Source: Planctomycetota bacterium
Lineage (GTDB): Bacteria; Planctomycetota; UBA1135; UBA2386
Direction: 5' to 3'
Assembly: GCA_019636245.1 (NCBI GenBank)
Contig: JAHBXX010000007.1
Span: 12,796 to 76,795, forward strand
DNA length: 64,000 bases
Both the position numbers and the translations under genes were made by a program. The notes under the pieces were generated by a model. That model worked only from the letters and a program-made list of their open reading frames with translations, ran no database searches and was not told where the DNA came from. Position 1 is the first letter of the stretch. Each line of letters begins with the position of its first letter. Positions 1 to 64,000 of the stretch are shown here, in pieces.

Positions 1-382
1 GGAACAGGCCGGTGAGCCAGTAGCGTTCGGCGTACTCCGGGCGGGAGAAGAACCAGGCCAGCAACGGTGCCAGGGCGCAGAGCAGGCCGCTGATCACGAG
101 GCTGCGCAGCACGCGCACGGTGAACACCGTGTCCAGGTAGCGCCGTTCGGCGCCGCGCGACGACGAGATCGTCGACTGCTCGCCCATGAACATCGTCAAC
201 GACTCGACGACGCCGATGCCGGTCAGCACGATCAGGAACAGGCTGACGTCCTCCTTGGCGATCGTGTGGGCGATCACGATCGGCGCGACCAGCGCGACGA
301 TGCGCTGGCCGCCGACGCCGAGGAACTGCCACCAGAGTCCGTGCAGCGTCTTCCGGCGCAGGTCGAGTGGCGGCGCGCTCAT
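1..382 (-). CDS. Wzx/MATE-like polysaccharide flippase, N-terminal fragment; the gene continues beyond the left edge
   Basis: Not in the ORF track because there is no stop inside the window. Hand translation of the minus strand from the ATG at 382-380 gives MSAPPLDLRRKTLHGLWWQFLGVGGQRIVALVAPIVIAHTIAKEDVSLFLIVLTGIGVVESLTMFMGEQ... This shows consecutive hydrophobic helices with near-uniform G/C third positions. The start overlaps the stop of the upstream asnB-like gene as ATGA (379-382). The family call is by resemblance to Wzx N-termini only. Confidence 0.5.
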   Translation of the reverse strand, partial: MSAPPLDLRRKTLHGLWWQFLGVGGQRIVALVAPIVIAHTIAKEDVSLFLIVLTGIGVVESLTMFMGEQSTISSSRGAERRYLDTVFTVRVLRSLVISGLLCALAPLLAWFFSRPEYAERYWLTGLF

Positions 383-2259
383 GGCCGCGCGCCGGCGGCG
401 GCGGCGGCGCCGCTGCGGCAGAACACGCGGTGCCAGGCGTCGACCACCAGCAGCGAGTGCAGCGTGAGGGCGTTGTCGCGGGCCGCCTCGGGCGTGGCGA
501 GCAGCGACTGCAGCCACGGTCGCGGCAGCGCGCCGGCGGCGAACGTGCCGGCGCCCAGCAGGCGCTCGCGCATCGCCGGCAGCTGGTCGGGACCGAGCCA
601 GGCGGCGACGGAGTTCGGGAAGCCCAGCTTGCGCCGCCCGGCGACCTCGGCTGGCAGGTAGCGCGCGGCGAGCCGGCGCAGCATGCGCTTGTTCTCGTGC
701 GCGCCGCCGTACTTGTGGCGGCCGTGCACGGCGAGGGCGAACTCGGCGACCCGGTGGTCGAGGAACGGCACGCGGCCCTCGATCGACGCGCCCATGGTCG
801 TGCGGTCGAGCAGGCTCAGCAGCTGGTGCGGCAGGTAGGTCGTCGCATCGACGCACAGCTGCTGGTTGCGCGGGTCGAGGTGCGCGCCGTCGACGAAGGC
901 CTGGGCGACCTCCTCGAGGTGGTCGCGCCGCACCAGCGGCTGCAGGGCCGCGCGGTCCGCCGGCCGCAGGTGCGTCATCGCCAGGGCGTGCCAGGGCAGG
1001 CGGGTGTGGCCGAAGGCGCGCAGCGCCTGCCGCACGGCGGGCGGATGCCGGTTGCCCGCCAGCCGGCCGCCGAGGCGGTCGCCGAACGCCAGGTAGAGCA
1101 GCCGGCAGGCCTGCTGGCGCGCCGACAGGCGGTAGTGCCCGTAGCCGGCGAACAGCTCGTCGGCGCCGCTGCCGGCCAGCAGCACCTTGACGTGCGCCGC
1201 CGCGGCACGGGCGACCAGCAGGGCGGGATAGAACGCCGGGTCGGCCACCGGTTCGTCGTTGAAGAACGTGGTCTCGTCGAGGTCGGCGAGGAAGTCGCCG
1301 GCCGGCGCCGACAGTTCCATCTGCTCGATGCCCAACTGGCGCGCGGTGCGCCGCGCGCAGGCCAGTTCGCCGGGATCGGTGTCCGGGAAGGCGATCGTGT
1401 AGGCGCGGACCCGGGCGTCGCCCTGGTGCGCGTAGTGGGCGATCAGGCCGGAGTCGAGGCCGCCCGACAGGCTGATGCCGATCGGCACGTCGGCCATCAG
1501 CTGCAGCCGCGTCGCGTCGGCCAGCAGCGCGTCCAGTTCGTCGAGCGCCTCGCCGTCGCGCGGCGGCCGCCGGTCGGCCAGCCGCCACCAGCGCTCGCGC
1601 TGCGGCGGCGCGCCGTCGCGCAGCAGCAGCCGTTCGCCGGGCAGCAGCTTCTCGACGCCGCGGCACAGCGTCGCCCGGCCCGGCACGTAGAACAGCTCCA
1701 GGAACGGCACCAGCTGCGCTTCGTCGACCGCCGGCGGCACCAGACCGCTCGCGAACAGCGCCTTGAGCTCGCTGCCGAACACGACCGCCCGCGGCGTCGC
1801 CGCCACGTACAGCGGCTTGATCCCGAGGCGGTCGCGGTAGAGCCGGCAGCTCTGGTCGCGGCGATCGAGCACGCAGATCGCGAACATGCCGTTGCAGAGG
1901 TCGACGAAGCCCGGTCCGTAGCGCTCGTAGAGGTGCGGCAGCACGGCGGCGTCGGAGCCGGTCGCGACCTCGACGCCGTGTTCGCGCCGCAGGCGCTGGC
2001 GCAGCTCGAGGTGGTTGTAGACCTCGCCGTTGAGGAACACCTGGATCGAGCCGTCGGCGTTCTGCACCGGCTGGTCGCCGGTCACCAGGTCGACGATCGC
2101 GAGCCGGCGGAAGCCGACGGCGGCGAACGGCTCCACCAGCACGCTCTGCGCGTCGGGCCCACGATGGGCGATCGACGCCGCCATCGCCGCGGCGCGCGCG
2201 GCAAGGTCCTCGGGCGAAGCGAAGGGTACGAGGGGGAAGATCCCGGCGAAGCCGCACAT
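379..2259 (-). CDS. asnB: Asparagine synthase (glutamine-hydrolysing) family amidotransferase, 626 aa
   Basis: Lies inside ORF 379..2637(-). The internal Met gives N-terminus MCGFAGIF (Ntn-amidotransferase Cys2). Also has an SLSGGLDS PP-loop, the LLAGSGADELFAGY motif and a full-length AsnB layout. The 126 codons upstream in the ORF are Arg/Pro-rich junk. Confidence 0.9.
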   Translation of the reverse strand: MCGFAGIFPLVPFASPEDLAARAAAMAASIAHRGPDAQSVLVEPFAAVGFRRLAIVDLVTGDQPVQNADGSIQVFLNGEVYNHLELRQRLRREHGVEVATGSDAAVLPHLYERYGPGFVDLCNGMFAICVLDRRDQSCRLYRDRLGIKPLYVAATPRAVVFGSELKALFASGLVPPAVDEAQLVPFLELFYVPGRATLCRGVEKLLPGERLLLRDGAPPQRERWWRLADRRPPRDGEALDELDALLADATRLQLMADVPIGISLSGGLDSGLIAHYAHQGDARVRAYTIAFPDTDPGELACARRTARQLGIEQMELSAPAGDFLADLDETTFFNDEPVADPAFYPALLVARAAAAHVKVLLAGSGADELFAGYGHYRLSARQQACRLLYLAFGDRLGGRLAGNRHPPAVRQALRAFGHTRLPWHALAMTHLRPADRAALQPLVRRDHLEEVAQAFVDGAHLDPRNQQLCVDATTYLPHQLLSLLDRTTMGASIEGRVPFLDHRVAEFALAVHGRHKYGGAHENKRMLRRLAARYLPAEVAGRRKLGFPNSVAAWLGPDQLPAMRERLLGAGTFAAGALPRPWLQSLLATPEAARDNALTLHSLLVVDAWHRVFCRSGAAAAAGARP

Positions 2260-2273
2260 GGGGCGCCGCGATC

Positions 2274-3224
2274 CTATCGGCCGTCGTCGGCGGAAGCTGC
2301 ACCCTGCAGCGAAGTCGCCAGCGCGTCGACGCTGGCGTCGGCGGGCAGCCAGACGATCTCCGGCAGCCGCCGGAACCACGTGGTCTGGCGGCGGATCAGC
2401 TGGTGCGTGTTGCGCCGGATCCGGTTGCGCAGCTCGGCGAGGTCCTTGAACCGTCCGCGCAGGAACAGCCGGCATTCGGCGTAGCCGATCGCCGCGCCGC
2501 TGGTGGGCGAGAAGCCGCCGGAACGCTCGATCGCCTCGGTCTCCGCCAGCAGGCCGCTCGCGAGCATCGCCTCGACGCGCCGGCGCACGCGCTCGTGCAG
2601 GTCGTCCCGTTCGCGTCGGACCGCCACGATGCGGCATGGGCGTTGCCAGCCGGCGCGGGCGAAGTGTTGCTGCTGCTCGCTGATGGTCCGGCCGGTGAGC
2701 TGCAGCACTTCGAGGGCGCGCACGAGGCGCCGCTGGTCGCGGCGGTCGATGCGGGCGGCGGCGGCCGGATCACGCTGCTGCAGTTCCGCGTAGAGCGAGC
2801 CCGGGGCGGCTGCCTCCCGCGCCGCCAGCGCCGCCCGCACCTCCGGATCGGCGGCGGGGCCGGCCATCAGGCCCTTGAAGAACGCCATCAGGTAGAGCGG
2901 CGTGCCGCCGACGAACAGCGGCGAGCGGCCGCGCTGGCGGATGTCGTCGAGCGCCGCGGCCGCGGCCGCGCACCAGCGGGCGGTGTCGAAGGTCTCGTGC
3001 GGCTCCACGACGTCGATCAGGTGGTGGCGCACGCGGACGCGTTCGGCCGCCGACGGCTTCGCGGTGCCGATGTCCATGCGGCGATAGACCGCCATCGAGT
3101 CCATCGACACGATCTCCAGCCCGAGGCGCTCGGCGAGCGCCACGGCGAGGGCCGTCTTGCCGGCGGCGGTGGGGCCGGTGACGACCCAGAGCGGCGGGTC
3201 GGACGCGGGGGCGGGATCGGGCAC
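2274..3224 (-). CDS. miaA: tRNA dimethylallyltransferase
   Basis: ORF 2274..3224(-), 316 aa. P-loop GPTAAGKT, plus MDIGTAKP, HHLIDV and GGTPLY motifs typical of MiaA. GTG start. Confidence 0.9.
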   Translation of the reverse strand: MPDPAPASDPPLWVVTGPTAAGKTALAVALAERLGLEIVSMDSMAVYRRMDIGTAKPSAAERVRVRHHLIDVVEPHETFDTARWCAAAAAALDDIRQRGRSPLFVGGTPLYLMAFFKGLMAGPAADPEVRAALAAREAAAPGSLYAELQQRDPAAAARIDRRDQRRLVRALEVLQLTGRTISEQQQHFARAGWQRPCRIVAVRRERDDLHERVRRRVEAMLASGLLAETEAIERSGGFSPTSGAAIGYAECRLFLRGRFKDLAELRNRIRRNTHQLIRRQTTWFRRLPEIVWLPADASVDALATSLQGAASADDGR

Positions 3225-3297
3225 GGTGGGCGGAAGAAGTTAGCGCGCGGCCCTTTGCACGTCGCTGGCCGAGCCCTTACCTTCCGCCGCCCGCCGC

Positions 3298-4065
3298 ATG
3301 CTCGCGCTCATCTCCGACATCCACAGCAACGTCGAGGCGCTGACCGCCTGCCTGCAGGAGATCGACCGACTCGGCTGCCAGCGCATCGTCTGCCTGGGCG
3401 ACGTGATCGGCTACGGTCCGGAGCCGCGTGAGACCCTGCGCACGGTGATGGCCCGGGCCGAGTTCTCGCTGCTCGGCAACCACGAGCACGGCGCCATGTT
3501 CTACGCCTCGGACTTCAATCCGCGCGCCCGCGCCGCGATCGACTGGACCCGGGACCAGCTGAGCCGCCGCGACCAGCCCCGCGAGGAGAACATGAAGTTC
3601 TGGAACTACCTCGACCGCATGCCGAAGGAGCATCGCGAGGGGCGCATGCTGTTCGTGCACGGCTCGCCGCGCGATCCGGTGCGCGAGTACCTGGTGCCGC
3701 GCGACGCGACCGACGTGGCGAAGATGGGCGAGTGCTTCGCGCTGATGGGCGACGCCAACCTCTGCTTCGTCGGCCACAGCCACGTGCCGGGCGTCTATCG
3801 GCGCAGCGGCGGCTTCCTGCTGCCCGCCGACATCGGCATGGAGTGGAAGGTCGACGGCCAGGCGATGGTCAACATCGGTTCGGTCGGCCAGCCGCGCGAC
3901 GGCGATCCGCGCCTGTCGTTCGTCACCTACGACGGCACCGACGGCACCGACGGCGTCGTGCGCTTCCACCGGCTCGCCTACGACGTCGAGGCGACGATGG
4001 CGAAGATCCGCGCCATCCCCGAGCTGCCCGACTACCTCGCCGACCGCCTGGCGCAGGGCCGCTGA
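3298..4065 (+). CDS. Calcineurin-like metallophosphoesterase (YfcE/ApaH-like)
   Basis: ORF 3298..4065(+), 255 aa. Ordered motifs are DIHSN, GDVIGYG, GNHE, VHGSP and GHSH. Confidence 0.8.
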   Translation: MLALISDIHSNVEALTACLQEIDRLGCQRIVCLGDVIGYGPEPRETLRTVMARAEFSLLGNHEHGAMFYASDFNPRARAAIDWTRDQLSRRDQPREENMKFWNYLDRMPKEHREGRMLFVHGSPRDPVREYLVPRDATDVAKMGECFALMGDANLCFVGHSHVPGVYRRSGGFLLPADIGMEWKVDGQAMVNIGSVGQPRDGDPRLSFVTYDGTDGTDGVVRFHRLAYDVEATMAKIRAIPELPDYLADRLAQGR

Positions 4066-4121
4066 ACCCGCGCGTCGGCCGACCACGCGTCGGCTCGCCG
4101 CGGCGCCGCCAACGAACCAAG

Positions 4122-5798
4122 ATGCCGAAGCTGCTGCTGTTCCTGTTCCTGCTCGCCACCGCCGGGCTCGGCCGCGCCCAGGGCGGGCCGGCCGAAGTCG
4201 CCTTCACGCGCGAGTTCGGGGTGGCCGGCTCGCCGGGGAGTTTCCGCGCCCGCTTCGCCACGCAGGGCGCCGGCCTCGTCTGGCTGCAGACGATGGACCA
4301 CTTCGTGTCGCTGCAGGCGGCGCGCCAGCCGACCCATCAGCCGGGCGATTACCTGCTGCTGGCCAGCAACGGCGGCGACCACGCGCTGCGGTTGTTCGCC
4401 GCGCCGTCGGCGGCGTTGCCGATCGACCCGGCGACGGCGCCGTGGGCGGCCGAGCCGCTCGCCGACGGCGTCGCGTTCACGCTCGATTCGACGACCGGGC
4501 TCGTGCTGACGAAGGTGCTGCGCCACGATCCGCGCGGGCGCGGCTTCACGCTCGAGATCGCGCTGCGCAACGTCGCCGCGACGGCGACCGGCAACCTCGA
4601 ACTGCAGCTGTCGGGTCCGGCGCTGGTGAGCCCGGCCGAGTCGTCGCTGTTCGGCACGCTGGCGGTGTCGATCGCCGCCGCGATCGACGGCACCGTCGCG
4701 ACCGTGCCGCCCGCCCCCGGCAAGGTGCAGCCGCTGGAGCTCGACCCGCGGGGGCTGGCGTTCGCCGGCAGCACGAACCGCTTCTTCGGCGCCTTCCTGT
4801 GGCCGCACGACGAGACGGCGCGCACCGCCCTGCAGCGCTTCGACGTCGACACGGTGCCCTTCCAGGACGACGCGTCGCTCGCGGTCAAGGCGTTCAGTTC
4901 GACGCGGGTGCGCTATGGCCTGCAGCTGGCGATCCCGCCGGTCGGCGGCGAAACCCGCATCGCCTACGGCCTCTACCTGGGGCCGAAGTCCTACCGCGTG
5001 TTCGGCACGCTGCCGCAGCCCGATCGCTTCGCGCCGATCCTCGACGTCGACCTCAATCCGCCCTGCTGCGGCGGCATCACCGTGCCCGGCGGCCGGCCGA
5101 TGGCGAAGGTGCTGCTGTGGCTGCTCGGCTGGTTCCACGACCTGATCGGCAACTGGGGCGCGGCGATCATCATGCTGACCGTGCTGGTGCGCGGGTCGCT
5201 GGCGCCGCTGAACTTCCACATGCAGAAGTCGATGCGGGCCTACGCCGGCAAGATGGCGGTGCTGAAGCCCAAGCTCGACGCGCTGAAGCAGAAGTACGGC
5301 GACGACCAGAAGGCCTACCAGCAGGCGATGGTCGCCTTCCAGCGCGAGCACAAGATGCTGCCGCCGCTCGGCGGCTGCCTGCCGATCTTCCTGACCATGC
5401 CGATCTACATCGGCCTGTTCACCGCGCTGCGCACCGCCTACGACCTGCGGCATCAGCCGTTCGTGTCGTGGATCGACGACCTCAGTCGCGCCGACGCCCT
5501 GTTCCAGCTCGGCTTCTGGCCGCACGACTTCAACCTGCTGCCGCTGTGCTGGATCGGGTTGTTCGTCTGGATGTCGCTGCGGCAGCCGCTGCCGACCGAC
5601 CCGCAGCAGCGGCAGATGCAGGCGATGATGCGCTACATGCCGATCCTGTTCGGCGTGATGCTCTACGGCTACGCCTCGGCGCTGATGCTCTACATGGTGA
5701 CGTCGATGGTCTGGTCGCTCGTCGAGAGCACGATCGTGAAGCGCATCCTGGGGCCGATGGACCCCAATGTCGCGGCGATGGCACCGACGCCGATGTGA
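4122..5798 (+). CDS. yidC: Membrane protein insertase YidC, 558 aa
   Basis: Internal ATG of ORF 3732..5798(+) at codon 131 gives the signal-anchor MPKLLLFLFLLATAGLG. Has a large periplasmic domain followed by the conserved C-terminal core GNWGAAIIMLTVLVR...MQKSMRAY...KLDALKQKYGDD...GGCLPIFLTMPIYIGLF. Confidence 0.9.
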   Translation: MPKLLLFLFLLATAGLGRAQGGPAEVAFTREFGVAGSPGSFRARFATQGAGLVWLQTMDHFVSLQAARQPTHQPGDYLLLASNGGDHALRLFAAPSAALPIDPATAPWAAEPLADGVAFTLDSTTGLVLTKVLRHDPRGRGFTLEIALRNVAATATGNLELQLSGPALVSPAESSLFGTLAVSIAAAIDGTVATVPPAPGKVQPLELDPRGLAFAGSTNRFFGAFLWPHDETARTALQRFDVDTVPFQDDASLAVKAFSSTRVRYGLQLAIPPVGGETRIAYGLYLGPKSYRVFGTLPQPDRFAPILDVDLNPPCCGGITVPGGRPMAKVLLWLLGWFHDLIGNWGAAIIMLTVLVRGSLAPLNFHMQKSMRAYAGKMAVLKPKLDALKQKYGDDQKAYQQAMVAFQREHKMLPPLGGCLPIFLTMPIYIGLFTALRTAYDLRHQPFVSWIDDLSRADALFQLGFWPHDFNLLPLCWIGLFVWMSLRQPLPTDPQQRQMQAMMRYMPILFGVMLYGYASALMLYMVTSMVWSLVESTIVKRILGPMDPNVAAMAPTPM

Positions 5799-5823
5799 CG
5801 TCGCCGACCCTGCGGCGCGGCGT

Positions 5824-6858
5824 TCAGGCCGGCAGCACGAACTCGAGCCGCAGGTCGCCGTTGGCTTCCCGCTGGGCCCAGGCCCGGCCGCCGTGGCCGA
5901 CCACGATCGTCCTGGCCAGGAACGGCCCCAGGCCGAGGCCCGGCGTGCGCAGGGCGCGGTTGGGCTGGAAGGGCGCGAAGGTCTGGCCGGCGTCCAGGGC
6001 CTGCACGGCGGCGCCGCCGACCGTCAGCTGCAGGCGACGGGCCGCCGGCAGCGCAGCGAGTTCGAGATGGCTCCGGGCACCGAGACCGGCGAGGTCGTCG
6101 GCGAACTGCACCAGCGCCGACACGGCCGCCTGCAACTGCTCGGGGTCGCCCGGGACGGCGTGCGGTCCCGGGGCGATGGCGAGCGTGGCGGTGGCGCGGC
6201 CGCCGCGCCTGGCCGCGACGGCGGTGGCGAGCAGCGCAGCGAGGTCGACGGACTCGCGGCGGGCGGGACCGTGGGCCGCCTCGGCGACCAGCCGCAGGCG
6301 GTCGACGGCGGCCCGCACCCGCTGCATGCCTTCCAGCGCGGCCTCCACCTGGTCGCGCGCGGCGGCGTCGCGCGTCGCCTCGAGGGTGGCGCGCAACAGC
6401 TGCAGATGTCCGGCGGCGAACAGCAACGGGTTGTTCGTCTCGTCGGCGACGCCGCGGGCGAGGTCGAGCAGCGCCTCCGGCCGCAGCCGGGGACCGCCAT
6501 GCCGTGCGGCTTCGACGGCCGCGGCCAGGTGCTCGGGCGGGCACGGACGGGCCAGGCACTCGGCGCCGAGCGTTGCGGCGAGGGCCGCGTGCTGGCGTTC
6601 GCCTGCCGCATCCGTCAGCACCACGATACCGACCAGCGGCCAGAGGCCCTGGTGGAACCGCAGCGCGCCGACCTCCTCGGCGGCGTCCGGCCCGAAGGCC
6701 ACGGCGAGCAGTTCGGGCTGGAACGACAGCAGCGGCACGCCGCCCGCGCGCAGGGACGGCCAGTGGCGCACCTCGGGCGGGCTCGGCAAGGCGGCCAGGT
6801 CGGCGAGCAGGCGGTCGTCGATCGGGCCGACGACGGCGATTCGGACGGGCCGGTCCAT
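5824..6858 (-). CDS. Receiver-like domain fused to a histidine-kinase-like (DHp + HATPase_c) domain with degenerate catalytic boxes
   Basis: ORF 5824..6876(-). The ATG at 6858 gives MDRPVRIAVVG. C-terminal G2-box-like GLGLGPFLARTIVVGHGG and overall HK layout. The H-box reads VADETNNPLL (no His where SHELRTPL has it), and the N-box region ALVQFADDL lacks Asn. Confidence 0.6.
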   Translation of the reverse strand: MDRPVRIAVVGPIDDRLLADLAALPSPPEVRHWPSLRAGGVPLLSFQPELLAVAFGPDAAEEVGALRFHQGLWPLVGIVVLTDAAGERQHAALAATLGAECLARPCPPEHLAAAVEAARHGGPRLRPEALLDLARGVADETNNPLLFAAGHLQLLRATLEATRDAAARDQVEAALEGMQRVRAAVDRLRLVAEAAHGPARRESVDLAALLATAVAARRGGRATATLAIAPGPHAVPGDPEQLQAAVSALVQFADDLAGLGARSHLELAALPAARRLQLTVGGAAVQALDAGQTFAPFQPNRALRTPGLGLGPFLARTIVVGHGGRAWAQREANGDLRLEFVLPA

Positions 6859-6991
6859 GGCGCAGCGGCGCGGCACTCCCGAACGGACGCCGCAAGTTCG
6901 TTGGCGACAAGGTATCCCGTCCGCCGTCCGGTGTCACCATAGGCGCTGCGGCTCCAGCCCAGGTGGTCGTTGCGTCGATAGCACGGCCGCC

Positions 6992-7363
6992 ATGGGGGAA
7001 ACGGACGAGCCCGACGCGGCGTGGCCACCGCCGGCCGGGGCGCGGCCACCCTTGCGCGCCGTCGACGGTCCGGTCGGCCCGGCCGAACTGGCGCCGCCGA
7101 CCCGTCTGTGCCGCGAGTTCAAGGGTCTGACGGTCGCCGACCTGTGCATCGCCGAGCGAGCCGAGCAGCTGCCCGGTCGCGTGCGGTCGGCGCTGCGCCA
7201 CATCGAGCGCGGCGACTTCGCCGCCGCCGAGCGGGTGCTGCCCGGCGAGTTCGCCCCCGTCCTGATCGGCCCCGGCCGTCGTCGTCGCGGGCGGCGGCGG
7301 GCGGCGTTCGTGTTCTTGGCCGTGGTCTGCGCCGCCGTGGCGGCGCTCGCGTGCGCGGGGTGA
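6992..7363 (+). CDS. Hypothetical small protein (123 aa) with a C-terminal transmembrane anchor
   Basis: This is the in-frame tail of shadow ORF 4442..7363(+). The ATG at 6992 gives MGETDEPDAAW...RRRRGRRRAAFVFLAVVCAAVAALACAG. G/C third positions are high throughout. It fills the otherwise empty 566-bp gap between the HK-like gene and the GT2 gene. Confidence 0.4.
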   Translation: MGETDEPDAAWPPPAGARPPLRAVDGPVGPAELAPPTRLCREFKGLTVADLCIAERAEQLPGRVRSALRHIERGDFAAAERVLPGEFAPVLIGPGRRRRGRRRAAFVFLAVVCAAVAALACAG

Positions 7364-7442
7364 TGCGACCATCGACACGGGCCCGGGGCGGCGCCGGAAA
7401 GCGTGCGGAGAACGCTCGCGCCGTGGCGGGCTGCCGTTCACG

Positions 7443-8480
7443 ATGGCAGGTCAGTCCGTGAGCGAGCCGGGTGCACAACCGTCGGAACCGCAGCCCGTGG
7501 CGCCGGCCCCGGCAGCCCCCCGGGCGCGCCCGGTCGTCAGCGTCGTCGTGCCGATCTACAACGAGCGCGAGAACGTCGAGGCGCTGCACGAGGCGCTGAG
7601 CTACGCGATGGAGCAGCTGGGCCGACCCTATGAGATCGTGCTCGTCGACGACGGCAGCCGGGACGGCACGCGCGACGTGCTGCGCGCCCTCGCGGCCGCG
7701 GACGCGCACCTGCGCCTGATCCTGTTCCGCCGCAACTACGGCCAGACGGCGGCGATGGCGGCCGGCTTCGCCGCCTGCCGCGGCCGCGTCATCGTGTCGA
7801 TGGACGGCGACCTGCAGAACGACCCGGCCGACATCGGACGGCTGGTGCAGAAGCTCGAACAGGGCTACGACGTCGTCTGCGGCTGGCGGCGGCACCGGCA
7901 GGACCGGGTGGCGACACGCCTGCTGCCGAGCCGCATCGCCAACATCCTGATCGCGCGCGTGACCGGCGCCCGCATCCACGACACCGGCTGCTCGCTGAAG
8001 GCCTACCGTGGCTGGGTGGTGCGCAGCCTCGTGCTCTACTCGGACATGCACCGGTTCCTGGCGGCGCTCGGCGTCGGTCTCGGGGCCCGCATCGCCGAAC
8101 TGCCGGTGCGCCACCACCCGCGGCGCGCGGGCAAGTCCAAGTACGGCCTCGGTCGGGTGTTCCGCGTGCTCGCCGACCTGGTCGGCATCAAGATGCTGAT
8201 CCAGTTCGCGGCCCATCCGATCCGCTGGTTCACGCTGCTGTCGCTGCCGCTCTTCCTGCTGTCGCCGATGATGTTCGTGCTCGGCTTCGTCAAGGCCACG
8301 CGACACCAGGGCTGGGTGTGGTTCGGCGACTACGACATGGCGGCCGTGGCCGCCGGTGCGGTGGCGCTGCTCACCGCGGCGAACGTGTTCCTGCTCGGCT
8401 TCCTCGCCGAACTGCAGGTCAAGGTGTCGAAGTTCTTCCGGCAGCGCATCTCGATCACGGCCCGCGAGGCGTCCCGATGA
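7443..8480 (+). CDS. Family 2 glycosyltransferase, polyprenyl-phosphate sugar synthase type (DPM1/GtrB/ArnC-like), with C-terminal TM helices
   Basis: ORF 7443..8480(+), 345 aa. Intact motifs VVPIYNE, LVDDGSRDGT, NYGQTAA and SMDGDLQNDP (DXD). Two C-terminal hydrophobic helices as in GtrB. Confidence 0.85.
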   Translation: MAGQSVSEPGAQPSEPQPVAPAPAAPRARPVVSVVVPIYNERENVEALHEALSYAMEQLGRPYEIVLVDDGSRDGTRDVLRALAAADAHLRLILFRRNYGQTAAMAAGFAACRGRVIVSMDGDLQNDPADIGRLVQKLEQGYDVVCGWRRHRQDRVATRLLPSRIANILIARVTGARIHDTGCSLKAYRGWVVRSLVLYSDMHRFLAALGVGLGARIAELPVRHHPRRAGKSKYGLGRVFRVLADLVGIKMLIQFAAHPIRWFTLLSLPLFLLSPMMFVLGFVKATRHQGWVWFGDYDMAAVAAGAVALLTAANVFLLGFLAELQVKVSKFFRQRISITAREASR

Positions 8481-10600
8481 ACGGTCCGCTGGTCTCGGTG
8501 GTCGTCGCCATCAGCGGGCCGGAAGCGCAGCCGCGCACCGTCGTCGAGGGCATCGGCAAGGCGCTGCACGCGGCCGGCTACCGCACCGAGTTCGTGGTCG
8601 TGCTGGACGGGCCGGCCGGCCGTTTCGGCGACGAGCTGCGCGAACTGGCGGCGCGTTGGACGCTGCACGTCGTGCAGCTCGAGGGCGGCGGCCTCGGCGA
8701 GTCGATCGCGCTGTCGGCCGGCGTGGCCAAGGCCCGCGGCGAGTACATCGTCAACGCGCCGCCGTACCTGCAGGTGGAGCCGGCCGAGATCGCCAAGGTC
8801 GTGGCGGCGCTGGAAGCCGGCGCCGACTGCGTCGCGACCTGGCGGCGGTCGCGCGTCGACCCGTGGCTGAACCAGCTGCAATCGAAGCTGTTCAACTGGC
8901 TGCTGCGGCTGATCATGAACGCGCCGTTCCACGACCTGAACTCCGGCACGCGCGGCTTCCGCCGCCACGTGCTCGAGGAGGTGGCGGTCTACGGCGAGCT
9001 CTACCGGTTCGTGCCGGTGCTGGCACGCCGCCAGGGCTTCCGCGTCGTCGAGGTCGAGGTGCGCCATCGCGAGGAGAAGGGCCGCGCCGGCTTCTACGGC
9101 ATCGGCGTCTACCTGCGGCGCCTGCTCGACATCCTGGCGATCACGTTCCTGACGCGGTTCACCCAGCGACCGCTGCGCTTCTTCGGCTACCTGGGTTTCG
9201 GCGCGATCGCCGTCGGCGCCCCGGTGGCGATGTGGTACCTGATCGAACGCCTGACCGTCGAGGGCGCGTCGCTGTCCGACAAGCCGGGCTTCGTCGTCGG
9301 CGCCATCCTGGCGGCGTTCGGCGTGCAGTTGATCGGCTTCGGCCTGATCGGCGAGATCATCATCTTCACGCAGTCGCCGAACCTGCGCGACTACAAGATC
9401 GAGGCCACGATCGAAGGCGGCGCCCAGACGGCGGCGCGGCCCGCCGGCGAAGCGGGCGCCGGCCAGGGCGCGCCCCCAGGTGCCGCGCCCGCGGCGGTGG
9501 CGCCGGCGGCGCCGGCCGAGCCCGAGCTGCCGCTGCGCGTGCGCGCGCTGCTGCCGGGCGAAGACTCGCGCTGGGACGCCTACGTCAGCCGCCATCCGCT
9601 CGGCACGCACTTCCACCGCAGCGGCTGGTCGCGCGTCGTTTCCGAGACCTTCCACCACGCGCCGCACCATCTGGTCGTCGAGCAGGGACGCCGCTGGCTG
9701 GGGGTGCTGCCGCTGTTCCTCGCCCGGAGCCCGTTCCTGGGGCGCAACCTGATCAGCGTGCCGTACGCCGTCTACGGCGGCGTGCTCGGCGACCACGAGG
9801 CGGCGCAGCGGGCCCTGATCGACCATGCGGCGGAGCTCGGCCGCGAACTCGGGGTCGGCTACGTCGAACTGCGGCACCTCGAGCCGCGTCCGGGCGAGCG
9901 GCTGCGGTCGCCGCTCTACGTGACGTTCCGCTGCGAACTGCCGAGCGATCCGGACGACGTGATGGCCCGCATCCCGAAGAAGGCCCGGGCCGAGGTCCGC
10001 TGCGCCCGCGACCCGGCCATGCCGGCCGTGGCCGGCAAGCGGCGCGAGTCGTTCGGCATCCGCGTCACCCCCGACGGCTCGGTGGAGGAGCTGTTCACCC
10101 TGTTCGCCGCCAACAAGCGCCGCCTCGGTTCGCCGTCGCTGCCCGCCCGCTGGTTCCAGGGGCTGGTCGACGAGTTCGGCAAGGCCGTCGTCATCCACCG
10201 CGCCGTCGAGCCCGGCGGGCGCACGCTCGCCGCGGTGATGTCCTTCTGCTTCAAGGACACCGTCTACGCCTACTACTCCGGTTCGCTCGACGACGTCGAA
10301 CGCACCGGCGTCAACAACTGGATCTACTGCGCGATCATGGAGTGGGCCGTGGCCCAGGGTTACCGGCGGTTCGACTTCGGCCGCAGCCGCATCGACTCGG
10401 GGCCGGCGCGCTTCAAGAAGAACATGGGCTTCCAGGCCGAGCCGCTGCACTACGAGTACGTGATGCTCGGCCGCCACGCCCACCTGCCGGACTTCCACCC
10501 CAGCAACCCGCGGCTCGATCTGCCGCGGCGCGCCTGGTCGCGCCTGCCGTTCTTCCTGACCAACTTCCTCGGCGCGCACCTGTCGCGCTACCTGCCGTGA
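8477..10600 (+). CDS. Fusion protein (707 aa): degenerate GT2-like domain + TM helices + FemAB-family (PEP-CTERM-locus type) aminoacyltransferase-like domain
   Basis: The internal ATG of ORF 8318..10600(+) at codon 54 overlaps the upstream stop as ATGA (8477-8480). The N-terminal half parallels the upstream GT2, but the motifs read VVAISGPE, VVLDGPAGRF and VNAPPYLQVEP. An Ala/Pro/Gly linker follows. The C-terminal half reads RWDAYV...HFHRSGW...LPLFLARSPFLGRNLISVPYAVYGGVL...YVELRH...FDFGRSRIDSGPARFKKNMGFQAEPLHYEY, which matches my recollection of FemAB-like proteins of exosortase/EPS loci. Confidence 0.8.
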   Translation: MNGPLVSVVVAISGPEAQPRTVVEGIGKALHAAGYRTEFVVVLDGPAGRFGDELRELAARWTLHVVQLEGGGLGESIALSAGVAKARGEYIVNAPPYLQVEPAEIAKVVAALEAGADCVATWRRSRVDPWLNQLQSKLFNWLLRLIMNAPFHDLNSGTRGFRRHVLEEVAVYGELYRFVPVLARRQGFRVVEVEVRHREEKGRAGFYGIGVYLRRLLDILAITFLTRFTQRPLRFFGYLGFGAIAVGAPVAMWYLIERLTVEGASLSDKPGFVVGAILAAFGVQLIGFGLIGEIIIFTQSPNLRDYKIEATIEGGAQTAARPAGEAGAGQGAPPGAAPAAVAPAAPAEPELPLRVRALLPGEDSRWDAYVSRHPLGTHFHRSGWSRVVSETFHHAPHHLVVEQGRRWLGVLPLFLARSPFLGRNLISVPYAVYGGVLGDHEAAQRALIDHAAELGRELGVGYVELRHLEPRPGERLRSPLYVTFRCELPSDPDDVMARIPKKARAEVRCARDPAMPAVAGKRRESFGIRVTPDGSVEELFTLFAANKRRLGSPSLPARWFQGLVDEFGKAVVIHRAVEPGGRTLAAVMSFCFKDTVYAYYSGSLDDVERTGVNNWIYCAIMEWAVAQGYRRFDFGRSRIDSGPARFKKNMGFQAEPLHYEYVMLGRHAHLPDFHPSNPRLDLPRRAWSRLPFFLTNFLGAHLSRYLP

Positions 10601-10851
10601 CGACGACGAAATCCGCTGCAACCGGCGGTCGCGGGCCCGCGCCGGTCGAGCCCACGCGCTGGTCCCTCGGCCTGGTCGGTTTCTACCTCAGCTGCGCCGG
10701 CGTCGCGCTCGGCGCCACGTTCGCCGCGTCGGGCTACTTGTTCTTCGGCTCGGTCGGCTGGCTGGTCTTCGGCAGCGTGCTGTCGCTCGTCTGCTGCGTC
10801 ACCTGCTTCCTGTCGCTGCAGGCGGCGCGCAAGCCGCCGGCGCCGCGCTGA
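10597..10851 (+). CDS. Hypothetical small membrane protein (84 aa, 2 predicted TM helices)
   Basis: The GTG at 10597 overlaps the FemAB-fusion stop as GTGA. Translation is VTTTKSAATGG...WSLGLVGFYLSCAGVALGATFAASGYLFFGSVGWLVFGSVLSLVCCVTCFLSL. G/C third positions are high. The ORF track shows it only as the tail of shadow ORF 8356..10851. Confidence 0.45.
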   Translation: MTTTKSAATGGRGPAPVEPTRWSLGLVGFYLSCAGVALGATFAASGYLFFGSVGWLVFGSVLSLVCCVTCFLSLQAARKPPAPR

Positions 10852-11415
10852 TCAGCGCCCGGCCAGCAGCCAGTCGACCGCCGCCGCGAGATCCGCTGCC
10901 TCGTGGTCGGGCGTGAAGCCGGCGCTGCGCAGGCGTTCGCGTTCGGCCGCCACCGGCTTGCCGCTGCGCACGTGGATCGTGGTCAGCGGCAGGCCGCGGG
11001 CCGGCAGCAGGTCGCGGGCGCTGTCGCCGATCAGCACGCTGCCCGCGAAGTCGACGCCGAGCAGGTCGTGGGCCTGGTGCAGCAGGCCGGGCGCCGGCTT
11101 GCGGCAGGTGCAGGCGCCGCCGTAGCCGTTGCCGGCGCCGACGTCGGGGTGGTGCGGGCAGTGCAGCCACGCCAGCGGCAGCCCGCCGAGCCGCTGCTGC
11201 AGCACCGCGTGGATGCGGGCGAGTCCGGCCTCGCCGAGGAAGCCGCGGGCGATGCCGCTCTGGTTGGTGACGACGACGAGCCGGAAGCCGGCGGCGTCCA
11301 GGCGGTGCAGAGCCTCGGCGGCGCCCGGCAGCACGTCGAGTTCGGCCGGCGACCGCACGAAGTCGACTTCGCGGTTCAGCGTGCCGTCGCGGTCGAGGAA
11401 CGCCGCCCGGGTCAC
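10852..11415 (-). CDS. gmhB: D-glycero-D-manno-heptose 1,7-bisphosphate phosphatase (HAD-IIIA)
   Basis: Lies inside ORF 10852..11625(-). The GTG at 11415 gives VTRAAFLDRDGTLN (DxDGT). Also VVTNQSGIARG, the Zn site CPHHP...CTCRKP and GDSARD. The start overlaps the upstream stop as GTGA. Confidence 0.8.
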   Translation of the reverse strand: MTRAAFLDRDGTLNREVDFVRSPAELDVLPGAAEALHRLDAAGFRLVVVTNQSGIARGFLGEAGLARIHAVLQQRLGGLPLAWLHCPHHPDVGAGNGYGGACTCRKPAPGLLHQAHDLLGVDFAGSVLIGDSARDLLPARGLPLTTIHVRSGKPVAAERERLRSAGFTPDHEAADLAAAVDWLLAGR

Positions 11416-11882
11416 TGCGGCGGGGCCTCGCGGGCGCCGGCGGTGCCCGCGGCGCGCGCGGCCAGGAGTTCGAAGCCGAGCAGCGGTTCGTCCTCGCGGT
11501 AGAGCTTGACGTAGACTTCGCCGGGCACCATCGCCCCGCGCACCGCGAACGGGAACACGAAGTCGCCGAAGGTCCAGAAGAACGGCAGCGGCGGCATCAC
11601 CGGGTCGTAGGCGCCGTCGATCCACTTCGAGGTGTAGCCCTCGGTGTACTGGTGGAAGCGCCGGACGGCGGGCCGATGGCCGGCGAGCCGTAGCTCGAGC
11701 ACGTGGTCGCGGCCGAAGCTGCCGCCGATCTGCAGTGCCGCCGGGGTCGTGTGGCCGGTGTCGATGCCGTCGATCAGGATGCGGGCGCCAGGCGGCTCGC
11801 TGGTGACCACGACCTGGGACTTGCTGGTGAACCAGGTGCAGGCGCTGGCGGCGAGCAGGCTCAGCACGGCGAACGGGCGCAT
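11412..11882 (-). CDS. PEGA-domain lipoprotein, 156 aa
   Basis: These are the last 156 codons of shadow ORF 11412..15707(-). Signal peptide plus lipobox is MRPFAVLSLLAASAC. The PEGA signature is VVVTSEPPGARILIDGIDTGHTTPAAL. Confidence 0.7.
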   Translation of the reverse strand: MRPFAVLSLLAASACTWFTSKSQVVVTSEPPGARILIDGIDTGHTTPAALQIGGSFGRDHVLELRLAGHRPAVRRFHQYTEGYTSKWIDGAYDPVMPPLPFFWTFGDFVFPFAVRGAMVPGEVYVKLYREDEPLLGFELLAARAAGTAGAREAPPQ

Positions 11883-12083
11883 GGTGCGGATGCTATCGGC
11901 AGGCAGGCTCGCGTGGCGACGGCCGGAGCGGGGGAGATCCTGACCTGGAGGCTTCGCCGGAGGGCGTAGATCCGGTAGCATCGTGCTTCTGTTGGGCGTC
12001 GTGGCGGCAGGTCGGCCGCAGCGGCGCGGATGTCGGTCGGAGCCTGGTCGGCTCTGCGGAGGATCATGCAAGATCGTCACACG

Positions 12084-13238
12084 ATGGGCACTGGTGCGGC
12101 AGCCCTGCGCCGGTGCGGTTCGCTCCTGATCGGAGTCCTGCTCGGGTCGCTGGGTGCCGCCGCCGGGGCGGCGGCGCAGGAACCGGCCGCGGGCGCGGTG
12201 CCGCCGGTCGAGGCCAAGGCCGGTCCGCAGCTGGCGCGTGTGGTCGCCGACCGCACCAGCCTGCGCTGCTGGCCGTCGACGGCCGCGGTGCCGCCGGTGT
12301 TCGAGGACGTGCTGACCAAGGACCAGGTGGTGGCGGTCGGTCGCAGCGAGAACGGTTTCCGCGAGATCCAGGCACCGCTGGGGCCGGTCGGCTACGTCAG
12401 CCGCAAGTTCGCCGAGGCCGACGCCGACGGCAAGGTGAAGACCAAGGGGGCGAAGGTGGCGTTCCGCTATCGGCCCCGCAGCAGCGAAGCCCCCGTGCTG
12501 CTGCTCGACGAGGGCACCGAAGTGCACGTGATCGCCGAGCAGGAGGACTGGTACCGCGGCCGGGTCGCGGGGGTCGAGGCCTGGGTCGCCGAGAGCGAGG
12601 TGCAGCTGCTCGACGCGCCGGACGCGGCGGCGTTGGCGGCCCACGAGGCCTGGCGGCAGCAGCAGGCGGCGGAGGTGTCGGCGCGGTTCGAGCAGATCGC
12701 CGCGCAGAAGCAGCTCGCCGCGCAGAACGCCGCGGATCTGGCCCAGGTCCAGGTCGTCGAGCAGGCGTTCGCCCAGGAACTGGCCAAGCCGGTCGCCGAG
12801 CAGCGCTTCGAGCCGATCGAGCAGGCGCTCGACCAGGTGGCGGCGCAGCTGGCCGCGGCCTCGGCGGCGCAGGCCAGCGTGCAGGCGCTGAAGAAGCGCA
12901 TCGAGACCCAGCGCTGGATCGCCGAGGCGACCGCGGTGGTGGAAAGCAAGCCGGCCCCGCTGCCCGCAATCCCGGCGCCGCCGAAGGACGAACTCGCCCG
13001 GTTCCAGTCGATCGGCTGGCTGCGCTACGAGCGCCGACTCGGCGGGCCCGGCATCTACTACCTCGAGAAGGGCGGCCGCCGGCAGTGCATGGTGTCGTGC
13101 AACACCGGCCGCTACGACCTGTCGCTGTTCGTCGATCGCGAGATCGGCATCAGCGGCCCGCGCCGGCACCCGGCCACCGAGACGCTGAGCGTGCTGGACG
13201 CGGAGCGGCTCGAAGTGCTCGGCAGCCCGCGGCCCTGA
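12084..13238 (+). CDS. Secreted protein with two SH3b-like modules and a long Ala/Gln-rich coiled coil
   Basis: ORF 12030..13238(+). The ATG at 12084 gives signal peptide MGTGAAALRRCGSLLIGVLLGSLGAAAGAAAQE (an alternative ATG lies at 12066). A repeated module reads '...V..G.....W.......G.GWV/YV'. The central heptad-like stretch is QQQAAEVSARFEQIAAQKQLAAQNAADLAQVQ. Confidence 0.6.
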   Translation: MGTGAAALRRCGSLLIGVLLGSLGAAAGAAAQEPAAGAVPPVEAKAGPQLARVVADRTSLRCWPSTAAVPPVFEDVLTKDQVVAVGRSENGFREIQAPLGPVGYVSRKFAEADADGKVKTKGAKVAFRYRPRSSEAPVLLLDEGTEVHVIAEQEDWYRGRVAGVEAWVAESEVQLLDAPDAAALAAHEAWRQQQAAEVSARFEQIAAQKQLAAQNAADLAQVQVVEQAFAQELAKPVAEQRFEPIEQALDQVAAQLAAASAAQASVQALKKRIETQRWIAEATAVVESKPAPLPAIPAPPKDELARFQSIGWLRYERRLGGPGIYYLEKGGRRQCMVSCNTGRYDLSLFVDREIGISGPRRHPATETLSVLDAERLEVLGSPRP

Positions 13239-13298
13239 CGCCGGTGGCGGCGGCGGTTCCGCCGCCGCGCCGCTCCGGCCGCAGGCCGTCGGCGCCGA

Positions 13299-14876
13299 AT
13301 GCCGAAAACCGGGGCGGTCCCCGTGCACCCGCCGTCCCTCCCCGTCCTGCTGTTGCGCCTGCTGCTGGCCGTGCTCGGCCCGGCGGTCGCCACGGCGGCG
13401 CAGTCGCCGGCGCCGGGCGGTGGTGGCGCGGTGCGTTCCCCGTGGCTGCAGCAAGGGGATGCCCTGCTCGAGCGCGAGGATCCGCTCGGCGCCTGGCAGG
13501 CGTTCCGGCGCGCCCGGCTCGACGACGCGCCGCTGCAGCCGACCCAGGTCGGGCTGGGCCGCACCCACCTGATGCTGGGCAACAGCGCCTTCGCGGTGAG
13601 CTACGCCGAGGCGGCGCTGCTCGCCGAGCCCGGCAGCCAGGAGGCGATGGCCCTGTGCATCCGGGCCCTGATCAGGGCCCGGGCGTTCGACGACGCCGTG
13701 GCGCGCGCCGGCGCCTTCGTCGCCCGCCTGCTCGATCCGGGGCCCGAACTGCTGGCGGCCCACGCCTCGGCCCTGTTCCGGGTCCAGCGCATCGACGACG
13801 CGGCCACCGCCTACCGGGACGTGCTGGCGCTGGACCCGATGCACGCCGAAGGCCACCTGCGCCTCGGTTCGGGCCTGCTGCCGCCGGTGGAGGTGCGCGT
13901 CGCGGACGATCTGCGCCGGGCCGTCGCCATCGCCGAGGCGGGCGACCACCGCGGCGCGATCGAGCTGCTGCGCCGGGTCCTGGTCCGCGAGCCGGGGCAT
14001 CCGATCGCCCACCGCCTGCTCGGGGAGTGGCTGCTGGCCGGGCGAACGGCGCAGAGCATGGCCGCCGCGGATCCCGCGTTCCGGGAACTGGCCGCTGCGG
14101 CGCCCCGGCCGGACGTGCGGCACCTGCCGGTCGCCCAGTTCGTGCGTGGCTACGAGCGCCTGCCGCCCGGGCGACGCGCCGTCGTCGATCGCACCGCCGC
14201 CCTGTTCGGCAGCCACCTCGGCCGGCTGGTGGCCATCGGCGGCCGCCACGACCTGCTGCTCGAACTCGAGCGCACGACCGACGCCGGCAGTCGCGCCAAC
14301 CTGCGCGGCCGCCGCACGTTCGACGGTCGCGTCTGGGACGACGTGCGCGGCGTCGGCGGCATCCAGGCCGCGACCGGCATCGAGGCGCTCGACGATGCCG
14401 CCAACTTCGGCTTCGACACGCTGGCGCACGAGGTCGCCCACCAGGTGCACCTCTACGTGTTCACGCCGCTGCAGCGGGCGAGGATCCGGGCCCTCTACCA
14501 GCAGGCCCTGGCCGAGGGGCGCTGCCTCGACTACTACGCCGCCAGCAACGAGGCCGAGTACTTCGGCCAGGGCATCGAGGCATTCGTCAGCCTCGGCAAG
14601 CGCCCGGGCGGCGAGACCACGCACGGGCACACCCGGTTCGAACTGGTCGCCGTCGACCCGGCGCTGCACGACTTCATCGCCGGCCTCGTCGACCACGACC
14701 CGCTGCAGCGGACGGGGGTGCGCGAGCGTCTGCTCGCCGCGGCGGTCGCCGTGGCGATCCGCTGCGGCCGGGCGGCGGAAGCCGTGACCGCCGCCGGCAT
14801 GATGAGCCCGGGGCCGGACCGCGAACGCCTGCTGGCCGCCGCGCGGGAGGCGGCGGAGCTGGCCCGCTGCCATTGA
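13299..14876 (+). CDS. Secreted TPR-repeat protein with a C-terminal HEXXH zinc-metallopeptidase-like domain
   Basis: ORF 13299..14876(+), 525 aa, with an N-terminal signal peptide. TPR-like repeats occupy the first half. FDTLAHEVAHQVH (HEXXH) is followed by NEAEYFGQGIEAF, reminiscent of ATLF-like/MA-clan peptidases. Confidence 0.65.
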   Translation: MPKTGAVPVHPPSLPVLLLRLLLAVLGPAVATAAQSPAPGGGGAVRSPWLQQGDALLEREDPLGAWQAFRRARLDDAPLQPTQVGLGRTHLMLGNSAFAVSYAEAALLAEPGSQEAMALCIRALIRARAFDDAVARAGAFVARLLDPGPELLAAHASALFRVQRIDDAATAYRDVLALDPMHAEGHLRLGSGLLPPVEVRVADDLRRAVAIAEAGDHRGAIELLRRVLVREPGHPIAHRLLGEWLLAGRTAQSMAAADPAFRELAAAAPRPDVRHLPVAQFVRGYERLPPGRRAVVDRTAALFGSHLGRLVAIGGRHDLLLELERTTDAGSRANLRGRRTFDGRVWDDVRGVGGIQAATGIEALDDAANFGFDTLAHEVAHQVHLYVFTPLQRARIRALYQQALAEGRCLDYYAASNEAEYFGQGIEAFVSLGKRPGGETTHGHTRFELVAVDPALHDFIAGLVDHDPLQRTGVRERLLAAAVAVAIRCGRAAEAVTAAGMMSPGPDRERLLAAAREAAELARCH

Positions 14877-14981
14877 CGGCCTCGCCGCCGCCCGCTGGCC
14901 TGGGCGGCGGCAGGCCCCGGTCGCGGTCGTGAGCGCGCTTCCTTGCCACCGTGGCGCCGCCCACGGCACCTGAGGCGTTGC

Positions 14982-15668
14982 ATGGACCACGAACGGCCTG
15001 GCGCCGCGCGGCACGGACCGCGCGAACGCATCCTGCAGCTCGGCGAGCCGCGCCTCAGCGACGCGGAATGCGTGGCGCTGATCTTGCGCACCGGAGCGCG
15101 CGGCGAGGCGGCCGAGCAGGTCGCTCAGCGGCTGCTGCGCCGGTTCCAGGGCCTGCCCGGCCTGGCCACGGCCAGCCTGCGGGAGCTGGCGGTCGAACGT
15201 GGCCTCGGCCCGGTGCGGGCGGCGGCGCTCGGGGCCGCGTTCGGCCTGGCGCGCCGCATCGGCGAGGCGGCGCTGCGGCCGGGCACCTCGATCCGCCACG
15301 GCGGCGACGTCGCCCGGGTGGTCCGCGACTCGGCGCGTGGGTCGCGGCGCGAGAGCTTCTTCGCCGTGCTGCTCGATGCGCGGCATCGCCTGCTGTCGCT
15401 GCAGGTCGTCAGCACCGGCGGCCTCGACGCCACCGCGGTGCATCCGCGCGAGGTGTTCTCGCCCGCGATCCGCGACGGCGCGGCCGCCGTCGTCGTCGCG
15501 CACAACCACCCGTCGGGCGATCCGGCCCCGAGCGTCGACGACCGCCTGGTCACCGAACGGCTGCGCGAGGCCGGTCGGCTGGTCGGCATCGACCTGCTCG
15601 ACCACATCGTCGTCGGCGCCGAGCGCTACTACAGCTTCGCCGAGGAGGCGTTCTTCCCGTTCGCCTGA
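14982..15668 (+). CDS. radC: RadC-family JAB/MPN domain protein
   Basis: ORF 14943..15668(+) begins with TTG; the ATG at 14982 is preferred. Has HhH-like N-terminal region LSDAECVALILRTG and the JAB motif VVAHNHPSGDPAPSVDD. Confidence 0.85.
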   Translation: MDHERPGAARHGPRERILQLGEPRLSDAECVALILRTGARGEAAEQVAQRLLRRFQGLPGLATASLRELAVERGLGPVRAAALGAAFGLARRIGEAALRPGTSIRHGGDVARVVRDSARGSRRESFFAVLLDARHRLLSLQVVSTGGLDATAVHPREVFSPAIRDGAAAVVVAHNHPSGDPAPSVDDRLVTERLREAGRLVGIDLLDHIVVGAERYYSFAEEAFFPFA

Positions 15669-15711
15669 GGCGCGCCGGGCCGGCGCCGCGCACTCCGGTG
15701 CGACCACCCGG

Positions 15712-16266
15712 TCAGCGCGCGGCGATGCGCTCGCCGGTGGCGAAGAACACGCCGCCCTTGCTGTGGTGGATCGTGCGCCTGCCGGCGGCCGGGAATCGCC
15801 ACTCGCCCGCGGCCCACAGTTCGTCGTCGGCCCATGCCGCCACGCACTCGAGCACGAACAGGTCGTGCGCCGACTGCAGCGCCGGCTCGGGGAGCACCCG
15901 GCACTCGAGCCAGCAGGCGCAGCCGGTGACCAGCGGCGCCGCGACCTTGGCCCCGGCCTCGGTGGCGATGCCGAAGCGCTCGAACTTGTCGCCGTCGCGG
16001 CCCGAGTTCGAGCCGACCGCGTAGGTGAGTCCGACCTGCGCCGTCGTCGGCGCCTGCAGCGCGCATTCGCCGGCCGCCTCGAGCAGTTCGCGGGTGAAGG
16101 TCCCGGCGGCGACGACCGCTGCGAACCGGGGCGGCTCGAAGTCGAGCGGCATCACCCAGGCGGCGGCCATCACGTTGCGGCGTGGGCCGTGCCGGGTCGT
16201 GACCAGCGTGGTCGGGCCGTGGTTGAGGAGCCGATGGGCGTGGCGCAGGGGGACGTCGATGCGCAT
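15712..16266 (-). CDS. Flavin reductase-like FMN-binding split-barrel protein, 184 aa
   Basis: These are the last 184 codons of shadow ORF 15712..18165(-). Sequence reads MRIDVPLRHAHRLLNHGPTTLVTT...NVMAAAWVMPLDFEPP...GSNSGRDGDKFERFG, typical of the flavin reductase domain family. Confidence 0.75.
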   Translation of the reverse strand: MRIDVPLRHAHRLLNHGPTTLVTTRHGPRRNVMAAAWVMPLDFEPPRFAAVVAAGTFTRELLEAAGECALQAPTTAQVGLTYAVGSNSGRDGDKFERFGIATEAGAKVAAPLVTGCACWLECRVLPEPALQSAHDLFVLECVAAWADDELWAAGEWRFPAAGRRTIHHSKGGVFFATGERIAAR

Positions 16267-16440
16267 GCGGGTGTGGGGGCGGCGGCGGCGCGGAGCGTAG
16301 CCGTGCGGCGGCCGGGGGCGACCGTCGCCCGCGGCCCGAGGCGCCGATCGGTCGTGCCGAGACCGGCCGCGGCGGCGGTCGACGGCGGGCCGTCGGTCCC
16401 GGGCGGGGCGCCGGGCTCGCCTTCGCCGTTGGCATGCGGT

Positions 16441-18057
16441 ATGCCTCGCGCAGCGGAGACAGCCCTGGCCCGATCCGAGCGACTCACCGATGCGGCCGCG
16501 GCCGGCGCCACGGCGTTCACGGGCTGGCAATGGATGGCGCTGCTGGCCGCCGCCGCCGCCGCGGCCGCCCTGCGCCTGCACGGACTCGGCGACTGGTCGG
16601 TCTGGGTCGACGAGGCGCACACGTGGCGCGATGCGACGATGCCGCTCGCCGGCGAGAGCGGCTTCCTGCGCAGCGACCGGGCGCTCTACCCGCTGACCTT
16701 CCTGGCCGTGCGGGGCTTGCTCGCGCTCGGCTGGGTGGGCGCCGACGAGTACTCCCTGCGGCTGCCGTTCGCGCTGGTGGGCATCCTCACGATTCCGGTC
16801 CTTGCGCTCGGCGGTCGCCGCCTGGTCGGCGCCCGTGCCGCCGTGCTGGCGGCTTGGTTCCTCGCCCTGAACCCCTGGCACGTCTACTGGAGCCAGAACG
16901 CGCGCGGCTACGTGCTGACCTGCTTCTTCGCCGTCGTGGCCAGCAACCGGGCGATGGCCTACGCCGCCACGCGGCGGGGGTTCGACCTGGCCGCAGCGCT
17001 GGCGGCGATCGCCCTCGGATCCTGCTCGCATCCGACGGCGCTGCTGCTGGGCGCGGCGGTGCTGGGCTTCGTGCTGCTGCGCCGCGTCGGCCGTCTGCAC
17101 CGCCGTGCGCTCGGCTGGCTCCTGGTCGGCGCCGTCGCGGCGACCGTCGGCGTGCCGCTGGCCCTCGCGGCCTGGTCGCCGTTCCAGGGCTTCCTGCGGG
17201 CGAAGGACGACCCGTCGCTGCTGCACTTCCTGCAGACGACGGCCTTCTTCTTCCGGCCGCTGCTGCTGCTGCTCGCCGCCGTGGGGCTGGTGTTCGCGGC
17301 GCGGCGGCTCGGGCGCGATCGGGCGCTCCTGCTCGGCTGCCTGGCCGTGGTGCCGTTCGTGCTGCTGCTGGCGATCGGCGGGCAGCTCGCCAAGGTGACG
17401 GCGCGCTATGCGATCTGCACGCTGCCCGTGCTGACCTGGCTGGCCGCGCTGGCCTGCACGCAGGTCGGCGAACTCGCGACCGCCGGCGCGCCGCGTCGCT
17501 GGCTGCGCCGGTGGTGGTTCGTGTTGCCGTTGCCGCTGCTGCTGGCGGCCGACTTCGGTCCGCAGCTGGCGGCGTACTACACGTCGCAGCACGGTCAGCG
17601 CGGCCGCTGGCGCGAGGCGCTGGAGTTCGTGCAGCAGCGCAGCGGCGGCGCCGGCCTGCGCGTGCTCACGGTCAACGAGCCGACGGTGACGTTCTATCTG
17701 CGGCCTGACCACTGGGCCGCCGTCGGCGGCGATCCGCGGCCCGCGGTCGTGGTCGACGCCCTGCTCGACTGGAAGCTGGACGGCAGGGACGCGCAGGGCG
17801 TGCGGCGCCACGAGCCGGGGGCGGCGAACCACCTCCGGTGGCACGTGGCCGAGGCGCGGCAGCAAGGGGCGCGCTGCGCCGTGGTCGTGACCTGGCCCGA
17901 GTTCGAGGAGGTCGACCGGGGCCTCGCTCCGCCGGTCGACGAGCCCGGCGCGTTGGGCCGCGCGCTGGCGGCCGGGTTCGAGCTGGCGCTGCACCTGCCC
18001 TGCTGGGTCGGGCCCAAGGACGAGGGCATCTACGTGTTCCTGCCGCGCGCCGAGTGA
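16441..18057 (+). CDS. GT-C fold glycosyltransferase (ArnT/PMT family 39-like) with a C-terminal soluble domain, 538 aa
   Basis: The internal ATG of ORF 15199..18057(+) begins the gene. About 11 hydrophobic helices. The first-loop acidic motif is VWVDEAHTW, and LALNPWHVYWSQNARGY is present. The last ~170 aa are hydrophilic. Confidence 0.7.
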   Translation: MPRAAETALARSERLTDAAAAGATAFTGWQWMALLAAAAAAAALRLHGLGDWSVWVDEAHTWRDATMPLAGESGFLRSDRALYPLTFLAVRGLLALGWVGADEYSLRLPFALVGILTIPVLALGGRRLVGARAAVLAAWFLALNPWHVYWSQNARGYVLTCFFAVVASNRAMAYAATRRGFDLAAALAAIALGSCSHPTALLLGAAVLGFVLLRRVGRLHRRALGWLLVGAVAATVGVPLALAAWSPFQGFLRAKDDPSLLHFLQTTAFFFRPLLLLLAAVGLVFAARRLGRDRALLLGCLAVVPFVLLLAIGGQLAKVTARYAICTLPVLTWLAALACTQVGELATAGAPRRWLRRWWFVLPLPLLLAADFGPQLAAYYTSQHGQRGRWREALEFVQQRSGGAGLRVLTVNEPTVTFYLRPDHWAAVGGDPRPAVVVDALLDWKLDGRDAQGVRRHEPGAANHLRWHVAEARQQGARCAVVVTWPEFEEVDRGLAPPVDEPGALGRALAAGFELALHLPCWVGPKDEGIYVFLPRAE

Positions 18058-18098
18058 CGCGCCTTGCCCGGTCGGTGGGCAGGGACGATCATCGGCGC

Positions 18099-19286
18099 AT
18101 GCGCATCCGTCCGCCGTCGTGGTTCGCCTTCGTGTTCGGCGCCGCTGGCCTGGCCCAGGAGCCACCGCCGGCGCCTGCCGCGGCCGACCTCGCGGTGCCG
18201 AGCGACTTCGTCCGCTTCGTGCCCGTGGGCGACGGCGGCCACCTCGACACGGCGATCACGACCTACCGCAAGGGCGACGTCGAACTCGTCCTGTTCGGTG
18301 CCGTGCACATCGCCGACCAGGCCTGCTACGACCACCTGAACGACCGCTTCACGGCCTGCGAGGTGCTGCTCTACGAACTGGTCGGGCCGTCGGACTACCG
18401 GCCGACCCGGGACCGCGACGAAGGCGGCATGAATCCGATCGCGCTGTTGCAGAACGGCCTGCGCAACGCGCTCGACCTGCAGTTCCAGCTCGACGCCATC
18501 GACTACACGCCGGCGAACTTCGTGCATGCGGACATGACCCCGGCGGAGTTCGAGGCCAGCATGGCCGAACGCGGCGAGAGCCTGCTGTCCATCATGCTCG
18601 ACATGATGCTGCACGGCATGCAGGTGCAGCGCGACAAGGCCGAAGCGGGCGACGCGCCCGCGGTGCCCTCCATCGATCTGGTGAAGGCGTTCCAGAACGG
18701 CGAGGGTCGCCACCGGCTGCGCATGCTGTTCGCCGCGCAGCTCGAGGAGATGGAGGCGATCGCGGCCGGCGGCCGGGAGGGAACGCTGTTGCAGGGGCGG
18801 AACGAGAAGTGTCTGCAGGTGCTGCAGCGCGAGCTCGCCGCCGGGCGCAAGCGCATCGGCATCTACTACGGCGCCGCGCACCTGCCGCACATGGAACGTC
18901 GGCTGGTCGACGACCTCGGCTTCGTGAAGACCGGCCACGAGTGGCTCGTGGCCTGGGACTGCAGCAAGCGCCCCGACGCGAAGTGGGACCGCGAGACGAT
19001 GCGGCTGCGGCGCCGCTGCAAGGCGGAGCTCGGGGTGCTCGCGGCGGCGGCCAGGGCCTACCGCCTGGGGGCGATGGCGGCCACGGTGCCGACGGTGCAG
19101 CAGCTCGCCGCCGCCGAGGGCGACGGCGGCCGCGTCTATGCCGGGCCGCTGCAGGATCCCTGGGGCCGCGACTACCGCATCCGCCAACGGGCGCAGGGCC
19201 AGCGCTGGGAGGTGCTGAGCTGCGGTCCCGACGGCGAGCCCGGCACCGAGGACGACGTCGTCGTGCAGGAGTCGGGCGGCCGCTGA
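18099..19286 (+). CDS. Secreted TraB/GumN-family domain fused to a type II secretion GspG-like C-terminal domain
   Basis: The internal ATG of ORF 17838..19286(+) at codon 88 gives signal peptide MRIRPPSWFAFVFGAAGLAQE. GumN/TraB-like motifs are LVLFGAVHIAD and LLQGRNEKCLQVL...IGIYYGAAHLPHM. The C-terminus DPWGRDYRIRQRAQGQRWEVLSCGPDGEPGTEDDVVV matches the pseudopilin GspG globular-domain signature. Confidence 0.6.
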   Translation: MRIRPPSWFAFVFGAAGLAQEPPPAPAAADLAVPSDFVRFVPVGDGGHLDTAITTYRKGDVELVLFGAVHIADQACYDHLNDRFTACEVLLYELVGPSDYRPTRDRDEGGMNPIALLQNGLRNALDLQFQLDAIDYTPANFVHADMTPAEFEASMAERGESLLSIMLDMMLHGMQVQRDKAEAGDAPAVPSIDLVKAFQNGEGRHRLRMLFAAQLEEMEAIAAGGREGTLLQGRNEKCLQVLQRELAAGRKRIGIYYGAAHLPHMERRLVDDLGFVKTGHEWLVAWDCSKRPDAKWDRETMRLRRRCKAELGVLAAAARAYRLGAMAATVPTVQQLAAAEGDGGRVYAGPLQDPWGRDYRIRQRAQGQRWEVLSCGPDGEPGTEDDVVVQESGGR

Positions 19287-19297
19287 CGCGGCGGCGG

Positions 19298-20818
19298 TCA
19301 GCCCGCGGCGTCGTCGCCGGTGCCGGCGCCGCCGGCGAGGAGCCGCTGCAGGCGCGCGGCATCGGCGTGCACGGTGACCGTGCGCGTCTGCGCGGGCACC
19401 ACGGCGCCCGCCGGCAGACCCTTCGGCTTGCGCACGTGCTTGCGCTGCGTGTAGACGACGTCGATGCGCGGCTCGCCGCGCGCCTTGCTGAAGTGCACCG
19501 CCAGCGTCGCCGCGTCGAGCAGCGTCTCGAGGCTGGCCGTCTTCTGGGGCGGCAACCGGACCACGACGTGCGAGCCGGCGCGACCGCCGCCGACGTGCAG
19601 CCACAGGTCGTTGCCGTTCGCGGTGCGCAGGGTGAGGCGATCGTTCTGCTCGTTGTCGCGCCCGACGAGGATCGTGTAGCCCTCGGCCGAGGTGAAGCGG
19701 CGGTAGTTCTCGGCGCGCGGCACCGGCCGACGGCGCAGCGGCGCGGCCGGAACCGCCGCCTTCGGCGGGACGCCCAGCCGCTGCAGCGCCGTCCGGGCCG
19801 TCGCCAGGGCATCGAGGTCCGCGGTCGTCGCCGCCAGGGCGTGTTCGATCGCGGCCAGCGCCCGCGCCGTGGCCTCGGCCTCGGCATGGCGACGTTCGGT
19901 GACCGTGCGGCTGTCGTCGAGCCGCCGCGCCTTCTCGTAGCGCTGCCGGGCCTGCATCACCACGGGCCTGGCCGGGTCGAGCGCGATGCGGCGCAGGGCG
20001 CCGTCCTGGGCCGGATCGGGAACCAGCATCTCGGGCGCGCCGCGGGCCACGCTGCCCGCGAACGCCAGCATCAGGTCGGCCTCGGCGCGCAGCGCCGCCG
20101 CGCGGCCCGCGTCGGCCAGGCTCGCGGCGAGGCCCTGGGCCTTGGTCTGTGCCCGCTGCAGCGCGCGCCGGCAGGCCAGCAGCAGGCGCTCCCGCTCGAG
20201 GCGGAACTCCAGGCCTGTGTCCACCGCCGTGAAGTGCGCGTCGATCGCCGCCAGCGCCGGCGGCGCGAAGCGGGGTTCGCCGGGTTCGGGCGCGCCGTCG
20301 GTGGGCGGGGGCGGCTGGTAGCGGTCGCCCGGCCGCAGGACGCGCACGGCGGTCTCGACCGGGCGCGACAGGGCCACGGCCCGCCCTTCGGCGTCGAGCA
20401 GCGCCCACAGCCCGCGGCTGCCGAACAGCTCGACGGCGAGCCGGCGCTCGCCCGCGGCGCCGGCGAACCGGAGCTCGCAGCGGCGTTCGCCGGGCGGCTG
20501 CTGCACCGCCACCAGCGTGGCGCCGGCCAGCGACGCCTGCAGGGTCGCGTGCGGCGCGCCGCGCACCAGGGCGTCACGGCCGAAGCGGCGCACGGTCGGC
20601 GCCACGCGCGCGCGGTGGCTGCCGAGCGCCACGTGCAGGAACACCTTGCCGTCGCCGCTGCCCGGCCGGAGCACGAGCAGCAGATCGTCGGGCCCGGCCG
20701 CCGTGGCGAGCGGCACGGCCTCGACGACCACGGCGCCCACCAGGGTCTGCAGCTCGGCCGTGGCCAGGCCGAGTTCGGTGGCCGACAGGCCGCGGACGGT
20801 CGGCCCCTGCGCAGGCAC
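19298..20818 (-). CDS. NFACT-family protein (RqcH / FbpA-like; NFACT-N + NFACT-R), 506 aa
   Basis: Lies inside ORF 19298..21340(-). The GTG at 20818 is 5 nt after the ndk stop, and no in-frame ATG is available there. N-terminal VELFGSRGLWALLD aligns to the RqcH GRHSNIIL region. The C-terminal NFACT-R reads GYTILVGRDNEQNDRLT...DLWLHVGGGRAGSHVVV...AATLAVHFSKAR. Confidence 0.7.
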   Translation of the reverse strand: MPAQGPTVRGLSATELGLATAELQTLVGAVVVEAVPLATAAGPDDLLLVLRPGSGDGKVFLHVALGSHRARVAPTVRRFGRDALVRGAPHATLQASLAGATLVAVQQPPGERRCELRFAGAAGERRLAVELFGSRGLWALLDAEGRAVALSRPVETAVRVLRPGDRYQPPPPTDGAPEPGEPRFAPPALAAIDAHFTAVDTGLEFRLERERLLLACRRALQRAQTKAQGLAASLADAGRAAALRAEADLMLAFAGSVARGAPEMLVPDPAQDGALRRIALDPARPVVMQARQRYEKARRLDDSRTVTERRHAEAEATARALAAIEHALAATTADLDALATARTALQRLGVPPKAAVPAAPLRRRPVPRAENYRRFTSAEGYTILVGRDNEQNDRLTLRTANGNDLWLHVGGGRAGSHVVVRLPPQKTASLETLLDAATLAVHFSKARGEPRIDVVYTQRKHVRKPKGLPAGAVVPAQTRTVTVHADAARLQRLLAGGAGTGDDAAG

Positions 20819-20823
20819 GGCGG

Positions 20824-21291
20824 CTACTTCTTCAGCTCTTCGATCGGATCGTAGATCCAGTCGAACGCCGCGTAGCCATAGTCGACGGTGCCCTCGGGGA
20901 AGAACAGGCCGAGTTCGCGCGCGGCCGCCTCGGGGCTGTCGCTGCCGTGCACGAGGTTGTAGCTGCGGCTGACGCCGAAGTCGCCGCGGATGGTGCCGGG
21001 GGCCGCGTCGGCGCCGAACGTCGCTCCCATCAGGTTGCGGCAGATCTTGATCGCGTCGATGCCCTCGATCGCCAGCGCGACGACCGGGGAACTGGTCATG
21101 AACTTGACCAGGCCGGGGTAGAACTTGCGTTCGCGGTGGGCCTCGTAGTGCTTCGCCGCCAGTTCCGGCGTGATCTTCATGAACTTCATGGCGACGATCT
21201 TGAGTCCCTTGGCTTCGAAGCGACTCAGGATCTGGCCGACGAGGCCGCGCTGCACGGCGTCGGGCTTCAGCAGGATGAGGGTGCGTTCCAT
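20824..21291 (-). CDS. ndk: Nucleoside diphosphate kinase
   Basis: These are the last 155 codons of ORF 20824..21729(-). MERTLILLKPDAVQRGLVG...NLVHGSDSPE contains the active-site His motif. Confidence 0.95.
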   Translation of the reverse strand: MERTLILLKPDAVQRGLVGQILSRFEAKGLKIVAMKFMKITPELAAKHYEAHRERKFYPGLVKFMTSSPVVALAIEGIDAIKICRNLMGATFGADAAPGTIRGDFGVSRSYNLVHGSDSPEAAARELGLFFPEGTVDYGYAAFDWIYDPIEELKK

Positions 21292-21318
21292 GGCTCTGGT
21301 GCGAGGAAAAGGGCGAGG

Positions 21319-21942
21319 ATGATAGCAACGGGCCACGCACCTGCCACCTTTCGCCGGCGGTGCCGCCCGTGGCTGGCCGCCCTGCTGCTGGCGGCGGGCT
21401 GCCTGGCGCCGACGGAGCCGACCCTGGCGACGCGGCAGCGCGAGCGGCAGGCCGACGCCGCGCAGGCGGAACGCGAGCAGCGGCGGCGGGAGATGCAGCA
21501 GGCCCAGCAGGAAGCCCGGGAGATCGTCGCCGCCACGGCGGCAGTCAAGGCGGAGACGCAGCAGCGGGCCGCGGCGCTGCGGGCGCTGCGCGCCCAACTG
21601 GAGATCGAGCGGCAGCGCGTGCTGGACGCCGAGGCCCAGCTGGCGGCGGCCGCGGCCCGGGCGCAGGAGATCGAGGCGGCGCTGCGGCCGCTGCGGGCGG
21701 TCGAGCAGCAGCTGGCCGACATCGATCACCAGCGGGCTGCCGCCGTCTCGCGGCTCGCCGCGCTGGCCGCCGAACTGGACGCGACGGCGCGCGCCTCGGC
21801 GGACAAGGAGGGCGAACTGCAGGCGCGCCTGCAGGTCCTGCAGGCCCAGAATGCCGCGCTGCAGCGGCTCGATCAGGCGCTGGCGGCGGCGCGCGCCGCG
21901 GCCGCGGAGGTCCTCGGCACGCTGGCCCCGCCGGGGAAGTGA
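21319..21942 (+). CDS. Coiled-coil lipoprotein, 207 aa
   Basis: The internal ATG of ORF 20947..21942(+) begins the gene. The lipobox is LLLAAGC. The remainder is Ala/Gln/Glu/Arg-rich heptad-like sequence (QRERQADAAQAEREQRRREMQQAQQEARE...). Confidence 0.55.
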   Translation: MIATGHAPATFRRRCRPWLAALLLAAGCLAPTEPTLATRQRERQADAAQAEREQRRREMQQAQQEAREIVAATAAVKAETQQRAAALRALRAQLEIERQRVLDAEAQLAAAAARAQEIEAALRPLRAVEQQLADIDHQRAAAVSRLAALAAELDATARASADKEGELQARLQVLQAQNAALQRLDQALAAARAAAAEVLGTLAPPGK

Positions 21943-21962
21943 CGTGGGGCGCGTGCCGGCTG

Positions 21963-21994
21963 CCGCCGCCCGGCCGGTCGTGGGCCGGCGGCGG
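21963..21994. terminator. GC-rich hairpin between convergent genes (candidate bidirectional terminator)
   Basis: CCGCCGCCCGGCC - ggtcgtg - GGCCGGCGGCGG forms a 12-bp stem with one bulged C. It lies between the stop at 21942 (+) and the stop at 22013 (-). There is no U-tract, so function is inferred only. Confidence 0.3.
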
Positions 21995-22012
21995 GTCCGC
22001 GACCGGCGGCCG

Positions 22013-23425
22013 TCACGGCCAGTCGTGGTGGAAGGCCTCGCCGACGGGACGGTCGGTGCGTTCGAAGGTGTGGGCGCCGAACAGGTCGCGCTGGGCCTGG
22101 GTCAGGTTCTGCGGCAGGCGGGCGCGGCGGTAGGAGTCGAAGTAGCTGAGGCTCGCGCCCATCGCCAGCACCGGCACGCCGTGCTCGGCCGCGAGCGCGA
22201 CGACCCGCCGCCACGCGCCCTGGTGCTGCTGCAGGAAACCGCCGAGTTCCGGGTCGAGCAGCAGGTTGGGCAGCTGGCGCTGGTTGGCGAACGCGGCCTG
22301 GATGCTGCGCAGGAAGCGGGCCCGGATGATGCAGCCGCCCTTCCAGATGCGGGCGATCTCGCCGTAGTCGAGGCCCCAGTTCTTGTCGGCGTCGGCGGCC
22401 GCCAGCAGGTCGAGGCCCTGCGCGTAGGAGCAGATCTTGCTGCAGTAGAGGGCATCCCGGACGGCGTCGAGCAGGGCCGGGTCGAAGCGGGCCGTCGGCG
22501 ACGGTCCGCGCAGCCGCTGGCTCGCGGCGACCCGGTCTTCCTTGCGCGCGCTCAGGCAGCGCGCCTCCACCGCGGCGTGCATCGTCGGCGTCGGCACGCC
22601 GTAGCGCAGGGCCATCTCCGAGGTCCACTTGCCGGTGCCCTTCTGGCCGGCGCGGTCGACGATCACGTCGAGCATCGGCTGCCGGGTCTGCGGGTCGACG
22701 GCCCGCAGGATGCGCGCCGTGATCTCGACCAGGAACGACTCGAGGAAGCCCTGGTTCCAGGCCGCGAAGGCGTCGGCCATCTGCGGGTAGGACATGCCGA
22801 GCACGTTCTGCATCAGGTCGTAGCACTCGGCGATCAGCTGCATGTCGCCGTATTCGATGCCGTTGTGGACCATCTTCACGAAGTGGCCGGCGGCGCCGGT
22901 GCCGACGTGGGTGACGCACGGCCCGTCCTCGACCTGGGCGGCGATCTTGCGCAGGATGGGCGCCAGCTCGTCGTAGGCGCTGCGCTCGCCGCCGGGCATC
23001 AGGCTGGGCCCGTTCAGGGCGCCTTCCTCGCCGCCGGAGACGCCCATGCCGACGAAGCGGAAGCCCCGCTGCTGCAGGTCGCGGGCCCGGCGTTCGGTGT
23101 CGTCGGGATGGCTGTTGCCGGTGTCGACGATGAGGTCGCCGCGCTCCAGCACCGGCAGGAAGGTGGCGATGGTGTCGTCGACGGGCGCGCCGGCCTTGAC
23201 CAGCAGCAGCAGGCGGCGCGGCCGTTCCAGCGATGCGGCGACCTCTTGCGGCGTGCGCGCGCCGACCATCGGCCAGCCCTTGCCGGCGCGGGCCAGCGTC
23301 GCCTCGGTCTTGTCGGGCGAGCGGTTCCAGACCGTCACCGGGATGCCGTTGCGGGCGATGTTGAGGGCGAGGTTCTGGCCCATCGTGGCCAGACCGACGA
23401 CACAGATCTTGGAGTGGGCTTGCAT
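22013..23425 (-). CDS. gnd: 6-phosphogluconate dehydrogenase, decarboxylating
   Basis: ORF 22013..23425(-), 470 aa. Motifs are GLATMGQNLALN, GMGVSGGEEGA and HNGIEYGDMQLIAE. Confidence 0.95.
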   Translation of the reverse strand: MQAHSKICVVGLATMGQNLALNIARNGIPVTVWNRSPDKTEATLARAGKGWPMVGARTPQEVAASLERPRRLLLLVKAGAPVDDTIATFLPVLERGDLIVDTGNSHPDDTERRARDLQQRGFRFVGMGVSGGEEGALNGPSLMPGGERSAYDELAPILRKIAAQVEDGPCVTHVGTGAAGHFVKMVHNGIEYGDMQLIAECYDLMQNVLGMSYPQMADAFAAWNQGFLESFLVEITARILRAVDPQTRQPMLDVIVDRAGQKGTGKWTSEMALRYGVPTPTMHAAVEARCLSARKEDRVAASQRLRGPSPTARFDPALLDAVRDALYCSKICSYAQGLDLLAAADADKNWGLDYGEIARIWKGGCIIRARFLRSIQAAFANQRQLPNLLLDPELGGFLQQHQGAWRRVVALAAEHGVPVLAMGASLSYFDSYRRARLPQNLTQAQRDLFGAHTFERTDRPVGEAFHHDWP

Positions 23426-23525
23426 GCGTTCCGCGGGGTCGACGACGGCGGCAATCTACCCGGAGGCCGGCCCGGAAGAACGCATCGCCGCGCGCCCAGG
23501 CGGCCCGCCGTCCCCGCGACCAAGT

Positions 23526-24722
23526 TCAGCGGCCGGTCGTCGCCGCGCGGTCGGCGGCCGGCAGGCCCTGCCGCCACGCGCTCCAGCGACGTGGGTCGTC
23601 GCCGGGATCCTGCTGCGTCAGCTGGCGCAATGCCTGCCGGTAGGCGCGCACGATCGTCGTCACCTCGACCACGCCCTGCACGGTGACGTCGAGCACGGTG
23701 CCGCTCTGCAGCACGTCGACCTTCGGGTCGGCGATGAACGCTGCGGCGGCGATCTCGACGTCGAAGTCGCGCACGTAGGCCTGCTGGTTCAGGAACGCGA
23801 CGTGCGCGCGCACGCCGCGGTCGGCCGCGGCGAGGTTCCGGCCGGCATTCGGGCCGGCGAGGACCAGCAGTTCGATGGCGTCCGGGTGGCCGAGGCCGGC
23901 GAACGCCTCGGCGGTGCGGACGCGGACCCGGCTGTCGCCGTGCATCAGGCCGGGCGCGAGGTAGGCGACGGCGCCCGCCGCGTCGTGCGCCTTGGCCAGC
24001 CCGGTGGCGGCGGCGCGTACCCTGGCGCTGCCGTCGAGCACCGCGGTGCGCTGCACGAAGCGGTCGTTGCCGGTCAGTTCGCGCCGCTGCAGCGCGGTCA
24101 GGGCGGCGATGCGCTGCCGTTCGCCGCCGTTGCCGCGCGCTTCGCGGCGCAGGTCGGGGTCGGCCTGGGGCTCGCGCGCCAGCAGCTCGAGGATCGCGGC
24201 GGAGCGCGCCGGGCCGGTGTCGGCGCGCAGGCTGCCGAGCAGCTCGTGCACCCTGGCCTTGGTCGGGGCGGCGCGCCACTTGCGCGGCAGCACTTCGGCC
24301 TCGAGGTCGCCGAGGAGATCGCCGAGGCGTCGCTGCAGCGCCGCGTGGCCGCCTGCCTCCGCGCCCGCGGCGTCCGCGAGCCCGGTGACGGCCCGGTCGA
24401 GGTGGCGCCACATCTCCGGCTCGAGTCCATAGGCGCGCGCCTGCACCGCCAGCTGCAGGCTGGCGAACGGCGTCGCACCGACCTCCCGGGCCTTGTCCGC
24501 CAGCACCTGGCGCAGCTGGGCCTCGGTGCGGTGGGCCACGACCCGGTCGCGGTGCACGGCGACGGTGCCGTCGCGGGTCGCGACCTCGAGCACGTCGCCG
24601 CGGGTCGTCACCTTGCCGACCAGCACCCGACCGTCGTCGAGGCGCAGTTCGTCGGCGGACAGCGCGCTGCAGAGCGCGAGCAGCAGGACGAGGCAGCGGG
24701 TCGGCAACGAAGGGCTGGTCAT
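23526..24722 (-). CDS. Secreted HEAT-repeat (PBS-lyase HEAT-like) protein, 398 aa
   Basis: The internal ATG of ORF 23526..24842(-) at codon 41 gives signal peptide MTSPSLPTRCLVLLLALCSALSA. HEAT_PBS-like repeats are present, for example DSRVRVRTAEAFAGLGHPDAIELLV. Confidence 0.6.
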   Translation of the reverse strand: MTSPSLPTRCLVLLLALCSALSADELRLDDGRVLVGKVTTRGDVLEVATRDGTVAVHRDRVVAHRTEAQLRQVLADKAREVGATPFASLQLAVQARAYGLEPEMWRHLDRAVTGLADAAGAEAGGHAALQRRLGDLLGDLEAEVLPRKWRAAPTKARVHELLGSLRADTGPARSAAILELLAREPQADPDLRREARGNGGERQRIAALTALQRRELTGNDRFVQRTAVLDGSARVRAAATGLAKAHDAAGAVAYLAPGLMHGDSRVRVRTAEAFAGLGHPDAIELLVLAGPNAGRNLAAADRGVRAHVAFLNQQAYVRDFDVEIAAAAFIADPKVDVLQSGTVLDVTVQGVVEVTTIVRAYRQALRQLTQQDPGDDPRRWSAWRQGLPAADRAATTGR

Positions 24723-24789
24723 GACGGCCTCGGTGGAGCGGTTCGGAGCGGGCGGTCGGCCGGGCATGCGGATATGCTCGGCCCCGCCG

Positions 24790-25695
24790 ATGGCCGCCGC
24801 GCGAAGCACGAAGCGTACCAATCTCTTCCCCGCGGTCCTCACCCTGCTGCTGGGGGGCTCCGCCGGCGCGCAGGAGCCGCCCGGGACGCCGGTGCGGCCG
24901 CCTCAAGCCGATCCCATCGACGCGATTGTGGCGGCGATGCGCACGGCCGAGCAGCGGGCGCGCAGCGTCGTGGTGGAGATGTCGACCACGGGCCAGCTGC
25001 CGGGCGGCCTCGAGTTGTCGACCCGCGGCCACCTGCGTGTCCTGCGCGGGACACAGCCGGCCGTGCACGCCGAGGTCGAGTTCTCGTTCGGCGACGGGCT
25101 GCGTGGTCGCGTCGAGTCGGCGCAGACGGCCAGCGGCATCCTGCTCTACGAGGAGAATCCGGCCTTCGGCGAGCTCTACCTGCACCTCGATCCGGTCGTC
25201 GTCGCCGACCTCGAATGGGCGGGTCAGGTGCTCGATCGTGCCGACCTGCCGGGCATGGCGGACCGGCGCGCCGCGGCGCCGCTCGGCAGCGGGATGCTCG
25301 CCGAGCTGCAGCGGCAGTTCGCGCTCGAGCTCACCGACCGCCGCGAGCGCCAGGGCGAGGCCGGCCGCTGGCTGCAGGGCCGGCGCCGCGCCGGCCTCGA
25401 CGACGACGGCGGCGGGGCGTTGGCCGATCGCGTCGAGCTGTTCGTGCGGGATCGCGACCAGGCGCTGCTGGAGATGACGCAGCTGCTGGGCGATCGCCCG
25501 CTGCAGCAGCTCATCGTGCGGCGGCTCGAGGTCGACGCGGCGCTCGAGCCGGCGCAGTTCACGGTCGACGGCCGCGGCCAGCCGTTGCGCGAGGTGCAGC
25601 AGCACCCGCCGATGTGGGACCAGATCGAGCAGGTCGTGCGGCAGGCCGAGGCCAAGGCGGCGGACGGCCTCGTGCGTCCGAGTCGTCGGCGGTAG
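24790..25695 (+). CDS. Hypothetical secreted protein (possibly LolA-like fold)
   Basis: Lies inside ORF 24493..25695(+). The ATG at 24790 gives MAAARSTKRTNLFPAVLTLLLGGSAGAQE (an alternative ATG lies at 24766). The fold suggestion is weak and rests only on size and beta-rich composition. Confidence 0.5.
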   Translation: MAAARSTKRTNLFPAVLTLLLGGSAGAQEPPGTPVRPPQADPIDAIVAAMRTAEQRARSVVVEMSTTGQLPGGLELSTRGHLRVLRGTQPAVHAEVEFSFGDGLRGRVESAQTASGILLYEENPAFGELYLHLDPVVVADLEWAGQVLDRADLPGMADRRAAAPLGSGMLAELQRQFALELTDRRERQGEAGRWLQGRRRAGLDDDGGGALADRVELFVRDRDQALLEMTQLLGDRPLQQLIVRRLEVDAALEPAQFTVDGRGQPLREVQQHPPMWDQIEQVVRQAEAKAADGLVRPSRRR

Positions 25696-25715
25696 GCCGC
25701 CGCCCGCCCGGGTCG

Positions 25716-27299
25716 TCAGCCTTCTTCCTCGGCCGGCGGCAGTTCCAGCAGCTCGAGTCCCTTGTAGCGCGACCGCGCGTAGTCGATCTCGAAGTCGGAG
25801 TGGAACAGGGCGACGAAGCGGCCGGCCTCGTCCTTGACGACCATCGGCAGGATCTCCAGCACCTCGTCGGTGGCGTGCGCGACCCAGCGGGCCCGCGTCC
25901 AGGCCTTGCGGTCGAGGCGCAGCTGCACGCCATACTCGTTCTCGAGCCGCCACTGGAACACCTCGAGCTGCAGTTCGCCGACGGCGCCGAGGATCGGCTC
26001 GCGGGCGCCGAAGCGCGGCCAGAAGATCTGCACGACGCCCTCTTCGCCCAGCTGTTCGAGGCCCTTGCCGAACCCCTTGGCCATCGACGGCTCGCGCGGC
26101 GCCACCTGGGCGAAGATCTCCGGCGGAAAGCGCGGGAAGTTGCGCACCTCGAAGCTGGGTCCCGAACTCAGCACGTCGCCGACGCGGAACATGCCGGGGT
26201 TGATGAGCCCGATCACGTCGCCCGGCCAGGCATCCTCGATCGAGACGCGTTCCTGGCCGAAGAAGCGGTGCGGGTGCGACAGGCGCACCTCGCGCGCCAG
26301 GCGCAGGTGCTTCGCCGACATGCCGCGCTCGAAGTGCCCCGAGGTGACGCGCAGGAAGGCGATGCGGTCGCGGTGCATCCTGTCCATGTTCGCCGCGACC
26401 TTGTAGACGAAGCCCGAGAAGAACGGGGCGTCGGGCGGCACCTCGCCGGCGAGCGTCGGCAGCGGACCGGGCGGCGGCGCGATCTCGAGGAAGCGCTGCA
26501 GGATGTTCTCGACGCCGAAGTTGACCAGCGCGCTGCAGAAGAACATCGGCGAGATCCGCTGTTGCAGGAACGCCGCCATCTCGAACGGCTGCACGCACGT
26601 CTCGACCATCGCCAGGTCCTCGAGCAGCTGGTCGTGCGCCTTCGCGCCGAGCTCGGCGCGCAGCTGCGGATCGGTCGGACCGGTGGTCTGCACCGCCGCC
26701 CTGGTCGCGTTGTGGGCCGTGCGCTCGAACAGGAACACCTGCTGGTCGCGCAGCGAGTAGACGCCGCGGAACGCATCGCCGGAGCCGATCGGCCACGTCG
26801 CCGGCACGACCGTGATGCCGAGCACCTTCTCGACCTCGTCCATCAGGTCGAGCGGCGCGCGCGCCGGGCGGTCCATCTTGTTGACGACGGTGACGATCGG
26901 GATGCCGCGGTCGCGGCAGACCTTGAACAGCTTGATCGTCTGCGGCTCGACGCCCTTGGCGCCGTCGATCAGCATCAGCGCCGCGTCGGCCGCGACCAGG
27001 GTGCGGTAGGTGTCCTCGCTGAAGTCCTGGTGGCCCGGCGTGTCGAGCAGGTTGATGCAGTGGCCCTGGTACTCGAACTGCAGCGCCGAGCTGGTGATCG
27101 AGATGCCGCGCTTCTTCTCGAGCTCCATCCAGTCCGAGGTCGCCGAGGCGCCGCCCTTCTTCGCCTTGACCGAACCCGCCTCCCGGATCGCGCCGCCGTA
27201 GAGCAGGAGCTTCTCGGTCAGGGTCGTCTTGCCGGCGTCGGGGTGCGAGATGATCGCGAAGGTGCGGCGGCGCTGGATCTCGTGCACGAGGTCGGCCAT
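25716..27299 (-). CDS. prfC: Peptide chain release factor 3
   Basis: The internal ATG of ORF 25716..27356(-) at codon 20 begins the gene. MADLVHEIQRRRTFAIISHPDAGKTTLTEKLLL, DTPGHQDF and NKMD are present, with full-length RF3 layout. Confidence 0.95.
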   Translation of the reverse strand: MADLVHEIQRRRTFAIISHPDAGKTTLTEKLLLYGGAIREAGSVKAKKGGASATSDWMELEKKRGISITSSALQFEYQGHCINLLDTPGHQDFSEDTYRTLVAADAALMLIDGAKGVEPQTIKLFKVCRDRGIPIVTVVNKMDRPARAPLDLMDEVEKVLGITVVPATWPIGSGDAFRGVYSLRDQQVFLFERTAHNATRAAVQTTGPTDPQLRAELGAKAHDQLLEDLAMVETCVQPFEMAAFLQQRISPMFFCSALVNFGVENILQRFLEIAPPPGPLPTLAGEVPPDAPFFSGFVYKVAANMDRMHRDRIAFLRVTSGHFERGMSAKHLRLAREVRLSHPHRFFGQERVSIEDAWPGDVIGLINPGMFRVGDVLSSGPSFEVRNFPRFPPEIFAQVAPREPSMAKGFGKGLEQLGEEGVVQIFWPRFGAREPILGAVGELQLEVFQWRLENEYGVQLRLDRKAWTRARWVAHATDEVLEILPMVVKDEAGRFVALFHSDFEIDYARSRYKGLELLELPPAEEEG

Positions 27300-27439
27300 T
27301 CGGGGCGAAGCATGGTAGCCACCGGCTGCGGGCGATGCACGGCGCGACCCGGCCATGGGGTTCCGGCGTCCGTTGTCCTTACCATCCGGCCCGCGTGCCT
27401 ACCTCCGCGCCGCCTCGCTCGGCGGCGCCACTCCGACAC

Positions 27440-28057
27440 ATGAACCACATCCCCTGCGTCCCTTCCCCTGCTCCCTACCGGCGCCGGCGCGCGCCGAGCG
27501 CTCTGGCGTGCGTGCTTGCACTGGCGGCCGCCTGCAGCCAGCCCGCCCCGGCGCCTGCGGCTCCGGACCACGCCGAGGTGGCGCGGACGGTCACCGCCAC
27601 GGCGAAGGTGACCTCGGTCGATCGCGCCCGACGCGTGCTCGTGCTGCGGACCGAGCGCGGCGAATCGCAGCGCCTGCTGGCCGGACCCGAAGTGCGCAAC
27701 TTCGACCAGATCGCGGTGGGCGACACCGTGCGCGCCGACTACCGGGTGTCGCTCGCCGTGGCGCTGGAGCCGGCCGGTGACGCGGCGCCCGACGTCACGA
27801 TCGATGCGGCGGCCGGCCGGGCGGCCGCCGGCGCGACGCCGGGCGCCGGCGTCGGGGCGCAGGTGAGCGTGGTCGTGCGCATCGAGTCCGTCGATCTCGG
27901 CAAGCACGTGGTCGTCTTCACGGCGCCCGGCGGCGAACTGCACGTGGCCGAGGTGCAGCGGCCCGAGGGGCGGGAGTTCCTGCGTGGCCTGAAGGCCGGC
28001 GACCGCGTGCGCATCACCTACACCGAAGCGCTGGCTGTGCGGCTCGAGAAGCAGTAG
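27440..28057 (+). CDS. Hypothetical lipoprotein, 205 aa
   Basis: The internal ATG of ORF 27335..28057(+) at codon 36 begins the gene. The lipobox is LALAAAC. Two similar beta-rich halves are present (...VGDTVRADYRVSLAV... / ...AGDRVRITYTEALAV...). Confidence 0.55.
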   Translation: MNHIPCVPSPAPYRRRRAPSALACVLALAAACSQPAPAPAAPDHAEVARTVTATAKVTSVDRARRVLVLRTERGESQRLLAGPEVRNFDQIAVGDTVRADYRVSLAVALEPAGDAAPDVTIDAAAGRAAAGATPGAGVGAQVSVVVRIESVDLGKHVVVFTAPGGELHVAEVQRPEGREFLRGLKAGDRVRITYTEALAVRLEKQ

Positions 28058-28065
28058 GCGGCCGA

Positions 28066-28084
28066 CCGGGGGGAGGGCCCCCGG
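28066..28084 (+). terminator. Short GC hairpin just after the lipoprotein stop
   Basis: CCGGGGG - gaggg - CCCCCGG forms a perfect 7-bp stem 9 nt after the TAG at 28055-28057. No U-tract. Confidence 0.3.
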
Positions 28085-28178
28085 GTGATGGGTCGCGACG
28101 GCCGCTGACGGATGGAGGGTTGCCCGGCGGGGCGGCGTTCGCCGCCGGCCGGGGCCAACCCCCTTTCCCGGCGTCGCC

Positions 28179-28970
28179 ATGACCACCCTGCCGACCGCGA
28201 CCAACCTCGAGCCCGAACTCCACGGCCGCCTGCAGGGGCTTTGGCAGCGAACGGGCGCGCCCCTGCTGGGCCAGCTGCTGGCGGGCACCTCGCCCCTGGC
28301 GGCACCAGGTGACCGGCAGGACCGCCGGCCGCACGAGCTGGTCTGCACGTGCCTGATGGCGGCCCACCAGGAAACCGGCGATCCCGAGGCGCTGGCACTG
28401 CTGTTCGAACTCACCAGCGCCGAGTTCCTGCGCGTGATCCGTCGCCTGCTGCGCTCCGGCCCGGGCCTGGATCCCCAGGACGCGCTGCAGGAGGCCTTCC
28501 TCAATCTGTGCCGGTACCCGGGCAGGTTCGTCGCCGATCGCGCCGATGCGTTCCACCGCTGGGCGCACCGCATCGTGCGCAACACCGTGTTCGCGCTGGT
28601 GGCGCGCGAACGCCGTCAACCGGCGCCGTGGCCCGACGGCGAGGTGGTGCCGCCCGCGGATGGGCGCGAACCGCCGCCGGAGCGTCGGTTCACCGAGCGC
28701 GAGAGCGCGGCGCACGTGGATCGCGCCTACGTGCTCTACCTGGCGCTCTACCTCGCGGGCTACGAGCGTCTGGGCGAGCGCGACCGCCGCATGCTGTTCG
28801 CGGCCGAGGTCGAGCAGCGCAGCTACCGCGACATCGCCGCCGAGTTCGGCGTGCGCGCCTGCACGGTCAAGATGGCGATCTTCCGCATCCGGCGGCGTCT
28901 GCAGCAGCACCTCGCGCGGCTGCTGGCGGCGATCGGCGGGCCGGTGGCGGCGGTCCCGGCGCCTGCCTGA
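28179..28970 (+). CDS. ECF-type sigma-70 family RNA polymerase sigma factor with an N-terminal extension
   Basis: ORF 28179..28970(+), 263 aa. Region 2 is DPQDALQEAFLNLCRY...FHRWAHRIVRNTV. Region 4 HTH is RSYRDIAAEFGVRACTVKMAIFRIRRRL. No adjacent anti-sigma gene is evident. Confidence 0.75.
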   Translation: MTTLPTATNLEPELHGRLQGLWQRTGAPLLGQLLAGTSPLAAPGDRQDRRPHELVCTCLMAAHQETGDPEALALLFELTSAEFLRVIRRLLRSGPGLDPQDALQEAFLNLCRYPGRFVADRADAFHRWAHRIVRNTVFALVARERRQPAPWPDGEVVPPADGREPPPERRFTERESAAHVDRAYVLYLALYLAGYERLGERDRRMLFAAEVEQRSYRDIAAEFGVRACTVKMAIFRIRRRLQQHLARLLAAIGGPVAAVPAPA

Positions 28971-28976
28971 CGACCG

Positions 28977-29858
28977 TCAGGCGCGGTCGGGATCCTGACC
29001 GCGCAGGACCGAGTTGCCGTCGAAGGTCTCGCGCAGGTTCGCGCGCGCCGGCTGCAGCAGCATCGCCGCCTGCAGGCGGCCGCTCTGGGCGAAGAAGTCG
29101 ATCGGGTTCCGCCACACCAGCTGCTCGATGCGTTCGCGGGCGATGCCGGCCTGTTCGAGCTTCACGACGGTGCGCGGCACCATCAGCGGGTCGCTGACGC
29201 CCCAGTCGGCGGCGCTGTTCACGACCATGCGCTCGACGCCGTACTCGAGCACGATGCTGGTCATGCGGGCGGGGTCCATCTTGGTGTGCGGGTAGATCGA
29301 GAACCCCGACCAGCAGCCGAGGTCGCGCGTCAGCTTGATCGTCTCCTCGTTGCCGTGGTCGAGCAGCACCCGCTCCATCGGGAAGCCGCTGTCCCGCACG
29401 ATGGCGATGCAGCGTTCGAAACCGCGCTTCTTGTCGCGGTGGGGCGTGTGCACCAGCACGGGCAGGCCGTGGCGGCGGGCCAGGTCCAGTTGTTCGGCGA
29501 AGAAGCGCTCCTCCGCCGCGGTCTGGTCGTCGAGGCCGATCTCGCCGACCCCGAGGCAGGAGTCCTTCTCGCAGTAGCGCGGCAGGATGGCCATGACGTC
29601 GCGGTTGACCCGGTCGTCGTTGGCCTCGCGCGGGTTCAGCCCCATGGTGCAGAAGTGGTGGATGCCGAACTGCTGGGCGCGGAACCGCTCCCAGCCGATC
29701 AGCGTCTCGAAGTAGTCGACGAAGGTGCCGACCGAGGTGCGCGGCTGGCCGAGCCAGAAGGCCGGTTCGAGCACGGCGCGCACGCCCGCCAGGGCCAGCC
29801 GCTCGTAGTCGTCGGTGATGCGGCTGAACATGTGGATGTGCGGTTCGAAGATCGGCAT
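28977..29858 (-). CDS. TatD-related metal-dependent hydrolase (EboB-like)
   Basis: ORF 28977..29858(-), 293 aa. MPIFEPHIHMFSRITDDYERLALAGV..., GEIGLD and LVHTPH are present. The layout is as I recall for the TatD-family member of ebo clusters. Confidence 0.7.
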   Translation of the reverse strand: MPIFEPHIHMFSRITDDYERLALAGVRAVLEPAFWLGQPRTSVGTFVDYFETLIGWERFRAQQFGIHHFCTMGLNPREANDDRVNRDVMAILPRYCEKDSCLGVGEIGLDDQTAAEERFFAEQLDLARRHGLPVLVHTPHRDKKRGFERCIAIVRDSGFPMERVLLDHGNEETIKLTRDLGCWSGFSIYPHTKMDPARMTSIVLEYGVERMVVNSAADWGVSDPLMVPRTVVKLEQAGIARERIEQLVWRNPIDFFAQSGRLQAAMLLQPARANLRETFDGNSVLRGQDPDRA

Positions 29859-29894
29859 GGGAACGCGGGGCGAAGCGACAGGGCGTGGGGGAGA

Positions 29895-30719
29895 TCAGCC
29901 GAGCAGGCGCTGCAGGGCCGCGCGCACCTCGGCGCGCGGCTCGCGCGGCAGGCGCTCGGCGGCGAACGGGCGGAGGTCGGCGCGCGCCAGTGCCAGCAGC
30001 CCCTCGGCGGCCGCCAGCCGCACGCCGTCGTCGCCATGCTCGAGGCCGCCGAGCAGCCGCGCCGCGGCGCCCGGACAAGGGGCGCGGCCGAGCAGGCGGC
30101 AGGTGTCGCGCCAGACCGCACGGCCGGCGGCCTCGCGCTCGGTGGCGAGGTCGATCAGCATGCGCGACAACTCGACGTTGGCGTGCCGCTCGGCGGCCAG
30201 CACCCGGCGCAGCGGCAGGTCGAGGAAGGCCAGCTTGAGCAGCAGCCGGTTGGCGGCGGTCTGGTCGAGCAGGCCTGCGTCCGCCGTGCGCGCGAACAGG
30301 TCGCTGTCGCACAGGGCGGCCTCGAAGTGCAGCAGCACATTGGTGCGCTGCACCTCCGCGAACAACGGCACGACCACCGGATCGAGCGGCAGCAGGGGCA
30401 GCGTGCGCAGCAGCATCGCCCGCTCCTCGATGTCGCCGTGCGCGTAGAGGTCGAGCCGCTCGTCCGGCGTCGCCGCCACGGCGTGCAGCAGCCAGGCCGC
30501 GGCGAGGTCGCAGCGGCGGAAGGCGCCGAGGTCGACTTCGCCCGGGCCCAGGGGGGCGCGGCCACCGGGCAGGGCGTCGCGGCCGATGCGGCGCGGCAGG
30601 CCCGGGAACACGACGGGCAGGCGGTCGCGGTCGGCGGCCACCTCGGCGAGCAGGGCCTGGGCCGCGGCCAGGGCCGGCGGCCCCAGTCGCGTCGCGAGGT
30701 CGTCGAGCAGGCCGGTCAT
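29895..30719 (-). CDS. EboA-like domain protein (hypothetical)
   Basis: ORF 29895..30719(-), 274 aa. The LDLYAHGDIEERAMLLRTLPLL motif and the C-terminal HEAT-like segment resemble EboA proteins as I remember them. It lies directly upstream of the TatD-like gene (36-nt gap). Confidence 0.45.
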   Translation of the reverse strand: MTGLLDDLATRLGPPALAAAQALLAEVAADRDRLPVVFPGLPRRIGRDALPGGRAPLGPGEVDLGAFRRCDLAAAWLLHAVAATPDERLDLYAHGDIEERAMLLRTLPLLPLDPVVVPLFAEVQRTNVLLHFEAALCDSDLFARTADAGLLDQTAANRLLLKLAFLDLPLRRVLAAERHANVELSRMLIDLATEREAAGRAVWRDTCRLLGRAPCPGAAARLLGGLEHGDDGVRLAAAEGLLALARADLRPFAAERLPREPRAEVRAALQRLLG

Positions 30720-30753
30720 GCGGACCGCACCTTACCCTCGCGCGCGGCCGCCG

Positions 30754-31170
30754 TCACTGCACGCAGATCCGGACCGCGCGATCGACGTTGATGCAGGTCG
30801 GCGAGAGGCAGCCCGACTGGGCGTCGAAGCAGAAGCCGACCAGACCCGGATCGTTGGGGATCGGCACCGGCAGTGCGGCGACCACCAGGCCGATGGCGAA
30901 CAAGATCGGCGACACGGCGATCGTGCACGGCGAACCGACGCAGTTCGTCCAGGGCGTCGGCTGGGGCAGGCCCGCGATCACGACGGCGGTCTGCAGCAGG
31001 CAGGCCGTGGCGAACGGATTGCTGATCAGGATCGTGCTGCCGACCTGGGGCGAACCGAGCACGACGGTGGTCGCCGGCAGCGCGCAGCCACTGCCGGGGA
31101 TCGGCGTGACCTGGGCAGCGAGCACGCCGGTGGTCACGGCGACGGCGCAGGCGAGCAGGGACCTGGACAT
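30754..31170 (-). CDS. Small secreted cysteine-rich protein, 138 aa
   Basis: The internal ATG of ORF 30754..31260(-) at codon 31 gives signal peptide MSRSLLACAVAVTTGVLAAQ. The mature part has 8 Cys (GSGC, ATAC, TNC, SPC, GFC, SGC, PTC, RIC). Confidence 0.5.
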   Translation of the reverse strand: MSRSLLACAVAVTTGVLAAQVTPIPGSGCALPATTVVLGSPQVGSTILISNPFATACLLQTAVVIAGLPQPTPWTNCVGSPCTIAVSPILFAIGLVVAALPVPIPNDPGLVGFCFDAQSGCLSPTCINVDRAVRICVQ

Positions 31171-31289
31171 GGCAGGCTCCGGGGTGGTGACGGAACGTCC
31201 GGGAGGATAGCCGTGTCCGCCGCCCATGCCAGCCGTGACGACGCGACGAGCGGCGTGCACCCCGGTGGTCGTGCCGCTAAGGTCCGGCG

Positions 31290-32339
31290 ATGGAGTTCCC
31301 CGCCTGGGACCCGGTGCTGTTCGACATCCCGGGGCTGCCGATCGACATCCGCTGGTACGGGCTGATGTACGTGGTCGGGTTCCTGTGCGCCCAGCCGATC
31401 CTGGTGCGCCTGGCGCGGACGGGCTTCCTGCCGGTGCGGCCCGAGGTGGCTCCCGACCTGATCTTCTACTGCGTATTCGGCGTGATGCTGGGCGGCCGCC
31501 TGGGTTACGCGCTGTTCTACCAGCACGACCTGTTGCACCCGCTGGAGTTCCTGAAGGTGTGGAACGGCGGCCTGGCCTTCCACGGCGGGCTCGGCGGCGT
31601 CGCCGTCGCGATCTGGCTGTTCTGCCGCAAGCACAAGGTGGGCTGGCTGCGGGTCGGCGACGCGTGCGCCCTGGCCGTGACCCCCGGCATCCTGGCGGTG
31701 CGGATCGCCAACTTCATCAACGGGGAGCTGTACGGCCGGGTCACCGGTGCGGGAGTGGGCTGGGCGATGCAGTTCCCGACCGACCCGCGGGCGCTGCAAC
31801 TGCTGGGCATCGCCGACCAGTGGACGATGCGCGACCGGGAGCTGTGCATCCAGGTGGCGTTCGGCAAGCGCGCCTTCGCCGACGTGCGCGACCGGCTCAG
31901 CACCGTGGATGCCTACGGCCGCTCGATCGACTGGGCGGCCATCGCGCCGCGGCTCGACTGGGCGCGCGTGCGGGCGGCGACCGATGTCGATGGCCAGCCG
32001 CTGGTGCCGTACCGCCATCCCTCCCAGCTCTACGAGGCGCTGGGCGAAGGCCTGTTGCTCGGCCTCGTGCTGTTCGGCCTCTACGCGTGGACGCGCCGGC
32101 GGCCCTGGCGGCCCGGCCGCTACGGCGTGGTGTTCCTGCTCGGCTATGCCGCGGTGCGGTCGTCGCTCGAACTGGTGCGCGAACCCGATGCCTGGCTCGG
32201 CGAGGTGCTGCCGGGGCTGACCATGGGCCAGATCCTCAGTGGCGGCCTCGCCCTGGGCGCGCTCGCCATGCTGTGCTGGCCGCAGCCACGGCAGGTCGTT
32301 CCGGCCGGACCGGGTGACACCCCGACGGCGGCGGAATAA
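31290..32339 (+). CDS. lgt: Prolipoprotein diacylglyceryl transferase
   Basis: ORF 31290..32339(+), 349 aa. Motifs are IRWYGLMYVVGF, FHGGLGGV, IANFINGELYGR and HPSQLYEAL. An insertion of about 70 aa lies between the last two motifs. Confidence 0.9.
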   Translation: MEFPAWDPVLFDIPGLPIDIRWYGLMYVVGFLCAQPILVRLARTGFLPVRPEVAPDLIFYCVFGVMLGGRLGYALFYQHDLLHPLEFLKVWNGGLAFHGGLGGVAVAIWLFCRKHKVGWLRVGDACALAVTPGILAVRIANFINGELYGRVTGAGVGWAMQFPTDPRALQLLGIADQWTMRDRELCIQVAFGKRAFADVRDRLSTVDAYGRSIDWAAIAPRLDWARVRAATDVDGQPLVPYRHPSQLYEALGEGLLLGLVLFGLYAWTRRRPWRPGRYGVVFLLGYAAVRSSLELVREPDAWLGEVLPGLTMGQILSGGLALGALAMLCWPQPRQVVPAGPGDTPTAAE

Positions 32340-32400
32340 GGTGGGGCGCTGCGGTGTCCTGGGCCTCGGCCGAGCCCGCCGCTGCTCCGAGTTCCGCCCC

Positions 32401-35304
32401 ATGACGAACCGATTCCTCGGCGCCCTCGGCGCCTGCTTCCTCGGCCTCGCGGCTGGCTGCGACAACGTCGGGCGCGCCTTCGACCCGATCATCGATCCGG
32501 GCCCCCCCGGCGGGCCGGGCACTTCGAACATCGAGGTGGTGCCGATCGGCGGCGACGTGCGCGACGGACGCCCCAAGGTTCGGGCGGCCTTCCCCAGCGG
32601 CAGCGGCTGGCCCAGCGTGGTGCCGGTCGTGGTCGAGTTCACGGAGAGCGTCAACCGCAGCACCGTCCTGCCGACCTCGCCGACCGGCGGCGACGGCCGC
32701 ATCGTGCTGCGGGCGCGTGGCACCACCCAGGTGCTGCCCTGCCAGTACGACTTCCTCGCCGCCAACCGTGTCCTGGTGATGCGGCCGGTCACCGCGCTGC
32801 CGAACACCAACGCCCCGACCTACCAGGTCGTGCTGCTGCCCGACGCCCGCGATGCCGATGGCGCCAGGTTCGACGTTCCCACCGGCGGCACCGTGCTGAC
32901 CGAGTTCCAGGTCAACCAGGCCGAGTCGTTCGCCGACGGCCGCATCCTGACGACCTATCCGCGCGACAACGGCCGCGACGCGACCCGCGAGACCGACTAC
33001 TTCGTGTTCTTCGACCGGCCGGCGAACGAGGCCTCGGTGACGACGACCAACCTGCGGCTGCGGCGCCGCGGCGGGACCGACCTGGTCGGCCAGCGCACGT
33101 TCCCGTTGTCGCTGGTGGGCGTGACCGACGGGCGTGTGCTGCGGTTCCGGCCCGAGAACCGCCTGCTGGCGACGACGTGGCACGAACTGGTCGTCGACGA
33201 CACGATCACCTTCGGCACCAGCGGCAAGCTGGACTTCCGCGGCCGCACGCCGTTCGCCAGCTTCCAGACGGTCGGGCCGGCGGCGCCGGCGGGGGTCGTG
33301 CTCGGCAACCCGACGCCGGCCACGTTCGTCAACAAGATCAACCGCGCCAATGCCGGCGCCGCGGTGTTGCACGTCACGACCGCCGCCGACACCGAGGCCG
33401 GCGACCGCATCCGCGGCCGCATCTACGGCAGCGAGGCCAGCACCGCGAGCAACACCGCCGACATCGGCTACGTGGAGCGCATCGTCACCGTGCCGGCGGC
33501 AGGGACCCAGAGCGTGGTGCTCGACTTCAGCGGGCGGCTCGGCACCCTGACGAAGCCCTCGTTCGACGACGGGCCGCTGACCTTCGCGGTGCAGACGCAG
33601 CGCGGCAGCCAGCAGAGCGGCTTCGTGCACAACGATGCCACGGACGCGGCGCTGTTCGACATCACGTTGCCGACACTGCGGCAGGCCGGGCCGCCGAGCG
33701 TCGGCTCGGCCTTCGACGTCGCGATCGATCAGGAGTACCTGGCCTTCTACGGCACCGCCAGCGAACCCGTCGGCGAGGTGCTGCTCACCGATGGCGGACC
33801 CGAGGTCGGTCTGTTCGCCGCCGCCGCCGACGGCACCTTCCTGATGCGGCCGCTGCGCTTGGGGCGGCTGACCGGACCGCGGTCGTACTCGCTGACGCTG
33901 CGCGACCGCGCCGGCAACCTGGCGACCGGCGCCGTTTCCGGCTCGATCAGGCAGCGGGGCGTGGTCACCGGCGCCGTGGCCGGCGAACTCACGGTCGAGG
34001 CCTACGACCACGCCACGCTCGCGCCGGTGGCGAACGCCAAGGTCCTCGTCGATCCGGGCGCCCCGTCGGCGCCGGCCGTGAACCAGCTGGTCGGCACGAC
34101 CGGCGCCGACGGACGGGTGGTGTTCCAGGGTCTGGCGGGCAGCGAACACACGGTGACCGTCGTGCGGTCCGGTTTCGATCTGGTGACCGTCTACCGCAGT
34201 GGCGCGGCGTTCCTGTCGCTGCCGCTGCGGCCGCAGACCGCCGCCACGGCGACGCTGCAGGGCAACGTGGCGTTCACGGTGATCCCGGGCTCGACGGCGT
34301 TGGTCGGCTGCACCTCGCTCGACGATGCGAACGACTTCGCCGTGGGCACGACGCTCGCGGCGCCAACGACGATCCCGCCGACGCCGATCCTGCCCAATCG
34401 CCCGGCGATCGTCACCGCCTTCGCCGGCGCCTTCGAACCCAGCGCGCGGCCGACGTTCAGCTTCCAGGGCTTCCAATCGCTGGGTGCGGACCTGGCGACG
34501 CCGACGGCGCCGCTGGCGCCGCCGGCCGCCGGCGGAACGTCGAACCAGAACGTGATCCTGCTGCCGAGCGTCGGCCAGATCGGCTTCCTGCTCGGTCCCT
34601 ACACGGTCGACTTCGGTCTCGCGGCCGGACTCGACGTCGGCAACCTGATCGGCGGGCGACCGGTCGTGCGCGTCACCTCGTCGCTGCAGGGTTTCGGCGG
34701 CCAGCTGTTGATGGGCGTGGGCTTCGCGCAGGCGAGTGCCGGGACGAGCTTCGACATCGACGTGAACTGGACCCTGCCGGGCTTCATCGGCCTGACCGGG
34801 TTCGGCGCCGAACTGGCGACCTGGGGCCTCAGCGAGGCCCGCGACGTCGGCGGTCGCATCAGCCGGCACCGCGTGCTGGTGGACGTGCTCACCGGCCTGC
34901 TCCAGGGCGCTTTCCTGCCGCCGCAGTCGATCCCGGTGGTGACGGCGCCCGGCCTGCCCTTCGTCGGCGCGCCGCTGGCGGAGTACGCCGACGTGCTCGA
35001 TCCGGCGGCGACGGTCGGCGGCGTGGCCGTCGTCGACGTGGTCGCGACCGACGCCAATGGCCGTCGCTGGACGATGCTGGTCGCCGACACCGACGCCGCT
35101 GGCGGCACCGAATCCGTACAGTTCCCCGACCTTGCGCAGGCCGGCACGCCAGGACTGGCGACCGGCAACTGGACGGTGCGTGCCGAGTCGCGGCTCTGGC
35201 TGTCGCTGTCGAGCGCCGGCTTCGACGACTGCGCGCTGGCCGAACGGCGCCACGCCGAGATCCTCTACTCGCGTGGCAGCGCGGTGACGTTCGTCGTGCA
35301 GTGA
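32401..35304 (+). CDS. Large surface lipoprotein with Ig-like (SbsA/Big_5-like) and carboxypeptidase-regulatory-like domains, 967 aa
   Basis: The internal ATG of ORF 32239..35304(+) at codon 55 begins the gene. The lipobox is FLGLAAGC. Segments such as RVLVMRPVTALPNTNAPTYQVVLL and GTTGADGRVVFQGLAGSEHTVTVVRSGF support the domain calls. Confidence 0.65.
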   Translation: MTNRFLGALGACFLGLAAGCDNVGRAFDPIIDPGPPGGPGTSNIEVVPIGGDVRDGRPKVRAAFPSGSGWPSVVPVVVEFTESVNRSTVLPTSPTGGDGRIVLRARGTTQVLPCQYDFLAANRVLVMRPVTALPNTNAPTYQVVLLPDARDADGARFDVPTGGTVLTEFQVNQAESFADGRILTTYPRDNGRDATRETDYFVFFDRPANEASVTTTNLRLRRRGGTDLVGQRTFPLSLVGVTDGRVLRFRPENRLLATTWHELVVDDTITFGTSGKLDFRGRTPFASFQTVGPAAPAGVVLGNPTPATFVNKINRANAGAAVLHVTTAADTEAGDRIRGRIYGSEASTASNTADIGYVERIVTVPAAGTQSVVLDFSGRLGTLTKPSFDDGPLTFAVQTQRGSQQSGFVHNDATDAALFDITLPTLRQAGPPSVGSAFDVAIDQEYLAFYGTASEPVGEVLLTDGGPEVGLFAAAADGTFLMRPLRLGRLTGPRSYSLTLRDRAGNLATGAVSGSIRQRGVVTGAVAGELTVEAYDHATLAPVANAKVLVDPGAPSAPAVNQLVGTTGADGRVVFQGLAGSEHTVTVVRSGFDLVTVYRSGAAFLSLPLRPQTAATATLQGNVAFTVIPGSTALVGCTSLDDANDFAVGTTLAAPTTIPPTPILPNRPAIVTAFAGAFEPSARPTFSFQGFQSLGADLATPTAPLAPPAAGGTSNQNVILLPSVGQIGFLLGPYTVDFGLAAGLDVGNLIGGRPVVRVTSSLQGFGGQLLMGVGFAQASAGTSFDIDVNWTLPGFIGLTGFGAELATWGLSEARDVGGRISRHRVLVDVLTGLLQGAFLPPQSIPVVTAPGLPFVGAPLAEYADVLDPAATVGGVAVVDVVATDANGRRWTMLVADTDAAGGTESVQFPDLAQAGTPGLATGNWTVRAESRLWLSLSSAGFDDCALAERRHAEILYSRGSAVTFVVQ

Positions 35305-35960
35305 AGGGCGCGACGGTGCGGGGCATCGCCTTGTTGTCGGGTGGACTCGACTCCGGCGTGGCCGCGGCGTGGTTCCAACGCCAGGCCGGCCATCGGCTGG
35401 CCGCCTGCTTGTACTTCGACTATGGCCAGCGCGCCGCGCGCCGGGAGCAGGAGGCCGCCCGGCGGCTGGCGTCGCGGCTCGCTTCGCCGCTGCTGCAGAT
35501 CGAACTGCCCTGGCTCGGCACCCTGGCGCGACAGGCCGGCAGCAGGCTGGTGCCCGGTACGGGGCCGCTGCCGGAGGGAACCGCCGCGGTGCCGGGCGAC
35601 GCGACCAGCGCCGCTGCCGTCTGGGTGCCGGCGCGCAACGTGGTCTTCGTCGCCATCGCCGCCGCTCATGCCGAAGCGCTGCCCGCCGACTGCATCGTCG
35701 CCGGGTTCAACGCCGAGGAAGCGGCCACCTTCCCCGACAACTCGGCCGCCTTCGTCGCCGCCTGCGAGAGCGCGCTGGCGCTGGGCACACGCCGCGGCAT
35801 CCGGGTCACGAGCCCGACGCTGGCCTGGGACAAGCCGCGCATCGTCGCCGCGGCGCGGGACCTGGGCTTCACGGCCGCGGACTTCTGGTCCTGCTACGAG
35901 GGCGGTGACGAGCCGTGTCGTCGCTGCGAATCGTGCCGGCGCAACCGCGGCTGGGATTGA
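35301..35960 (+). CDS. queC: 7-cyano-7-deazaguanine synthase
   Basis: This is the tail of shadow ORF 33177..35960(+). The GTG at 35301 overlaps the upstream stop as GTGA (an alternative GTG lies at 35316). LLSGGLDS is the PP-loop. The C-terminal Zn cluster is CYEGGDEPCRRCESCRRN. Confidence 0.85.
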   Translation: MKGATVRGIALLSGGLDSGVAAAWFQRQAGHRLAACLYFDYGQRAARREQEAARRLASRLASPLLQIELPWLGTLARQAGSRLVPGTGPLPEGTAAVPGDATSAAAVWVPARNVVFVAIAAAHAEALPADCIVAGFNAEEAATFPDNSAAFVAACESALALGTRRGIRVTSPTLAWDKPRIVAAARDLGFTAADFWSCYEGGDEPCRRCESCRRNRGWD

Positions 35961-35985
35961 CGCCACGTATGCTGCGCCACCCGGC

Positions 35986-36789
35986 ATGGTCTCGGTCTTC
36001 GGCATCGTCAACGTCACGCGGGATTCGTTCTCCGATGGCGGCCGCTTCCTCGAGCCGCAGGCCGCGATCGACCACGCCGAGGGCCTGCTGGCGGCGGGCG
36101 CCGACGTGATCGACGTCGGTGCGGAATCGACCCATCCCGATGCCGAACCCGTGGCCGCGGCCGAGGAGGTGCGCCGTCTGGAGCCCGTGGTCGGAGCCCT
36201 GCTGCAGCGGCGGGCGGTGGTCAGCGTCGACACCTGGAAGCCGGAGGTCATGCGATCGATGGCCCGACTGGGCGTGCACTGGCTCAACGACGTGCGCGGC
36301 TTCCGGACCCCGGGCGCGCTCGAGGCCGCCGCCGCGGCCCCGTCGCACGTGCGGTTCGTGGTGATGCACGCGCGCCAGCCGGGCCCGCGCGCGGAGCGCC
36401 GCGAGCGCGGCCCCGAGGGCCTGCTGGGGGAGATCGAGGTCTTCCTGCGCGAGCGGCTGGCGGCGTTCGCGGCCGCCGGCATCGGCGGCGAGCGCCTCGT
36501 GCTCGACCCGGGCATGGGCTTCTTCCTCGGTGCCGGCGCGGCGCCGAGCCTCGCCGTGCTGCGACACCTGCCCCGGCTGCGCCGCCATGGCGTGCCGGTG
36601 CTGGTCTCCGTCTCGCGCAAGTCGTTCCTCGGCGAACTGGCCGGCCGGTCCCCCGCGGGCCGCGGCGCGGCGACCCTGGCGGCGGAACTCTGGGCGGTGC
36701 GGTCCGGCGCCGACTTCGTACGCACCCACGACGTCGCGGCCCTGCGCGACGCCTGCCGCGTCGAGCGCGCGATCGCGGAGGCGCCGTGA
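35986..36789 (+). CDS. folP: Dihydropteroate synthase
   Basis: The internal ATG of ORF 35341..36789(+) begins the gene. Motifs are GIVNVTRDSFSDGG, DVGAESTHP, SVDTWKP, LNDVRG, DPGMGF and VSVSRKSF. Confidence 0.9.
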   Translation: MVSVFGIVNVTRDSFSDGGRFLEPQAAIDHAEGLLAAGADVIDVGAESTHPDAEPVAAAEEVRRLEPVVGALLQRRAVVSVDTWKPEVMRSMARLGVHWLNDVRGFRTPGALEAAAAAPSHVRFVVMHARQPGPRAERRERGPEGLLGEIEVFLRERLAAFAAAGIGGERLVLDPGMGFFLGAGAAPSLAVLRHLPRLRRHGVPVLVSVSRKSFLGELAGRSPAGRGAATLAAELWAVRSGADFVRTHDVAALRDACRVERAIAEAP

Positions 36790-37553
36790 TCCCGCTGCGC
36801 GACAGCATCCCTTCGAGCCGCACGCCGATCGTCACCTACACGCTGCTCGGGCTCTGCACGCTGGTCTTCGTGCTGCAACTGGGCGACGCGCAGGGCGCGT
36901 TGCTCGAGCGGTTCGGCATGGTGCCGGCCCGGGTGTTCGATCCGCACGGCGACCATGTCCTGCGTGGGCTCGGCCGCGCCCACCGGCTGGCGCCGGCGAT
37001 GGTGCCCGAATGGCTGACCCTGCTGACCTGCACCTTCCTGCACGGCGGCTGGCTGCACTTCCTCGGCAACATGCTGTTCCTGTGGATCTTCGGCGACAAC
37101 GTCGAGGATCGCTTCGGCCGGCCGGCGTTCCTCGTCTTCTACCTCGCCGCCGGCGTCGCCGCGTCGGCGGCCCACCTGCTGACCGCGGCGTCGTCGACGG
37201 TGCCGACGATCGGCGCCAGCGGCGCGATCGCGGGCGTCATGGGCGCCTACATGCTGCTCTATCCGCAGTCCCGCGTGCAGATGCTGGTCGTCTGGGGGTT
37301 CTTCGTCGATCTCGTCGTGCTGCCGGCGCCGTTCTTCCTCGGCTACTGGTTCCTGCTGCAGTTGCTGCAGGGCGCGATCGAGTTCGGTCGCGGTGGTGGT
37401 GGGGTGGCCTGGTGGGCGCACATCGGCGGCTTCGTCGCCGGGGCGCTGGTCGCGGCGGTGCTGCGTGCCACCGAACACCTGCGACCGGAGCCGCCCGCCG
37501 TGGCGCTGAGCCGGCGGCGCTACGGCAGCGGTCGGGCCGTCCGGCGGTGGTGA
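36786..37553 (+). CDS. Rhomboid family intramembrane serine protease
   Basis: ORF 36786..37553(+), 255 aa. The GTG start overlaps the folP stop as GTGA. Motifs are FLHGGWLHFLGNMLFLWIFG, GASGAIAGVMGAY (catalytic Ser) and AHIGGFVAG (catalytic His). Confidence 0.85.
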   Translation: MIPLRDSIPSSRTPIVTYTLLGLCTLVFVLQLGDAQGALLERFGMVPARVFDPHGDHVLRGLGRAHRLAPAMVPEWLTLLTCTFLHGGWLHFLGNMLFLWIFGDNVEDRFGRPAFLVFYLAAGVAASAAHLLTAASSTVPTIGASGAIAGVMGAYMLLYPQSRVQMLVVWGFFVDLVVLPAPFFLGYWFLLQLLQGAIEFGRGGGGVAWWAHIGGFVAGALVAAVLRATEHLRPEPPAVALSRRRYGSGRAVRRW

Positions 37554-37596
37554 GCGGCGGCTGAACCTCCGGTGGCACGGCAGCGTTGGCACGCCC

Positions 37597-39741
37597 ATGC
37601 CCACGCTCTCCCGCCGCGCCGGGCTCGGCCGTGCCTTGCCCGCACTGCCGGTCGGCGCGTTCGTCGTCGCTCCCGCTCAGGCCCAGGTCCCGATCGACCC
37701 TGGTTCCGTCTCGCCACCGGTCGTCGTCACCGCCTCGCGCCTCGAACAGGATCCGTTCGCGGCGCCGCGCGCGATCGACCTGCTGACGTCGCAGTACCTG
37801 CAGCGCGGCAACTTCAAGAGCACGCCGCAGGCGTTGCGCGAGCTGCCGAGCGTCATGGTGCAGGAGACGGCCCCCGGCCAGGGTTCGCCGTTCGTGCGCG
37901 GCTTCACCGGCTACCTGAACCTGCTGCTGATCGACGGCATCCGGCTCAACAACTCGGCGTTCCGGGCCGGACCGAACCAGTACTGGTCGACCGTCGATCT
38001 CTGGTCGACCGATCGCATCGAGGTGCTGCGCGGCGTCGCGTCGACCCAGTACGGCAGCGACGCCATCGGCGGCACCGTGCAGGTGTTCACCAAGAGCGCC
38101 ACCGGCTTCGGCGCCGAGGGCACGCGTTTCGGCGGCGGGCTGTTCGGCCGCTACGCCACGGCCGAGGACTCGATCGGCGCTCGCGGCGAGGTGCAGGCGG
38201 GCATCGTGCGCGAGAACGGCCTCCACACCGGCGTGCTCGTCGGCGGCAGCGCGCGTTCGTTCGGGGAGCTCGAAGGCGGCGACGACACCGGCCGGCAACC
38301 GAACACCGACCACGACGAGACGGGTTTCGACGTCAAGGTGGAGCACTGGCTCGACCGCGGCGCGAAGCTGGTGTTCCTGCACCAGGAGTTCGCGCAGGAC
38401 AACGTGCCGCGCACCCACGCGACGGTGGCCGGGGAGAGCTGGCGCGGCACCGCGGTCGGCGCCGATCTGCAGCGTGACCTCGACCAGAACCGCAGGCTCA
38501 CCTACCTGCAGTACCACCGCACCGACATGACGGGGCCGGTGCAGGCGATGCGCGCCTCGGTCTCCTGGCACGTACAGCGCGAACTCGAGGACCGCATCAC
38601 CGGAGCCGGGGCGCAGCGCTGGCAGGCGTTCGAAGTCGGCACCTTCGGCGCCTTCCTGCAGTTCGAGAGCGACCTGGGGGCGCTCGGTCGCTTGACCTAC
38701 GGCGTCGACTGGTACCACGACAACGTCAACTCCTGGTTCCGTCGCGTCGGCGCGCCGCAGCCGCCCGATGCGATCCAGGGCCAGGTGGCCAACGACGCGC
38801 GCTACGACCTGCTCGGCGTGTTCGTGGAGGACCAGGTGGCGATCGCGCGCAACGTCGGCCTGCAACTCGGCGCGCGCTACACGCATGCCGAAGTCGACGC
38901 CAAGAGCGTGCGCGACCCGGCCGGCAACCGGATCGCGATCGCCGACCAGTGGGACGAGGTCGTCGGCAACGTCCACCTGCGGGTCGGGATCGTCGAGGGC
39001 TGGAACGTCTACGGCGGCGTGAGCCAGGGCTTCCGGGCGCCGTCGCTCAGCGACCTGTCGAGCTTCGACATCGCGCGCAGCGGCGAGCAGGAAGTGCCCG
39101 CGCCCGGGCTCGATGCCGAGCGCTACCTCGGCTACGAGATCGGCACCAAGGTGCGAGCCGGTGCCGTGCGTGGCCAGCTGGCCTGGTACTACACCGACAT
39201 CGACGATCAGATCCTGCGGTTCCCCACCGGGACGACGAACGCCGACGGCCAGCCGATCGTCACCAAGGCCAACGTGGGCACCGGCTACGTGCAGGGCGTC
39301 GAACTGCAGTACGAGTGGGAGTGCCTGACGCGGGCCTGGCTCTACGGCAGCAACACCTGGCAGCACGGCCGCGTGTCCAACTTCAACGGCGCCTCGCTCG
39401 AGCGCAGCGAGGAGTACGTGTCCCGGCTGATGCCGTTCACGACCCAGGTCGGGCTGCGCTGGGAGGACGCCGAGGGCCGGTTCCACGCCGAGACGTGGGT
39501 CGTGCGGGCCGAGGACGCCGACAAGCTGTCGGCGGGCGACCAGCGCGACACGCAGCGCATCCCGCCCGGGGGCACGCCCAGCTACACGACCTGGAACCTG
39601 CGCTGCGGCTGGCGGGCCGACGACCGCACCAACATCGAACTCGCGGTCGAGAACATCACCGACGTCGACTACCGCGTGCACGGTTCGGGCAGCAACGCCC
39701 CGGGCCGCAACTTCGTGCTGGGCATGCGCACGCAGTTCTAG
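37597..39741 (+). CDS. TonB-dependent outer-membrane receptor
   Basis: ORF 37597..39741(+), 714 aa, with a signal peptide. The plug region contains VVVTASRLEQ and IEVLRGVASTQYGSDAIGGTVQVFTK. A long beta-barrel region follows, ending in the C-terminal GRNFVLGMRTQF with terminal Phe. Confidence 0.9.
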   Translation: MPTLSRRAGLGRALPALPVGAFVVAPAQAQVPIDPGSVSPPVVVTASRLEQDPFAAPRAIDLLTSQYLQRGNFKSTPQALRELPSVMVQETAPGQGSPFVRGFTGYLNLLLIDGIRLNNSAFRAGPNQYWSTVDLWSTDRIEVLRGVASTQYGSDAIGGTVQVFTKSATGFGAEGTRFGGGLFGRYATAEDSIGARGEVQAGIVRENGLHTGVLVGGSARSFGELEGGDDTGRQPNTDHDETGFDVKVEHWLDRGAKLVFLHQEFAQDNVPRTHATVAGESWRGTAVGADLQRDLDQNRRLTYLQYHRTDMTGPVQAMRASVSWHVQRELEDRITGAGAQRWQAFEVGTFGAFLQFESDLGALGRLTYGVDWYHDNVNSWFRRVGAPQPPDAIQGQVANDARYDLLGVFVEDQVAIARNVGLQLGARYTHAEVDAKSVRDPAGNRIAIADQWDEVVGNVHLRVGIVEGWNVYGGVSQGFRAPSLSDLSSFDIARSGEQEVPAPGLDAERYLGYEIGTKVRAGAVRGQLAWYYTDIDDQILRFPTGTTNADGQPIVTKANVGTGYVQGVELQYEWECLTRAWLYGSNTWQHGRVSNFNGASLERSEEYVSRLMPFTTQVGLRWEDAEGRFHAETWVVRAEDADKLSAGDQRDTQRIPPGGTPSYTTWNLRCGWRADDRTNIELAVENITDVDYRVHGSGSNAPGRNFVLGMRTQF

Positions 39742-39895
39742 CCGCCCGGCCCCTACGCCGTGGTGCGCCCGTCGGCCCGGGCTCGCACGCCCGACCTGGA
39801 ATCCGGCCCCGCCGTGGTTCCCCGGCGCGCCTCAAGTCCGGACCGGCGGCGGCCGAAACTCGGTCGTGGACCCGGGTGCGGACCGCACGAGGCGC

Positions 39896-40642
39896 ATGGA
39901 ATCCGTCAACGAGATCAAGGAAGCCCTGTCGGCGCGTTCGCGCACGGCGACCCTGGATGAACTGCGCAACGAGGGCCGCCGCCGGGTGCGCCTGGTCCGC
40001 GCCGAGCACATCGCGGCGATGATCCGCGAGGCGGTCAACGCCGCCGTCGAGCAGTCCGGGCTGGTCTCGCCGGCGGAGGTCGAGCAGCTGGTCGAGAAGA
40101 GCCGGATCGAGTTCCGCTCGATCATGAAGGAACGCGAGGCGGAGGTGCAGCGCGCCCACGAGGTCGCCGAGCAGCTCGCCGAACGCGAGACCGAACTCGC
40201 CGAGCTGAAGCAGCGGTTCGCGGAGGTCGAGGCGGCCCTGGAGGCGGCGCGGCGGCAGGCGCCCGGCCCGTCCACGGCCTCGGCCCCGGCGCCGTCGGGC
40301 GACCTCGTGCTGTCGCTTGTCCAGGAGATGGCCAACCTGAAGGCCAGCCTGATGCAGCGCGAGGCGCAGCCGCAGGCCCAGGCCGGCGGCGGCGTCGCCG
40401 ACTTCTCGGCGGCGCTCGACAAGCTCACCGGCACGCTGAACGACCGCCTCGAGAAGCTCGGCAAGAAGATGGGCGTCAGCGCGGCGGTCGAGTCGGACGC
40501 GCCGGTGGACTTCGGCGGCCTGTTCCGCGACGCGGACAAGGCGCTCGAGTCGAACATGGCCAACATCGAGGTGAAGCAGAAGGCTGGCGGCGGCATCGCC
40601 GGCAACCTGGCGCGCCTCAAGAAGCTCAAGGGCGGCGGCTAG
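39896..40642 (+). CDS. Coiled-coil protein with a basic C-terminal tail (hypothetical), 248 aa
   Basis: ORF 39866..40642(+) begins with GTG; the ATG at 39896 gives MESVNEIKEAL. Central heptad-rich region is EREAEVQRAHEVAEQLAERETELAELKQRFAEVEAALEAARR. A Pro/Ala/Ser linker follows, and the tail is GNLARLKKLKGGG. Confidence 0.6.
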   Translation: MESVNEIKEALSARSRTATLDELRNEGRRRVRLVRAEHIAAMIREAVNAAVEQSGLVSPAEVEQLVEKSRIEFRSIMKEREAEVQRAHEVAEQLAERETELAELKQRFAEVEAALEAARRQAPGPSTASAPAPSGDLVLSLVQEMANLKASLMQREAQPQAQAGGGVADFSAALDKLTGTLNDRLEKLGKKMGVSAAVESDAPVDFGGLFRDADKALESNMANIEVKQKAGGGIAGNLARLKKLKGGG

Positions 40643-40697
40643 GCCGCCCCATCGCAACATTCGCAACGAGAACTTCCGGGGAGCAAGGCGGAGAGCA

Positions 40698-41744
40698 ATG
40701 ACGCAGCACCAGAATCACGACGATCCCAGCATCGACCATGGCGCCGACACGGCCGTGGCCCTCGGCAAGGGCCTCGACGTCGGCACGGCGAATCTCGCCG
40801 CCGCGGTCCAGAACGACGAAGGCGGCATCACGGTGACCGTGGAACGCAACGCGTTCCTCGACATCCCGAGCGACGTCTACAGCAAGAACATGCTGACGAA
40901 GCTCAAGGTGCCCTACGTCGTGCACAACAACAAGCTCGTCGTCATCGGCGAGGCCGCCTTCGAGCTCGCCAACGTGTTCGGCCGCGAGACGCGGCGGCCG
41001 ATGAGCGACGGCCTGATCAGCCCCAACGAGCAGGACGCGCTGCCGATGATGAAGATGATCATCGGCAAGATCCTCGGCGAGCCGCGGGTGCCCGGCGAGA
41101 ACTGCTACTTCTGCGTGCCGGCGCCCTCGCTCGACGTCGACAACAACGTCGTCTACCACCAGGGCCTGTTCGAGAGCCTCATCAACAAGATGGGCTACAC
41201 CGCCCACGCCATCAACGAGGCGCACGCGGTGATCTTCGCCGAGCTGGCCGAGAACGACTTCACCGGCATCGGGCTGTCGTTCGGCGGCGGCATGGCCAAC
41301 GCCTGCATCGCCTACAAGTCGATCCCGTGCCTGTCGTTCTCGGTCGCCCGCGGCGGCGACTGGATCGACAAGAACGTCGCCAACGTGCTCGGTTGCCCGC
41401 GCAGCAAGGCGACCCACATCAAGGAGCGCGGCATCGACATCCGCGACCCGAAGAGCCGCGAGGAGGAAGCCGTCGCGATCTACTACCGCAGCCTGATCAA
41501 CTACGTGCTGCAGAACATCAAGACGCGCTTCGAGTCCGGCCAGAACATGCCGAGCTTCAACACGCCGATCGACATCGCCTGCGCCGGCGGCACGTCGATG
41601 GTCGGCGGCTTCATCGAGGTCTTCCGCGACGAGTTCGCGAAGATCGACTTCCCGATCCCCGTCGGGCGGATCTTCCGCAGCGAAGAGGCCCTGACCGCGG
41701 TCGCCAAGGGCTGCCTGGTCGCGGCCGCGATCGGCGAGGCCTGA
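40698..41744 (+). CDS. Divergent actin-fold ATPase (MreB/ParM/MamK superfamily), 348 aa
   Basis: ORF 40698..41744(+), with GGAGAG 6 nt upstream of the ATG. The ordered actin-fold motifs are GLDVGTANL (phosphate 1), RRPMSDGLI, YFCVPAP, INEAHAVIFAE, GIGLSFGGGMANACIA (phosphate 2), IACAGGTSMVGGF (adenosine) and LTAVAKGCLVAA. Confidence 0.75.
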   Translation: MTQHQNHDDPSIDHGADTAVALGKGLDVGTANLAAAVQNDEGGITVTVERNAFLDIPSDVYSKNMLTKLKVPYVVHNNKLVVIGEAAFELANVFGRETRRPMSDGLISPNEQDALPMMKMIIGKILGEPRVPGENCYFCVPAPSLDVDNNVVYHQGLFESLINKMGYTAHAINEAHAVIFAELAENDFTGIGLSFGGGMANACIAYKSIPCLSFSVARGGDWIDKNVANVLGCPRSKATHIKERGIDIRDPKSREEEAVAIYYRSLINYVLQNIKTRFESGQNMPSFNTPIDIACAGGTSMVGGFIEVFRDEFAKIDFPIPVGRIFRSEEALTAVAKGCLVAAAIGEA

Positions 41745-41780
41745 GCCAGCCGAACCAACCGCCGGGCGCTCGCCCGGCGG

Positions 41781-42059
41781 TCAGCGCGCGGCGCCGGCGA
41801 TCTGGCGTCCGGCCGCGAACACCGCGGCGAACACCTCGCGCAGGCATGCGGCCGGACAGCCGTCCGCCGGGGCCGCGGCCAGGATCCGCGCCAGCATCTC
41901 GGCCTCGCGGGCCGGATCGACGGCGGGCAGCCCGCGGGCGTGCTTCCAGGCGCCGATCGTGTGCACCAGGCGCGCCCGTTCGTGCAGCACGGCGGCGAGG
42001 CGGAGGTTGCAGACGTCCATAGCCGCGCGCCAGCGCGCCAGTTGCTCGTGGTCTTCCAT
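41781..42059 (-). CDS. Chorismate mutase (AroQ class, small)
   Basis: ORF 41781..42077(-) begins with GTG; the ATG at 42059 gives MEDHEQLARWRAAMDVCNLRLAAVLHERARLVHTIGAWK..., the helical-bundle CM_2 pattern. Confidence 0.65.
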   Translation of the reverse strand: MEDHEQLARWRAAMDVCNLRLAAVLHERARLVHTIGAWKHARGLPAVDPAREAEMLARILAAAPADGCPAACLREVFAAVFAAGRQIAGAAR

Positions 42060-42120
42060 GCGCCGGGTCCCTGGCACCCGGTTGCGGGTGCGTCGTCGCT
42101 GCGGATACTACCCGCCGCCG

Positions 42121-44730
42121 ATGTCCGGCCGTCCGCGCAAACCCGAGGTGCTCGCGCCCGCCGGCTCGCTGCCGGCGCTGCGCGCCGCCCTGCAGCATGG
42201 CGCCGACGCGGTCTACTTCGGCCTGCAGGACGGCTTCAACGCGCGGGCGCGTGCGGCGAACTTCGCGCTGGCCGACCTGCCGGCCGTGGTCGCCCGCTGC
42301 CACCGGGCCGGTGCGCGCGCCTACGTCACCCTGAACACGCTGGTGTTCGAACCGGAGCTGCCGGCGCTGGAGCGCGTGCTGCGGGCCATCGCCGCGGCCG
42401 GGGTCGACGCCCTGATCGTGCAGGATCCGGCCGTGTGCCTGCTCGCGCACGCGGTCTGCCCGGAACTCGAACTGCACGCCAGCACGCAGATGACGATCGC
42501 CGAGCCGGCGGCGGCGGCGTTCGCCGCCGGGCTCGGGGTCCGGCGCATCGTCGTGCCACGCGAACTGTCGGTCGACGAGATCCGCGCGTTCGCCGCCGGC
42601 ACGCCGCTCGAGCTCGAGGTGTTCGTGCACGGGGCGCTCTGCGTGTCGTGGAGCGGGCAGTGCCTGACCAGCGAGGCGTGGGGCGGCCGCTCGGCGAATC
42701 GCGGCCAGTGCGCCCAGAGCTGCCGCATGCCCTATGAGCTGGTCCTCGACGGCGAGCGGCGCGACCTCGGGGACGTGCAGTACCTGCTGAGTCCGAAGGA
42801 CCTCGCCGGCGTGCGCGCCGTGCCCGATCTGCTGGCGATCGGCGTGCACGGCCTGAAGATCGAGGGCCGGCAGAAGGGGCCCGCCTACGTCGCGACGGCC
42901 ACCGGTGGCTATCGGCGCTGGGTCGATTCGCTGGCGGCGGACGGCGACCGCAAGGCCGCCGAACGCCAGCTCGCCCAGGATCTGCTGGCGATGTCGCTGG
43001 CCTACTCGCGCGGCTTCTCGGACGGCTTCCTCGGCGGCAGCGACCACCAGGCCCTGGTCGAAGGCCGCTTCCCGAAACACCGCGGCGTGCTGGTCGGCCG
43101 CGTCGTGCAGAAGGAGGGCAACGCAGTGCTGGTGCTCCCGGATCCCGAGGGCCGGCCGTGGACGGGCGCGCTGGCGCTGCGGCAGCGGCCGCCGGGGCCG
43201 ACCGGCGAGCGCAGCGCCGAGCTCGCTCCGGCCGGCGAACAGGCAGCGCTCGAACTGCGGCCCGGCATGGGCGTCGTGTTCGACCAGGGCGAGCCGGAGG
43301 ACCAGCACGAACCCGGCGGCGCGCTCTTCCACGTCGAGCGGCGCGGCGGCGCGCTGCGCCTGGGCTTCGGCCAGCCGGGCCCCGACCTGGCCAGGGTGCG
43401 CGTCGGCGACCGGGTGTGGGCGACCAGCGACCCGGTGCTGGCCGCGGCGGTCCAGCGCGAGGTGCGCGAGACCGCGCCGGAACCCGAAGGGCGCCTGCCG
43501 ATCGACCTGCAGGTCGCGGGCCGGGCGGGCGAGCCCCTGGTGGTGCACGCGCTCTGCGGCGGGCACGTGGCCGTGGCAGCGACAGCCGTGCCGCTGCAGC
43601 CGGCGCGCGGCGCCGGACTGGAGGCCGGGCTGCTGGCGGACAAGGTCGGGGCGTTCGGGGGCACGCCGTTCCGGTTGGGGCGGCTCGACGTGTCCCGGTT
43701 GGCGCCCGGCCTGCACGCGCCGGCGAGCGAGCTGAAGGAACTGCGACGCCGTCTGGTCGCCGCCCTGCTGCCGGCGATCGAGCGCGGTCCGGAACGACGG
43801 CTCGAGGCACGACCGGCGCTGCCGCGGGTGCGCGAGTCGCAGGCGGGCTTGGACCCGCTGCCGGCGGGGGAGCCGGCGCTGGTGCCGCTGGTCCGCAGCG
43901 AGACGCAGCTCGAGGCGGCGTTGGCCGGCGGTTGCGCCGAGGTCGAACTCGACTGGATGGAGTTCACCGGGCTCGGGCGCGCCGTCGACCGCGCCCGCCG
44001 CGCGGGCGCTCGCATCACGCTCGCCACGACGCGGGTCGGGAAACCCGGCGAGGAAGCGCTGGTCGAGCGCCTCCGGCGGCTGGCCCCGGACGCGATCCTG
44101 GTGCGCCACCTCGGCGCCCTGATGCGCTGCCTCGAGTTCCGGGCGGCGGGGGATCGCTTCCGCCTGCACGGCGACTTCTCGCTCAACGCGACCAACTCGC
44201 TGACCGCGCGCCACCTGCTCGGGCTCGGGCTCGACACGATCACGGCGGCGTTCGACCTCGACGAGGCGCAGCTCGCGGCGCTGGCGGCCGCCGTGCCGGG
44301 GGGGCGGCTCGCCGTGGTCGTGCAGCACCGCATCCCGACCTTCCACACCGAGCATTGCGTCTATGCGCACCTGCTGAGCCAGGGCCGCGACTACCGGTCG
44401 TGCGGACGACCTTGCGAGCGGCACCAGCTGGCCCTGCGGGACCACCAGGGGCGCGAGCATCCGGTGATCGTCGACGTGGGGTGCCGCAACACCGTCTTCC
44501 ACCATGCGCCGCAGCAGAGCGCGGCCTGGGTCGGCGGCCTGCTCGCCCAGGGCGTGCGCCGGTTCCGGGTCGAGTTCGTGCGCGAGGGGGCGGCGGAGGT
44601 CGAACGCACGCTGGCTGCCTGGCGTGACCTGCTGGCGGGTCGTGCGGATGCCGAGGGCCTGGCGCGCCGCACCGGCGCGACCAGCCAGTTCGGCGTCGCC
44701 CAGGGCGGCATGCGCCTGCTGGCCGAGTGA
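42121..44730 (+). CDS. Peptidase U32 family protein with a long C-terminal extension, 869 aa
   Basis: The internal ATG of ORF 41959..44730(+) at codon 55 begins the gene. EVLAPAGS, NTLVFE, the U32 signature ELEVFVHGALCVSWSGQC, and GLKIEGRQK are present. Confidence 0.85.
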   Translation: MSGRPRKPEVLAPAGSLPALRAALQHGADAVYFGLQDGFNARARAANFALADLPAVVARCHRAGARAYVTLNTLVFEPELPALERVLRAIAAAGVDALIVQDPAVCLLAHAVCPELELHASTQMTIAEPAAAAFAAGLGVRRIVVPRELSVDEIRAFAAGTPLELEVFVHGALCVSWSGQCLTSEAWGGRSANRGQCAQSCRMPYELVLDGERRDLGDVQYLLSPKDLAGVRAVPDLLAIGVHGLKIEGRQKGPAYVATATGGYRRWVDSLAADGDRKAAERQLAQDLLAMSLAYSRGFSDGFLGGSDHQALVEGRFPKHRGVLVGRVVQKEGNAVLVLPDPEGRPWTGALALRQRPPGPTGERSAELAPAGEQAALELRPGMGVVFDQGEPEDQHEPGGALFHVERRGGALRLGFGQPGPDLARVRVGDRVWATSDPVLAAAVQREVRETAPEPEGRLPIDLQVAGRAGEPLVVHALCGGHVAVAATAVPLQPARGAGLEAGLLADKVGAFGGTPFRLGRLDVSRLAPGLHAPASELKELRRRLVAALLPAIERGPERRLEARPALPRVRESQAGLDPLPAGEPALVPLVRSETQLEAALAGGCAEVELDWMEFTGLGRAVDRARRAGARITLATTRVGKPGEEALVERLRRLAPDAILVRHLGALMRCLEFRAAGDRFRLHGDFSLNATNSLTARHLLGLGLDTITAAFDLDEAQLAALAAAVPGGRLAVVVQHRIPTFHTEHCVYAHLLSQGRDYRSCGRPCERHQLALRDHQGREHPVIVDVGCRNTVFHHAPQQSAAWVGGLLAQGVRRFRVEFVREGAAEVERTLAAWRDLLAGRADAEGLARRTGATSQFGVAQGGMRLLAE

Positions 44731-44779
44731 GGCGACCCGTGGCCGGGGAGCTGGCGCCGCCGGCGGCCGCGAGTGCGCC

Positions 44780-45214
44780 TCAGGCGTCGCCGGGCGGCTT
44801 GGGGGCCGCCGGCGCGGCCGCCGCGCCCAGCCGGCGGAGGAAGCCGCAGTAGCTGGCGGCGAACGCGCACGCGGCATGCCAGGCCGTGCGCAGCGCCCAG
44901 CTGGTCTCGCTCGGCCGGTGGGGTTCGAGCACCAGCTCGAACACGCCCCCGAACAGCGCGGCGAGCCCGCCGACCAGGGCCGCGGCGATCGTCGCCAGGG
45001 CGACCGGATTGCTGCCCGCCGGCAGCGCGGGCAGCGGCCGCGGCGGGCGCAGCCGTCGGCCCAGCGTCGACAGGGCCGCGGCGGCGGCGGCGACGACGAG
45101 CAGTTCGAACGGCGTCAGCGCGCGGCCGCGGAAGTGGGCGACCCCGGCCACCCACAGCACGGCGATGGCGAGCGGCAGCAGCGCCAGCAGGCGGCGGAAC
45201 CAGGTCGGCCCCAT
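44780..45214 (-). CDS. Hypothetical membrane protein, 144 aa
   Basis: ORF 44780..45214(-). Three or four hydrophobic segments are present (LLALLPLAIAVLWVAGV, LLVVAAAAAAL, ALATIAAALVGGLAALFGGV). It lies 9 nt downstream of the DsrE-like gene on the same strand. Confidence 0.4.
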   Translation of the reverse strand: MGPTWFRRLLALLPLAIAVLWVAGVAHFRGRALTPFELLVVAAAAAALSTLGRRLRPPRPLPALPAGSNPVALATIAAALVGGLAALFGGVFELVLEPHRPSETSWALRTAWHAACAFAASYCGFLRRLGAAAAPAAPKPPGDA

Positions 45215-45223
45215 GGCGCCACG

Positions 45224-45550
45224 CTACAGGGTGATGACCTTCGCCGCGCGGCCGAGTTCGCGCACGATCGTGTCCATGTCGGACACGGCGCCGACGGCCG
45301 GCGTGATGCCGTAGTGGGCGAGACAGGTGCCGCAGGGCAGCACGTCGACGCCGCGTTCCTCGAGCAGGCGCAGTTCGGCGAGCACCGGCGAGTCCGGCGC
45401 GACCAGGCGCACGCCGGCGTTGTAGCAGGCGATCGCGGCCAGGCCCGGCAGGGTGATGGCCTTCCTCAGGAACGTGCCCAGGACCTTCTGGCCGAGTTGC
45501 CGGTCGCCGTGGCCCATCTGGTCCTGGTTCAGGACGAGGATCGTGTCCAT
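45224..45550 (-). CDS. DsrE/DsrF-like (YedF C-terminal-like) small protein, 108 aa
   Basis: These are the last 108 codons of ORF 45224..46015(-). Sequence reads MDTILVLNQDQMGHGDRQLGQKVLGTFLRK...VDVLPCGTCLAHYG. The family call is by resemblance only. Confidence 0.5.
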   Translation of the reverse strand: MDTILVLNQDQMGHGDRQLGQKVLGTFLRKAITLPGLAAIACYNAGVRLVAPDSPVLAELRLLEERGVDVLPCGTCLAHYGITPAVGAVSDMDTIVRELGRAAKVITL

Positions 45551-45659
45551 CGGCGCATCGTCGGCCTGCCGCCGGCGCGGCGCCAGCACCGAACAACGCG
45601 CTTCCGCCCCGACCGTGGCCTCCGTAGCCTCTCGGCCCTCTGCTCCGCAGGCATCCCCC

Positions 45660-46925
45660 ATGAACGTACTCGTCGTCGGCTCCGGTGGCCGGGAGCACGC
45701 GCTGTGCTGGAAGATCCGTCGCTCGCCGCTGGTGCGGCGCCTGTTCTGCGCCCCGGGCAATCCCGGTACGGCAGCCGTCGCCGACAACGTCGACCTCGCC
45801 GCCGACGACCTGCAGGGGCTGGTGCGCTTCGCCACCGACGAGAAGATCGACCTGACGGTGGTGGGGCCCGAGGGGCCGTTGTGCCTCGGCATCGTCGACG
45901 TGTTCCGCCAGCACCAGCGCCTCTGCTTCGGTCCCGACAAGGCGGCGGCGGAGATCGAGGGCAGCAAGGCGTTCGCGCGCGAACTGTGCCGTCGCCACCG
46001 CATCCCCGGGCCCAACTACTGGACCTTCGACGACCACGTGCAGGCGCGCGCGTTCCTCGACAACCGCGAGGACGGGCCGATCGTCGTCAAGGCGTCGGGG
46101 CTGGCGGCCGGCAAGGGCGTCACGGTGTGCCGCACGAGCGCCGAAGCCAAGGTCGCCGCCATCGACTGCCTGGAGAAGAACCGGTTCGGCAGCGCCGGGG
46201 CGACGGTGGTGTTCGAGGAGTTCCTCGAGGGCCAGGAGGTGTCGCTGATCACCCTGACCGACGGCCAGACGATCGTGCCGCTCGAGCCCGCCCGCGACCA
46301 CAAGGCCGTGGCCGACGGCGACAAGGGGCCCAACACCGGCGGCATGGGCGTGGTCACGCCGGTGGCGCTGATGCCGCGCATGGCGGCGCAGATCGAGAGC
46401 CAGATCGTGTTCCCGACCGTGCACGCGATGAACCGCGAAGGACGCCCGTTCCGCGGCTTCCTCTACGCCGGCCTGATGCTGACCGCGCAGGGGCCACGGG
46501 TGCTGGAGTACAACTGCCGGCTCGGCGATCCCGAGACGCAGCCGCTGCTGCTGCGGCTGCAGAGCGACCTGGTGCCCTACCTGCTGGCGACCGCGGAAGG
46601 GCGCCTGGCCAGCCTCGAGGCGCCGGTCTGGGACCCGCGCGTCGCCGTCTGCGTCGTGGCCTGCAGCGGCGGCTATCCCGGCGACTACCGCCAGGGCCTG
46701 CCGATCTTCGGTCTCGACCGGGTCGAGACCGCCGACGACCTGCAGGTCTTCCACGCCGGCACCACCCGCAAGGGCGGCGACCTGCTCACCGCCGGCGGGC
46801 GGGTGCTGGCCGTGACCGCTCTCGGCACCGACGTCGAGGCCGCCCGAGCCCGCGCGTACGCCGCGTTGCAGCGGATCGAGTTCGCCGGCATGCACTACCG
46901 CACCGACATCGGTCGACGCCCGTGA
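45660..46925 (+). CDS. purD: Phosphoribosylamine--glycine ligase
   Basis: The internal ATG of ORF 45453..46925(+) at codon 70 begins the gene. MNVLVVGSGGREHALCWK, ASGLAAGKGV, GPNTGGMG and EYNCRLGDPE are present. Confidence 0.95.
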   Translation: MNVLVVGSGGREHALCWKIRRSPLVRRLFCAPGNPGTAAVADNVDLAADDLQGLVRFATDEKIDLTVVGPEGPLCLGIVDVFRQHQRLCFGPDKAAAEIEGSKAFARELCRRHRIPGPNYWTFDDHVQARAFLDNREDGPIVVKASGLAAGKGVTVCRTSAEAKVAAIDCLEKNRFGSAGATVVFEEFLEGQEVSLITLTDGQTIVPLEPARDHKAVADGDKGPNTGGMGVVTPVALMPRMAAQIESQIVFPTVHAMNREGRPFRGFLYAGLMLTAQGPRVLEYNCRLGDPETQPLLLRLQSDLVPYLLATAEGRLASLEAPVWDPRVAVCVVACSGGYPGDYRQGLPIFGLDRVETADDLQVFHAGTTRKGGDLLTAGGRVLAVTALGTDVEAARARAYAALQRIEFAGMHYRTDIGRRP

Positions 46926-46926
46926 G

Positions 46927-47409
46927 ATGCCCGCGGCAGCGCAGTATCCTGCGGCGACGGTGAAGCCCGAGCCGGAACAGCGCATCGTCGAGCGCCACCT
47001 GCGCCAGCGTGGCTTCCGGTGGACGAGCCAGCGCGCGCTGATCGTGCGCACCGCGCTGGCCACCCACGACCACTTCACCGCCGACCAGCTGCTGCTGCGC
47101 TGTCGCCGGTCCGATCCGCGCGTGTCCCGGGCCACGGTCTACCGCACGCTGACGGTGCTCGAGCAGGCCGGGGTCGTCGCCGGGCTGGAGACGGGCGATG
47201 GCGGCCGTCGCTTCGAGCACGTGATCGGTCACGACCACCACGACCACATGGTGTGCCGCGTGTGCGAGCGGATCTTCGAGTTCTGCGACCAGGAACTCGA
47301 GCGGCGCCAGGAGGCGGCGGCGCGCCGGATCGGCTTCCGGATCGAGCGCCACAGCCTGCGCATCCACGGCGTCTGCCGGGCGTGCCAGCGCGGGCGGCAG
47401 GACGGCTGA
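46927..47409 (+). CDS. fur: Fur family transcriptional regulator
   Basis: ORF 46927..47409(+), 160 aa, starting 1 nt after the purD stop. The winged-helix region contains RATVYRTL. The metal sites are HDHHDHMVCRVC and HGVCRAC. Confidence 0.85.
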   Translation: MPAAAQYPAATVKPEPEQRIVERHLRQRGFRWTSQRALIVRTALATHDHFTADQLLLRCRRSDPRVSRATVYRTLTVLEQAGVVAGLETGDGGRRFEHVIGHDHHDHMVCRVCERIFEFCDQELERRQEAAARRIGFRIERHSLRIHGVCRACQRGRQDG

Positions 47410-47410
47410 C

Positions 47411-48802
<1,392 letters not shown>

Positions 48803-48846
48803 GAGCCCGGGAGGGAATCAGGTACGCGCTCTCGGGATGCCATCTG

Positions 48847-48866
48847 GCGGCCGCCTGCGCGGCCGC
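48847..48866. terminator. Strong GC hairpin at the core of a longer imperfect palindrome between convergent genes
   Basis: GCGGCCGC - ctgc - GCGGCCGC consists of two self-complementary octamers that form an 8-bp stem. It is flanked by imperfect outer arms (GGGAGGGAATC at 48809-48819 against GATTCTCCCTCC at 48883-48894). It sits between the stop at 48802 (+) and the stop at 48955 (-). Confidence 0.35.
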
Positions 48867-48954
48867 GCAGAGCTCTCGAGCGGATTCTCCCTCCAGCTCC
48901 GAGCCGCTCCTCGGCGCGCGGCCGGGTCGCGCTCCCTGGCGCCGGGGAGGCCGG

Positions 48955-49731
48955 TCAGGGCGCCTTCGCCATCGCCTGGCGTTCGCCGAGCAGCACGCTC
49001 GCCTTGCGGGGCGGCAGCAGGTGGCTGGCCGCGCCGGCGCGCACGCGGGCGACGGCCTCGTCGACGTCGTCGGTCAGCAGCAGGCGGTCGAGGTCCTTGG
49101 CGTCGATCGTCCCCATCGCCACCATGCGGTCGCGCAGGAAGGCGAGCAGCGGCTGCCAGTAGTCGACGCCCATCAGCACGAGCGGGAAGTCCTCGATCTT
49201 GCCGGTCTGGATCAGCGTCGCCGCTTCGAACAGTTCGTCCATCGTGCCGAAGCCGCCGGGCAACACGACGAAGGCATAGCTGTACTTCACCAGCATGACC
49301 TTGCGGACGAAGAAGTAGCGGAACTCGACGAAGCGATCGAGGTAGGGGTTCGGCTGCTGCTCGTGCGGCAGCGTGATGTTGCAGCCGACGCTGAGCCCGC
49401 CGCCGTCACGGGCGCCGCGGTTGGCGGCCTCCATGACGCCGGGGCCGCCGCCGGTGAGGATCGTGAAGCCGGCGCGGGCGAGTTCGGCGCCGAGCCGTCG
49501 CGCCAGCCGGTAGTGCGGATGGTCCTCGCCGAAGCGGGCCGAGCCGAACACGGTCACGCAGGGCGGCAGGAAGTGAAGCGCGCGGAAACCCTTGATGAAC
49601 TCGGCGCCGATGCGCAGCACGCGCGCCAGCTCGGCGAAGCGGCTGCGCGGGCCGGCGAGGAAGCGGCGCTCGGCGGGGTCGCGGGACCGGTGGCCCCAGT
49701 CGGGATCGACGCGATCGTCGGGCCTCGTCAC
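48955..49731 (-). CDS. LOG family (TIGR00730-type) nucleotide 5'-monophosphate nucleosidase / lysine-decarboxylase-like protein, 258 aa
   Basis: Lies inside ORF 48955..50067(-). The GTG at 49731 overlaps the upstream stop as GTGA. Motifs are [21 protein letters not shown] and [12 protein letters not shown] (PGGxGTxxE). Confidence 0.85.
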
Positions 49732-50249
49732 GGCGCCTCCGCGGCGGCGAAGTGCACGGCGAACACCGGCGTCAGCGGAAAGGCCCGGCGCATCGCCGTC
49801 GGGTCGTTGTCGCGCAGGGCGGCGACGGTCGCGGCGTCGACCGGCGCGACCGTGGGCGGTGCCAGGTGCATCGCGGGCACCAGGGTGGCGAAGGGGGTCA
49901 GCGACGCGAGCCAGCCGAGCGGGCCGGCCATCACCGACGTGTCCGATTGCACCACGCTGGTGGCGGCGATCGCGGTGCTGAACAGGATGTCGACCGGCTC
50001 GAGCAAGAGGCCGAACACCACCTGCTGCACGAGGCCGATGTCCCAGGTCTCCTCGTTGCCGTCCCACAGGAGGCCATGCGGGACGTGGTAGTCGACGCGC
50101 ACGGCGTGACGCTCGCCGTCGGGCAGCGCCAGCACGACGTCCCGGTGCAGGACGAGGAGGCAGCTGCCGCAGGCGCCCTGGGGCAGCACCGCGCCGATCG
50201 CCAGCGCCAGGACCGGCAGCCGCCGGGGGGCGTTGCCGCTACGGCTCAC
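49728..50249 (-). CDS. Hypothetical protein, 173 aa, with an N-terminal hydrophobic segment
   Basis: This is the tail of shadow ORF 49728..51362(-). The GTG at 50249 overlaps the upstream stop as GTGA. Sequence starts [30 protein letters not shown]... G/C third positions are high. No recognisable motif. Confidence 0.4.
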
Positions 50250-50443
50250 TTCTTCTTGGCGCCCTTGCCGCGACCGGTCAGGAGCAGCAGCAGGCCGAGG
50301 CCGGTGCTGCCGCCGCGGATGCCCCACGCCACCCCCTCGCCCCACGAGTCGACCCAGCGCAGCTGCTCGACGCCGGGTTCGACGAAGTGCAGCACCAGCG
50401 TGGCGGCGCCGAACAGGAACAGCAGGAGGCCGAGCAATCGCAT
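50246..50443 (-). CDS. Hypothetical small membrane protein, 65 aa
   Basis: ORF 50246..50479(-). The internal ATG gives MRLLGLLLFLFGAATLVLHF...[18 protein letters not shown], which has two hydrophobic helices and a Lys tail. Confidence 0.4.
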   Translation of the reverse strand: MRLLGLLLFLFGAATLVLHFVEPGVEQLRWVDSWGEGVAWGIRGGSTGLGLLLLLTGRGKGAKKK

Positions 50444-50533
50444 GGCGCGAACGATAGCCGTCCCGTGGCGGCGGCCCAAGCACGCAGTCGCCGGCGGGGG
50501 AGCTGCGCCCCGTCGGGACGCGGTGGCGCGGGC

Positions 50534-51334
50534 TCAGCTCTCCGCGCGCGCGGTGGCCACCATGGTGCGGAACACCACCATGCCGTCGCCATCGGCGGGC
50601 AGCTCGCCGCGGTCGAGCGCCGTGCGGCGCCAGTCCGGCATGTGGGTCGGCAGGTAGCTGCGGTCGGGGTGCGGCATCACGCCCAGCACGCGGCCGCTGT
50701 GGTCGGTCAGCCCGGCGATGCCGAGCGGGGCGCCGTTCGGGTTCTGCGGGTAGTGCTCCGTCGGCCGGCCCTGCTCGTCGACGTAGACCGCGGTCGCGTA
50801 GCCCTCGTCGACCAGGAGCCGCTGCAGCGTGGCGTCGCGCGCGACCAGCCGGCCCTCGCCGTGGGCGGCCGGCCAACGCAGGGTCAGGCCGGCGGGCAGG
50901 AAGGTGCAGCGCGACTTCGTCGTCCGCAGCGTGACCCAGCGGCACTCGTAGTGGCCGCTCAGGTTGTGCGTCAGCGAGACCTCCTCCTCCAGCCGGCCGC
51001 GGGTGCACGGCAGGAGGCCGAGCCGGACAAGCACCTGGAAGCCGTTGCAGATGCCGAGCACGAGGCCGCCGCGGCCGACGAAGCCGAGCAGGCGTGGGCC
51101 GAGCGCGGCCTTCATCTCCTGGGCCAGCACGCGCCCGGAGCCGATGTCGTCGCCGTACGAGAAACCGCCTGGCACCGCCAGGATCGCGTAGCGGTCGAGC
51201 CGCTCCGGAGCGGCGAGCAGCTGGCGGATGTGCACGAACTCCGGCGCGCCCCCGGCGCGCGCGAACGCGTGCAGCGTCTCGCGTTCGCAGTTGATGCCGG
51301 GCGCGCGCAGCACGAGCACCTTGGGCGCGCTCAT
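50534..51334 (-). CDS. purQ: Phosphoribosylformylglycinamidine synthase, glutaminase subunit
   Basis: These are the last 266 codons of shadow ORF 50534..55960(-). MSAPKVLVLRAPGINCE, GGFSYGD, the catalytic Cys in GICNGFQ, and MPHPDR are present. The start overlaps the purL stop as ATGA. Confidence 0.9.
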   Translation of the reverse strand: MSAPKVLVLRAPGINCERETLHAFARAGGAPEFVHIRQLLAAPERLDRYAILAVPGGFSYGDDIGSGRVLAQEMKAALGPRLLGFVGRGGLVLGICNGFQVLVRLGLLPCTRGRLEEEVSLTHNLSGHYECRWVTLRTTKSRCTFLPAGLTLRWPAAHGEGRLVARDATLQRLLVDEGYATAVYVDEQGRPTEHYPQNPNGAPLGIAGLTDHSGRVLGVMPHPDRSYLPTHMPDWRRTALDRGELPADGDGMVVFRTMVATARAES

Positions 51335-54249
51335 CGGCCTGCCTCCGGCGCCAGCGTGCCATCGAGGTCGAGCGGCCGTTTCCAGGCGCGCTCGACGGCG
51401 TCGAGCCCCACCTGCGCCAGCAGCCTGCCGTCGCGGTGGAACACCAGCTCCGGCGCCGGCGTCACCTCGCCGACGACGGCGAACGGCACCTGGTGGAGAT
51501 TCGCCTGCAGGTCGGCGAGGCGGTCGGCGGCGACCTCGAGCAGGATGCGGCTCGCGGACTCGCTGAACAGGATCTGCTCGGGCCGGTCGACGCCGCCCTC
51601 GCGCGGCACCGCCGCGAGGTCGATGCGCGCGCCGAGCCGGCCGCCGAGCGCCATCTCGGCGGCGGCGACGCCGAGCCCGCCCTCGCTGAGGTCGTGCGCC
51701 GCCAGCACGCAGCCGGCCGCGATCGCGCGGTGCACGCCGTGCAGCACGTCGCGGCCGAGGGCGTGGTCGACGCGCGGCGCGCGGGCGCCGAGAGCGCCCT
51801 TCGTCTTCCAGTAGACGCTGCCGCCGAGTTCGTCCTTGGTGACGCCGACCAGCACCAGCCTCGAGCCCGCGCGCTTGCAGTCGCTGGTCAGCGTGCGGCG
51901 CACGTCGGGGATCACCGACATCGCCGTGACCAGGATGCAGCCCGGTATGCGGATCACGCGGTCGGGCGCCCCGGGGCTGCCGGCGACGCGGAACTCGTTG
52001 TGCAGCGAGTCCTTGCCGGACACGAACGGCGTGCGGTAGGTCAGCGCCAGGGCGCACAACGCATCGGTCGCGCGCACCAGCTCGCCGAGCGCCTGCGGGT
52101 CCTTGGTGCTGCCCCAGCAGTAGTTGTCGAGGATGGCGGTGTAGTCGGGATCGCCGCCGGCGGCGACCAGGTTGCGCATCGCCTCGTCGAGGGCGCATTC
52201 CGCCATCGCCGCCGGGTCGATGCGGCTGTAGCGCGGGTTCAGGCCGTTGGCGAGCACGATGCCACGCCAGGAGCCGAGCTTCGGCGCCAAGACGGCCGCA
52301 TCGGCGGGGCCATCGTTGGCGACGCCGCACAGCGGCTTGCCGGCCGAGCCGGCCTGCACTTCGTGGTCGTACTGGCGCACGATCCACTCCTTGCTGCAGA
52401 CGCCGGGGTCGGCCAGCACCGCCAGCAGGGCGCCGGCGAGGTCGGCCTCGGGCTCGAGCTGCGGTTCGGCGTGGCGGGGCGGCGTCCACTTCGCCTCGCG
52501 CGTCTGCACCGGCAGGCCGTCGTGCAGGAAGCGCAGGTCGAGGTCGGCGTGCCGGGTGCCGGCGTAGTGCACCACGAGCCGCCCCGTGGCGGTGAACGCA
52601 CCCAGCACGGTCGCCTCGCAGGCCTCCTCGGCGCAGACCTGCAGCAGGCGCGGCAACCGGTCGGGCGGCACCGCCAGCACCATGCGCTCCTGCGCCTCGC
52701 TGATCCAGATCTCCCAGGGCGCGAGGCCGCGGTACTTGAGCGGCGCGTGCCGGAGTTCGACCTCGGCGCCGAGGCCTTCGGCCATCTCGCCGATCGCCGA
52801 ACTGAAACCGCCGGCGCCGCAGTCGGTGATCGCCGAGAACAGGTCCTCGTCGGCGCAGCGCAGCACGGCGTCCATGACCTTGCGTTCGGTGATCGGATCG
52901 CCGATCTGCACCGCGCCGGAGCTCAGGGTCTCGCTCTCGGTGTGCAGTTCGAGCGAGCTGAAGGTGGCGCCGTGGATGCCGTCGCGACCGGTGCGGCCGC
53001 CGAGCGCGACGATCGCGTCGCCGGCGCGCGGCTGCTTCCGCGCCCGCGCCGTCGGCAGCATGCCGACGTTGCCGACGTAGACGAGCGGGTTGCCGACGAA
53101 GAGCTCGTCGAAGTGCACGCTGCCGTTCACGGTCGGGATGCCCATCGGGTTGCCGTAGTCGCGCACGCCGGCGACGACACCCTTCAGCACGGTCAGCGGG
53201 TGCAGGCAGCCGGGCGGCACGCGGTCCGCGGGCAGGTCCGGCGGCGCGAGGCAGAAGACGTCGGTGCTGGCGATCGGCCGCGCGCCGAGGCCCGTGCCGA
53301 GCACGTCGCGGATCACGCCGCCGACGCCGGTGCCGGCGCCGCCGAACGGCTCGATCGCCGATGGCCGGTTGTGCGTCTCGACCTTGATGCAGACCGAGTC
53401 CTCGTCGTCGAAGCGGATCACGCCGGCGTTGTCGGTGAACACGCTGACGCAGAAGTCGCGGTCGAGCGTGCGCGTCACGTGCGCGATCGTGCTCTTCAGC
53501 AGGTTCTGGATCGTGCGGCCGTCGCAACGCACGTTGCCGGTCAGGGTCTTGTGCTTGCAGTGTTCGCTCCAGGTCTGCGCCAGCGTCTCGAGCTCGAGGC
53601 GGGTGGGCGCGCGGCCGAGGGCGCGGAAGTGGGCCTGGATCGCCGCCATCTCGGTGCCGTCGAGCGCGAGGCCGCCGTCGCGGGACAGGCGTTCGAGCCC
53701 GGCGGCGTCCAGCGCGGCGAGGTCGACCTCCCGCACCGCCAGGTCGGGCGGCGGCGGATCGCCAGGCAGGCCCGTCGGCAGGGCGTCGAGCTGCACCTCC
53801 TGGACGACGTCGTTGGCCAACGCCTTGCGCGCTGCCTGCAGCAGCCGCGCCGGAGCGACGGTGCCGGCGACGTCGAACACCCGGTAGGTGCCGGTGGCGA
53901 CCAGCGGCAGTTGCAGGTCGCCGAGCGCCTTCTGCACCGAGTGCGCGACCGGATCGGTGACGCCGGGGCGCGGCACCACGACGACGGCATGGCTGCCGGC
54001 CGCAGGAGGCGGCGGCGTGTCGCCGGGTGCGTGCACGGCGAACGCCTCGACCACCGGGTCGCAGAGCACGGCGCCGGCGAACGTCTGCACCTGCGCCGCC
54101 GCCAGTTCGCCGCCGAGCAGGTAGCCGCGGCGGCTGCGCACCCGCGTGACGCCGTCGAGGCCGGCGCTGCGCAGGGAGCGCAAGGCCGCGTCGCCGATCG
54201 GATCGGGTTGGTCGGGCCGAGCCACGACGTCGATGCGCCACGCCTGCAT
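51331..54249 (-). CDS. purL: Phosphoribosylformylglycinamidine synthase subunit PurL with two fused N-terminal PurS-like modules, 972 aa
   Basis: The internal ATG of ORF 51331..54594(-) at codon 116 begins the gene. PurL core motifs are TWSEHCKHKT and VETHNRPSAIEPFGGAGTGVGGVIRD. Two PurS-like modules precede the core: IDVVARPDQPDPIGDAALRSLRSAGL and VVVVPRPGVTDPVAHSVQKALGDL. Confidence 0.9.
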   Translation of the reverse strand: MQAWRIDVVARPDQPDPIGDAALRSLRSAGLDGVTRVRSRRGYLLGGELAAAQVQTFAGAVLCDPVVEAFAVHAPGDTPPPPAAGSHAVVVVPRPGVTDPVAHSVQKALGDLQLPLVATGTYRVFDVAGTVAPARLLQAARKALANDVVQEVQLDALPTGLPGDPPPPDLAVREVDLAALDAAGLERLSRDGGLALDGTEMAAIQAHFRALGRAPTRLELETLAQTWSEHCKHKTLTGNVRCDGRTIQNLLKSTIAHVTRTLDRDFCVSVFTDNAGVIRFDDEDSVCIKVETHNRPSAIEPFGGAGTGVGGVIRDVLGTGLGARPIASTDVFCLAPPDLPADRVPPGCLHPLTVLKGVVAGVRDYGNPMGIPTVNGSVHFDELFVGNPLVYVGNVGMLPTARARKQPRAGDAIVALGGRTGRDGIHGATFSSLELHTESETLSSGAVQIGDPITERKVMDAVLRCADEDLFSAITDCGAGGFSSAIGEMAEGLGAEVELRHAPLKYRGLAPWEIWISEAQERMVLAVPPDRLPRLLQVCAEEACEATVLGAFTATGRLVVHYAGTRHADLDLRFLHDGLPVQTREAKWTPPRHAEPQLEPEADLAGALLAVLADPGVCSKEWIVRQYDHEVQAGSAGKPLCGVANDGPADAAVLAPKLGSWRGIVLANGLNPRYSRIDPAAMAECALDEAMRNLVAAGGDPDYTAILDNYCWGSTKDPQALGELVRATDALCALALTYRTPFVSGKDSLHNEFRVAGSPGAPDRVIRIPGCILVTAMSVIPDVRRTLTSDCKRAGSRLVLVGVTKDELGGSVYWKTKGALGARAPRVDHALGRDVLHGVHRAIAAGCVLAAHDLSEGGLGVAAAEMALGGRLGARIDLAAVPREGGVDRPEQILFSESASRILLEVAADRLADLQANLHQVPFAVVGEVTPAPELVFHRDGRLLAQVGLDAVERAWKRPLDLDGTLAPEAGR

Positions 54250-54418
54250 CGGCGGCACGATGCCGGCCGCTGCGGAGTGGCGCAAGCATGCGGGGCGCCA
54301 ATGCGGTGGGCCGGAGAACGCGCCAGCACCGGTCGTCGCGGGCGACATCGGGCGCAGCGCCATCGCCGCTGCACGGGTAGACTGCTCGGCTCCCTGCCCG
54401 CCCGTCCACGCCGCCAAC

Positions 54419-56257
54419 ATGCTCCGCAGTTCCTTCGCCCTGACCACCCTCCTGTCGCTCGCCGCGCCGGCCGCCGCGCAGTGTCTCTCCGCCAGCAGCC
54501 CCGGCACGACCCTTGGCTCCGGCGACGACGTGCTGTTCGGTCCGGTGGCCATGGGCATCACGTTCCCGCTGGCGGGCGTCGCGGGTCCGCTCACGCATTG
54601 CGTCGTCAGTTCGAACGGCGTGCTCTATCTCACCAGCGGCGGCGCCGCGGTCGACGCCGCGGCGAACCACTACGGCAACCTGCCTTCCCGCATGTCGGGG
54701 GCGGCGGGCGCCTCGCCGCGGGTGGCGCCCTACTGGTCGGACCTGGTGCTCGCCGGGCCCGCGGGCTTCGTCGCCATCGACACCTCGGTCGCCGGCCGCT
54801 GCGCCGTGACCTGGGTCGAGGCGAACGAGTTCCTGCAGGCGCCGAAGAAGAGCTTCCAGGCCGAGCTGTTCAGCACCGGCGTGGTGCGGTTCTCGTACTC
54901 GGCGGGCATGGCCAGCGATGGCCTGCCGGCCCTCGTCGGCGTCTCGGTCGGCAACGGCACGGCCCTGCCGCCGGCCAGCGACCTGTCGGCCGGCCCGACG
55001 ACGGCGACCGGGATCACCTTCCAAGCGTTCGACGCGCTGAACGTCCCCTTCGATCTGCCGGGCGCGGCGCTGACGCTCACGCCGAGCGGCGCCGGTTTCC
55101 AGGTGGCCACGACCTGCGCGCCCGCGGCGCACACGACGATGGGCAGCGGTTGCTACGCGCTGGCCAGGGAGTCGTTCTACCAGTTCTTCCCGACCGCGGC
55201 GGCGGCGGCGGCGGCGCTGAACGGGCAGTCGATGCGGCTCGTGCCGAACGCCACCGGCTACAGCGCCACCTGGGGCGGCGGCACCTACGTGGCGCCGCCG
55301 GTCAGCGCGACGACGCTGGCGCCGAACGACGACGACGAAGCGGCGGTGGTGCTGCCGTCGGCGTTGCCGGTTCCCGGCGGCGCGGCGCCAGTCCTCTACG
55401 TGCACACCAACGGCTTCGTGTCGACGGCGTTCGGCAACGACAACGGCGCCTGGAACTCGCCGGCCTTCAACGACTACACGCCCAGCCCGCAGTTCCGCAA
55501 CGCGCCGGCGGCGGCGTTCTGGTCGTGGCACGACTACACGCCGGTGCAGGGCGGCCGCATCAAGCACCACCAGGCGGTGGTCGGCAGCGACACGATCCTC
55601 TACGTCACCTGGGACGCGGTCGAGAGCTACGCCGTGCCCGAGACCACGAACCCGAGCACGTTCCAGTTCCAGTTCAACCTGACGACCGGCGCGGTCACCT
55701 ACGTGTGGCAGAGCCTGACCGCGATCGGCACCGGCCAGAGCCCTGTCCTGCCCGAGTCGCACCTGATCGGCTATTCGCCCGGCGGGGCCTCCCTGGACCC
55801 CGGTTCGGTGGCGCTCTCGGCGGCGCTGCCGCTGTCGACCGGCCCCGACCTGCTGCCGCTGGCCCTGGCCGCCGCGCCGGCGCCGGTGATCAACCCGTCG
55901 ACGGTGGTCACCTACACCGCCACCAACCTGCCCGAGTTCGTGCCGCTGTCCGGCGTGCATCTGGCGACGCTGTTCCTCAGCGTCAATCCGCTGCCGGGCG
56001 GGGCGGACCTCGGCTTCCTCGGCGCGCCCAACTGCGCCAGCTACCTGGTGACGCTCGACCTGGATCTCGGTGGCCAGCTGACGTTCGCGCCGACGGCGGC
56101 CTGGAACCTGACCTACGACAACGTGCTGTTCGCGCCGGGCAACGTGATCGGCGCGCAGGCGGTGGCGCTGATCACGCCCAACTCGCTGCCCAACGGCCAG
56201 AACGCGTTCGGCCTGACGGTCAGCAACGGCGTGCGCAGCTACGTCAACGGCTTCTGA
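54419..56257 (+). CDS. Secreted protein with two NIDO (nidogen-like) domains, 612 aa
   Basis: The internal ATG of ORF 54146..56257(+) at codon 92 gives signal peptide MLRSSFALTTLLSLAAPAAAQ. The first NIDO-like block is RVAPYWSDL...CAVTWVEANEF...SFQAELFSTGVVRFSY. The second is AAFWSWHDY...ILYVTWDAVESY...TFQFQFNLTTGAVTYVW. Confidence 0.6.
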   Translation: MLRSSFALTTLLSLAAPAAAQCLSASSPGTTLGSGDDVLFGPVAMGITFPLAGVAGPLTHCVVSSNGVLYLTSGGAAVDAAANHYGNLPSRMSGAAGASPRVAPYWSDLVLAGPAGFVAIDTSVAGRCAVTWVEANEFLQAPKKSFQAELFSTGVVRFSYSAGMASDGLPALVGVSVGNGTALPPASDLSAGPTTATGITFQAFDALNVPFDLPGAALTLTPSGAGFQVATTCAPAAHTTMGSGCYALARESFYQFFPTAAAAAAALNGQSMRLVPNATGYSATWGGGTYVAPPVSATTLAPNDDDEAAVVLPSALPVPGGAAPVLYVHTNGFVSTAFGNDNGAWNSPAFNDYTPSPQFRNAPAAAFWSWHDYTPVQGGRIKHHQAVVGSDTILYVTWDAVESYAVPETTNPSTFQFQFNLTTGAVTYVWQSLTAIGTGQSPVLPESHLIGYSPGGASLDPGSVALSAALPLSTGPDLLPLALAAAPAPVINPSTVVTYTATNLPEFVPLSGVHLATLFLSVNPLPGGADLGFLGAPNCASYLVTLDLDLGGQLTFAPTAAWNLTYDNVLFAPGNVIGAQAVALITPNSLPNGQNAFGLTVSNGVRSYVNGF

Positions 56258-56269
56258 CGCCCGCGTCGG

Positions 56270-57085
56270 TCAGTAGCTCTCGTCGGCGTTCGGGAACGAG
56301 CCGTCGCGCACGTCGCGGCAGTAGTCGCCGACCGCCTTGCCGATCGCGTCGGCGAGTTCGAGGTAACGACGGGCGAAGCGCGGCCGGAAGCGCGTGAACA
56401 GCCCGAGCAGGTCGTGGGTGACGAGGATCTGGCCGTCGACGTGCGGCCCGGCGCCGATGCCGATGACCGGCACCTCGACGGCCGCCGTGACCTGCTGGCC
56501 GAGCGTGGCCGGGACCTTCTCGAGCACCAGCGCGAACACGCCGGCCTGGGCCAGCGAGCGGGCGTCGTCGACGATCCGCCGCTGCTCGGCAGCCTCCTGG
56601 CCGCGCGCCTGGTAGGAGCCGAACTGGTGGATGCTCTGCGGCGTCAGGCCCAGGTGCCCCATGACGGGGATGCCCGCGTGCACGAGCCGCTGCACGGTTG
56701 CCGCGAACGGCGCGCCGCCTTCGAGCTTCACGGCTTCGACCCGGCCCTCCTTGAGCAGGCGGCCGGCGTTGCGCAGCGCGTCCTCGGGGCCGATCTGGTA
56801 GCTGAGGAACGGCATGTCGCCGACGACCAGCGCGCGCCTGGCCGCGCGGGCGACCAGTTCGCAGTGGTAGACCATCTGGTCCATCGTGACCGACACCGTG
56901 GTGTCGTGGCCCTGCAGCACGGTCGCCACCGAGTCACCGACCAGCAGCACGTCGACGCCGGCGCGGTCGAGCAGGCCGGCGAGCAGGTGGTCGTAGGCCG
57001 TCAGCGCGGTGATCCGCCGGCGCTGCGCCTTCAGCGCGCGCAACGTCGCGGTCGTGACCTTGGCGCTGTCGGCGGCGCGGCTCAC
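56270..57085 (-). CDS. panB: 3-methyl-2-oxobutanoate hydroxymethyltransferase
   Basis: ORF 56270..57085(-), 271 aa. Motifs are ITALTAYD, LLVGDS, GDMPFLSY, KLEGG and GHLGLTPQS. The GTG start overlaps the pcnB stop as GTGA. Confidence 0.95.
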   Translation of the reverse strand: MSRAADSAKVTTATLRALKAQRRRITALTAYDHLLAGLLDRAGVDVLLVGDSVATVLQGHDTTVSVTMDQMVYHCELVARAARRALVVGDMPFLSYQIGPEDALRNAGRLLKEGRVEAVKLEGGAPFAATVQRLVHAGIPVMGHLGLTPQSIHQFGSYQARGQEAAEQRRIVDDARSLAQAGVFALVLEKVPATLGQQVTAAVEVPVIGIGAGPHVDGQILVTHDLLGLFTRFRPRFARRYLELADAIGKAVGDYCRDVRDGSFPNADESY

Positions 57086-59547
57086 CAGTCTCCGAACGTG
57101 TCGTCGTCGCGCGGGGGCGGTGGCGGCGGTGCGCTCGGCCCGCTGTCGCCGCCCGGCGGCGGCGGGGGACGGTAGTCGTCGACGCCATCCTGCGGCACGC
57201 GCGGGCTCCGGCGCTTGGGCCGACCCTGGCCTTCGACGATGCTGCCGAAGGTCGGCACCCGCTTGGGATCGAGTTCCACGTCGAAGGCGGAGAGGTCGAG
57301 CGGCGCCGGCTCGATCACGTCGATCTTGCCGCGGCGATCGCGGTAGCGCGGCACGACGTCGACGTCGCGCGGGCCGCCGCCGCGGCGGCGCGGATCGCGG
57401 TCGCGACGGTTCTCGTGCCGGGAGCCCCCCGGGGGGCGCGGCAGGGCGTCGCCGGGCGGGGGGCCACCGTTGCCCGCATGGTCGCCACCGCGGCTGCGGC
57501 CGCGCCGGCCCCGTCGGCGGCGCCGGCGGCTGCCGGCGGTGGCTTCGGCTGCGGCGGCTCCGGCGGCCGGAGCGGCATCTGCCGAGGCTTCACCACCCTC
57601 GCCCTCGCTCTCGCCCTCGGGGCCGAACCCGGCTGCATCGGGGTCGGCGACGACGTCGGCCGCCGCCAACGGCTGGTGCGGCATGCCCTCGGCGTCGACG
57701 GCTTCGCCGTGCGGCGCCGGCTGGTCGCTGGCCGGGAAGCGCTCGTCGTGGTGGCGTCGGCCGCGGCGGCCGCGCCGCCGTCGGCGCCGCCGCCGGCCGG
57801 GTTCGGCATCCCCCGGTTCGCCCGGCGCCGGTTCGACGGCCGTGGCGTCGAAGGGGGATCCGCCGTCGCCCGCGTCGTGCGGGCCGGCAGCGTCCGCGAA
57901 GGGATCGTCCGCGGCGCGTTGCGGCATGACCTGCGGCTCCGGTGCGCCGGACTCGTCCTCCGCGCCGGTGGCGTCGCCATCGTCGAGCGCGGCGTTCTCC
58001 ATGCGTGCAGACGGGTGCACGGAAGACGAAGGGTCGGTCGGGCGACGTCCACGTCGCCGGCGACGTCGCCGTCGGCCGCGTCGCTCGCCCTCGCCCTCGG
58101 CTTCGCCCTCGCCGTGGCGGACGTCCTCGGCGGCGCCGTCGCTGGCGGACGCCTGGACGCGGCCCTGCGGCCACGCGGGGGCGGTGTCGTCGTCGACGTC
58201 CGTCGGCTCCGGCCCGGCTGCCGTCGTGGCGTCGTCGTCGAGCACGGATTCCCGCTCCTCGTCGCCGTCGACGACCTGGTCGTGCGGGTCTGGATGGTGG
58301 CCATCCCGCTCGGAGAGGCGGTACCACTCGTCGACCATCGCCGGATCGCCGCCGAGCGCCTGCAGGCGCAGTTCGAACAGCTCCAGCGCTTCGTCGAAGT
58401 AGGGTCCCTGCACGAACCCCGCGACCCGGAACCGCTTGCCCGGCTGGGCGAAACGGTGCTGGACGCCGCAGATGCGCTTCAGGCAGCCGGCATCACGCCG
58501 CGGCAGGCGCAGCGCATAGCTCAGCGGCCCGAGCAGTTCCTCGGCCACCGACGATGGACTGCGGTCCGGGGCCGCCTCCGCCCGCGCGAGCACGGGGCAA
58601 ACCAGCAGCACGCCGAGCAGCACCGCGTTCTGCGGCACATGACCGCCCTGCACCCGGTGGTCGAGCGTCTCGAGCAGGCGCCAGAAGGCGACCCGCTGGT
58701 CGTGTCGCGCCGTCTGCAGGAAGTCGGCGAGCACCGGCAGGATGCTGCGCAGGGCGCCGACGTCGCGCAGCAGCTGGAACGACTCGAGGGCGTGGCCGCC
58801 GCGCAGCAGGCGCAGCACCTCCTCCAGCAGGCGCGGCGGCGCCGAGCGCACCAGGTCGCCCGCCGTTTCGGCCATCGCCGCGAACGTCTCGGGCTCGATG
58901 GTGAAGCCGAGTCGCCCCGCGAACTTCGCCGCCCGCAGGATGCGCACCGGGTCCTCGCGGAAGCGCACCCGGGGATCGCCGATGGTGCGGATCACGCGTG
59001 CATGCAGGTCGTCGAGGCCGTTGGTCCAGTCGAGGATGCGGTCGCTGGTCGGATCGAGGAACAGCGCGTTGACCGTGAAGTCGCGGCGCAGTGCGTCCTC
59101 CTCCGCGGTGCCGAACTCGTTGTCGCGCGTGATCAGCAGGTCGTCGTCGTTGCCCTCGGTCTGCGGCGTGCGCCGGAACGTCGACACCTCCAGGATCTTG
59201 GTGTTGCCGTGGAAGTGCAGATGGGCGAGCTTGAAGCGACGGCCGATGATGCGGCAGTTGCGCGGGAACGTGCGTTTGACCTGCTGGGGGCGCGCGCCGG
59301 TGGCGATGTCGTAGTCCTTGGCGGGGCGGCCAAGCAGCAGGTCGCGCACGCAACCGCCGACCAGGTAGGCTTCGAAGCCGCGTGCAATCAGGCGTTGCGT
59401 CGCTCGCACGGCATCGCTGTCGAGCCTGCCGAGGTCGGCGCCGGTCGGGGAGAGGATCGTCGGTTCGATCGTCGGAATCCCTTGGCTGGGAAATGGATGA
59501 GGTTGGGATTTACTCGGCGGAGCGGGGCCGACACAACCGGATTCCAC
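57082..59547 (-). CDS. pcnB: Poly(A) polymerase I family nucleotidyltransferase with a C-terminal Arg-rich disordered tail of about 400 aa
   Basis: ORF 57082..59547(-), 821 aa, GTG start. Motifs are YLVGGCVRDLLLGRPAKDYDIAT, LAHLHF, RRDFTVNALF and DPVRILRAAKFA. From about residue 415 (coordinate ~58305 downwards) the sequence is low-complexity D/E/G/A/P with three poly-Arg blocks. Confidence 0.85.
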   Translation of the reverse strand: MESGCVGPAPPSKSQPHPFPSQGIPTIEPTILSPTGADLGRLDSDAVRATQRLIARGFEAYLVGGCVRDLLLGRPAKDYDIATGARPQQVKRTFPRNCRIIGRRFKLAHLHFHGNTKILEVSTFRRTPQTEGNDDDLLITRDNEFGTAEEDALRRDFTVNALFLDPTSDRILDWTNGLDDLHARVIRTIGDPRVRFREDPVRILRAAKFAGRLGFTIEPETFAAMAETAGDLVRSAPPRLLEEVLRLLRGGHALESFQLLRDVGALRSILPVLADFLQTARHDQRVAFWRLLETLDHRVQGGHVPQNAVLLGVLLVCPVLARAEAAPDRSPSSVAEELLGPLSYALRLPRRDAGCLKRICGVQHRFAQPGKRFRVAGFVQGPYFDEALELFELRLQALGGDPAMVDEWYRLSERDGHHPDPHDQVVDGDEERESVLDDDATTAAGPEPTDVDDDTAPAWPQGRVQASASDGAAEDVRHGEGEAEGEGERRGRRRRRRRRGRRPTDPSSSVHPSARMENAALDDGDATGAEDESGAPEPQVMPQRAADDPFADAAGPHDAGDGGSPFDATAVEPAPGEPGDAEPGRRRRRRRRGRRGRRHHDERFPASDQPAPHGEAVDAEGMPHQPLAAADVVADPDAAGFGPEGESEGEGGEASADAAPAAGAAAAEATAGSRRRRRRGRRGRSRGGDHAGNGGPPPGDALPRPPGGSRHENRRDRDPRRRGGGPRDVDVVPRYRDRRGKIDVIEPAPLDLSAFDVELDPKRVPTFGSIVEGQGRPKRRSPRVPQDGVDDYRPPPPPGGDSGPSAPPPPPPRDDDTFGDW

Positions 59548-59566
59548 CGGATGCCGGCGGGCGCGG

Positions 59567-60235
59567 TCAAAGCTGCAGGCCGCCGTCGATCGTCAGGACC
59601 TCCCCGGTGACGTAGGCCGCCGCTGGGGACAGCAGGTGGCGCACGGTGCCGACGACGTCGTCGACGGTGCCCGTCCGTCCGGCCGGTATCTTCGGCAGCA
59701 GGCGCCGCTGGCTCTCCTGGTGGCTGTGGGGGTGCACGATCAGGCCCGGGGCGATCACGTTGACCGTGATGGCGTGCGGCGCGACTTCGGCCGCCAACGA
59801 CCTGGCCAACTGCACGACGGCGGCCTTGGCGGCGAAGTAGACCGGCGCCCGCCGCATGCCGCGTTGCCGGTCGACGCCCGCCGCCGCGAACAGCACGACC
59901 CGGCCGGGGCGGCCGGCCGCGACCATCGCCGGCACGATGGTCCGGAGCGTGAGGAACACGCTGTCGACGTTGCTCGCGAACACGTGCCGGTAGGTGTCCA
60001 GGTCGGTGCCGAGCAGCGGCAGCTCGGCGAAGTCGCCGACAGCGTGCACCAGCGCGTAGGGGGCGCCGTGCGCGGCCTGGAACGCCGCGAACGCCCGCGC
60101 CAGCGCCGCGGGATCGGTGGCGTCGACGCCGCCGGCGCGCGTCCAGACGGTGCACCGGTCGGCGTAGGCCTCGGCGATGGCGCGGCCGATGCCCTGGCCG
60201 CCGCCGACGATCAGGATCCGGGGCAGAGCGGTCAC
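59567..60235 (-). CDS. Short-chain dehydrogenase/reductase (SDR) family oxidoreductase
   Basis: ORF 59567..60235(-), 222 aa, GTG start. The cofactor-binding motif is VGGGQGIGRAIA, the catalytic motif is YFAAK (YxxxK), and the C-terminus is VTGEVLTIDGG. Confidence 0.85.
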   Translation of the reverse strand: MTALPRILIVGGGQGIGRAIAEAYADRCTVWTRAGGVDATDPAALARAFAAFQAAHGAPYALVHAVGDFAELPLLGTDLDTYRHVFASNVDSVFLTLRTIVPAMVAAGRPGRVVLFAAAGVDRQRGMRRAPVYFAAKAAVVQLARSLAAEVAPHAITVNVIAPGLIVHPHSHQESQRRLLPKIPAGRTGTVDDVVGTVRHLLSPAAAYVTGEVLTIDGGLQL

Positions 60236-60247
60236 GCCCGGTTCACC

Positions 60248-61720
60248 TCACGACGCGCGCAGCCAGGACAGGATCTCCTTGAGCCGCGGTGGATTGCCCG
60301 TCATCAGCACGCCGACGCGGAAGATCCTGCCGGCCGCCTTGAAGGCGAACCAGACGCTGAACAGGATCAGGACGGTGGTCGCCGCGTACTCCCAGGCCGG
60401 CGGCGGTCCGCTGGCGCGGTTCATCATCGCGAACGGGGTGTAGAGCGGGATGTAGGTGAACACGCGCGCCATCAGGCCGTTCGGCTCCTGCACCACGGGG
60501 ATCATCGCGAACAGCGGGATCATCAGCAGCAGGAACACCGGCTGCAGCAGGTTCTGCGCCTCCTTGAGGCTGTTGCAGACCGAACCGATCGCGACCAGGA
60601 TCGCTGCGAACAGCAGGTAGCCGCTGAGGAAGTAGCCGACGAACGAGGTGAGGTAGAGCGGGTCACCGACGATCTCGGCGAGGTTCCACTCGGCGAGCTT
60701 GGGCACCGCCTGCACGCCGAAGTGCACGCCGACGAGGCCGCAGACCGCCCAGGACAGGATCAGGGTCAGGCCGGTGGCGCCGATGCCCCAGATCTTGCCG
60801 GCCATCAGCTGGCCTGGCGACACCGACGACAGCAGGACCTCGATGATCCGGTTGCTCTTCTCCTCGACGGTGTTCGTGAGCAGCATCTGCGCCGCCGTGA
60901 AGACCGCGATCCACAGCAGGTAGACGAACACGACGGGCGCGAACTTGTTGGCCTTCTGCTCGTCCTTGACGTCCTCGAGCGAACCGTCGGCGGCCACGCG
61001 CCTGGGTCTGAAGTGGATCGACTCCTGGATGTGGCGCGCGGTCTCGGGCGCGATCTGTGCGGCCGCGAGGCGCAGCTTGCGCACGACGCGGGTCGCGGCG
61101 CCGCCATACCACTCGCTCAGCGCGTTGTCGGTCAGGTTGTTCGAGACGTAGCCGAGCTGCGTCGCGTCGGCGACCGGGTCGCCGGCGAGCACGAAGTACG
61201 CGAACAGCCGCCCGGACCGCACGTGTTCGCGCAGGACCTGCTCGCGCTCGGCGGCCGAACCGTGCTCGGCGCCCAGCGCGGCCAGCGGCTCGAAGCGGTA
61301 CTTCGCCGCCAGCGACTCGACCATGCGCTCGAACCGCGCCGTCTGCTGGGGGTCGGCCTCGGCGGTGACCGCGCCCTCGAGGTCGCGCAGTTGCAGCAGG
61401 AGCGTGGCCGGATCGGTCAGGTCGATGGCGTCGAGCGGCGCCAGCTTCGCTTCGGGCACGCCCTGCTCGCTGGCGAAACGGCGCAGCGATGCGATCCGGT
61501 CGTTGGCCCGGGCATTGGCCTCGATGCGGGTGCCGAGGCCGGATTCGGTCAGGTCGAGCACCGCGTAGGGCTGCTGGGCCTTGGTCTTGTTCATCACCCA
61601 GCCGATGCCGATCGCCAGGGCGAAGATGGCCGGGAATGCCAGGATGCCGAGCCAGAACGTCTTGGTGCGGACGTTGTCGAGGTACTCGCGCTGGGCGACG
61701 AGCAGGGTCTTGCTCGCCAT
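60248..61720 (-). CDS. ABC-2 type transporter permease (NatB/YhaP-like) with a large extracytoplasmic loop, 490 aa
   Basis: These are the last 490 codons of shadow ORF 60248..63187(-). MASKTLLVAQREYLDNVRTKTFWLGILAFP is followed by a soluble loop of about 230 aa, then five hydrophobic helices (EEKSNRIIEVLLSSVSPGQLMAGKIWG...). The start overlaps the ATPase stop (TGATG). Confidence 0.8.
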   Translation of the reverse strand: MASKTLLVAQREYLDNVRTKTFWLGILAFPAIFALAIGIGWVMNKTKAQQPYAVLDLTESGLGTRIEANARANDRIASLRRFASEQGVPEAKLAPLDAIDLTDPATLLLQLRDLEGAVTAEADPQQTARFERMVESLAAKYRFEPLAALGAEHGSAAEREQVLREHVRSGRLFAYFVLAGDPVADATQLGYVSNNLTDNALSEWYGGAATRVVRKLRLAAAQIAPETARHIQESIHFRPRRVAADGSLEDVKDEQKANKFAPVVFVYLLWIAVFTAAQMLLTNTVEEKSNRIIEVLLSSVSPGQLMAGKIWGIGATGLTLILSWAVCGLVGVHFGVQAVPKLAEWNLAEIVGDPLYLTSFVGYFLSGYLLFAAILVAIGSVCNSLKEAQNLLQPVFLLLMIPLFAMIPVVQEPNGLMARVFTYIPLYTPFAMMNRASGPPPAWEYAATTVLILFSVWFAFKAAGRIFRVGVLMTGNPPRLKEILSWLRAS

Positions 61721-62649
61721 CAGCGCAGCCCCCCGGTCGCTGCCAGCCTTGCGTCCGCTTCTTCGACCGTGCGCACGAAGATCTCGTGCAGCGACGGTTC
61801 GCGGTAGTCGAACCGGCGCACGCGGACGTGGTCGACCAGCCAGCGCAGCGCCTGCTGCGGGTCCTGGCCGGATTGCAGGAAGATCTCGGCGTGCTTGCCG
61901 TGGTCGTTGACCCGGCGTGCACCGGGCAGTTGCTGCAGCACGCGGCCGTCGCCGTCGTAGTCGAGCTGGATGCCCAGGTCGCGCCCCTGCCTGACCTGTG
62001 CCAACGACCCCGCGAACTGCAACTTCGCCTTGTGGATCATCATCACGAAGTCGCAGAGCTGCTCGGCCTGCTCCATGCCGTGCGTGCTGAAGATCACCGT
62101 GCGGCCCTGGCGCTTCATGTCGAGGATGATGTCGCGCATCGTGTCGCGGTTGACCGGGTCGAGGCCCGAGAACGGCTCGTCGAGGATCACGAGTTCGGGG
62201 TCGTGGATGATCGTGCCCAGGACCTGGACCTTCTGGCCCATGCCCTTGCTCATCGCCTCGCACTTCTTGTCCAGCCAGTCGCCGAGGCCGAAGCGGGTCA
62301 GCAGCTCGCGCGCCCGTTGGTTGGCGGTGCTGCGGTCCATGCCCTTGAGCTTGCCGAAGTAGGCCACGATCTCGGCGGTCTTCATCTTCTTGTAGAGCCC
62401 CTTCTCCTCGGGCAGGTAGCCGAGCCGGTCCTTGACCTCGCCTGCATCGGGGTGGCCGAGCACCGAGATCGTGCCCGCGTCCGGGTGGAAGATGCTCATC
62501 ACCATGCGGATCGTGGTCGTCTTGCCGGCGCCGTTCTGGCCGAGGAACCCGTAGATGCAGCCCTTGGGGACCTCGAGCGACAGGTCGGACACCGCCGTGA
62601 ACGAACCGAACCGCTTGGTGACGCCGTGCAGGGTCAGGGCGTGGTCCAT
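61720..62649 (-). CDS. ABC transporter ATP-binding protein
   Basis: ORF 61720..62649(-), 309 aa. Walker A is GQNGAGKTT, the signature variant is MSKGMGQKV, Walker B is LVILDEPFSGLD and the H-loop is STHGM. Confidence 0.9.
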   Translation of the reverse strand: MDHALTLHGVTKRFGSFTAVSDLSLEVPKGCIYGFLGQNGAGKTTTIRMVMSIFHPDAGTISVLGHPDAGEVKDRLGYLPEEKGLYKKMKTAEIVAYFGKLKGMDRSTANQRARELLTRFGLGDWLDKKCEAMSKGMGQKVQVLGTIIHDPELVILDEPFSGLDPVNRDTMRDIILDMKRQGRTVIFSTHGMEQAEQLCDFVMMIHKAKLQFAGSLAQVRQGRDLGIQLDYDGDGRVLQQLPGARRVNDHGKHAEIFLQSGQDPQQALRWLVDHVRVRRFDYREPSLHEIFVRTVEEADARLAATGGLR

Positions 62650-63088
62650 CGTGTGCGGCGCGGCGTGGCCGCCGCGCCCCGAAGCTTGTCGGGCTGCCGC
62701 GCCGATCGCAAGCGCGGTGGTTCCGCCGCCGGGCCGGCGCGTCGCTGCCGCCGCCTGGGCCTCGTCGACCGACGGCGGCGCCGGCTGCTCGTTGGCCGCG
62801 GGCTCGGCGTTGGCGAGGGTCGTGGTCTCCTGCCCGATTCTCGCGGCTCAGCCGGTCAGGTCCGCGATGCCGTCGAAGGCGCCGATGGTCCCCGGATCGG
62901 CGAACGAACTTCAGCCGAGCAGTGCCAGGAGGGCGAGCATGCAGAGGGCCAGGATCGTCAGCGCTACCGAGGTCCTGTTCAGGGTGGCGGAGCCTACGCG
63001 CATGGGGTGGGGGCGGCGCGAGCCGCGGCAGGGGTGTGGTGGATGTGGTGGTGCCGGTGGTGCGGCGGCTTCCTGCTGCTAGTCCTCG

Positions 63089-63108
63089 GTTGCAGGAGTG
63101 TTGCAGGA
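63089..63108 (+). repeat. 9-nt direct repeat GTTGCAGGA x2 with 11-bp phasing in a divergent intergenic region
   Basis: Read directly from the sequence: GTTGCAGGA at 63089-63097 and again at 63100-63108, spacer GT. A function as an operator or promoter element is only inferred. Confidence 0.5.
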
Positions 63109-63297
63109 TTCTGCCGGGTGGCCCCGCGATCGGTGCCGGGCGCCGGCGCGCGTCCCCGGAGGAAGGGCGTGGGGAGGTTGGATGCACGCAGTTTCACGGT
63201 GCTTTCCTTCCTGGCATCGCTAAGCTGCCCGCCCCTTTCCCAGGTGGCGTGAAGGCCGCCTGGGGCGGCGCGGGCGTTTCGCCGGCGCGTAACTCTC

Positions 63298-63320
63298 GAA
63301 ACGGTAGCGAAACCGGTAGC
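63298..63320 (+). repeat. Tandem near-repeat GAAACGGTAGC / GAAACCGGTAGC abutting the metK start codon
   Basis: Read directly from the sequence: 63298-63308 and 63309-63320, followed by C then the ATG at 63322. No canonical GGAGG Shine-Dalgarno is present in this stretch. Confidence 0.5.
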
Positions 63321-63321
63321 C

Positions 63322-64000
63322 ATGAGCAAGGAACTCCGCCTCTTCACCAGTGAATCCGTCAGCGAAGGCCACCCCGACAAGGTCTGCGACCAGATCTCCG
63401 ACGCGGTGCTCGACGCGATCCTGGCCCAGGATCCCGACTCGCGCGTTGCCTGCGAGACGATGGTCTCGCGTGGCTTCGTGGTGGTGGCCGGGGAGTTCAC
63501 GACCAAGGCCCAGATCGACTACCAGGACGTGATCAGGGGCGTGGTCAGGGACATCGGCTACGACGACCCGGAGATCGGCTTCGACCACAACTCCTGCGCG
63601 GTGCTGACCTCGATCCAGCGCCAGTCGCCCGACATCGCGTTGGGCGTCGATGCCCACACCTCGCAGAGCAAGGAGCAGGGCGCGGGCGACCAGGGGATGA
63701 TGTTCGGCTACGCGTGCCGCGAGACCGAGGCGCTGATGCCGTTCCCCATCCACTACAGCCATCGCATCCTCGAGGCGCTGGCCGCGGCGCGCAAGAGCGG
63801 CCGGTTCCCGTTCCTGCGACCGGACGCGAAGAGCCAGCTGACGGTCGAGTACGATGCCGCCAACAAGCCCGTCCGCATCGACGCGGTGGTGGTCTCGCAC
63901 CAGCATCGACCCGAGGTGGCGACGGCCGACCTGCACCAGGCGCTCAAGACCGTTGCGCTCGAGGTGCTGCCGTCCGGGTTGGTCGACGGCCGGACCAAGT
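63322..64000 (+). CDS. metK: S-adenosylmethionine synthetase, N-terminal ~226 codons; the gene continues beyond the right edge
   Basis: Not in the ORF track because there is no stop in the window. Hand translation from the ATG at 63322 gives [34 protein letters not shown]...[12 protein letters not shown]...FLRPDAKSQ, which is canonical MetK. Confidence 0.95.

Follow-up and report, generated by a model that had tools for sequence, protein, structure and literature searches.

ArnC, GtrB, and DPMS are polyprenyl-phosphate glycosyltransferases whose fold and membrane architecture recur in two proteins of the locus described here, and the Arn and Gtr three-component systems resemble its gene cluster in content (GT2 glycosyltransferase, flipping, and GT-C transferase); no description of a dedicated dead paralog in either system was found in the literature. 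The tandem-GNAT enzymes FemX/FemA/FemB and the aminoacyl-tRNA (aa-tRNA)-dependent amino-sugar aminoacyltransferases Orf11/Sba18/Sbb17, which share an invariant Phe-Lys pair, have lipid II, UDP-MurNAc-pentapeptide, or an antibiotic intermediate as acceptors, and in Weissella FemX, which acts on UDP-MurNAc-pentapeptide, K305 is catalytic (PMC12945691). VimA of Porphyromonas gingivalis and Tannerella forsythia matches the TIGR03019 model, is indicated by genetic evidence to set the amino acid (Ser or Gly) carried by a deacetylated sugar amine, and has been proposed to catalyze the transfer, in a Wbp/Vim pathway that also includes the deacetylase VimE and the amidotransferase WbpS (PMC7468200). 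Finally, MprF offers an architectural analogy, as it joins a cytoplasmic aa-tRNA-dependent transferase, aminoacyl-phosphatidylglycerol synthase, and a lipid-handling flippase domain of the membrane in one protein, although its transferase fold family and membrane domain are unrelated to those considered below and its acceptor is phosphatidylglycerol, not a polyprenyl-linked sugar.

The window, that is, the whole stretch of 64,000 nucleotides analyzed, from a metagenome-assembled genome of a Planctomycetota bacterium, contains three consecutive genes (g1, g2, and g3) that, according to the gene calls, overlap as an earlier note on this DNA had stated, by ATGA at 8477-8480 (g1/g2) and by GTGA at 10597-10600 (g2/g3). 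All motif strings quoted there were found in the g1 and g2 translations. An ATGA or GTGA overlap links an intact GT2 gene to a pseudo-GT2 gene at 14 related loci besides the window. The features are as follows.

7443..8480, + strand: g1, intact ArnC/GtrB-type polyprenyl-phosphate glycosyltransferase (GT2); 345 aa, two C-terminal transmembrane (TM) helices
8477..10600, + strand: g2, fusion protein; 707 aa, same sequence as MBX3462448.1
8477..9391, + strand: pseudo-GT2 domain of g2 (residues 1-305); GT-A fold, juxtamembrane helix, and two TM helices
8759..8767, + strand: P95-P96-Y97 of g2, at the DXD position (ArnC D100-A-D102) in alignments
9401..9532, + strand: Ala/Pro/Gly/Glu-rich flexible linker of g2 (residues 309-352); low pLDDT, homolog comparison, continuous GC3
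9533..10600, + strand: FemX/VimA-type tandem-GNAT domain of g2 (TIGR03019; residues 353-707); TIGR03019, Foldseek, profile versus PDB
10412..10417, + strand: F646-K647 of g2, invariant Phe-Lys; family alignment and Sba18/Sbb17 alignment
10597..10851, + strand: g3, protein with two TM helices; 84 aa, GC3 0.93, orthologs
10852..11415, - strand: GmhB-like HAD-IIIA phosphatase, convergent conserved neighbor; NF006506 and TIGR01656 scores, synteny
11412..11882, - strand: PEGA-domain lipoprotein-like gene, conserved neighbor; PF08308 at 9e-6, synteny
16441..18057, + strand: PMT_2/GT-C-type membrane glycosyltransferase; PF13231 at 4e-8, start codon estimated

As had been proposed, g1 is a normal polyprenyl-phosphate glycosyltransferase: it matches PF00535 at 2e-33, each of its catalytic motifs (PIYNE, DDGS, NYGQ, DGDLQNDP, and GKSKYG) is intact in the alignment, and a TM scan placed helices at residues 262-286 and 298-326. 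Its best NCBIfam match was ArnC at 182 bits, so far under the equivalog cutoff of 529 that the sugar is not assignable from the family match. The N-terminal half of g2 scored only 36 bits against PF00535. It is indeed colinear with g1 (33% identity across 239 aa, E 2e-35), including the C-terminal TM helices (residues 238-256 and 270-298 in the TM scan), and residues 6-295 align to ArnC structures (9hwj; E 6e-28). ArnC, GtrB, and DPMS were also the top Foldseek matches of this domain, and the AF2 model of g2 had a pLDDT of 90.8 and a pTM of 0.81. The DXD motif, which reads DGD in g1 and D100-A-D102 in ArnC, aligns with P95-P96-Y97 of g2; hence, the loss of this motif reported in the earlier note stands, but the replacing residues are P-P-Y and not A-P-P. 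The broader claim that all nucleotide-sugar and metal motifs are altered held for the DXD and for most donor and metal residues. In ArnC numbering (residue roles from PMC12690121), D100 is replaced by P, D102 by Y, D47 by L or F, N77 by G, P, or A, R205 by E, and S210-K211 by G-F, whereas D48 (the second Asp of DDGS), Q104 (the Gln of DXDLQ), R128, R131, D133, D158, and R164 are kept, a pattern that covers 160 standalone and 125 fused pseudo-GT2 members. With the DXD and most donor contacts lost, the domain cannot work in the manner of ArnC, GtrB, and DPMS, and it is unlikely to bind NDP-sugar and metal in the canonical way, given the loss of the D47, N77, D100, D102, R205, and K211 equivalents. 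Together, the alignments and the model show the N-terminal half of g2 as a predicted catalytically dead paralog of g1, lacking catalytic base, metal ligand, and donor contacts, in which the membrane-embedded architecture and the polyprenyl-phosphate arginines are preserved.

The dead domain is not, as might have been supposed from the earlier note, a decaying element peculiar to the fusion. It belongs to a widespread and strongly constrained family, usually a separate protein of ~330 aa, in which P-x-Y is fixed across about 270 members and a DXD is present in none of the 79 metagenome members. Its constant partner is an intact GT2, encoded directly upstream in 57/57 loci, and not FemAB: the latter lies downstream in 31 of the 34 loci with a pseudo-GT2 at least 42% identical, but nearby in only 6 of the 26 members below 42% identity. 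Deep-branching members are mostly without FemAB and have a GT-C transferase instead, a PMT_2 gene following the pseudo-GT2 within about 900 bp. Since FemAB is absent from most of these members, assembly into a heteromer with g1, or a hand-off role, is no less likely than mere presentation of substrate to FemAB, and, because the family is broader than this association, its primary role may not involve FemAB.

The C-terminal half of g2 is a complete FemAB-type domain, as had been claimed: residues 365-707 score 308 bits against TIGR03019 (cutoff 260), and PF13480 and PF04339 also match, while PF02388 (FemAB) reached only 13 bits, under its cutoff. "Peptidoglycan bridge formation protein FemAB" is the name given to relatives by some sources; the window showed no exosortase or PEP-CTERM element. 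The closest solved folds found with Foldseek were Sbb17/Sba18 (TM up to 0.81), which are aa-tRNA-dependent and whose structures contain bound streptothrisamine, an amino sugar compound, followed by FemX and FemA; tandem-GNAT acetyl-CoA enzymes, e.g., 2wpw/2wpx and Eis-like proteins, stood lower in the list. In the profile search against the PDB, S. aureus FemX was the best match (6e-9), and Sba18 scored 4e-8. Like Weissella FemX, the g2 domain has no coiled-coil insertion; its identity to FemX/FemA/FemB and Orf11/Sba18/Sbb17 is only 14-20%, and those enzymes are soluble, without a membrane-domain fusion. Residues F646-K647 occupy the invariant columns F295 and K296 of the family alignment, align with "RFK" of Sba18/Sbb17, and by inference would correspond to F304-K305 of Weissella FemX. 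The likeness to VimA lies in the common TIGR03019 match. VimA stands alone and belongs to an LPS/T9SS setting, whereas in g2 the domain is attached to a dead lipid-sugar synthase encoded within a GT2/GT-C cluster.

The fusion itself is genuine. GC3 stays at ~0.95 in a single frame straight across the linker, with no frame break, and a search of other genomes recovered the same architecture in >120 protein clusters drawn from independent assemblies, as well as in 20 species-representative genomes. The linker, with pLDDT below 50 at residues 309-336, measures 35-138 aa (median 58) in 120 fused homologs. An assembly or frameshift artifact might be imagined, since the window derives from a metagenome-assembled genome and the two genes of relatives lie side by side or share 4 bp, so that one indel could join them; however, the unbroken coding signal, the dedicated linker, and the recurrence in independent assemblies make its probability negligible. 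This explanation is refuted for the window clade and could still apply to a probable second, independent fusion (P0244) found on a single contig. A separate adjacent FemAB gene occurs in five loci (L021, L023-L026), and, judging from gene order, the window fusion is a Rosetta-stone fusion of two genes adjacent in most relatives. The earlier note knew of no described fusion of this kind; databases do annotate it already, though solely under the name "FemAB family PEP-CTERM system-associated protein."

The composition of g3 is coding-like (GC3 0.93), and its TM helices span residues 24-44 and 47-78; no Pfam or NCBIfam family matched it. Sixteen orthologs in related loci (17 sequences with the window; 72-97 aa) have the motif EHTRWSxGLIGFYLSCAGV in common. 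Small membrane partners activate or stabilize several polyprenyl-phosphate glycosyltransferases (GacJ with GacI, Rv3632 with PpgS, and DPM2/DPM3 with DPM1), and g3 is likewise small, has two TM helices, and is encoded right after GT2 genes. Pfam and NCBIfam detected no sequence similarity to partners of this type, and, unlike them, g3 occurs solely in fusion-clade members at ≥62% identity and, in one locus (L017), is 3 kb away. It is not core to the module; only the closer members of the fusion clade have it.

The HAD phosphatase (TIGR01656, 106 bits, above cutoff; NF006506, 137 bits, below the cutoff of 178) adjoins the module in most loci, and the stop of the PEGA gene overlaps its start. 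The PMT_2/GT-C gene of the window scored 33.9 bits against PF13231 (cutoff 26.1); its homolog directly follows the PEGA gene in 19 unfused loci, and PMT_2 genes lie within the operon in L024 and L026. The window PMT_2/GT-C enzyme probably consumes the lipid-linked sugar. The window also has an AsnB gene 5 kb upstream, and related modules in L026, L027, L074, and L079 come with AsnB-like and CE4 deacetylase genes. In L027 the set is Arn-like: alongside an intact GT2 and FemAB it includes a DegT aminotransferase and a CE4 deacetylase, and its pseudo-GT2 is fused to an MprF-type flippase domain (PF03706). Unlike in L027, L074, and L079, and unlike in the Wbp/Vim pathway with its VimE, nothing that could supply a free sugar amine, such as a deacetylase or an aminotransferase, was present near the window genes; no flippase was identified in the window, and the cluster lacks mur and PBP genes.

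We tentatively favor, at somewhat less than even confidence, an Arn/Gtr-like envelope modification via a lipid-linked sugar with an added VimA-like aminoacylation from aa-tRNA. In such a pathway, g1, for which the data define the enzyme class only, would move a sugar from a nucleotide sugar onto polyprenyl phosphate at the cytoplasmic face. The dead domain would be located next to g1, probably forming a mixed oligomer with it, given that ArnC and GtrB are tetramers, and/or hold the polyprenyl-phosphate-sugar product. As in ArnC, two TM helices would bring the chain back to the cytoplasm, so that the FemX/VimA-type domain, tied to the dead domain by the flexible linker, could reach aa-tRNA and transfer its amino acid to the sugar. 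The decorated lipid-linked sugar would then be flipped, and the nearby GT-C (PMT_2) enzyme would hand it on to an acceptor in the envelope. The idea that a FemX-like domain might use a lipid-linked sugar is coherent because the arginines and the juxtamembrane and TM helices are retained, the closest folds aminoacylate amino sugars, and VimA provides a precedent. The ArnC/GtrB/DPMS fold matches, the invariable GT2 pairing, the FemAB coupling, the TIGR03019 match, and the GT-C genes in or beside the cluster speak in favor of this pathway; the missing sugar-amine source near the window genes, the missing window flippase, and the FemAB-poor deep members count against it.

Alternatively, the FemX/VimA-like domain could aminoacylate a soluble nucleotide sugar before g1 acts, the dead GT2 serving only for localization and channeling the modified donor to polyprenyl phosphate. 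Weissella FemX does work on a UDP-linked substrate, the Wbp/Vim scheme draws VimA among nucleotide-sugar steps without fixing their order, and the nucleotide-side D48 and Q104 equivalents are kept; nevertheless, we consider this order of events unlikely, as the lost donor and metal residues disfavor canonical NDP-sugar binding, the acceptor side (R128, R131, juxtamembrane helix, and TM helices) is retained, and the fusion of a pseudo-GT2 to an MprF-type flippase points to handling of a lipid rather than of a nucleotide sugar. The dead GT2 might also be a ligand-free structural subunit or membrane anchor in a mixed tetramer with g1, the fusion raising the local concentration of the FemX-like domain, an option otherwise compatible with the lipid-linked pathway. 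It would agree with the joining of ArnC and GtrB tetramers by TM bundles and C-terminal contacts, with the 57/57 pairing and overlapping start and stop codons, and with the occurrence of the family without FemAB, yet it is decidedly unlikely, because the near-invariant R128, R131, D133, D158, R164, and Q104 equivalents exceed the needs of a passive anchor and a fixed Tyr occupies the former metal site.

Two further possibilities concern the C-terminal domain. It could be an acyl-CoA-dependent N-acyl or N-acetyl transferase, as the Pfam assignment to Acetyltransf_6 (GNAT family), the acetyl-CoA enzymes in the fold list, and the former annotation of VimA as an acetyl-CoA transferase would allow, but this seems improbable, since the top fold and profile matches (Sbb17/Sba18, FemX, and FemA) are all aa-tRNA-dependent, the invariant F-K fits the FemX catalytic pair, and a VimA swap between species turns the sugar-linked Ser into Gly. 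Very improbable, in turn, is a role of g2 in peptidoglycan synthesis, with its FemAB domain attaching a cross-bridge residue to lipid II: S. aureus FemX is the best PDB profile match and relatives sometimes bear a peptidoglycan-related name, but PF02388 stayed below its cutoff where TIGR03019 passed, the cluster is devoid of mur and PBP genes, and conservation links the module to a monophosphate-type GT2 and a GT-C transferase rather than to lipid II enzymes.

The new element here is the recognition of the dead GT2 as a conserved family that has a P-x-Y motif, an intact GT2 partner, and a frequent FemAB neighbor. If the favored lipid-linked pathway is true, these proteins would constitute an undescribed route by which an amino acid is added to a membrane-bound sugar ahead of its export to the cell envelope.

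The three genes lie on the + strand, in a window of 73% GC, and overlap one another by ATGA (8477-8480) and GTGA (10597-10600), just as the earlier note had it; all the motif strings quoted there were likewise found in the translations.

7443-8480, + strand: g1, glycosyltransferase, 345 aa
8477-10600, + strand: g2 (MBX3462448.1), pseudo-GT2 fused to a FemAB/FemX-like half, 707 aa
10597-10851, + strand: g3, mini-protein, 84 aa

In a scan of third-position GC, GC3 stayed at about 0.95 in one frame over the whole of g2 (8477-10600), the Ala/Pro/Gly linker included, and g2 therefore contains no frameshift. The linker is A/P/E/G-rich, has a median length of 58 residues (range 35-138) among 120 fused homologues, and is disordered in the AlphaFold2 model of g2, which is a confident one (pLDDT 90.8, pTM 0.81; 148-sequence alignment). 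Full-length g2 has homologues in more than 120 clusters (66-100% identity), nearly all of them 700-760 aa long and carrying both domains, and the same fusion was found in 20 species-representative genomes at 45-83% identity. Those homologues of full-length g2 that have been given a name are called 'FemAB family PEP-CTERM system-associated protein' and come from Planctomycetota MAGs. A frameshift or mis-assembly at the junction or linker, which the earlier note had wished to see excluded, is ruled out as the origin of the window fusion by the continuous GC3, the recurrence in these clusters and independent genomes, and the linker itself.

The first gene, g1, encodes an intact polyprenyl-phosphate glycosyltransferase. 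It matches PF00535 (family 2; 2e-33), and the alignment revealed that every catalytic motif of polyprenyl-phosphate GT2 enzymes is preserved. Because ArnC is its best curated (equivalog) model, yet the score of 182 bits is well below the 529-bit cutoff, g1 is assigned to the ArnC/GtrB type by family only. It is 33% identical to the N-terminal half of g2 over 239 residues.

This N-terminal half scored only 36 bits against PF00535. Using HMMER, residues 6-295 were aligned to solved ArnC structures (E 6e-28), as well as to GtrB and DPMS, and a Foldseek search of the PDB returned ArnC and GtrB (target TM-scores 0.61-0.72) and DPMS. Alignment, fold search, AlphaFold2 and hydropathy together describe a GT-A fold with juxtamembrane helices and, at residues 238-256 and 270-298, two TM helices, the predicted secondary structure and the hydropathy scan agreeing on the membrane architecture. 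In the ArnC cryo-EM study, D100 was proposed as the catalytic base; D102 and Q104 are metal-binding residues, D48, N77 and R205 contact the donor, and R128, R131 and R137 bind undecaprenyl phosphate (PMC12690121). The equivalents of these and further residues were tabulated for 285 pseudo-GT2 relatives, 160 standalone and 125 fused.

Residue equivalences between ArnC and the pseudo-GT2 family
D100: P in 265 of 285 members; P95 in g2
D102: Y in 270 of 285 members; Y97 in g2
D47: F or L; L in g2
N77: P, A or G; G in g2
R205: E, also in g2
S210-K211 (S-K-Y motif): G-F, also in g2
R137: N; most standalone members have an Arg next to it
D48, G49, G79, Q104, R128, R131, D133, D158, R164, H202: kept almost throughout
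DXD position in g2 (8759-8767, + strand): P95-P96-Y97, by alignment to ArnC

The N-terminal half is thus a GT2 paralogue with altered nucleotide-sugar and metal motifs, as had been proposed: the DXD is lost, and of D47/D48, N77, R205 and S-K-Y on the donor side only D48 stays. The replacement itself had been read as A-P-P, and the alignment corrects it to P-P-Y. On the acceptor-phosphate side, equivalents of R128, R131, D133, D158 and R164 are present in 94-100% of the 285 members. By its aligned residues, the site has lost its donor and metal half and keeps the half that serves the acceptor, polyprenyl phosphate.

When the N-terminal half alone was used as a query, hundreds of standalone proteins of about 330 aa were retrieved at 45-50% identity, with the consensus TSPQYVQxDP and hence the same replacement as in g2; no DXD was found in any of 79 metagenome copies. 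The family has strongly conserved motifs of its own (WRxxRVDPWLNR, FHDLNC, VRHLKE and KPLRFFG), and this family-wide conservation, with its own invariant residues, rules out a decaying, pseudogene-like domain. Judged from its sequences, it is a constrained family of pseudoenzymes. When 1.84 billion 50%-identity representatives were searched exhaustively, about 4 of the best 150 listed were fusions, the other 146 being separate proteins of about 330-360 aa that match either half; the fusion is rare, whereas the dead GT2 is widespread as a separate protein.

In a tree built from the pseudo-GT2 domain by neighbour joining, the window clade, two related loci (L015 and L016) and the related protein P0243 formed one fused group, and another fused protein, P0244 (675 aa), went with the unfused locus L025. 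The two halves of P0244 share 62% and 58% identity with two separate, overlapping L025 genes (7024-9041), against only about 40% with the window protein. Both its grouping and these matches suggest a second, independent fusion, known from a single contig on which an indel (an assembly frameshift) could join genes overlapping by 4 bp. A different partner is found in locus L027 (8001-9986), where a pseudo-GT2 with P-A-Y for DXD (P0341) is fused to an MprF-type flippase TM domain, PF03706, in an Arn-like setting of DegT aminotransferase, CE4 deacetylase with DUF3473, FemAB-like protein, intact GT2 and carbamoyltransferase. Three other candidates were rejected: P0261, from a low-GC organism, has two intact GT2 domains in tandem and is not a fusion of GT2 with pseudo-GT2, and the longer FemAB proteins P0279 and P0366 owe their length to unrelated N-terminal extensions.

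The C-terminal half of g2 belongs to the FemAB family, in agreement with the earlier assignment: residues 365-707 score 308 bits against TIGR03019 (cutoff 260.35) in an alignment that spans positions 2-330 of the 330 in the model; PF13480 and PF04339 match as well. It has the tandem-GNAT fold and the conserved Phe-Lys pair of FemABX-type enzymes.

10412-10417, + strand: F646-K647 of g2, invariant in 63 sequences and aligned with 'RFK' of Sba18/Sbb17

Foldseek against the PDB placed Sbb17/Sba18 first (target TM-score up to 0.81), the structure being titled 'aminoacyl-tRNA-dependent peptide synthase complexed with streptothrisamine', followed by S. aureus and Weissella FemX (0.67-0.70) and then FemA. 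By sequence, a profile of 63 relatives matched S. aureus FemX (6e-9), Sba18/Sbb17 (about 5e-8) and Weissella FemX (3e-6). The catalytic residue of Weissella FemX is K305, preceded by F304, and a related enzyme, Orf11, glycylates streptothrisamine, an amino sugar compound, from Gly-tRNA (PMC12945691). VimA of Porphyromonas gingivalis also matches TIGR03019; in its pathway VimE is proposed to deacetylate a sugar, VimA then determines whether Ser or Gly is placed on the freed amine, and the uronic acid is amidated by the AsnB-like WbpS (PMC7468200). This is the only paper in the searchable literature that mentions TIGR03019. We conclude that g2 carries a FemX/VimA-type domain, including the putative catalytic Lys. 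Since the two TM helices, as in ArnC, would bring the chain back into the cytoplasm, this domain would lie where aminoacyl-tRNA is available.

TIGR03019 is the model of FemAB proteins associated with XrtA/PEP-CTERM systems, but no exosortase/PEP-CTERM setting was seen within the window. A regex search found no PEP-CTERM tails in the 64-kb window, and an exosortase was encountered neither among the annotated window ORFs nor in the flanking genes of related loci. The surroundings are of a housekeeping kind, with AsnB, MiaA, YidC, a histidine kinase, RadC and others, and the window was rejected as such a locus. The AsnB-type gene (379-2259, - strand) is a glutamine-hydrolysing asparagine synthase by TIGR01536, which it passes; on the XrtA/PEP-CTERM amidotransferase model TIGR03108 it reaches 358 bits, short of the 817-bit cutoff. 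AsnB genes adjoin the module in L026, L027 and L092 as well.

Downstream of g3, the following genes of the window recur in related loci:

10852-11415, - strand: GmhB-like HAD phosphatase, after g3
11412-11882, - strand: PEGA gene, after the HAD gene
about 16441-18057, + strand: GT-C (PMT_2) gene, behind inserted SH3, TPR and RadC genes

The PEGA stop overlaps the GTG start of the HAD gene at 11412-11415, so that these two genes too are translationally coupled, and they converge on g3. No reading frame stands out as coding in 15669-16440, which separates RadC from the GT-C gene; in the frame of the latter, GC3 is only about 0.72-0.74.

Among relatives with the unfused form, L021 and L023 have intact GT2, pseudo-GT2 and FemAB-like as three separate genes and then GmhB-like HAD and PEGA genes on the opposite strand; in L024 two PMT_2 (GT-C) genes stand right behind FemAB; in L025 the three core genes overlap; and in L026 a PMT_2 gene sits between pseudo-GT2 and FemAB, with AsnB, GT4 and SIS (GmhA-like) genes besides. 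The SIS gene stands in the position of HAD/PEGA and is a hint of heptose metabolism. Alignment confirmed that each of the five loci has an intact GT2 first and a P-x-Y one second. A sigma-54-dependent activator gene also lies within a few kb of the module in each of these five unfused contexts, and a HisKA kinase-like gene runs divergently from g1 in the window (5824-6876, - strand), as it does in L025.

Scanning metagenomes with a pseudo-GT2 profile yielded 80 further loci. Their commonest unfused arrangement is intact GT2, pseudo-GT2 and FemAB, followed by HAD and PEGA genes on the opposite strand and a homologue of the window PMT_2. Wherever the flank suffices (57/57 loci), the gene immediately before the pseudo-GT2 is an intact GT2 (DGD or DAD, with SKY). 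FemAB follows in 6/6 loci at >=60% identity, in 25/28 at 42-59% and in only 6/26 below 42%. The deep-branching members without FemAB that were scanned have a PMT/PMT_2 GT-C behind the pseudo-GT2, directly so in L089 and L102 (from about 6930) and after a gap of about 900 bp in L091 (from 7808); L089 also has an ABC-2/Wzt transporter pair. As these three loci have a pseudo-GT2 but no FemAB nearby, the dead paralogue predates the FemAB link or is independent of it. The module is conservedly linked to a GT-C, and the pseudo-GT2 emerges as an obligatorily paired, dead paralogue of the active enzyme, with the acceptor side retained.

The last gene of the overlapping set, g3, is a real gene and not a core part of the module. 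Its GC3 is coding-like (0.93), and 16 orthologues occur in related loci (17 sequences with the window), all of 72-97 aa with two TM helices and the motif EHTRWSxGLIGFYLSCAGV; no Pfam or NCBIfam family describes it. It is restricted to the fusion clade at >=62% identity: the 45% fusions (L015, L016) lack it, as do the unfused loci, and in L017 it sits 3 kb from g2. In L010 (6948-9371) it is in frame with g2 in an 807-aa ORF, the result either of a fusion of g2 with g3 or of an indel in the long-read assembly.

Elsewhere in the window, 40575-41741 (+ strand) strongly matches Pfam Volactin PF25216 (E 8e-82) and precedes a large U32 peptidase gene. Two long ORFs, 32221-35301 (+ strand, about 1027 aa) and 54125-56254 (+ strand, about 710 aa), have coding-like GC3 and no Pfam match. 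The window contains neither tRNA genes nor Rfam families.

These findings led us to consider a pathway in which g1 would make a polyprenyl-phosphate sugar, the dead domain of g2 would dock on g1 and/or hold this product, the tethered C-terminal domain would aminoacylate the sugar from aminoacyl-tRNA, and the GT-C would deliver the decorated sugar to the envelope. We give this complete scheme somewhat less than an even chance. The paired GT2 genes, the FemX/VimA-type domain and the GT-C link speak for it; against it weigh three points: no source of the sugar amine lies near the window genes, no flippase was identified within the window, and the pseudo-GT2 family reaches beyond its association with FemAB. 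No CE4 deacetylase, the partner that frees the acceptor amine in the Wbp/Vim scheme, was present among the scanned window ORFs. In L027, L074 and L079, all distant relatives, one adjoins FemAB.

The alternatives alter single steps of this scheme or dispense with it. The acceptor might be a nucleotide sugar, to be set against the acceptor-phosphate residues kept in the dead domain, or it might be lipid II; the donor might be an acyl-CoA, to be weighed against the ranking of Sbb17/Sba18 and FemX among the structural matches; and the dead domain might be a pure scaffold, a role to which both its constant pairing with an intact GT2 and its occurrence in loci without FemAB are relevant. An artefact was the remaining alternative, and for the window fusion it falls with the recurrence described for g2. 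A still broader extension of the aminoacylation scheme strikes us as rather unlikely: P-x-Y proteins, as non-catalytic paralogues, would be a conserved and so far unrecognised fourth component of polyprenyl-phosphate sugar systems, forming mixed oligomers with the active synthase for capture, hand-off or even translocation of the lipid sugar, and in Planctomycetota would recruit a VimA/FemX-type enzyme to aminoacylate a polyprenyl-phosphate monosaccharide in a tRNA-dependent reaction, the first of its kind known, the product being an amino-acid-bearing envelope decoration similar in purpose to L-Ara4N, D-alanylation or lysyl-phosphatidylglycerol.

The individual parts (ArnC/GtrB, FemX/VimA and GT-C) are of known kinds. 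What the searchable literature lacks is their combination, a conserved P-x-Y pseudo-GT2 that is always paired with an active GT2 and, in Planctomycetota, adjoins or is fused to a VimA-like enzyme. It describes neither the fusion, as the earlier note had supposed, nor a dead GtrB/ArnC paralogue, nor TIGR03019 in Planctomycetota. Even if the proposed reading is wrong, the P-x-Y proteins remain a clear example of a pseudo-glycosyltransferase family that is conserved and has a fixed replacement motif. Arn- and Gtr-type pathways for lipid-linked sugars are relevant to antibiotic resistance and serotype conversion, and if the reading is true they would gain an overlooked pseudoenzyme partner, so far annotated merely as 'glycosyltransferase'. 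It would also offer a handle on the large TIGR03019/VimA family, the function of which is otherwise known only from genetics in oral Bacteroidota, as the fusion and the strict neighbourhood put the TIGR03019 enzyme at the membrane beside a polyprenyl-phosphate sugar synthase and so suggest the stage at which its substrate is met. For the planctomycetes themselves, it would suggest that their poorly understood envelope contains an amino-acid-decorated glycan or lipid.
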